The position numbers and the translations under genes are program-made. Shown in pieces: positions 1-20,000 of a stretch of DNA of 20,000 nucleotides; the stretch's first letter is position 1, and every line of letters begins with the position of its first letter. Origin of the DNA: an uncultured virus (IMG/VR IMGVR_UViG_3300037808_001064) (Duplodnaviria > Heunggongvirae > Uroviricota > Caudoviricetes); the IMG/VR virus record IMGVR_UViG_3300037808_001064, one strand, 5' to 3'. The notes under the pieces were generated by a model that was not told the DNA's origin, made no database searches, and saw only the letters and a list, made by a program, of their open reading frames with translations.

Positions 1-492
1 CTCACAGTCGATGAGTTCGCAGTCAGCGGCCGTCACTTCGATGACGCCAGTTGTGGCGTCGAGGCCACCGAGGAACAAGACGTTCCGGACACTGGTGGAA
101 GCCGCGGCCAGCTTGAAGTCAGCCGTGACTGCTGTGGTGAACGTGAAGGTGGCGCGATCAGCTCCTCGGCCAAGACCGATGATTGTGATGCCGGCAACGT
201 CAATATCAACACCACTGTCGGCAATGATGGTCTCAGCATGACCGGGCATCAGGAGAATGACATCCCCTTTGCTGGCCGTGCATTCCCCGATAGCAAAATC
301 GAGAGTGGCGAATGGCGTATCTTCATTGCGACCACTGCCCGTACCGTCAACGCCGGTAGAAGAGTCGACGTAGAAGATGGTTCCCGTGGTTCCTCCAACT
401 GCAAGATCGATTGCATTCGCAATTTCATTCGCAGCGCGCCGACTTGCAAGTCCGGAACGAAGGCTTCCCCTCGCATCGCTGGAAATAGACAT
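1..492 (-). CDS. Phage virion protein with right-handed beta-helix (pectin-lyase-like) fold, possible head fibre/spike; runs off the left window edge
   Basis: Not in the ORF track. Manual translation from ATG at 492 (GGAG SD upstream) is open to position 1: MSISSDARGSLRSG...GTIFYVDSSTGVDGTGSGRNEDTPFATLDFAIGECTASKGDVILLMPGHAETIIADSGVDIDVAGITIIGLGRG... The YVDS..G...PFATL..AI....GDVILL.PG pattern is the typical N-cap of beta-helix proteins. It follows a spike-base gene. Confidence 0.75.
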   Translation of the reverse strand, partial: MSISSDARGSLRSGLASRRAANEIANAIDLAVGGTTGTIFYVDSSTGVDGTGSGRNEDTPFATLDFAIGECTASKGDVILLMPGHAETIIADSGVDIDVAGITIIGLGRGADRATFTFTTAVTADFKLAAASTSVRNVLFLGGLDATTGVIEVTAADCELIDCE

Positions 493-559
493 AGCACAGT
501 TTCTCCAAACAAAGATAAACAGACCATCCGCTTCGTACACAGACAGTGTTTTCGTTGTT

Positions 560-814
560 CTACTCGTAGATCCCGACCATCAGGGTCGCTGTACTGGCGG
601 TTGTGATGACACCGCTGATCGGAAGGATCGTGCCAATCGGAACAGCTGAGAACGTAGTGGTGGTGCCTTCGTCGTCAAGGACAACGACGTGGCCCGTTCC
701 GCCAACGTACACAGCCCTCATCGGCCGACCATTCACCTTTTGCTCAGCAGTGTCGTGCGGGACAATGGCGGCAGCCCTGCGCGATGGCGACAGATTTTTA
801 ATTGGCGGGGACAT
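560..814 (-). CDS. Head spike base protein (RcGTA Rcc01079-like)
   Basis: 84 aa with SPSRRAAAIVPHD...RAVYVGGTGHVVV...GTTTTFSAVPIGTILPI, matching the recalled Rcc01079-family pattern SPA..A.AITP.D...RALYVG..G.L.V...G..VTF..VP.GTILPI. Confidence 0.7.
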   Translation of the reverse strand: MSPPIKNLSPSRRAAAIVPHDTAEQKVNGRPMRAVYVGGTGHVVVLDDEGTTTTFSAVPIGTILPISGVITTASTATLMVGIYE

Positions 815-822
815 GGTTGGTC

Positions 823-2577
823 CTATTGAATACTTTTCATCAGTGATCGGATCTCGCTCAGGCCCGTGAATATACCACTATCAGGAGAAAACATTCCACT
901 GCAAACGCCAAGTAGTTCTCCAGCAGGCGTGAAGAGCCCCCCTCCGGAGCGACCAGTGGCGTGCCGGCCGGAACAGACGAGAGAAGATGGGCCAGTGAAC
1001 TTATTGATACTCAGGAGCTTACAGTCTGAGCGGATCTGGGGCCCAGCGTGATCAAATCCGTACGAAACGAGCGGAGATCCTGTCGGCGGAACCTCATTGG
1101 CCAATGGAGCATACGCGATAAATGTGGTGTTCCCGGTCACTTTAAGAATCGCCAAGTCTGTTGGTGTCGGCAAGAGGGCCACCATCTCAGCTGGGTATTC
1201 TGTCCCGGTGTTCGGGTCGTAGACTGACAGTGTTTTGTGTTTTCGGAACACATGAGCACAGGTCAGGATGTAGGCGACACCACCTTCTGACTTGACCACC
1301 GTCCCACTGCCAGCGTCACCGTTGCCATCTGAGGACCTGGCATGAACTCGGACGGACACCATAGACGCACTCATGGTCTTTTGACTGTCTTGTGGATTCA
1401 GGTCTCGCTCAATGCCTGCAAGAAGGCGATTGAATACCGACGCTACCCTGTACCCCCACTGGTATTTAGGAGACGCGACTGTGGGCCCATCATGCAAGAT
1501 GTGGTATTCACCGTCACGAAGAACGCCCACCTGGAATGCTGGGTACAACCCCACCCCGTTTTTTCTGCCTTCGCGTGTTCCGCGGTCAATCACTTCGTAT
1601 GTCATTTTTGATCGCTCATTTGCCGTCCACTGCCGGCATGCAGCACACCCATCGAAGTGGTAGAACAGAAGGACAGGCGTCTCGTGAGCCTTTACCTCTT
1701 CGGTCAAGACAGGGGCAGACACGGTCATCGGCACGAACGTGTGGAACGATCTCTTGACTGGCTGGTCAGCTGGGTCGTCCGTCCATAGCCACACCTCGTC
1801 GTGCTCCACCATGTCGAGCCCTTCGATCTCGTGATAAGGCGACACCACCTTGGATAGGCCGGCGAACTTGCCCGCGACCATCAGCTCTGTCAGCAGCTCC
1901 GGGTACAAGTAGGCCAGACCGATCGAGATGTGATACTTGCTGGGGTCAACGTCCCGAACGTCTCGATGCTGGACGATGACGGATCCAGCTGCGATCCGGC
2001 CGGCGACGACGGCCTCCTGAACATGCTGTCTGGCCTTCTTGACCATGTCGATGTCGATCTCGAACCCATAGGCACGCTTGGCACCGGACTCAACGGCGCG
2101 AATCGACCACTCAGCGATACCACAACCAAACTCACCGACTGTGTCATAAGGGCCGATGTCGGCAATGCGGATGCCGGTGTCCATATGGCCGGAGGGTGTG
2201 GGGGATTGGCCGACTTCTTTGAGTGCGGCCTTTATCGCGTCAGCTGCCTTCACTGTGGCAGAATGCCGGGCTGCTGACTTCATGGACTTCCCCTGTGACA
2301 TGTACTCAGCCTTCCATCCATAAATGTTGTCACACATGTTGCAGGGACAGCGAACGAACCTCTTCCGCCGGCCGACACCTTTGTTTCTCCCACGACTGTA
2401 CGACTCAAGGTCGATGTTGGCCGTCTTGTTGTTCTCCGGCCACTTCTGCATCCGAGCAATGCGACCATCCGGTGTCCGAATCTGACTCCGTGAGTGTGGC
2501 ATGGTGACAAGAATAAGGCCCAAGATTAACGTGAGCCAGATTCCAAGTGCGACTATGCTCCGTTTTCTCTCGTTCAT
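823..2577 (-). CDS. Membrane-anchored or exported multidomain protein: class I SAM methyltransferase (FAM173-like) + thioredoxin-like CxxC domain + trypsin-like serine protease
   Basis: N-terminal hydrophobic stretch IVALGIWLTLILGLILVTM. MTase motifs SPTP...GEFGCG...YGFEID...AYLYPEL...VVS. Thioredoxin-like PVLLFYHFDGCAAC. Trypsin motifs GSGTVV, ILTCAHV (His), DLAIL (Asp), GRSGGGLF (Ser). Start placed at ATG 2577 (TAATG overlap with the holin stop); the ORF track start is 2592. Confidence 0.8.
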   Translation of the reverse strand: MNERKRSIVALGIWLTLILGLILVTMPHSRSQIRTPDGRIARMQKWPENNKTANIDLESYSRGRNKGVGRRKRFVRCPCNMCDNIYGWKAEYMSQGKSMKSAARHSATVKAADAIKAALKEVGQSPTPSGHMDTGIRIADIGPYDTVGEFGCGIAEWSIRAVESGAKRAYGFEIDIDMVKKARQHVQEAVVAGRIAAGSVIVQHRDVRDVDPSKYHISIGLAYLYPELLTELMVAGKFAGLSKVVSPYHEIEGLDMVEHDEVWLWTDDPADQPVKRSFHTFVPMTVSAPVLTEEVKAHETPVLLFYHFDGCAACRQWTANERSKMTYEVIDRGTREGRKNGVGLYPAFQVGVLRDGEYHILHDGPTVASPKYQWGYRVASVFNRLLAGIERDLNPQDSQKTMSASMVSVRVHARSSDGNGDAGSGTVVKSEGGVAYILTCAHVFRKHKTLSVYDPNTGTEYPAEMVALLPTPTDLAILKVTGNTTFIAYAPLANEVPPTGSPLVSYGFDHAGPQIRSDCKLLSINKFTGPSSLVCSGRHATGRSGGGLFTPAGELLGVCSGMFSPDSGIFTGLSEIRSLMKSIQ

Positions 2578-2783
2578 TACTCTCGTTTCCATGTGTGAGT
2601 TTTCGCGGCTTCTTTACCGTTGTCCGCAATCCCTTGCCCAATCAGGTAAGCCATTATTGTGTTGACGATGTTAGTGGCCTGATCCTCAGTGAGACCGAGG
2701 CCATCCGAAAAGATGATGATAAGGGCAGCGGTCAAGGCCGCGTAGAACTTCTTTGAGTTGAAAAGCTGCTTGAAGATGTTCAT
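2577..2783 (-). CDS. Putative holin
   Basis: 68 aa with two hydrophobic segments (SKKFYAALTAALIIIF; IVNTIMAYLIGQGIAD) and a charged C-terminus (KEAAKTHTWKRE). Resembles the SRKFW..-type small phage holins. Confidence 0.65.
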   Translation of the reverse strand: MNIFKQLFNSKKFYAALTAALIIIFSDGLGLTEDQATNIVNTIMAYLIGQGIADNGKEAAKTHTWKRE

Positions 2784-2785
2784 CG

Positions 2786-3682
2786 TTACTGCTCCGTGTA
2801 TTTGCCTTTACCAGTCCACACAGCGTGCCGGTTCCCGATTGTCATTGTCCCGTTCACATCGAACAGGCCGTCATCATCCGGTGGCGTCGGTTCATCCGGA
2901 TCCGGTGGTGTCAGACCCAACGGTGGGCCATAGTATTTCTGAGTCCGCTTCTTGTCTGCCGGCTGCAGTCGCGTGACGTTCGGGTTCATGAACGGACGCA
3001 TGATAGACGTGCCGGAGTTCGCGTGTGAGAAGCCCATCGTGTGGCCGGTCTCATGAATAATGGTCCCGATCAAATAATCGATCGACCAGTTCCGCCTGTC
3101 GTATTTTTGCCAGTGGGAATGTACTCGCCGGCTGCCGTTCGACAATAGTGCAATTGCCAGTGTGCTTCCGCCGAGTCTCTCCGACCACGTCGGGACATGT
3201 GCGGCATCGTAGTCGTCGATCATCACCAGGTTCACACCACATGTGTCGTTCCAGTTCTGCAGAGCAGTGTCCCACGCCTTCTTTGTGTCCTCCTCATCGA
3301 GGCCCTGAAGAGCGCGAAAGCGAAGTGCGAAGGTGACTGGGGTTTCCGGGTTCGGCCATGTGCGAGTGCCGTTGGAGATGTTCAGCTCTTCGGACTCATT
3401 ACTGGCCAGGTAGTCCGGGCAGTCGCAGACCCTCTCGTGTCCGTGAGAGTTCCTGCGAAACATCAGACTGTCGACGGTGAACCGGCCAAACTCCTGGTCC
3501 TCCTCCAGCTCAGCCGTCATCTGATACGAGCTGACTGCCCGTTTGAATATCCGCGAGTTGATGTCCAACTCTTGCACCTTAAACCACGATGATCTTCCAT
3601 CGTACTCAGAGTGAAAGTGCCCGAGCTTGTACAGCTCTCGCCTGGATACCTCTTCTTTCGGGGTCCATACGTGCGCCACCAT
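2786..3682 (-). CDS. Matrixin-like (M10A) zinc metallopeptidase with PG-binding-like prodomain and cysteine switch
   Basis: Metzincin motif HETGHTMGFSH (HExxHxxGxxH) and Met-turn SIMRP. RVCDCPD resembles the MMP cysteine switch PRCGxPD. N-terminal LYKLGHF...AVSSYQ...L..D..FG..T resembles PG_binding_1. Pro/Asp-rich linker before a short C-terminal tail. No signal peptide visible. Confidence 0.85.
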   Translation of the reverse strand: MVAHVWTPKEEVSRRELYKLGHFHSEYDGRSSWFKVQELDINSRIFKRAVSSYQMTAELEEDQEFGRFTVDSLMFRRNSHGHERVCDCPDYLASNESEELNISNGTRTWPNPETPVTFALRFRALQGLDEEDTKKAWDTALQNWNDTCGVNLVMIDDYDAAHVPTWSERLGGSTLAIALLSNGSRRVHSHWQKYDRRNWSIDYLIGTIIHETGHTMGFSHANSGTSIMRPFMNPNVTRLQPADKKRTQKYYGPPLGLTPPDPDEPTPPDDDGLFDVNGTMTIGNRHAVWTGKGKYTEQ

Positions 3683-4239
3683 CAGTCACTCTCCGACAAT
3701 AACGCACGAGCCTCATCGACGGCCGCAACCAAAGCATCGCGGTCCTGATCCCCCTTCGCTGCCTCCATTGCAGCAACAAACGGTTTCAGCCATGGATCCC
3801 ACTGTGGTGACGCGAACTCTTCCAGCACAACCTCCAAAGTTGAATTGACCGAGTTGTAGGCGACTCCGAATGTCATCAGCGAAGGTGGGATCTTCAACGA
3901 GAACTTCAGGGTCTCGACCTGCTGATGAAACTTCGCCAGCTGGCCGATGTCCTCCATCGCGTCCTGAACAGCGCCGATCCGGGATGATCCGTCCGGGGGA
4001 GTGGGCCCTTCTGGATCACCCGAACCGACTGGCTTTCCATGCAGGTCAACGGCCTGCAGAGGAGAAAGCGTGAGTTTGCCGTTTGCTTTGGTAATCTGAA
4101 CGTAGTAGACGCCATCAGCGAAGGCGTCCGCACAGATTATGAGCGGGGCGGTTTTCGATACGGGCTCTTGTAATGCAGTGCCGGCAGGTATGCCCGATAA
4201 ACCTGCGAGAGCCAAGACGGTAAGGAAGTAGTACTTCAC
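3682..4239 (-). CDS. Hypothetical exported protein
   Basis: 185 aa, signal-peptide-like N-terminus MKYYFLTVLALAGLSG, Pro/Gly linker (DPEGPTPPDG), helical-looking C-terminus. Coupled to neighbours by GTGA and TGATG overlaps. Confidence 0.65.
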   Translation of the reverse strand: MKYYFLTVLALAGLSGIPAGTALQEPVSKTAPLIICADAFADGVYYVQITKANGKLTLSPLQAVDLHGKPVGSGDPEGPTPPDGSSRIGAVQDAMEDIGQLAKFHQQVETLKFSLKIPPSLMTFGVAYNSVNSTLEVVLEEFASPQWDPWLKPFVAAMEAAKGDQDRDALVAAVDEARALLSESD

Positions 4240-4718
4240 TGGTCCTCCCCCCGCAGCTCCTCGATCAATCCCTCCATTGCGGCAGCCGATGTGGCAGCAC
4301 CAGAATCAAGAGATGCCTGATAGGACCGGCGAGCGTAGGAGTCACGCAGGATGTTCCGCTCACGGCGAGAAATCTTGCCGCCAGTGGGGTTCTTCTTGCG
4401 GGTGATGTTCTGCTTGGTTTTCAATTTCGAAATCCGCCACAACTGCTCTTTGTCGTCAGCAGTGGGATTTCGCGACCGATCAGAAAGCCGGCTGGAATCC
4501 TGAAGACCGCCGGAGCTGTCCTTGCACATGGCAATCATCTGCTTGATGCCAGTGAAAATTGAGATCAAGGTGCCCGGGTCAAAGAACTCCTCTGATATTC
4601 CGTTACCGGGCGTCTGCCCAACGAAATTGTTCAGCATTACCGCAGTACTGGTTTGATCGTGACTCATCTCTACCTCCGCTTCAAAAAGGTGGGTTTCATC
4701 GAACCACAATTCTTTCAT
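4236..4718 (-). CDS. Hypothetical phage protein
   Basis: 160-aa ORF coupled by TAATG to the upstream gene. An alternative start (MSHDQ, ATG at 4667) has a strong GGAGG SD. Confidence 0.65.
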   Translation of the reverse strand: MKELWFDETHLFEAEVEMSHDQTSTAVMLNNFVGQTPGNGISEEFFDPGTLISIFTGIKQMIAMCKDSSGGLQDSSRLSDRSRNPTADDKEQLWRISKLKTKQNITRKKNPTGGKISRRERNILRDSYARRSYQASLDSGAATSAAAMEGLIEELRGEDQ

Positions 4719-5002
4719 TACAGATCCCCATACGTCAAGTCTTCAGCCATGGCGATCTGCTCACGAATCTCAGATTTCCGTGCCGCGGCCTTCGCCCACC
4801 GAAGCTCCAACCGCAACTTCGCAATCAGAGTGGGGGTCACCCGATCCCATACTCCTGAAGGAATCGTCAGCCGCTCAGTGGCGATCTCAACATGGTCAGC
4901 GAACATATCACCCATGTCGTGGCTGATTAGGGGTTTTGGTGAGGTTCGGATGTGCATTTGGTGGGTTTCTGACCGAGGGGACAGCTTTTTGTACCGGGGC
5001 AC
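4718..5002 (-). CDS. Hypothetical phage protein
   Basis: 94-aa ORF, GTG start with GGGAG SD, TAATG-coupled to the next gene. Confidence 0.55.
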   Translation of the reverse strand: MPRYKKLSPRSETHQMHIRTSPKPLISHDMGDMFADHVEIATERLTIPSGVWDRVTPTLIAKLRLELRWAKAAARKSEIREQIAMAEDLTYGDL

Positions 5003-5051
5003 AAATGGCTGCTCCCAGTTAAACCGTTTGCATCAAAGGAGTTAAGGCTGT

Positions 5052-5324
5052 GGGGACAAGGGGACAACATTCTGCCGAGAAAAACATATATAGGGAGAAA
5101 AAAAACAAACAGTAAATGTTAAAATAGGCAAGGAGGCTCTTTGCTTTTATTTCTCTTCACGTATCTCTCCATTTATCAATGTCCCATTGTCCCCTATTAT
5201 TATTATTATCTTTTTTGTCTTCTTCTTCTTCTTCTTTAAGAAGGAGAATCGCTGGGTTTTTGAAACAGTCGGACAAAATTTGACTCGGGGACAAACAGGG
5301 GACAAAGCCGGGACAGTGGGACAA
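5052..5324. other. Putative replication origin (GGGACA iterons around an AT-rich core)
   Basis: Non-coding region directly downstream of the primase-helicase. (G)GGGACA(A) copies at 5052, 5060, 5287, 5298, 5310, 5318, a GGACAA at 5271, and inverted copies at 5180 and 5187. These flank A/T tracts and (TAT)n/(CTT)n runs. Confidence 0.7.
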
Positions 5325-5326
5325 AA

Positions 5327-8194
5327 CTAGACATTGTCATACTCACTTCCCACCTCCGGAGCCTGCTGGGGCATCACATCTGGTGCTGCGAAGTCACCTT
5401 GGTAGTCAGCAGAGCCCATCAGGTCGGCCGGCACAAACACGCCTCTTACCGAAGCGCCGCTGAATTTTGACTTTCCCGTGAACGCCCCGGGCAGCCTCTT
5501 GAGCATCGCCTTGATGTTCTGCCGCTCATACTGAGTGCCCTTCAGGAGCCCGCGGACGATGTATGAGGTTTTGCTGGTGCTGAAGAACACGTAGGCACCG
5601 TCGACCGCCTCTTTGTTCTCCATGCCTTCTCTCCACTCCTTAATCGTGTGCATCTGGCTGTACGGATACCGCTTGATGCCAATCCTCGCCAGCTCGCTCT
5701 CAGGAGACGGTGAGAGCCTGTCATCCTCAGCCTGCAGCAATTCACCCACAGACTTCCTGTGCCCTCCTGCGAGCATCACGAGGCTGTTTGAGATGGCACT
5801 CAGCACCAGCTCCTGCTCAGTCTCCTCTTCTTCCACTGTGTTCCTCATCAGCTCCTCCATGAGATCCTTATGCGACTTGATGGCCTCCTCGTCGGTCTGA
5901 CCGGTTATGGCCCCGTACACAGCGGATGGGAGGGCATAGGACTCTGACTGACGCGTGTAATTGCCCTCCAGGCTGCTGGTGATGATCTCAGCCAGCTCTT
6001 TGATCCGCTTCCAGCATCGCATGATGACAGCGATCGACGCGTTCCTGAGTCGACTGATCACTTCCGGATCCTTCGGGATGTGGAAACGTGGCAGTCCTTT
6101 GCGGCTGCCCATCTCGAAGGTGATGTACCGGTTCACTTCCGTCTGCTTGTCCATCTTCATCTCAACAGCGGAAAACCACGGCATCAGCTCGTAACTGGAC
6201 TCTACAGAGCCCTGCGCAGAGTTCGACCGGTAAGACTTCCCGAACGCCCCAGCCCGGTTCGAGGCCATCAGCATGTCGAGAATGGCGGTTCTGTGGGGCG
6301 AGTCCTCGAATTCGTCGTGCATAAAGACCCTGCTCGACCGGCCGAGAGTATTCCGCACCGCGGGCTCCGTCGTGTTTGTCGTGGCGAACGCCATTTTGCC
6401 GAAGTAATCCGCCAGAAAGTCCATCAGGATGGTTTTCCCGGACGAGCTCTCACCAGTGATCGCAATCCATGGCCGCCAGTCCCAGAGCGATTGCCCCCAT
6501 GATGCCATGGCCAGACAGGTGACAATCTGAGCGCCCAGCGGATGCTTGTGGCTGTCCCATCTGCCCAGAATCCCGGCCAATTCATTCATGTGTGCTGTTC
6601 GCCACTCAGGAGACTGGGCCGAGTCCAGATATTCGTACAGCAGGTCTTTATCGTACCACTCCTCTGCCTGGCTTCCGAAGTCCACAATCTTGTCGTCGAC
6701 CATCGGCGCCGTGTAGCTCTGGACGCCGCCATTCACGGCCACCCACTCACCGGAGCCCACCGCGAAGATGCGACCACCGCTTTCCCAGAGTCCCACACCC
6801 ACGGTATTCGTCCGGGACAGCTCTTTCCCACCGGCTTCAGTGGCGATGGCACATCGCACATCATTCGGATCAATCATGTCTTCCTGCTCCTTATCTGACT
6901 TACTGGGATTGGCGACTTTCTCAGCGGCGGCATCGTTGATGTATATCAGCATCTTGTTGTAGCTGAACTTATCAATGTCCTTGATGGTGAACTTGGCACA
7001 CTCGGCCGCGTTAAACACCTCGATGTGACCCTCCTTGGAATGTCCCAGGACAATCAGGTCCAGTGATCGGAGAGTGAGCTGGTGATCAGTGAGACCGCTC
7101 TCCGTGTACATTTCGGTCTCAACCGCAGACTTCACACAGAACTCTGTTTCCTTGACGAGCCTCATGAGGTCGTCGTACGTGTTGCCCTCATCGAACCAGT
7201 CGCGGAGATCCTTGCCCTTCTTTGGGGCGATGTCGTATGGCAGCTGAAGGTTCCGGACGTTCTCAGCTGTGCGCAGCATGCAGTTTGTCCAGCGGATGGC
7301 TCCACCGTTCTTGCTGGACGACCCACCGAACTGGCCGGGCTCATCTGCGTCGTGGATGATGCAGATGTTCTTGCCCTTACACATGTCAGCAAACGCATGT
7401 GGAGTTCGGTCAGCATCACAGCCATCTGAGTTGGTCACCACAAGATGGACGTTCTTAAACTCTTCGGGAATCTCCTCCTGCAGCCTCAGCATGTCACTGA
7501 TGCCTTCCACCTTGTAGATGATGGTGGCTTCCTTCCAGTGAGTCAGAGCATGCTTGTTCATGATCCCGGCTTCACCGAGAGACATGCTGGTCAGCATCTG
7601 AGCCTGGGCAGCGTTGCCCCGGTAATGCTCAATTTTGCCACCGCCAGACTCCTGAATGACACAACCCTTCATGGGTGCATCGAATCCCAGGGCCGGGTCG
7701 TAGATGGGGAACGAGACGACCGACTGTGACCTGTTGGTTCCAGCCTGAGTTCCGCCAACCATCTGCAGGGTTTCGTCGGAGATCTTGAGCTTCTTACAGA
7801 GACCCATCGTGATCGCTGGCAGCCACGGCATGTACCGCAGCTTCGACCTGAAGTTGTCACCGCGACTACTCTTCGGCTTCTTACTGAGAACCTTCGCCTT
7901 CTTCGCCAGGTCATCCCGGCACTCGGTGTAGTTGCCGTACGGGCCATACTGGGCACCGAGGCTAAAAAAGGGATACGACGGGCCCGGACCCTCATCGTTG
8001 TAGTAGCCGGAGATGCGGTTCACAGCACAGGACGGCTTGTTGTCAGCTCGGTCCATCGCGCGGCAGACCATCCATCCCTTTGCTGTTACCGATCCGGTAA
8101 ACTCAAGCCCCCACTCCCTGCAGGTCGCTTCGATGTCGATGGACTCGATGATTAACTGGTTGTACTCGTCCCACTTTTCTTTTTCTGAGATCAC
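5327..8194 (-). CDS. Primase-helicase fusion (degenerate ZBD + TOPRIM + P-loop NTPase), replication initiator
   Basis: 955 aa. TOPRIM motifs KVEGISD, IIHDADEPG, KGKDLRDW. Walker A ITGESSSGKT and Walker B VFMHDEFE. GTG start preceded by a strong AGGAGG SD. Confidence 0.85.
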   Translation of the reverse strand: MISEKEKWDEYNQLIIESIDIEATCREWGLEFTGSVTAKGWMVCRAMDRADNKPSCAVNRISGYYNDEGPGPSYPFFSLGAQYGPYGNYTECRDDLAKKAKVLSKKPKSSRGDNFRSKLRYMPWLPAITMGLCKKLKISDETLQMVGGTQAGTNRSQSVVSFPIYDPALGFDAPMKGCVIQESGGGKIEHYRGNAAQAQMLTSMSLGEAGIMNKHALTHWKEATIIYKVEGISDMLRLQEEIPEEFKNVHLVVTNSDGCDADRTPHAFADMCKGKNICIIHDADEPGQFGGSSSKNGGAIRWTNCMLRTAENVRNLQLPYDIAPKKGKDLRDWFDEGNTYDDLMRLVKETEFCVKSAVETEMYTESGLTDHQLTLRSLDLIVLGHSKEGHIEVFNAAECAKFTIKDIDKFSYNKMLIYINDAAAEKVANPSKSDKEQEDMIDPNDVRCAIATEAGGKELSRTNTVGVGLWESGGRIFAVGSGEWVAVNGGVQSYTAPMVDDKIVDFGSQAEEWYDKDLLYEYLDSAQSPEWRTAHMNELAGILGRWDSHKHPLGAQIVTCLAMASWGQSLWDWRPWIAITGESSSGKTILMDFLADYFGKMAFATTNTTEPAVRNTLGRSSRVFMHDEFEDSPHRTAILDMLMASNRAGAFGKSYRSNSAQGSVESSYELMPWFSAVEMKMDKQTEVNRYITFEMGSRKGLPRFHIPKDPEVISRLRNASIAVIMRCWKRIKELAEIITSSLEGNYTRQSESYALPSAVYGAITGQTDEEAIKSHKDLMEELMRNTVEEEETEQELVLSAISNSLVMLAGGHRKSVGELLQAEDDRLSPSPESELARIGIKRYPYSQMHTIKEWREGMENKEAVDGAYVFFSTSKTSYIVRGLLKGTQYERQNIKAMLKRLPGAFTGKSKFSGASVRGVFVPADLMGSADYQGDFAAPDVMPQQAPEVGSEYDNV

Positions 8195-8209
8195 TGTTCA
8201 CCTCCTGTG

Positions 8210-8722
8210 TTAAATATCTTCAAGTGCATGTTCACGCCAAAATCGATCAAGAATGCGGAACGTAACCAGCTCCGCGGATCTTTTGCTGGGACAAAGCCAC
8301 CAATGCACATTGGGATATTTATCCATCTGCCACGAGATCATCGATCTCGGTATTGTCTTCGGATCCAGCTTGCTCCTCTTACACCCTTCCATGATTCGGC
8401 CGAGGTCAGCCTCAACAACCACCCATCCGCTTTCCAGTTCGTTCAGGCGGCACAGTTGCTTTTCAAATCGCGTCCGGTCAGCACCGACGCAGTTGTAAAG
8501 ATCCTCCATCGACTTGCGTTCAACAGCAACGCGATGCTGAATGCCCTCAATGGAGTAGTCGCCGGTTTTCAGTCCCAGGCGTTTAGTGCGCAGCACTATT
8601 GTTCCACGAGTCTTGTCATCCTTTGTGTCGGCAGGAATGTCCATGAAGTCAAAAGTACTCTGCTCTCTGGTGTCGATAATCAACACGTACGGCCGGGTGA
8701 CGAACTCCGTTTCCTTCGGCAT
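8210..8722 (-). CDS. ERCC4 (XPF/Mus81-type) structure-specific endonuclease
   Basis: Diagnostic motifs IIDTREQ, GDY, VAVERKSMEDL (GDxnERKx3D) and RFEKQLCRL...VVEAD. Confidence 0.9.
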   Translation of the reverse strand: MPKETEFVTRPYVLIIDTREQSTFDFMDIPADTKDDKTRGTIVLRTKRLGLKTGDYSIEGIQHRVAVERKSMEDLYNCVGADRTRFEKQLCRLNELESGWVVVEADLGRIMEGCKRSKLDPKTIPRSMISWQMDKYPNVHWWLCPSKRSAELVTFRILDRFWREHALEDI

Positions 8723-10014
8723 TAAATTGCTCCTGTGTAAAGCTCACTCAGAAAAGTCTTTCGGTCATCAAGTTTGCTCTTCAGAATCTGACGATTCAGG
8801 ACACCCAGCTGGCCAATACTCAAGAGTATTTTTTTGGGGCGACTGAACCCGGTGTACACGAGGTTGCGATCGTTAAGGCCACAGTCATCAACCAAATAGA
8901 TTGCAACAGGCCAGCCTGAGCCCTGCGTTGAGTGACAGGTCAGTGCGTAGCCGAGGACCACCTCTTTCTCCCAGCCAGGCTTTGTGTATTTCACAACACC
9001 GCCAGCATGTGAGACGTAGATGGCCTTGCCGAATGAGTCCAGGTTGCAAACGATTCCATCTTCGCCGTTGGCAACGTAGGTCGACCCATGATCCTTCTGC
9101 ATCCAATCGCCATCGAGGGTGTGCCATGTCGCACGATGCTTATTCTTTTTGCAGATGACTTTGTCCCCAAGGCGAAACGGACAGTTTGGTGTCTGCTGCC
9201 CATCCGGATTCAGTAGCTCCTGAAGTCGATGATTGACCGTCTTTCGGTCTAACTCTCCGGCGAGGTTTCTGGTGACAATCACCTGAACGTCCTTGATGGG
9301 ATTGAACCCACGAGCCTTCATCCGCTCCAACATCAAGTCCAGCGTCTCAAGAATTTGATGGCCTCGGAATCTCTCCAGGTGCTTATAGTTTTCAGGACCA
9401 TGGGGCCCAGCATCCGGGTCGAGATCTAACTTTGGGGAAGGCTCAATCTTTTCCCCCATGCGAATGCACTTGCAAACATGGGCGATCCGGCCGGCATAAC
9501 GATGGACCTCGGTGAGGTGGGCATGAGGGAACATCTGCGACTCAATCATGTCCTTGAGTGGCTTACCCTTCCCCACGGGGCTCAGCTGGTAATCGTCACC
9601 GATCATCACAACCTGACAGCCTGGCCGAATGGCGGCGAAGAGCCATGACCCCTCAGCGGCAGCGATCATTGATGTCTCGTCTACAAACACTCGATCCACG
9701 GGCAGGTGGCTTTTGTGGTTGTATTCGAACTCCCATCCCAGCCCGTCGTACCCAACCCGAGTTGGGATCAGACCGGAGTGAATTGTCTTTGCTCTCAAGT
9801 CGACTCCGCACTCACTGAATGCTTCCATCATCCTTTGAGCTGCCTTGCCAGTGGGCGCAAAACAAAACGTGGAAATTTCTGGTGTCCGCTTAACCAATTC
9901 AGCGAGTAATGTTGTCTTTCCTGTTCCCCCGCCCCCCGTCAGCAAGGAGAACCTCGAATTCTGAATTAGTGTGACTGCTTTCTCTTGGCTTTCTGTGAGT
10001 GTTAGCACTGGCAT
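8722..10014 (-). CDS. recD2: RecD2-like SF1B helicase, C-terminal motor half
   Basis: LTESQEKAV Q-motif, Walker A LTGGGGTGKTT, FAPTGKAA, TIHS, VDETSM, IGDDYQLSPVGKG, HLTEVHR, FRLGDKVI, NGEDG, LGYALTCHSTQGSGW, RNLVYTGFSR. Confidence 0.88.
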   Translation of the reverse strand: MPVLTLTESQEKAVTLIQNSRFSLLTGGGGTGKTTLLAELVKRTPEISTFCFAPTGKAAQRMMEAFSECGVDLRAKTIHSGLIPTRVGYDGLGWEFEYNHKSHLPVDRVFVDETSMIAAAEGSWLFAAIRPGCQVVMIGDDYQLSPVGKGKPLKDMIESQMFPHAHLTEVHRYAGRIAHVCKCIRMGEKIEPSPKLDLDPDAGPHGPENYKHLERFRGHQILETLDLMLERMKARGFNPIKDVQVIVTRNLAGELDRKTVNHRLQELLNPDGQQTPNCPFRLGDKVICKKNKHRATWHTLDGDWMQKDHGSTYVANGEDGIVCNLDSFGKAIYVSHAGGVVKYTKPGWEKEVVLGYALTCHSTQGSGWPVAIYLVDDCGLNDRNLVYTGFSRPKKILLSIGQLGVLNRQILKSKLDDRKTFLSELYTGAI

Positions 10015-10915
10015 CCCTTAGTTTCGTTGTGTAGTTGAAAATTAGTCGCTCATTGATGGCATCGTCCTTCATCGCCAGCCATTTTTCGCCGGCCACAGTC
10101 TTCACGTTTATGAGCTTGGCCCGGCGTGCCAGCTCAATCGCTTTCTTTGGTTTGATGTCAGAGCCAACAAGCCGCCTCAGTTCCTTGATGGCCTCCTTAA
10201 CGCTGAGCCATGTGCTCCCATCAGCCTGCTGAAGCAGATACCACAAGCAGACTGCCTGACGTTTCAGTTTGCGGGGATTGTGGCCACGAGACTTATAAAG
10301 CTCATCGCATCGAAGGAACCCAGCGGACGGATACTTTCTGATCAGCATCGTGAATGGGTCGTCCGCTATTCTGTCAAAGGCACAGACACCAAAATCGTCA
10401 ATGGCACACTGGACGACGTTCGAACCGAACCCCCTGCCTTTTAGCAGCTGGTTCAGCTCAATTGCGGTGTCCTCAAAAGCCTCAGCCTGAGTGACTATGT
10501 CGCTACAAACCTTAGCCTGCTCTGTGGAGATCCCTGTGATTTCACACACCGTCTCCAGGTCTCCCTTGAGTGTCGGCAGCGTTCTCTCAGGGCCAACGCG
10601 GGCAATGATCTTGTTCAGGCCAGCTGCCCCAATGCCGCACTTGTTGAAGATTTTTTTTTCAAGGTAGGCGACGAGCCCCGCAGCGGTCTTTGGCTTCTGC
10701 GCGACGAAGTTCAGAAACTTGAACTGCTTTCCGTGGTTCTCGTGGTCCTCCCAGTATCCCGAAAACCGGTACTCGACCGAGGGGATGAACGTGTCCCTCC
10801 CGGCCGCACCAACAATGACGGTTCCGTCCATCAGCATGCCGACACAGTATGTGCCTTCGTCGTTGGCCCATCGGCACTTCTGAAAGACGCCCGAAAGCTC
10901 TGTGGTCTTCCCCAT
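9899..10915 (-). CDS. recD2: RecD2-like helicase, N-terminal half (OB-fold + HhH domains) encoded as a separate ORF
   Basis: G.WEDHENHGKQFKF, AYLEKKIFNKCGIG (HhH), EITGIS, DRIADDPFTMLI....AGFLRCD and QQADGSTWL match the RecD2 N-terminal region. Overlaps the motor-half ORF by 116 nt in a different frame. Confidence 0.8.
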   Translation of the reverse strand: MGKTTELSGVFQKCRWANDEGTYCVGMLMDGTVIVGAAGRDTFIPSVEYRFSGYWEDHENHGKQFKFLNFVAQKPKTAAGLVAYLEKKIFNKCGIGAAGLNKIIARVGPERTLPTLKGDLETVCEITGISTEQAKVCSDIVTQAEAFEDTAIELNQLLKGRGFGSNVVQCAIDDFGVCAFDRIADDPFTMLIRKYPSAGFLRCDELYKSRGHNPRKLKRQAVCLWYLLQQADGSTWLSVKEAIKELRRLVGSDIKPKKAIELARRAKLINVKTVAGEKWLAMKDDAINERLIFNYTTKLRDASANTHRKPRESSHTNSEFEVLLADGGRGNRKDNITR

Positions 10916-11814
10916 CAGGACAACCTCAGAACAGGCTGGACCCTCTTGAACAGTTCCATCTCAGACCAGCCATCAGAGGCGACGTAACGGGCCAGTTCTT
11001 CCCACTGAGCCCCTTCGATCATCTCCTGAACGTGAGAGCCGTCAACGTCCCCGGCCGGAGGCGTGATGCCATACTGAGGCAACAGAGACTTCAGTTTCTG
11101 CATGTTGGCTATGGTGCCGAACATCTTCAGACAAATGTCGGCCGTGTCTTTTGCGTACCGACTGTTGTCTACTGGTTTTTGCGGAGTGACGCCCAGTTTG
11201 ATGGCTCGGTGAATCAGACAGGGGTCATCGTACGAAGCAGTGTTGTAGCCCACTCTCAGCCGGCCAGTGGCAACCATCCGGAACCAGGCGTCGACCAACT
11301 GCTTTTCATGTTCGCGATCCTCGGCCAGCCACACCTTTGGAACAGGATCGTTGAAGAAGCAGATCGACATGGCGACGATACGGCAGGTCCACGGACACTT
11401 CGACAGGTTTTTCCATGCCTGCAGATCTTCGTTGCCGTTTTCACAGTACTTCTTGAGTACAGTGTTGACGCCTTTGCGGTTCTTGCCGGCGATCTCTGCG
11501 TCCCAGACCTGCTGGGCATCCTCGGCATGAACACCGCTGTTGATGAAACTCTTTGCTGTGGATTCACTCTTGAGAATGTCGGCCATGTTTAACGGCTGCT
11601 TGTCATACACAGGCACGTCAGGCTTCGGGGCATCCGGATAGGTCTCAACGTCGTATGCCCAGGCACAACCACCTTCTGGCGGCTCCCAGTTGGAATCCAT
11701 GACTTCGAACTTGAAGTCATCTTTAGGTTGCTGCTCGACCTGCTCAGGTTCTTCTGCGTGTATCGAATCTCGGTCAATACCGGTCGTGCTCACTGTCTGA
11801 TCGAATAGTCCCAC
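10915..11814 (-). CDS. DnaQ-like/RNase H-fold 3'-5' exonuclease (DEDDy)
   Basis: ExoI WAYDVET, ExoII VGYNTASYDDP, ExoIII YVASD. Start reassigned to GTG at 11814 (GGGGA SD upstream), because the ORF track's 5' extension to 11928 runs through a terminator. Confidence 0.8.
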   Translation of the reverse strand: MGLFDQTVSTTGIDRDSIHAEEPEQVEQQPKDDFKFEVMDSNWEPPEGGCAWAYDVETYPDAPKPDVPVYDKQPLNMADILKSESTAKSFINSGVHAEDAQQVWDAEIAGKNRKGVNTVLKKYCENGNEDLQAWKNLSKCPWTCRIVAMSICFFNDPVPKVWLAEDREHEKQLVDAWFRMVATGRLRVGYNTASYDDPCLIHRAIKLGVTPQKPVDNSRYAKDTADICLKMFGTIANMQKLKSLLPQYGITPPAGDVDGSHVQEMIEGAQWEELARYVASDGWSEMELFKRVQPVLRLS

Positions 11815-11839
11815 AATTACATCCCCGTTCTGTGATGAC

Positions 11840-11874
11840 AAAAAAAGAGCCAGGCCTTGCCGTGAAGACCTGGC
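11840..11874 (-). terminator. Intrinsic (Rho-independent) terminator between the SSB and exonuclease genes
   Basis: Minus strand GCCAGGTCTT-CACGGC-AAGGCCTGGC followed by TCTTTTTTT: a 10-bp stem (one G-U pair) plus U-tract. Confidence 0.75.
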
Positions 11875-11975
11875 GTGTGAAATTGATCCCCGTTCTGGCC
11901 ACACAAGGCGGGGACACCCTTGATCCAATACGACTCAGTCACGAACGCGAAAACTGTCCGCGTGGCAGACTTTGG

Positions 11976-12584
11976 CTACACGTCGTCCGCGTCGTCACCT
12001 GCATCCACAGGAGTCGACATCAGAACGGTGTTAGGATCCTTCGGCACATCTTCAACCTTGGCGTGGTTACATGGCCACACGTTGTTGTTATAGACGATAT
12101 AGAACGGCTTATCCTTGTCGTTCTTGTTCGGACGAGTAGACACCTGGCAGATGGCATTAGTGCCTCTCAGGCGTTCGTACATTTCCTGAGTGATAGTGAA
12201 CGACTCCTGACCAAAGGCCTCGTCACCGATCACGCCAAAGCCGAACAGCAGGCAGACAATGGCCTTCCGGTCCTTGTCTTCCAGCGGCTCCATGCCTTCG
12301 CTGAAATCCTTCCAGTTGCATGGAGTCATCAGGCGGATGGCGTGACGCATACTTTTCCCGATCTCAGAATCGTGCTCTCCCGCGAGAACCTTCATGCTAA
12401 GAATAACTTCCGGAATGATTGTCTTGTCACCCTCTGATTCCAGGCTGAACTTCACGTCTTCTACCTGGAAGTGGAACAGGCCCTTTTTGCAAACGCCAAG
12501 ACTGGCGTCGTTCACAGAATCCTCGGTGACAGTACTCGTGTCGACGGTTGAGTTCTCTGTGGAGAATGGATCGTTTTCACTCAT
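11976..12584 (-). CDS. Putative phage single-stranded DNA-binding protein (DUF669-like)
   Basis: KGLFHFQVEDV...VILSMKVLAGEH...GK pattern and an acidic C-terminal tail (PVDAGDDADDV). Adjacent to a Sak4-like ATPase, the usual context. Confidence 0.6.
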   Translation of the reverse strand: MSENDPFSTENSTVDTSTVTEDSVNDASLGVCKKGLFHFQVEDVKFSLESEGDKTIIPEVILSMKVLAGEHDSEIGKSMRHAIRLMTPCNWKDFSEGMEPLEDKDRKAIVCLLFGFGVIGDEAFGQESFTITQEMYERLRGTNAICQVSTRPNKNDKDKPFYIVYNNNVWPCNHAKVEDVPKDPNTVLMSTPVDAGDDADDV

Positions 12585-12736
12585 AGCTTCATCACTTTCT
12601 TGAGCCTCTTCAGCTCGTCAAAACTTGTTATCCATGTGGCTGGATACCCAAATACATCCAGCCATTCTTTTTTCGTTCGCTCCTCACCGCACAGTGCGAC
12701 CAGCCCTTGGAGCATCTCAGGCCAGTCTCGTTTTAT
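12581..12736 (-). CDS. Short -1-frame ORF, probable frameshift extension of the upstream ATPase (or a 44-aa gene from ATG 12715)
   Basis: Manual translation: IKRDWPEMLQGLVALCGEERTKKEWLDVFGYPATWITSFDELKRLKKVMKL*. It fills the intergenic gap exactly and its TGA overlaps the SSB ATG (ATGA). Not in the ORF track. Confidence 0.6.
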   Translation of the reverse strand: MKRDWPEMLQGLVALCGEERTKKEWLDVFGYPATWITSFDELKRLKKVMKL

Positions 12737-14154
12737 TTTTTTGCCAGATCCCGTTTAGCCTGCAGTGACCACAAGGCCTTCCGCAAATCCTCCAGCCCCT
12801 CCGGTGTCAGGTCAACGAGCTTGTCCCCTTCCTTTCCTCGTTTAGCGATTGCTTTGAGTGATTGTTCCTTGCTCATTCCAAGAGCCTTCATCTGGCTACG
12901 CACCAGCTCAACTTTTTCCTCCGGTTTCAGCGTGGCCAGAGGAGTTTCCACATCAGAAGAATGCCCATCCTTGGGCGAGGCAGTCGTTGCCTTTCCTTCG
13001 GGCTCTTCCTGAGCCTCTACAGCGGCCTTCGCTGGTTCCGTGGTCGAGTCCGTGCTCTTGTCATCAGCCGGAGCTGAAACAGGTTCAGGAGTGGACGAGG
13101 GATCCGGAGCTTCGACGGGTGCTTCCTTCTTTGGTTCAGCAGCTTTCCTCTTTGCCGCGGAGTTTCGTTCTGCAGCGTCTTTCACGTCTGCCAGGCGAGC
13201 GTTCTTTGCCTCTTCGGCCTCCCGTTCATCCTGAGCGATCTGTGCGCGGAGCTGCAACTTTTCGTCGTCGTTCAAAGTTTCGACGGGAGCAATTTCCGAT
13301 CCTTTCAGCTTTTTGTAATTCGGCGGCTTCGCTATATAGTCCCGAATTTTCGTAGCTGACAGGCCGTGGATGGCCGGCGGGAGAATCGGCTTGATTTCCC
13401 CGGTGTCGGCATTGGCATGCACCAGCCGGGACTTGCCGATCGGAGGAGTGATCAGGGCGATCGGAGCGTCAATCTGCTTGCCAGTCTTCGGATCCACCGG
13501 CCGGTTCAGAACGAACACGACATCTGCCATTTTTCTGAACACATCAGAGCCCTTGGCCTTCATCTCACCAGACGGCTTGCCGGCCTTCCAGACCTGCCCC
13601 ATGTGCATGGTGTAGGCAAACGTCTCGATCTTCCCAGAAAGGACGCCAACCATCATGTCGATCATCGTCTTAACGTCGCCCCAGGCCAACGCAGTCATTT
13701 TGTCGTACTGGCCAGATGTGCGGCCGAACTCTTTCGGGTGCGACACAACGTAGTCATAGGCTCCCTGCTGGATCTCATTGATCGGATCCACTGAAATGAC
13801 GGTGTATGTTCCCGGATCAATCCCCTTCAGCAGGTCACGAAACCAAACAAAACACTCGACGGGGGACGGGATCCCTGAAGAATTCTTGGTCTTCACCTCG
13901 TCGTACATGACGAGGTGCTTCTTGAACGGCAAGTTGAATGCCGAACTCGACGACTCAATGTCGATCTTCAGTGTGTTACGGGCATCGATCATGTCGCACG
14001 CCAGCGACTTCCCTGAGCCGAACGGGCCCGTTACGCCAATCGTTCGAATCTTCAGTGGTTCGCCGTTTACTCTGCCCCAGAACGGCTCTCCGGGCTTGTC
14101 TGTCCACTCAACCTTCTGACCAATCCTCTTCCACGACAGCTCATTCTTACCCAT
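12733..14154 (-). CDS. AAA_24/Sak4-like P-loop ATPase (putative phage recombinase) with Ala/Pro/Glu-rich linker and C-terminal helical domain
   Basis: Walker A IGVTGPFGSGKS, TLKIDIE, Walker B-like VISVDP, MADVVFVL. Start reassigned to ATG 14154 (AGGAAAGG upstream); the track start at 14373 overlaps csrA. Confidence 0.7.
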   Translation of the reverse strand: MGKNELSWKRIGQKVEWTDKPGEPFWGRVNGEPLKIRTIGVTGPFGSGKSLACDMIDARNTLKIDIESSSSAFNLPFKKHLVMYDEVKTKNSSGIPSPVECFVWFRDLLKGIDPGTYTVISVDPINEIQQGAYDYVVSHPKEFGRTSGQYDKMTALAWGDVKTMIDMMVGVLSGKIETFAYTMHMGQVWKAGKPSGEMKAKGSDVFRKMADVVFVLNRPVDPKTGKQIDAPIALITPPIGKSRLVHANADTGEIKPILPPAIHGLSATKIRDYIAKPPNYKKLKGSEIAPVETLNDDEKLQLRAQIAQDEREAEEAKNARLADVKDAAERNSAAKRKAAEPKKEAPVEAPDPSSTPEPVSAPADDKSTDSTTEPAKAAVEAQEEPEGKATTASPKDGHSSDVETPLATLKPEEKVELVRSQMKALGMSKEQSLKAIAKRGKEGDKLVDLTPEGLEDLRKALWSLQAKRDLAKK

Positions 14155-14317
14155 ATCAATATCAACCTTTCCTACGACGGGATTGCCCCGCCAGTCTTCG
14201 GGATAAACACAACTTACCACTCTCAGATCCGCCGGAGGCACATGGTACGCCCGGACTTTACACTCACAGTTTTTTGATGCGCCCCTGCTCAAACCCAATG
14301 GACATTCCGTCAGGATC

Positions 14318-14521
14318 TTATCCGCTAGAATCTCGCTCCGGGAGAACGCACACAGGACCAGCTGGTCTGGCATCCAATAATTCTCCTCTCATAATCACGG
14401 CATCCTCTGGTGCCTCAATGCCAATCTTCACCTTGCCCGCGTGGACAGCAAGTACCCTGAAGGTGACGTTAAGGTCGGGAATAACAATTGTTTCCTCACG
14501 CTTTCTGCTCAGAACTAACAT
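14318..14521 (-). CDS. csrA: Carbon storage regulator CsrA/RsmA-family RNA-binding protein
   Basis: MLVLSRKREETIVI....VTFRVLAV..GKVKIGIEAPEDAVIMRGEL aligns by eye with CsrA (MLILTRRVGE...VRIGVNAPKEVSVHREEI). L2, L4, R6 and the R44-equivalent are retained. Confidence 0.9.
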   Translation of the reverse strand: MLVLSRKREETIVIPDLNVTFRVLAVHAGKVKIGIEAPEDAVIMRGELLDARPAGPVCVLPERDSSG

Positions 14522-14534
14522 CCCTGTGTTCCTT

Positions 14535-14711
14535 TTAAGAGTCTCGTTTCTTTTTGAAGGAAGTCACCGAACCAGAGTAGATGCTCCGGACCCTGCGAAA
14601 CAGCTTGGACTTCAGCGTTCCATCACTCACCATGCGATCGACAGTCCTAATCGACAGCCTTAGCGTCCGAGCGGCTTCCTGTCGGGTTACGAACGTCTTT
14701 TTGCGAGGCAT
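14535..14711 (-). CDS. Excisionase/Xis-like (HTH_17) small DNA-binding protein
   Basis: 58 aa, absent from the ORF track: MPRKKTFVTRQEAARTLRLSIRTVDRMVSDGTLKSKLFRRVRSIYSGSVTSFKKKRDS. The T..EAA..L..S.RTV.R....G.L signature is typical of HTH_17. Confidence 0.8.
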   Translation of the reverse strand: MPRKKTFVTRQEAARTLRLSIRTVDRMVSDGTLKSKLFRRVRSIYSGSVTSFKKKRDS

Positions 14712-14751
14712 TGCTGCTGTGTTCCGTTGTCTTCTGCCGTATTCCGTTGTC
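14712..14751 (-). repeat. Imperfect 20-bp tandem repeat abutting the HTH start codon
   Basis: Minus strand GACAACGGAATACGGCAGAA / GACAACGGAACACAGCAGCA, 17/20 identical. Confidence 0.8.
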
Positions 14752-14752
14752 C

Positions 14753-14820
14753 GCTAGAGTCTCTAGCTGTCTCGTCAACTGCGAGATGGAGAATCTACCT
14801 GAGCGCACAAAGTACCGCAA
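14753..14820 (-). promoter_or_regulatory. Candidate sigma70-type promoter plus palindromic operator/hairpin for the HTH-csrA-replication operon
   Basis: TTGCGG-17 nt-TAGATT (14820 to 14792) and a perfect palindrome GCTAGAG-A-CTCTAGC (14753-14767). Confidence 0.4.
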
Positions 14821-14872
14821 GTCACAATCTTACGATTGGAAGGAATAGTGGTCCGCGGTCACGATCAACACT

Positions 14873-15904
14873 CTATGTTGCGGTGTTAATCGGTCCTTCG
14901 GAAACGATCGTCTCGCCCTTCGGACGGTATGTGATGTCGCCACCGTTCGCAGAGGATCGCAAGCTCTTCAAGGCGTCGGCGTAGGTGGCGGATTTGACCT
15001 TTTTGCTGGCCGCAGACTTCACGGTGATTGTCACGTCGCCGGCCGACTCGTCATCAACAACCAGAGTTGCATCAGACGCCGTGCCCCATGTGGTCCCCTG
15101 AACAGTCAATAGTCCAGTCGTTTTATCCACAGCAATTACGGCAGCTGAATCGGCGTCATTCCGATTGTGTTTCAACATGAAAATCAGGTTCGTGTTATTC
15201 GCTAAGGTTCCGAGTCCTGTGATGACAATCTGCCACTGATCACCTTCCGTTACGTTGATCACATTGACCGACAGTGGAGAAGCGACATCTTCAGATACCG
15301 CCTGAACACCGGCAACGATGGATGCGATGTTAGCGGGGCTTAATCCACCAGCATTGTCCGCGATTGCTTCCAAAGAATCTGTAAGCTCACTGTACGCACC
15401 AGCACCAGCACCAGAGGTTTTGATCTCTGCCAAAGCTGTAGCGTCCGCAACTTGTTTACCCGCCATCAAACCCAACCACTCAGCGAGTATAGTTATTCCA
15501 GCGAATACTGAAGCTGCTGGAGGAACCACAGTGTTCGCTCCGACCGCAACCGTAGCCCCATCATACCCCACCAGCGGATGTGGAACGCCTTCAATGACCC
15601 CTGCAGTGTAACTGCCCTTGACCGACACTGCTCCGAACTGGGACGCAACGGCAGCATCAGGAGCATCCACTGTGTAAAGGTTGCCCGACCCTACCTGCCG
15701 AATAGCCCCATCAGCGTGTGCCGTATCGTCAGCCGCTTTATCACTGAGTGAAGAGATCGCCACTGACGATCCGCCTGCACGATAGACCGACAATGCCAGA
15801 CCAGCTTCAGCAGCGAGCAGATTAACCTTTGCTGTGCCGTCGGTGTCGAATGCTCTGAAGAACATAATTGGATCGGACGAACCGACTAAAATCGCATGGC
15901 TCAT
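14873..15904 (-). CDS. Phage structural (tail/baseplate-associated) protein
   Basis: 343 aa, Ala/Gly/Thr/Val-rich, ATGA-coupled to the LamG gene. The C-terminal beta-rich region is loosely BppU-like. Function inferred from context. Confidence 0.55.
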   Translation of the reverse strand: MSHAILVGSSDPIMFFRAFDTDGTAKVNLLAAEAGLALSVYRAGGSSVAISSLSDKAADDTAHADGAIRQVGSGNLYTVDAPDAAVASQFGAVSVKGSYTAGVIEGVPHPLVGYDGATVAVGANTVVPPAASVFAGITILAEWLGLMAGKQVADATALAEIKTSGAGAGAYSELTDSLEAIADNAGGLSPANIASIVAGVQAVSEDVASPLSVNVINVTEGDQWQIVITGLGTLANNTNLIFMLKHNRNDADSAAVIAVDKTTGLLTVQGTTWGTASDATLVVDDESAGDVTITVKSAASKKVKSATYADALKSLRSSANGGDITYRPKGETIVSEGPINTAT

Positions 15905-18900
15905 AACATCCCCCCTGATAATGATAGTCGTCTGCGTCGTGTTTGGATGATGGCTGATGAAACCACAGGGCAGTCGAAATAGTTTCTGGTGCTGGCTAGG
16001 GCTTTGATTTCGTCGAGGGATAGGGCACGGTCCCAGAGGTAAACATCGTCCGTAGTTCCCTCCATATACGAAGAAACCAGTGGATCAATACTATGAGCGA
16101 TTCCAAAGTCCTTGTTTTGAGTCGAAGGATTAGTAGCTGTTGTCCCTGATCCATCACTAACCCCATCTACGAATAATTCGGCAGTCCAACTCCCAGTGCT
16201 TCCAGAACGAACCACTGCTACGTGATACCATTGATCAGTGCTTAGAGTTGTAGATCCCGTCTTCACTACAGTTCCACCCCACGTAATTGACAACTTCCCT
16301 GCTGTCCTATTCACCTCAAAACTGAACTGAGCTAGTCCACTTTGTGGGATGTCTGAAATGATATGATCCTGCCCCCCTGCGGTAGTGGCTATTTTTAACC
16401 ACGTGGCTGCGGAGGCTTCTCCTTGAAGCGAGATAGCTCCAACATCCACATAGTCATTAGTCCCATCATACTCAATAGCCCGCGTACCGCCGCTATCGGT
16501 ATCAGCAACCCAGTCGCCAGTTGTCATATTCGTCAGCGTGCCGACGTTTCCATTCCCGCTGAAATCCATAGCGTTCAGGGTTGCGTTACCCCAGTCATCA
16601 TAACTGGGTACTATTGATAGTACCGAGCCTTTAGTGTTTGGGACTTCGACTTCGTACTCGGAAGCGAGTAATGCGACTTCGGCAGCGGTGAGGGCACGGT
16701 TGAAGACTCGCGTATCCCGTAATGAGCCTGATGTATATTTCCCGTTGTACCCACGCATGAAGTTGTTGATCACAAATCGGCGTGTGGCTGCATCAATAGT
16801 TGACGACAGCCCGTCGATTTCATTCACTCCGTCAATGTAGAGATCCCCCGTTTCGTCAGAGTGATTTACGTAGGTCAAAAGATGCCACTCGCCGTCTGCG
16901 ACCAGCGTGGTTGATTTGATGTTGTGTTGCCATCCGCCGTTGTAATGCAGATATTCGCAGTACCCGCTTCGCAGGATGAACTGAGCATAAAGGTCGCCAT
17001 TGTCTCTTCCACAAATGGCCTTGCCCCAGTCTCCATTTTGATCAGTGTCTGTTCCTTTGTACCAAACTGACACAGTCCAATCTTCGATGTCGTTGAAACT
17101 TAAAACACCTCCCCCTGTTGAGGTACTATTGTCAGGTGTATCCACATAATCATCCGTCCCATCAAAAACTATTTCATCATCTTCACCGACATAAGCCCCA
17201 TTAGTCAGAGTGCCGTGGTTTCCGTTTCCGGATTCATCGCTGATGTCGTTGTTCCAGAGAGTGGTGACTTCAGTGGCGGAAAGGGCACGGTCGAGGAGTC
17301 GAAAATTGTCAACTTCCATATCTACATACCCACTTCCCCCGTCATATCCAATAGATAAGTCGTATGAGGTAACACTAGGTATGGCCCCAGCGGCTACCGA
17401 CCCTACGAGAGACCCGTCGAGATAAAACACAGCGTTAGTGGAATCCCATGTGAACGTCGCAACATGCCATTCGCCGTCGTCTACTACAGACGAGGATGTC
17501 GCCGTGGCTTTGCTTGCTCCATCATAAATATAGCCCATCAGCTTTCCTGTTGACCCATTGGCCCTGATTGCGATATACCCACCCTCATCTGTTATGATTC
17601 GTTTGTATGAAGTGAGACTATCGGTTGTCTTAAACCTTAAACTGATTGTGCCTGCGGCAGCGTTCAGAGGTCGGCCCAGATTGATTTTGTCCCCGACCCC
17701 ATCCAGATCAAAATAACCATCGGAATTTACAAACGTATCGCCAACCAGAGTCCCATCATTACCCATCGGACTCTGATCGGTCACGCCCGTTTTACCATCC
17801 AGTTGAAGCACAGTACCGGGCAACACTCCAACATCGTGACGTGATGGATGCAGGGCTAATACTTCGCCACCGAGTAATCCAACTGGGCGATAACCTCTGA
17901 CGCCTTTGTTGTAGAGCAGTATGGCTTCGGCTTCAGTGACCGGCCTTTGGATAATGCGGAAATCGTCAATCTCGCCATCAAGTTCATTATCATACGTGTA
18001 AGTGTCTGTTGAGACTTTCCCGATAATCGGTCCCGCTGTGGTCTGTGTCGGAGCAGTCAAAAAGTTGTTATTTTCCGACCATCCTCCGGGATCAACGCCG
18101 TCGATGTAGATGGACGTTGCCGCTGCCGTGTCATCCACTGATATGACTACGTGATGCCATTGCCCAGCAGTGAAAATCCCAGAGGCTTTGTACTTGAACG
18201 ATGAAGCCCCAGAGGTGTGGCATTGAGCATAAAGTCCGCTTCCATTTCGATATAACCATGCACCATTCAGACTGGTCGTGACCGCTGTTCCCTCACCCCA
18301 TATGGATTCGTTTCCTGCCGCTACACTATTGAATTTTACCCAGAACGAACACGTCCACTGTGTACTATTCACTACGGGAGTAGTCGGCATCAGTACGTAA
18401 TCATCAGTCCCATTAAACACGAATTCCGTATCCGTACTGTTCGCTGCAATATCGGTTCCCGTGAACGTCCCATAGTTGCAGTGATTGCTCAAATCCCGCT
18501 CACCACTAGCAGCCTCAAGATGCAGGACCGTATCAGGAATCTGTCTCACTGGTAGAGGAGGTTCGTATCCGGGGACACCTTCGTAGAGGGAGAGGACTTG
18601 TGCGGCGGTGATGGCGACATTAAATAGCCTAACTTCGCCCACATCCATGGCCTTGAACGCGGTCCCTGATCCTCCGACCTCGATATCATATGCAGATCCC
18701 GCAGCAAGCATTGCACCACAAGCCACAGATCCCTCTTGGACGCCGTCAACGTAGATTCGCAGCGTCGTTGAGTCCCACGTAACAGCGACATGGTGCCACA
18801 GTCCGTCTAAGGTGTCTGAGGTTCCCGGGGCTGTGCGGTTGCCAGTATCGTACAAGATCGCGTTTACTTTGCCGCTAGTAGACTGAATCAAACGGAAGTG

Positions 18901-19776
18901 TCCCGGTGCGTCACCAATGATAATGTCGTTCAGCGTAACGTCAGTGCCGCGAAGCCATAACGAAAGGGTCATAGCTGCCGGGTTATACAGTTTCCCCAGC
19001 AGTATCGAGTCATCAACTCCATCAAAAACGTATCGCCTTCCAGTGACACCCATTCCTCCGTTGTATGCCGCTGGATCCTGCGTTCCACTCTGATCAACTA
19101 ATCCCGTCTCGGGTCTCAGGTGCAAGACAGTCCCAGCGATATCTGGACGGGCAGTGGCGTTGTAGAGTTCGCGGGCTTCTGTGGAGGTGATGGCTCTGGA
19201 GAATGCCCGGAACGATTTGATCTTCCCAGTGAGGTTTCCGTATCCTACTTGTGCCCCAATGTGTAATGGCCACGGTGATGTAGGATCGGTGCCAGCAGAG
19301 GAAGCCCCAGCCGTGGCCGCAACTTCTTCCCCGTTGATAAAGAGCTTCGCGTAGCTGTCTGCCTGCTTCTTAGTGAGGACCAGATGGTAGAAAACATCGT
19401 CAGCATAACCGGGGATCGTGTATTGAATATGCTCCAGGCCGGACTTAATGTATACGTAAATGACTCCGGCCCACGACTGGCACATAACACCGTTAGCGTA
19501 TGCTTCCTGTGCAAAAAGCACCTCGCCTGTTGCTGTGTGGTCATCCAGTGAAAAGAAAAGAGAATAGGAAAAGTCTGTCCCCTGGTCGTCCTTATAGTCA
19601 GCCACGGAGACATAATCATCCGTACCATCGAACACGAACGCACCGTCAACAATGCTCATCCCGCCATTCAGCGTACCATCATTCCCATAGTTCGTCTGAT
19701 CTGTAATACCAGTTGCGGCTTGCAGATTTAGAACCGTATCTTTGAGTTGACGTGTTTCAGAGCAGATCGTCACCAT
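15901..19776 (-). CDS. Multi-LamG (concanavalin A-like jelly-roll) protein, putative receptor-binding/tail fibre protein
   Basis: Six repeats of D.S..GN.GTL...FDG.DDY/V...W(H/Y)H(V/L)....(Y/F)(I/V)DG...R.(F/W)..A(L/I)T/S..E. Arg-rich C-terminal tail RRRRLSLSGGML. Confidence 0.85.
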   Translation of the reverse strand: MVTICSETRQLKDTVLNLQAATGITDQTNYGNDGTLNGGMSIVDGAFVFDGTDDYVSVADYKDDQGTDFSYSLFFSLDDHTATGEVLFAQEAYANGVMCQSWAGVIYVYIKSGLEHIQYTIPGYADDVFYHLVLTKKQADSYAKLFINGEEVAATAGASSAGTDPTSPWPLHIGAQVGYGNLTGKIKSFRAFSRAITSTEARELYNATARPDIAGTVLHLRPETGLVDQSGTQDPAAYNGGMGVTGRRYVFDGVDDSILLGKLYNPAAMTLSLWLRGTDVTLNDIIIGDAPGHFRLIQSTSGKVNAILYDTGNRTAPGTSDTLDGLWHHVAVTWDSTTLRIYVDGVQEGSVACGAMLAAGSAYDIEVGGSGTAFKAMDVGEVRLFNVAITAAQVLSLYEGVPGYEPPLPVRQIPDTVLHLEAASGERDLSNHCNYGTFTGTDIAANSTDTEFVFNGTDDYVLMPTTPVVNSTQWTCSFWVKFNSVAAGNESIWGEGTAVTTSLNGAWLYRNGSGLYAQCHTSGASSFKYKASGIFTAGQWHHVVISVDDTAAATSIYIDGVDPGGWSENNNFLTAPTQTTAGPIIGKVSTDTYTYDNELDGEIDDFRIIQRPVTEAEAILLYNKGVRGYRPVGLLGGEVLALHPSRHDVGVLPGTVLQLDGKTGVTDQSPMGNDGTLVGDTFVNSDGYFDLDGVGDKINLGRPLNAAAGTISLRFKTTDSLTSYKRIITDEGGYIAIRANGSTGKLMGYIYDGASKATATSSSVVDDGEWHVATFTWDSTNAVFYLDGSLVGSVAAGAIPSVTSYDLSIGYDGGSGYVDMEVDNFRLLDRALSATEVTTLWNNDISDESGNGNHGTLTNGAYVGEDDEIVFDGTDDYVDTPDNSTSTGGGVLSFNDIEDWTVSVWYKGTDTDQNGDWGKAICGRDNGDLYAQFILRSGYCEYLHYNGGWQHNIKSTTLVADGEWHLLTYVNHSDETGDLYIDGVNEIDGLSSTIDAATRRFVINNFMRGYNGKYTSGSLRDTRVFNRALTAAEVALLASEYEVEVPNTKGSVLSIVPSYDDWGNATLNAMDFSGNGNVGTLTNMTTGDWVADTDSGGTRAIEYDGTNDYVDVGAISLQGEASAATWLKIATTAGGQDHIISDIPQSGLAQFSFEVNRTAGKLSITWGGTVVKTGSTTLSTDQWYHVAVVRSGSTGSWTAELFVDGVSDGSGTTATNPSTQNKDFGIAHSIDPLVSSYMEGTTDDVYLWDRALSLDEIKALASTRNYFDCPVVSSAIIQTRRRRLSLSGGML

Positions 19777-20000
19777 TATGCTCCGTGTGATCCGTTGCCA
19801 TCAGGACTCGCCAGCAGGTCGTCCACCTCAGCCTGCCATTCTGCTGCGGTCGTGCCTTCAAATACTTGAAGCCATCCAGAGACAGCATTCAATTTTGCCT
19901 GCACTGGAGTGACCAGAGCATTCGCATCTGAAACTGCTGTATCATACGTTGCTTGTGCCGCGTCTAAGGGCACTTGAGCAGCAGCGATGGAAGTGTCGCG
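19776..20000 (-). CDS. Hypothetical protein, C-terminal part (start lies beyond the window)
   Basis: The frame is open to position 20000 (RDTSIAAAQVPLDAAQATYDTAV...). Its stop is TAATG-coupled to the LamG gene. Confidence 0.65.
   Translation of the reverse strand, partial: RDTSIAAAQVPLDAAQATYDTAVSDANALVTPVQAKLNAVSGWLQVFEGTTAAEWQAEVDDLLASPDGNGSHGA

What the first reader, a model, noticed from the sequence alone, without database searches (positions are those of the whole stretch)
823..4239. Candidate protease-based lysis cassette: holin between two proteases, no classical endolysin in view
Seen: a tightly coupled run of exported protein, matrixin-like Zn protease, holin-like gene and membrane-anchored trypsin-like protease fusion. 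No lysozyme, amidase, CHAP, M15 or M23 motif was recognised in the window. Established: holin-adjacent, signal-less enzymes are normally endolysins released through the holin, and MMP-type zymogens are activated by proteolytic or redox removal of the cysteine switch. Inference: the signal-less pro-matrixin exits through the holin and is activated by the trypsin/thioredoxin partner to attack a protein-rich envelope. That would be an unusual lysis or egress system.
Basis: partly seen in the sequence, partly recalled or inferred. Interest (0 to 1): 0.85.

Follow-up and report, generated by a model that had tools for sequence, protein, structure and literature searches.

The report
Leaderless proMMP enzyme beside phage holin
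An uncultured tailed phage carries a tightly packed gene set in which a complete matrix-metalloprotease-type proenzyme without an export signal sits next to a holin and two exported helper proteins, so it may burst its host with a latent protease instead of the usual cell-wall enzyme, though this is not yet proven.

Summary
On the minus strand, 823-4239 encodes four translationally coupled genes. They are an exported 185-aa protein, a 298-aa leaderless proMMP-type zymogen, a 68-aa holin-like protein (phrog_9987, E 1.8e-8), and a 584-aa exported fusion. The zymogen model has pLDDT 91.9, matches proMMP-2/-9 at Z about 20, and carries the switch RVCDCPD, HETGHTMGFSH and a Met-turn. The fusion joins an aKMT-like methyltransferase, a thioredoxin CxxC domain and a DegS-like protease.

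The exported protein, proMMP and fusion stay together in all four distinct relatives with flanks. The holin lies between them in two of those four. The protease domain is present in only one of the four, whereas the thioredoxin CxxC is in all. A distant proMMP (28% identity) in a viral contig directly precedes an unrelated r1t-type holin (E 5e-16).

The family is large: 666 clusters at E<=1e-3. Only 6 of 154 members have a hydrophobic N-terminus. No canonical endolysin was found in anything I could scan, but 30-45 kb of this phage's genome was out of reach.

Best reading (0.5): a holin-released, cysteine-switch-latent lytic enzyme. Trypsin-mediated activation is not a conserved feature. The substrate is unknown.

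The parts
5003..5326 (.). Intergenic region upstream of the operon, with at least 8 copies of GGGGACAA/TTGTCCCC in both orientations. Likely a regulatory site; this is inference.
4718..5002 (-). First gene of the coupled run, 94 aa, no family hit. Conserved in L005.
4236..4718 (-). Second gene, 160 aa, basic, no family hit. Conserved in L005 and weakly in L009.
3682..4239 (-). p185: exported or anchored 185-aa protein. It has an N-terminal hydrophobic segment (residues 4-23), a small beta domain, a Pro/Gly linker and a helical C-domain with invariant ASPxWxPW. No known family.
2786..3682 (-). Leaderless proMMP-type zymogen, 298 aa.
3398..3682 (-). Pro-domain, residues 1-95. Helical, PG_binding_1-like, and aligns to the pro-domains of proMMP-2/-9/-3.
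3413..3433 (-). Cysteine-switch motif RVCDCPD (residues 84-90). C86 is invariant in 58 family members. C88 is a subfamily feature.
3023..3055 (-). Zinc site HETGHTMGFSH (residues 210-220).
2993..3007 (-). Met-turn SIMRP (M228).
2789..2914 (-). Pro-rich linker (residues 257-272) and a C-terminal beta-hairpin (residues 273-298).
2577..2783 (-). Holin-like protein, 68 aa. It has one strong hydrophobic helix (residues 13-25 core), one weaker helix (39-53), a conserved GQGIADNGKEAAK motif and a charged C-terminus.
823..2577 (-). Exported multidomain fusion, 584 aa counted from the TAATG-coupled start.
2485..2577 (-). Signal peptide or anchor of the fusion (residues 1-31).
2332..2349 (-). Invariant CxCxMC motif (residues 77-82).
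1774..2205 (-). aKMT-like class I methyltransferase domain, with motif GEFGCGIA and an acidic YGFEID.
1399..1692 (-). Thioredoxin-fold domain with CAAC (GCAACRQW at 1627-1650).
826..1365 (-). DegS/HtrA-like serine protease domain without PDZ. Triad motifs are TCAHV, DLAILKV and GRSGGG.

Best explanation
This is a lysis module of an uncultured tailed phage. The place normally held by a muralytic endolysin is taken by a leaderless, MMP-type metalloprotease zymogen.

Proposed sequence of events:
1. The zymogen builds up in the reducing cytoplasm. Its pro-domain cysteine (C86, in RVCDCPD) caps the catalytic zinc.
2. The 68-aa holin opens the inner membrane at the end of infection and lets the zymogen into the periplasm.
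3. There the switch is released, most likely by thiol oxidation or exchange. The invariant CxxC thioredoxin domain of the exported fusion protein probably helps. In the lineages that carry it, the DegS-like protease domain may also help.
4. The active enzyme cuts a load-bearing envelope component.

What is shown: the gene content, the zymogen architecture, the lack of a signal peptide, conserved synteny with two exported partners, and adjacency to holins of two unrelated families.

What is inferred: release through the holin, redox activation, and the lytic role. The substrate is not known. It could be peptidoglycan peptides, wall-anchoring proteins or a protein layer.
For: Zymogen:
- PF00413 at E 8e-10.
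- A profile of 9 orthologues hits MMP-12 at 1.1e-10 and karilysin at 1.5e-8 in the PDB.
- The AF2 model has pLDDT 91.9.
- Foldseek's top hits are proMMP-9, -10 and -3 over about 260 columns.
- VIA gives Z 19-20.5 for proMMP-2/-9/-1/-3/-10 across model residues 1/8 to 252-256.
- C86, H210, E211, H214, G217, H220 and Y251 are invariant in 58 members, with consensus RRCxxPD.

Leaderless:
- The protein has no hydrophobic segment.
- Only 6 of 154 family members have a hydrophobic N-terminus, while 116 of 154 keep a C..[PAS][DE] switch before HExxH.

Holin:
- phrog_9987 at E 1.8e-8 in the window and 1.1e-10 in L009.
- The nearest Atlas cluster is named 'Holin family protein', score 0.93.

Independent association:
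- In viral contig L015 a 271-aa PG_binding_1+M10 protein (28% identity) is followed at once by a PF16945 r1t holin, E 5.2e-16, also phrog_443 at 7.5e-15.
- In L014 a 69-aa protein with two hydrophobic helices lies two genes upstream of the proMMP.

Synteny:
- p185-proMMP-fusion is kept in L004, L005, L008 and L009, and proMMP-fusion in L007.
- The module sits after the primase in the window but after the terminase in L009, so it moves as a unit.

Partners exported:
- Signal-peptide-like N-termini are seen in all fusion copies, and a lipobox-like LATGC in P0161.
- The protease domain resembles the periplasmic proteases DegS, MarP and MamO.

No canonical endolysin was found in:
- 21 window ORFs.
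- 46 ORFs of L004, L005, L007, L008 and L009, with a PHROG re-scan.
- 105 ORFs covering whole contigs G001 and G002.
- PF00959 had no match in G001-G005.
Against: - The whole genome of this phage (a 59-73 kb contig) could not be scanned. I saw about 27 kb of it, so an ordinary endolysin may lie elsewhere.
- G001 and G002 are only 57% and 53% complete.
- Many ORFs in all these phages have no family hit at all, so a missing Pfam or PHROG hit is weak evidence of absence.
- The holin is not adjacent in 2 of 5 lineages, L007 and L008.
- The holin call rests on one PHROG family and a language-model cluster name. Pfam and NCBIfam give nothing, and no source names its homologues holin.
- Metzincins are not known to cut peptidoglycan (my recall). 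Searches of the paper library found no M10 endolysin.
- More remote phage metzincins (L016-L021, L010, L001, L003) have no PHROG lysis-category neighbour among the 82 ORFs scanned within about 3.5 kb.
- L015 has a CxC switch but no thioredoxin fusion in its 45 kb. The redox partner is therefore not universal.
Confidence: 0.5

Rival explanations
1. Accessory lysis or envelope-conditioning module. The phage has a normal endolysin elsewhere. The proMMP and its exported partners only weaken or remodel the envelope so that lysis is faster or works under particular conditions, as proposed for the Listeria phage-derived Mtz-Tim pair.
For: - In Listeria, a phage-origin metzincin and its neighbour sensitise cells to holin-lysin, and in prophages they sit downstream of holin-lysin (PMC8235301; abstract and passages read).
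- About 30-45 kb of this phage was never seen.
- The exported partners would be in place before holin triggering.
Against: - Mtz has a Sec signal peptide, whereas this family is leaderless in 148 of 154 members.
- No canonical endolysin was found in any scanned relative. That includes the 45-kb contig, where the only lysis-category neighbour of the proMMP is a holin.
Confidence: 0.25
2. Not a lysis system. The exported methyltransferase-thioredoxin-protease protein, p185 and the metalloprotease instead modify host envelope or surface proteins during infection. Possible roles are receptor destruction, superinfection exclusion or takeover. On this reading the 68-aa protein is just a small membrane protein.
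For: - The holin is missing from the module in L007 and L008.
- The remote phage metzincins sit in varied, non-lysis contexts.
- The holin assignment is by a single PHROG family.
Against: - A leaderless zymogen cannot reach the envelope without membrane disruption.
- Two unrelated holin families lie next to members of the same enzyme family.
Confidence: 0.15
3. Virion-associated entry enzymes. The protease is carried on or in the particle, encoded next to the tail-fibre and beta-helix tail genes, and digests a protein surface layer during adsorption.
For: - The run continues without a break into a phrog_12296 tail-fibre-like gene (E 9.5e-12) and a tail protein with a weak beta-helix hit.
- The C-terminal linker plus hairpin could be a docking element.
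Against: - The two partners carry signal peptides and would be exported, not packaged.
- In L009 the module follows the terminase gene and in L015 it sits among replication genes and a holin, not tail genes.
Confidence: 0.07

Closest known systems
Vertebrate proMMP pro-catalytic units (proMMP-9, -3, -10, -2, -1; e.g. 8k5v, 1slm, 9csx, 1eak)
   Same: - Three-helix pro-domain followed by an RxCxxPD-type cysteine switch.
- HExxHxxGxxH and a Met-turn.
- Fold match at Z 19-20.5 over pro-domain plus catalytic domain.
   Different: - No signal peptide.
- The switch is RVCDCPD, with a second cysteine.
- The position of MMP-12's LAHA histidine is Ile or Trp in the family. That this histidine binds the structural zinc is my recall.
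- There is no hemopexin domain, only a Pro-rich linker and one beta-hairpin.
- It is encoded by a phage next to a holin.
Karilysin of Tannerella forsythia (bacterial MMP-like enzyme; 2xs4, 4r3v) and its neighbour-encoded inhibitor potempin A (8b2q)
   Same: - A prokaryote-borne MMP-type catalytic domain (PDB profile E 1.5e-8; Z 18.9).
- An adjacent gene for an exported protein.
   Different: - Karilysin is a secreted enzyme with a short pro-peptide (my recall). The phage protein is leaderless and has a full PG_binding_1-like pro-domain.
- No similarity of p185 to any solved chain was detected by sequence.
Canonical holin-endolysin cassettes of tailed phages (for example lambda S/R; recalled)
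   Same: - A small membrane protein and a leaderless enzyme, translationally coupled in a late operon.
- The enzyme depends on the holin to reach the envelope (inferred here).
   Different: - The enzyme belongs to no known muralytic family.
- It is a zymogen.
- Two exported partners are part of the conserved unit.
Thiol-disulfide-activated SAR endolysin Lyz of phage P1
   Same: A precedent for a lysis enzyme held inactive through a cysteine and switched on by a thiol/disulfide change once it is in the periplasm.
   Different: - Lyz is a lysozyme with its own signal-anchor-release domain.
- Here the latent enzyme is a metalloprotease with a zinc-capping cysteine, and a separate thioredoxin-fold partner is encoded.
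Listeria Mtz-Tim, a phage-derived metzincin and TIMP-like lipoprotein (PMC8235301)
   Same: A phage-linked metzincin with a co-transcribed exported partner, tied to sensitivity to phage lysis.
   Different: - Mtz has a Sec signal peptide and no MMP-type pro-domain.
- It lies downstream of a normal holin-lysin pair and acts as an accessory.
- There is no thioredoxin, methyltransferase or serine-protease partner.

Membership tests
Matrixin / MMP-type zymogen (Pfam PF00413, MEROPS M10A) | Extended zinc motif HExxHxxGxxH | tested here: met
   HETGHTMGFSH at residues 210-220. H210, E211, H214, G217 and H220 are invariant in 58 members.
Matrixin / MMP-type zymogen (Pfam PF00413, MEROPS M10A) | Met-turn after the zinc motif | tested here: met
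   SIMRP. M228 is conserved in at least 90% of 58 members.
Matrixin / MMP-type zymogen (Pfam PF00413, MEROPS M10A) | Pro-domain cysteine switch (PRCGxPD type) | tested here: met
   RVCDCPD. C86 is invariant and D90 is conserved in at least 90%. The family consensus is RRCxxPD. 116 of 154 members have C..[PAS][DE] before HExxH.
Matrixin / MMP-type zymogen (Pfam PF00413, MEROPS M10A) | Overall pro-domain plus catalytic fold | tested here: met
   The AF2 model has pLDDT 91.9. ProMMP-2/-9/-1/-3/-10 match at Z 19-20.5 over residues 1/8 to 252-256. PF01471 is detected in 18 of 58 relatives but not in the window protein itself.
Matrixin / MMP-type zymogen (Pfam PF00413, MEROPS M10A) | Structural zinc and calcium sites of the S-loop | tested here: inconclusive
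   In the HMM alignment to MMP-12, the LAHA histidine aligns with LAIA, and the family consensus is LAWS. Which residues bind the metals is recalled, and no coordinates were inspected.
Matrixin / MMP-type zymogen (Pfam PF00413, MEROPS M10A) | Secretion signal (these are extracellular enzymes) | tested here: not met
   There is no hydrophobic N-terminus, and the ORF cannot be extended upstream. 148 of 154 family members lack one as well.
Phage endolysin (functional class) | Catalytic domain of a known peptidoglycan-hydrolase family | tested here: not met
   Only PF00413 was found. There was no lysozyme, amidase, CHAP, M15, M23 or SLT hit, and 0 PHROG families.
Phage endolysin (functional class) | Leaderless enzyme gene adjacent to a holin gene | tested here: met
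   Window, L004, L005 and L009 carry phrog_9987. L015 carries PF16945. This is not so in L007 and L008.
Phage endolysin (functional class) | Degrades the host wall and causes lysis | not testable with these tools
   This needs expression and enzymology.
Holin (functional class; phrog_9987) | Small protein with one or more transmembrane helices and a charged C-terminus | tested here: met
   68 aa. The hydrophobic core is residues 13-25, a second weaker helix is 39-53, and the C-terminus is DNGKEAAKTHTWKRE. Topology was not predicted with a dedicated tool.
Holin (functional class; phrog_9987) | Sequence membership of an annotated holin family | tested here: met
   phrog_9987 at E 1.8e-8 and 1.1e-10. 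Atlas cluster 'Holin family protein' scores 0.93. There is no Pfam or NCBIfam hit.
Holin (functional class; phrog_9987) | Timed hole formation in the inner membrane | not testable with these tools
   This needs expression assays.
HtrA/DegS-type S1 serine protease (PF13365) | His-Asp-Ser triad in the chymotrypsin fold | tested here: met
   PF13365 at E 5.5e-17. TCAHV, DLAILKV and GRSGGG are conserved between the window and L008. Foldseek matches DegS-deltaPDZ at about 1e-6, on a low-confidence part of the model.
HtrA/DegS-type S1 serine protease (PF13365) | C-terminal PDZ domain | tested here: not met
   The protein ends about 20 residues after the protease domain, and there is no PDZ hit.
Thioredoxin fold (PF00085) | CxxC active site in a thioredoxin fold | tested here: met
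   CxxC is in all 5 phage copies (CAAC, CPAC, CPGC, CGAC, CEPC). PF00085 hits the L009 copy at E 5e-8. The window copy gives no Pfam hit at E<=0.01. The model has a beta-alpha-beta pattern with pLDDT about 80.
aKMT-like class I SAM methyltransferase | Glycine-rich SAM-binding motif, an acidic residue after beta-2, and the Rossmann-like fold | tested here: met
   G151, C152, G153 and E173 are invariant. Foldseek matches 5bxy at 1.8e-9 (32% identity over 151 columns) and aKMT 5fad at 8.8e-8. The NCBIfam archaeal protein-lysine methyltransferase model hits at 7e-4 in the window and 2.4e-12 in P0161, all far below its cut-off.
Listeria Mtz-Tim type metzincin/inhibitor pair | Sec-secreted metzincin plus TIMP-like lipoprotein | tested here: not met
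   The proMMP is leaderless. p185 has no conserved lipobox cysteine. Its fold was not predicted, so a TIMP-like fold remains untested.

The most novel reading that the evidence does not exclude
A protease-and-redox lysis system that replaces muralytic endolysis. A leaderless MMP-type zymogen is let out by a holin and fired by an exported thioredoxin (and sometimes DegS-like protease) partner. It then dismantles a protein-based or disulfide-cross-linked envelope layer of a marine host whose wall is not held together mainly by peptidoglycan. The wider family of at least 666 sequence clusters would then be a major, unrecognised class of phage lytic enzymes.
Probability: 0.2. Interest if true: 0.9.

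Novelty: new variant of a known kind. Interest (0 to 1): 0.72.

Why it matters
Every well-studied tailed phage lyses its host with a peptidoglycan hydrolase. A large, leaderless MMP-type zymogen family sitting next to holins of two unrelated families would be a new enzyme class in the endolysin position. It would also bring a new latency principle, a zinc-capping cysteine instead of membrane tethering or disulfide caging.

It would explain why many uncultured marine phages have no recognisable endolysin. It gives a prokaryotic-virus context for the MMP zymogen architecture, which is usually seen as eukaryotic. It also offers a testable case of an exported thioredoxin/methyltransferase/protease helper.

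The family is absent from PHROGs and from 50,697 deposited phage genomes. It therefore lies outside what cultured phages have shown.

Tried and rejected
- Whole-genome endolysin scan of this phage: not possible. No genome is held, and metagenome records cannot be searched whole.
- Nucleotide and protein searches of the region, the holin and the proMMP against deposited phages: no match.
- Single-protein scans of viral contigs with the proMMP and the primase: nothing.
- The 58-sequence alignment was too diverse for a contig scan. A 13-sequence alignment was used instead.
- Genome-contig scan for prophage copies: one weak hit only, L013, so no host clue.
- Complex prediction of the proMMP with mature p185: no verdict, score 0.00 in two runs, controls not run. 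This says nothing either way.
- Atlas look-up of p185: no usable hit.
- PDB sequence searches of p185, p160, the 343-aa protein and the 333-aa tail protein: nothing below E 0.02.
- HMMs of the fusion, p185 and the holin found no copies in G001 or G002.
- The idea that the CxC form of the switch always goes with the thioredoxin partner was rejected. L015 has CxC without the partner.
- An RNA fold of the holin/fusion junction showed nothing beyond shuffles, z -0.41.
- The promoter and terminator scan gave counts near chance.
- The full-length fusion model is poor (pLDDT 63). Only its methyltransferase and thioredoxin parts are usable.
- Prohead-maturation protease reading: rejected. The enzyme is a proMMP, and its partners carry export signals.

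Full report
**What is in the sequence**

All large ORFs of the window lie on the minus strand. Reading in the direction of transcription, the order is:
- a D5-like primase, 5327-8194;
- a 324-nt spacer, 5003-5326;
- 94 aa, 4718-5002;
- 160 aa, 4236-4718;
- 185 aa, 3682-4239;
- 298 aa, 2786-3682;
- 68 aa, 2577-2783;
- 589 aa, 823-2592;
- an 84-aa tail-fibre-like gene, 560-814;
- a tail protein running off the window, 1-540.

The junctions are overlaps of 1-4 nt or gaps of 2-8 nt. The holin stop and the likely fusion start share TAATG, which puts the fusion start at 2577.

**The metalloprotease is a complete proMMP-type zymogen**

Sequence evidence:
- Pfam gives PF00413 at E 8.3e-10.
- Nine close homologues, 43-85% identical and all about 300 aa, share invariant C86, C88, D90, H210, E211, H214, G217, H220 and M228.
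- An exhaustive HMMER search of 1.84 billion representatives found 666 proteins at E<=1e-3 and 118 at <=1e-10. Most are 230-340 aa.
- In a 58-member alignment, C86 and the HExxHxxGxxH residues are invariant. The pro-domain consensus reads ...AVxxYQxFxxLxxDGxxGxxTxxxLxxRRCxxPD.
- 57 of the 58 hit PF00413 and 18 of the 58 hit PF01471 PG_binding_1.

Structural evidence:
- The AlphaFold2 model has mean pLDDT 91.9.
- Foldseek ranks proMMP-9, proMMP-10 and proMMP-3 first, over about 260 columns.
- The VIA second look gives Z 19-20.5 for proMMP-2/-9/-1/-3/-10 across model residues 1/8 to 252-256. That range covers pro-domain plus catalytic domain. Catalytic domains alone, including karilysin, reach Z about 18.5-19.

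After the catalytic domain come a Pro-rich linker and one beta-hairpin.

**It has no export signal, and neither does the family**

The 298-aa ORF has no hydrophobic stretch, and it starts at the first start codon after an upstream stop. Of 154 family members that start with Met and keep the zinc motif:
- only 6 have a hydrophobic N-terminal 12-mer;
- 116 keep a C..[PAS][DE] motif upstream of HExxH;
- 35 of those have the CxC form.

For a protease whose relatives all act outside the cell, this is the feature that most needs explaining.

**The 68-aa protein is holin-like**

- It hits phrog_9987 (lysis; holin) at E 1.8e-8, and the L009 orthologue hits at 1.1e-10.
- It has one strong and one weaker hydrophobic helix and a charged C-terminus.
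- The nearest ESM-Atlas cluster is auto-named 'Holin family protein', score 0.93. A Phage_holin_1 cluster scores 0.86, which is a lead only.
- Against this, Pfam and NCBIfam find nothing, and no source names its homologues holin.

**The third enzyme gene is an exported multidomain protein**

Domain content:
- Pfam sees Trypsin_2 (E 5.5e-17) and a weak methyltransferase hit.
- NCBIfam places the protease near MamO, DegP, MarP and DegS, and the methyltransferase near archaeal protein-lysine methyltransferase. All of these are below the curated cut-offs.
- The AF2 model is poor overall (pLDDT 63) but about 80 in the methyltransferase and thioredoxin parts.
- Foldseek matches a 155-aa SAH-bound methyltransferase, 5bxy (1.8e-9, 32% identity), the aKMT structure 5fad (8.8e-8), and DegS-deltaPDZ at about 1e-6.

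The alignment of eight homologues shows:
- an invariant CxCxMC motif;
- an invariant GCG SAM-motif and acidic residues;
- a CxxC in all five phage copies. The L009 copy hits PF00085 at 5e-8.

N-termini:
- Each has a basic start and a hydrophobic core, followed by small residues just before a conserved QIR.
- One copy reads SLSASA/QIR.
- The remote homologue P0161 begins with a lipobox-like LATGC.

I read this as export to the periplasm. It is inference by eye, not a predictor result. A SAM-dependent methyltransferase outside the cytoplasm is odd and remains unexplained.

**Conservation of the arrangement**

The window matches metagenome locus L004 at 99.67% over 13,682 nt, so L004 counts as the same phage. 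Four further lineages have flanking DNA:

| Locus | proMMP identity | Arrangement |
|---|---|---|
| L005 | 78% | p185-proMMP-holin-fusion |
| L009 | 48% | p185-proMMP-107 aa ORF-holin-fusion |
| L008 | 55% | p185-proMMP-fusion, no holin between |
| L007 | 62%, short contig | proMMP-fusion, no holin between |

- The fusion keeps its protease domain only in the window/L004 copy and in L008 (677 aa). The L005, L007 and L009 copies end after the thioredoxin domain, at 396, 391 and 405 aa.
- In L009 the module follows the terminase large subunit. In the window it follows the primase. It therefore travels as a unit.

**An independent link to lysis**

A scan of IMG/VR with a 13-sequence alignment found two full-length relatives.
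- In L015 (45-kb contig G001), the 271-aa PG_binding_1+M10 protein carries the switch RFCSCPD. It is followed at once by an 88-aa ORF that hits PF16945 Phage_r1t_holin (5.2e-16) and phrog_443 holin (7.5e-15).
- That holin family is unrelated to phrog_9987.
- In L014 (switch PRCGRPD), a 69-aa protein with two hydrophobic helices lies two genes upstream, with an exported protein in between.

**Search for an ordinary endolysin**

None was found in any of the following:
- 17 window ORFs against Pfam and PHROGs, plus 4 further window ORFs against PHROGs.
- 46 ORFs of L004 (7.2 kb beyond the window), L005, L007, L008 and L009 against Pfam, with 39 ORFs of those loci against PHROGs.
- 105 ORFs of 70 aa or more covering all of G001 and G002, against Pfam at 1e-4.
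- PF00959 searched in six frames in G001-G005.
- 113 of 132 ORFs of 90 aa or more in the two complete genomes G005 and G004, at 1e-5. The 19 not scanned were 4 duplicates and 15 short ORFs.

Limits on this result:
- G001 and G002 are 57% and 53% complete.
- G004 and G005 carry only remote metzincins.
- Most ORFs in all these phages have no hit at all.
- The remaining 30-45 kb of this phage itself could not be read.

**Results against a general link between phage metzincins and lysis**

Nine remoter loci (L016-L021 except L020, plus L010, L001 and L003) showed no PHROG lysis neighbour among the 82 ORFs scanned. Several of those metzincins have signal peptides or sit beside integrases or head genes. 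The association therefore holds for the leaderless full-length proMMP architecture, not for every phage metzincin.

**Mechanism**

The best-supported reading is a holin-dependent lytic enzyme kept latent by a cysteine switch, as set out in the best explanation.
- The conserved partner feature is the thioredoxin CxxC, present in 5 of 5 lineages. The serine protease is present in only 2 of 5. I therefore favour a redox trigger over proteolytic pro-domain removal.
- L015 shows that the partner is not universal.
- A thiol-based switch for a lysis enzyme has a precedent in P1 Lyz (recalled).
- A phage-linked metzincin that promotes lysis has a precedent in Listeria Mtz-Tim (PMC8235301; abstract and passages read). 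Mtz, however, is Sec-secreted and accessory.

**Novelty**

Four searches of the paper library found no description of an M10 or MMP-type endolysin or of a holin-linked proMMP; supplements were not consulted. The family has no PHROG and no match in 50,697 deposited phage genomes. It is not independent evidence.

**Verdict**

This is a new variant of the holin-endolysin theme, with an unproven function. Interest is 0.72.

Noticed in passing
window 5003-5326: The spacer between the primase and the operon holds at least 8 copies of GGGGACAA/TTGTCCCC in both orientations, some as inverted pairs about 95-120 nt apart. It looks like a cluster of binding sites for a regulator, or an origin.
   Followed up: partly
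window 1774-2205 (fusion residues 125-268): An aKMT-like, apparently SAM-competent methyltransferase domain sits in a protein whose N-terminus looks like an export signal. One remote homologue, P0161, even has a lipobox-like start. A methyltransferase outside the cytoplasm is unexplained.
   Followed up: partly
window 2789-2866 (proMMP residues 273-298): In the HMM alignment to full-length MMP-12 (3ba0), the C-terminal hairpin after the Pro-rich linker lines up with the first strands of the hemopexin domain. It may be a remnant or a forerunner of a blade, or it may be chance.
   Followed up: no
window 8722-10014 and 9899-10915: A RecD2-like helicase appears split into two overlapping ORFs. One carries the OB and HHH N-terminal part (338 aa) and the other the ATPase part (430 aa), with 116 nt of overlap. 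In the relative G001 the same domains form one 754-aa protein. This could be a frameshift, programmed or otherwise.
   Followed up: no
window 14318-14521: A 67-aa ORF hits a CsrA-like regulator PHROG (phrog_9500, E 2.9e-10). The neighbouring 58-aa ORF at 14535-14711 weakly hits excisionase-type DNA binders.
   Followed up: no
window 15901-19776: A 1291-aa protein with six Laminin_G_3 (concanavalin-like) repeats (E 1.3e-104) matches a virion structural PHROG. It is probably a large fibre or adhesin.
   Followed up: no
L009 5142-5465: A 107-aa ORF with a twin-arginine-like signal (MKRRRLLQALGLGAATSS...) is inserted between the proMMP and the holin in this relative only.
   Followed up: no
L026 (G002) 7506-12281: The proMMP-bearing contig G002 also carries a DNA hypermodification set: 5-hmdU DNA kinase, amino-acid:DNA transferase, a radical-SAM-like protein and a PLP enzyme.
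   Followed up: no
L001 / L027 6648-7286 (G005, complete 45-kb genome, 40% GC): A 212-aa mini-matrixin (PF00413, E 1.1e-21) has an RCIPD motif near its N-terminus and no PG_binding_1-type pro-domain. It is preceded by a 205-aa exported protein and a 156-aa protein with four hydrophobic helices. Only 3 of 51 scanned ORFs of this genome have any Pfam hit.
   Followed up: partly

Follow-up and report, generated by a model that had tools for sequence, protein, structure and literature searches.

In the orfA–orfB genes of IS1 and the IS3 family, an A_AAA_AAC or A_AAA_AAG heptamer lies near the orfA stop and is accompanied by a downstream structure. The shift in Escherichia coli dnaX ends the protein early, giving the shorter gamma product, and also makes use of an upstream Shine-Dalgarno-like stimulator. 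In phage recombination, the Red-beta domain has two binding partners, lambda Exo and the tail of SSB. The dnaX heptamer is A_AAA_AAG, and most known programmed frameshifts of tailed phages belong to genes for tail chaperones and capsids, according to the available text of PMC5009743. The same text describes the tail-chaperone shift as conserved across phages of little sequence similarity, sometimes in the other frame direction, and reports that in certain tailed phages the shift appears to need no stimulatory signal (PMC5009743). Among recombination genes, sak4 is usually upstream of SSB genes, DUF669 included, and Sak4, RecT and Erf members share a Red-beta-type C-terminal domain (PMC8093625, available sections). 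Further, Sak4/DUF669 and RecT modules serve recombineering and phage editing (PMC13687109, available sections). Neither an intervening small domain nor a frameshift is mentioned in the available sections of these two papers, and the literature searched contained no report of frameshifting in a phage recombinase gene.

The locus described here lies on the minus strand of the window, by which we mean the whole stretch of 20,000 nucleotides analysed, from an uncultured virus of the Caudoviricetes. Its upstream gene (12733..14373, stop TAA included) encodes a Sak4-like AAA_24 ATPase of 546 aa, assigned from Pfam and from homologues. Residues 111–291 match PF13479 (AAA_24) with 29.7 bits, the curated cut-off being 27, and the Walker A motif reads GPFGSGKS, of which GSGK is invariant or nearly so across the homologue alignment. 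A low-complexity linker and a C-terminal helical domain follow. All 21 annotated homologues end at or near the same stop, and none of them carries in frame the extension described below. A word-indexed search yielded no protein of greater length that would be a fusion, which counts as weak evidence; with tblastn, P0001 and P0023 matched none of 50,697 phage records, and no RNA run containing the stretch was present among the sequencing runs searched.

The zero-frame ORF terminates as CTG GCA AAA AAA TAA. The last base of GCA and the two AAA codons form A_AAA_AAA (12736..12742), an in-frame X_XXY_YYZ heptamer relative to the ATPase that abuts the stop TAA (12733–12735). An 8-nt spacer, UAAAACGA (12728..12735), with the stop inside it, separates the heptamer from a stem-loop (12698..12727), the proposed frameshift stimulator, with a 9-bp stem (5′ arm GACUGGCCU, 12727–12719; 3′ arm GGGCUGGUC, 12706–12698) and a 12-nt loop (12718–12707); this is the centroid structure in RNA folding. 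The −1 frame has no stop from 12736 to 12584 and comprises 51 codons and TGA (12581..12736), encoding IKRDWPEML...KVMKL, a three-helix domain with the pattern WP...GYP(A/P)TW. Its stop (TGA, 12583–12581) overlaps the start of the next gene (ATG, 12584–12582) as ATGA (12581..12584). The first-pass annotation had described the A7 run, spacer, hairpin, −1 frame and ATGA overlap, and each is present and exact to the base. Its further statement that the sole early ATG of the −1 frame (12713..12715) lacks a Shine-Dalgarno sequence and sits in the hairpin loop is likewise borne out. This ATG is three codons past the conserved Trp-Pro, at a position where relatives have Leu, Met, Ile or another residue, and no ATG, GTG or TTG occurs in the window between the upstream −1-frame stop and this codon. 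No Rfam family matched positions 12300–13000 at E ≤ 1. We read the site as a probable programmed −1 ribosomal frameshift at A_AAA_AAA that would extend the Sak4-like ATPase and yield two isoforms, with a probability of roughly 0.8.

The gene downstream (11976..12584) encodes a protein of 202 aa whose N-terminus has an acidic DPF motif and whose C-terminal tail is also acidic. It had been called an SSB. No Pfam family matched at E ≤ 0.01, the SSB profile included, and when 11 homologues were scanned at E ≤ 1 the sole match was DUF669, in 2 of the 11 members (best E 0.0011). The AF2 model (pLDDT 78.4) has its best Foldseek matches in the OB-fold protein PrgE (8s4t/8s4s, E 3.9e-5 to 1.7e-4, TMt 0.54–0.59), with weaker matches to SSB, RPA and PriB. 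It is best described as an OB-fold, PrgE-like protein of DUF669-like, ssDNA-binding type with a weak DUF669 signal. Translation of this gene might be coupled to the frameshift rate, as the first-pass annotation proposed; ATGA-type overlaps are common in relatives, but in L009, L013 and L023 a gap separates the extension frame from the downstream start.

The peptide of the −1 frame is a conserved domain of three helices (WP...GYPPTW), with 522 clusters in an HMM search at E ≤ 1e-3, and its conservation reaches below 30% identity. In related loci, tblastn and HMM matches to it lie directly 3′ of the recombinase stop. The peptide is under purifying selection: pN/pS against L002 is 0.25, and the two differences from L002 that fall before the internal ATG leave the −1-frame amino acids unchanged. 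The Trp-Pro that opens the domain is upstream of the window's only early ATG. No Pfam or PHROG family was found for the peptide. The AF2 model of the domain (pLDDT 77.8, three helices) gave nothing clear in fold searches (best Foldseek E 7.1; best VIA-align Z 4.2 among 48,161 chains, no clear relative). Most family members from the HMM search are annotated as separate small ORFs that begin ahead of Trp-Pro, so the domain need not be fused; in rare cases it appears as a fusion with the OB-fold protein of the following gene. Of 401 genomes in the phylum of G001, one matched the domain HMM; G001 is the genome that contains L019 and is recorded as a Gemmataceae MAG. Two long ORFs carry the domain, with odd junctions or N-termini, and neither is relied on as proof of an in-frame fusion: P0054 has 40% identity to the RecT-like protein of L034 with about 20 pre-domain residues that align poorly, and P0135 has a doubtful N-terminus.

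Three back-translated motif patterns of the domain were used to find related loci. In all, 40 distinct loci have the domain directly after a phage recombinase gene (AAA_24/Sak4-like, RecT-like or ERF). Relative to the recombinase, the domain lay in −1 at 32 loci, in +1 at eight and in the zero frame at none (binomial p=1.8e-9, for loci that are not phylogenetically independent). An in-frame X_XXY_YYZ heptamer ending 0–12 nt before the stop was present in 23/40 loci, compared with 5/322 control ORFs, namely the other long ORFs from the same loci (Fisher p=5e-21). It stood directly at the stop in 15 loci. The eight sequence types were A6G (seven loci), A6C (six), GGGAAAC (four), A7 (two), and GGGAAAG, GGGAAAA, CCCTTTC and CCCGGGT (one each), distributed over 13/18 loci of the AAA_24 cluster and 10/20 of the RecT/ERF cluster. 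No nearby heptamer was found in the other 17 loci. Strict heptamers at the stop were absent from the domain-less AAA_24 relatives (L007, L018/L021, L025), and the eight +1-frame loci had no common shift motif except in L022, most having distant upstream starts. One design, in which a heptamer marks the end of the recombinase gene, a hairpin lies close by and the −1 ORF for the domain has no start, recurs in many uncultured phages, following AAA_24 and RecT-like recombinases alike. The domain might travel jointly with its hairpin and heptamer, as a single module.

The main alternative treats the 51-codon frame as a small gene in its own right, started at the ATG at 12715 or by reinitiation past TAA on a near-cognate codon (ATA), with no fusion made. 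The stand-alone relatives from the HMM search are consistent with this, being 39–111 aa long and many having Met just before Trp-Pro, as are the stop–start overlaps GTGA in L017 and TTGA in L020 and L044; further, a 4-nt overlap alone is enough to put the following gene into frame −1. In the window, however, the ATG lies past Trp-Pro, in the hairpin loop and behind no Shine-Dalgarno-like sequence. Across the loci, ATG, GTG and TTG were absent upstream of the domain in 14/23 heptamer loci compared with 1/17 of the others (p=6.5e-4), and L005 has a 62-codon ORF without any such codon. A possible start was present in the remaining 9/23, including the overlap codons of L017 and L020 and an ATG nine codons upstream in L013. 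L005, L008, L010, L024 and L049 have GTA or CTA as the codon that overlaps the stop. An independent gene would also leave unexplained the heptamer enrichment and the hairpins, which are missing from loci that have a start codon. We regard it as improbable for the window.

The RNA folding data distinguish the window from the family. The energy of the window's hairpin compared with shuffled sequence gave z of 0.11 (86 nt), −0.24 (60 nt) and −0.92 (50 nt); this hairpin is weak and no more stable than shuffled sequence. Over the 50 nt past the heptamer, the 23 heptamer loci had a mean z of −2.30, compared with −0.06 for other ORF ends (n=100, p=1.2e-8), −0.40 for internal windows of the same genes (n=69, p=4e-7) and −0.45 for same-domain loci without a heptamer (n=17, p=1.7e-4). 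The structural signal is significant only family-wide. In most heptamer loci, hairpins of unrelated sequence begin 2–11 nt after the heptamer; the window's stem is common to L001, L002 and L020 only, and the remaining hairpins cannot be aligned. The Trp-Pro codons are in the 3′ arm of the stem in L009 and in the 5′ arm in the window, and therefore the stem tracks the heptamer and not the protein. The conservation asked for by the first-pass annotation, of heptamer, hairpin and −1 ORF together, was found in related loci behind two recombinase clusters. A −1 shift that extends the ATPase into two isoforms, as first proposed, is supported by this comparative evidence of heptamers, hairpins and start-less −1 ORFs.

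The same fusion could arise by normal translation if RNA polymerase slipped on A7 and added an A to some transcripts. This is conceivable on homopolymers such as the A7 of the window and L002 and the A8 of L020, and its product would be identical to that of a ribosomal shift. Polymerase slippage normally needs runs of about nine, and it is not expected on G_GGA_AAN for that reason; six loci use G_GGA_AAN, and runs are of at most six identical bases in 21/23 heptamer loci. The conserved downstream hairpin suits ribosomal slipping. We consider polymerase slippage very unlikely.

The length of A7 is documented by Logan contigs of four runs (X1, which may be the source sample, X5, X6 and X8) that span 12736–12742 with 0 gaps and 0 other letters. 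All four have A7 without indels, three of them from other samples, an agreement that concerns contigs only, at a depth of 2.5–12.7. L002, an independent contig from a relative at 87% protein identity, likewise has A7 followed by TAA. Within what contigs can show, a homopolymer error (A8 and one ORF) is ruled out. Although errors of homopolymer length are frequent and the hairpin of the window does not stand out statistically, the chance of a true A8 with one continuous ORF, or of an accidental −1 frame and hairpin from which nothing is made, is negligible given the A7 in 4/4 runs and in L002, the stop shared by 21/21 annotated homologues, and a −1 peptide that is conserved to below 30% identity under purifying selection.

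Under programmed frameshifting, translating ribosomes would meet A_AAA_AAA with two Lys-tRNAs on AAA AAA, the stem-loop 8 nt downstream would resist unwinding, and a fraction of the ribosomes would slip back one base. The slipped ribosomes would read ATA AAA CGA GAC TGG CCT... in place of TAA and gain 51 residues. The predicted products are the ATPase of 546 aa and an ATPase of 597 aa with the small three-helix domain at its C-terminus. The domain may act as a protein–protein adaptor between the recombinase and the cognate single-strand-binding protein of DUF669 type, and the share of recombinase that carries the tag may be set by frameshifting. The slip, how often it occurs and what the domain binds are all inferred.

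A wider proposal, which is possible and which we hold only tentatively, is a shared recoding system in which Sak4-like, RecT-like and possibly ERF recombinases gain the same adaptor by a −1 shift at the stop. The frequency of slipping would determine the proportion of plain and tagged protein, and the tag would dock onto the DUF669-type partner, perhaps via the acidic DPF motif. The domain would also have been taken up as a stand-alone gene, in fused form with the partner and possibly through a +1 shift (CCC TTT TGA in L022), and would constitute a portable, translationally dosed coupling module.

If the frameshift reading is true, many phage recombinases have two isoforms that annotation has overlooked; gene callers omit the domain or call a truncated ORF of 44 aa (P0034). 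A very common orphan small-ORF family (the 522 clusters) would also gain a context, as always adjoining a recombinase and an SSB-like gene. In addition, an absent isoform could affect the activity of Sak4/DUF669 and RecT recombineering tools.

Compared with known recoding sites, the locus resembles dnaX (tau/gamma) in its A-rich X_XXY_YYZ heptamer, in a stem-loop a few nucleotides downstream and in the two products expected from one DNA-metabolism gene, and the dnaX heptamer A_AAA_AAG is also used in seven of the loci here. The outcome differs, as the dnaX shift shortens its product, whereas the shift proposed here would bypass a stop and add a folded domain. The lambda-like G/GT tail assembly chaperone similarly has its slip site near the zero-frame stop and adds a C-terminal domain to give two proteins in a set ratio; G_GGA_AAG of L079 is the lambda heptamer itself. 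G/GT is a tail assembly gene, whereas the gene here belongs to recombination, and the shifts of certain tailed phages, in the available account, apparently proceed without a stimulatory signal, while the loci here have a hairpin as a rule. In the IS1 and IS3-family transposases a fusion protein is made, as proposed here, but there two large functional transposase halves are fused, while here a 50-aa accessory domain would be joined to a complete enzyme.

The gene order has its closest counterpart in the Sak4-like ATPase and DUF669 SSB recombination module ‘Healer’ (Gp64/Gp63), where, in the available sections of the source, an AAA_24 recombinase is likewise upstream of an OB-fold, DUF669-type SSB (PMC13687109). 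The SSB of that pair is of DUF669 type, whereas the OB-fold protein of the window matches DUF669 weakly. The Red-beta-type domain, as far as the available description goes, is like the extension a small, helical accessory unit that unrelated recombinases carry C-terminally, and the frameshift-added domain would be a further unit beyond the Red-beta-type C-terminal region.

The Sak4-like ATPase of the window is encoded on the minus strand by a 546-aa ORF (12733..14373) that ends CTG GCA AAA AAA TAA, and its identity is upheld by a match to AAA_24 (Sak4 family) at 29.7 bits, above the cut-off of 27. The A7 run (12742-12736, minus) directly precedes the TAA stop (12735-12733, minus). In the -1 frame, 51 codons can be read from 12736 (minus; IKRDWPEMLQGLVALCGEERTKKEWLDVFGYPATWITSFDELKRLKKVMKL) before a TGA that is overlapped by the ATG of the downstream ORF (11976..12584, minus). 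The centroid structure contains a 9-bp stem with a 12-nt loop (12727-12719 paired with 12706-12698, minus) 8 nt past the heptamer, and the loop holds the sole early ATG of the -1 frame (12715-12713, minus); no ATG, GTG or TTG occurs between the upstream stop of that frame and this ATG. The first-pass annotation, which proposed a -1 frameshift, had every one of these details right (A7, stop, 51-codon -1 frame, spacer, hairpin, loop ATG and ATGA overlap). Because the three elements of a canonical -1 signal co-occur and co-vary, we consider ribosomal -1 frameshifting at the ATPase stop the best explanation, with a probability of roughly 0.8; two ATPase isoforms, of 546 aa and 597 aa, would then be produced.

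Judged by its conservation, the -1 peptide is a protein domain. In most related loci, tblastn with the 51 residues matches DNA immediately past the end of the ATPase gene, and the aligned peptides share the consensus WPxxLxxLVxxxGxxxVWxxGLxxLGYPPTW...E...L. Between the window and L002, an independent contig with an 87%-identical ATPase, pN/pS in the -1 frame is 0.25, and neither of the two differences ahead of the internal ATG changes an amino acid in that frame. Profile searching of 1.84 billion representatives returned 522 clusters at E<=1e-3, and 63 clusters passed E<=1e-10. Of the 522, 150 were listed, and almost all of these are proteins of 39-111 aa; many of those listed have a Met immediately ahead of Trp-Pro, and others, such as P0034, begin only past Trp-Pro, as does the window's 44-aa gene call. 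An AlphaFold model from 75 sequences has helices at 7-16, 18-29 and 39-48 (pLDDT 77.8), and the predicted fold begins immediately past the proposed slip site. No Pfam or PHROG family was found for the domain, structure searches with the model gave no clear relative, no cultured phage carrying it was found among 50,697 phage records, and a search of 401 genomes from the phylum of G001 (the genome containing locus L019) detected it in one.

The comparative set comprised 111 loci, including the window's own contig, obtained from ATPase alignment (25), a genome search (1) and three back-translated motif patterns scanned across viral contigs (85). Profile scanning of every stop-to-stop frame detected 46 occurrences, corresponding to 40 distinct domains. 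A long same-strand ORF (278-629 stop-to-stop codons) ends near the domain in all 40 loci, and the upstream proteins form an AAA_24 cluster (18), a RecT/ERF-like cluster (20) and one pair; in the RecT/ERF-like cluster, Pfam RecT was detected in five and ERF in one of the 16 proteins scanned. Relative to the recombinase, 32 loci have the domain in the -1 frame, eight in the +1 frame and none in the same frame (binomial p=1.8e-9 versus thirds), a bias that ordinary 4-nt gene overlaps likewise favour.

In 23 of the 40 loci the recombinase stop is preceded, at a distance of 0-12 nt, by an in-frame X_XXY_YYZ heptamer, which abuts the stop in 15, versus 5 of 322 other ORFs (at least 150 codons) of the same loci (Fisher p=5e-21). 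The proposed signal is conserved among homologues; the other 17 loci have no heptamer nearby. The types are A_AAA_AAG (seven), A_AAA_AAC (six), G_GGA_AAC (four), A_AAA_AAA (two) and, once each, G_GGA_AAG, G_GGA_AAA, C_CCT_TTC and C_CCG_GGT, distributed over 13/18 AAA_24-cluster and 10/20 RecT/ERF-cluster loci. The C-terminal residues of the recombinases differ (KK, KN, GN, etc.), while the pattern persists at the nucleotide level and extends to the wobble base of the codon before. No strict heptamer was found in AAA_24 relatives without the domain (L007, L018/L021, L025). Upstream of the conserved Trp, the domain's frame has no ATG, GTG or TTG in 14 of the 23 heptamer loci versus one of the 17 others (p=6.5e-4), and at L005 none occurs across the entire 62-codon frame.

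The hairpin of the window is present as described but does not exceed shuffled sequence in stability (z values of 0.11, -0.24 and -0.92 in three computations); a significant structural signal emerges only at the level of the family. A strong stem begins 2-11 nt past the heptamer in most of the 23 heptamer loci (for example, a perfect 12-bp stem at L009 and z -5.5 at L038; the exceptions are L034, L047, L079 and L029). The 50 nt past the heptamer have a mean z of -2.30, compared with -0.06 at other ORF ends (n=100; Mann-Whitney p 1.2e-8), -0.40 in internal windows of the same genes (n=69; p 4e-7) and -0.45 in same-domain loci without a heptamer (n=17; p 1.7e-4). The last control is the most important: the stem is no by-product of domain coding. 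Stems of different heptamer loci are unrelated in sequence, and the Trp-Pro codons lie in the 3' arm at L009 and in the 5' arm in the window, which indicates that stem distance is fixed to the heptamer and not to the protein.

Heptamers, start-less frames and family-wide hairpins all support, at the level of sequence, the two-isoform reading. Production of the domain by independent initiation or reinitiation would agree with the domain clearly being free-standing in many phages, and with the GTGA or TTGA stop-start overlaps of some loci, but it leaves those same three features unexplained and we regard it as improbable. Polymerase slippage on the A7 would yield an identical product; it is ill-suited to G_GGA_AAN sites or runs of six, and is less probable still. 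Sequence error or chance is scarcely credible. Low-depth Logan contigs, rather than raw reads, span the A7 in four of four runs (X1 may be the source sample; X5, X6 and X8 belong to different samples and studies) with no gaps and no other letters, L002 also carries A7 and TAA, and 21 of 21 ATPase protein homologues terminate at or close to the window's stop, none with the extension in frame, all of which makes a homopolymer error masking one long ORF very unlikely.

The 17 loci that do not fit the simple heptamer scheme are heterogeneous. The domain clearly has its own ATG at L042, L057 and L068, at L033/L041 C_CCT_TTT precedes the stop by 27 nt, and L072 has neither start codon nor heptamer. 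L003 (4295-4311) and L030 (2095-2145), which have no canonical heptamer, share GGGGGAG in the two-frame overlap, and at L030 the Trp-Pro codons come before the recombinase stop. At L022 (4480-4500, a viral contig) the domain occupies the +1 frame, its closest upstream in-frame ATG lies 34 codons before the Trp, and the ATPase ends CCC TTT TGA; the T4 run against the stop could be a +1 slip site.

The 202-aa downstream protein, first annotated as an SSB, is better termed SSB-like: it has no SSB Pfam match, two of 11 homologues match DUF669 (best E 0.0011), and its model (pLDDT 78.4) is closest to PrgE, an OB-fold protein (E 3.9e-5, TMt 0.54-0.59), with weaker matches to SSB, RPA and PriB. It is acidic at both ends, with a DPF/DLF motif N-terminally and a tail C-terminally. 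The proposed coupling of its translation to frameshifting is possible in the window, given the ATGA overlap, but is not a general rule, as L009, L013 and L023 have gaps ahead of the downstream start. Passages of PMC8093625 place sak4-type genes usually upstream of SSB genes, DUF669 included, and passages of PMC13687109 describe the 'Healer' repair pair as an AAA/Sak4-like protein and a DUF669 SSB. Since the domain sits between the recombinase and the SSB-like gene, and is fused onto the N-terminus of an OB-fold protein in P0150 and in frame past a recombinase C-terminal region in P0135 and perhaps P0054, we infer that it may act as an adaptor between the two partners. Short acidic Phe motifs recur in the module (window 12560-12584, minus; L003, L005, L020, L033/L041, L009, L013, L018/L021, L022). 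HDPF occurs near the C-terminus of RecT-like recombinases, where its codons contain the C_CCT_TTT heptamer, and some ATPases and some extension peptides end in IPF or VPF. These motifs resemble the SSB C-terminal tip DDDIPF, as named in part of PMC13687109.

The window represents a phage-like contig found in metagenomes of seawater. Its ATPase ORF shares 56 nt at the 5' end with the gene of a phage-encoded CsrA homologue (14318-14521, minus; 67 aa; PF02599, E 1.6e-16). Within the ATPase 5' region (14150-14373, minus), Met74 is invariant in the alignment and is the start site of many homologues, and a Cys-rich N-terminal region (CPL..L...C.C...DLRV.SC.YP.DWRG) is common to five; two start sites or a zinc-finger-like N-terminal extension are possible. 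A RecD2-like helicase (8722-10915, minus) is split between a 338-aa ORF (9899..10915, minus; OB_YrrC and HHH_RecD2) and a 430-aa ORF (8722..10014, minus; AAA_30, SH3_13 and UvrD_C_2, with Walker A just past the ATG). The ORFs overlap by 116 nt, the second being in the +1 frame, and the final ~38 residues of the first resemble an out-of-frame reading of the second; two separate proteins could be encoded, or the split could reflect a frameshift or an error. Other minus-strand genes (within 823-4718, 8210-8722, 10915-11928 and 15901-19776) encode a trypsin-like peptidase (589 aa), a matrixin-like metallopeptidase (298 aa), an ERCC4 nuclease (170 aa), a PolB-type 3'-5' exonuclease (337 aa) and a protein with six Laminin_G_3 stretches (1291 aa).

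Full-text searches gave nothing relevant, among the matches listed, on frameshifting with Sak4, recombinase/RecT or SSAP. The word 'frameshift' is absent from the recombinase papers PMC8093625 and PMC13687109, 'recombin' from the PRFect paper (PMC10885494), and 'recombinase' and 'RecT' from 300,000 characters of a recoding review (PMC5009743). These observations are relevant to both the recoding and the phage recombination fields. The mechanism is a textbook one, and the gene class in which it would operate, that of phage recombinases, appears to be new.
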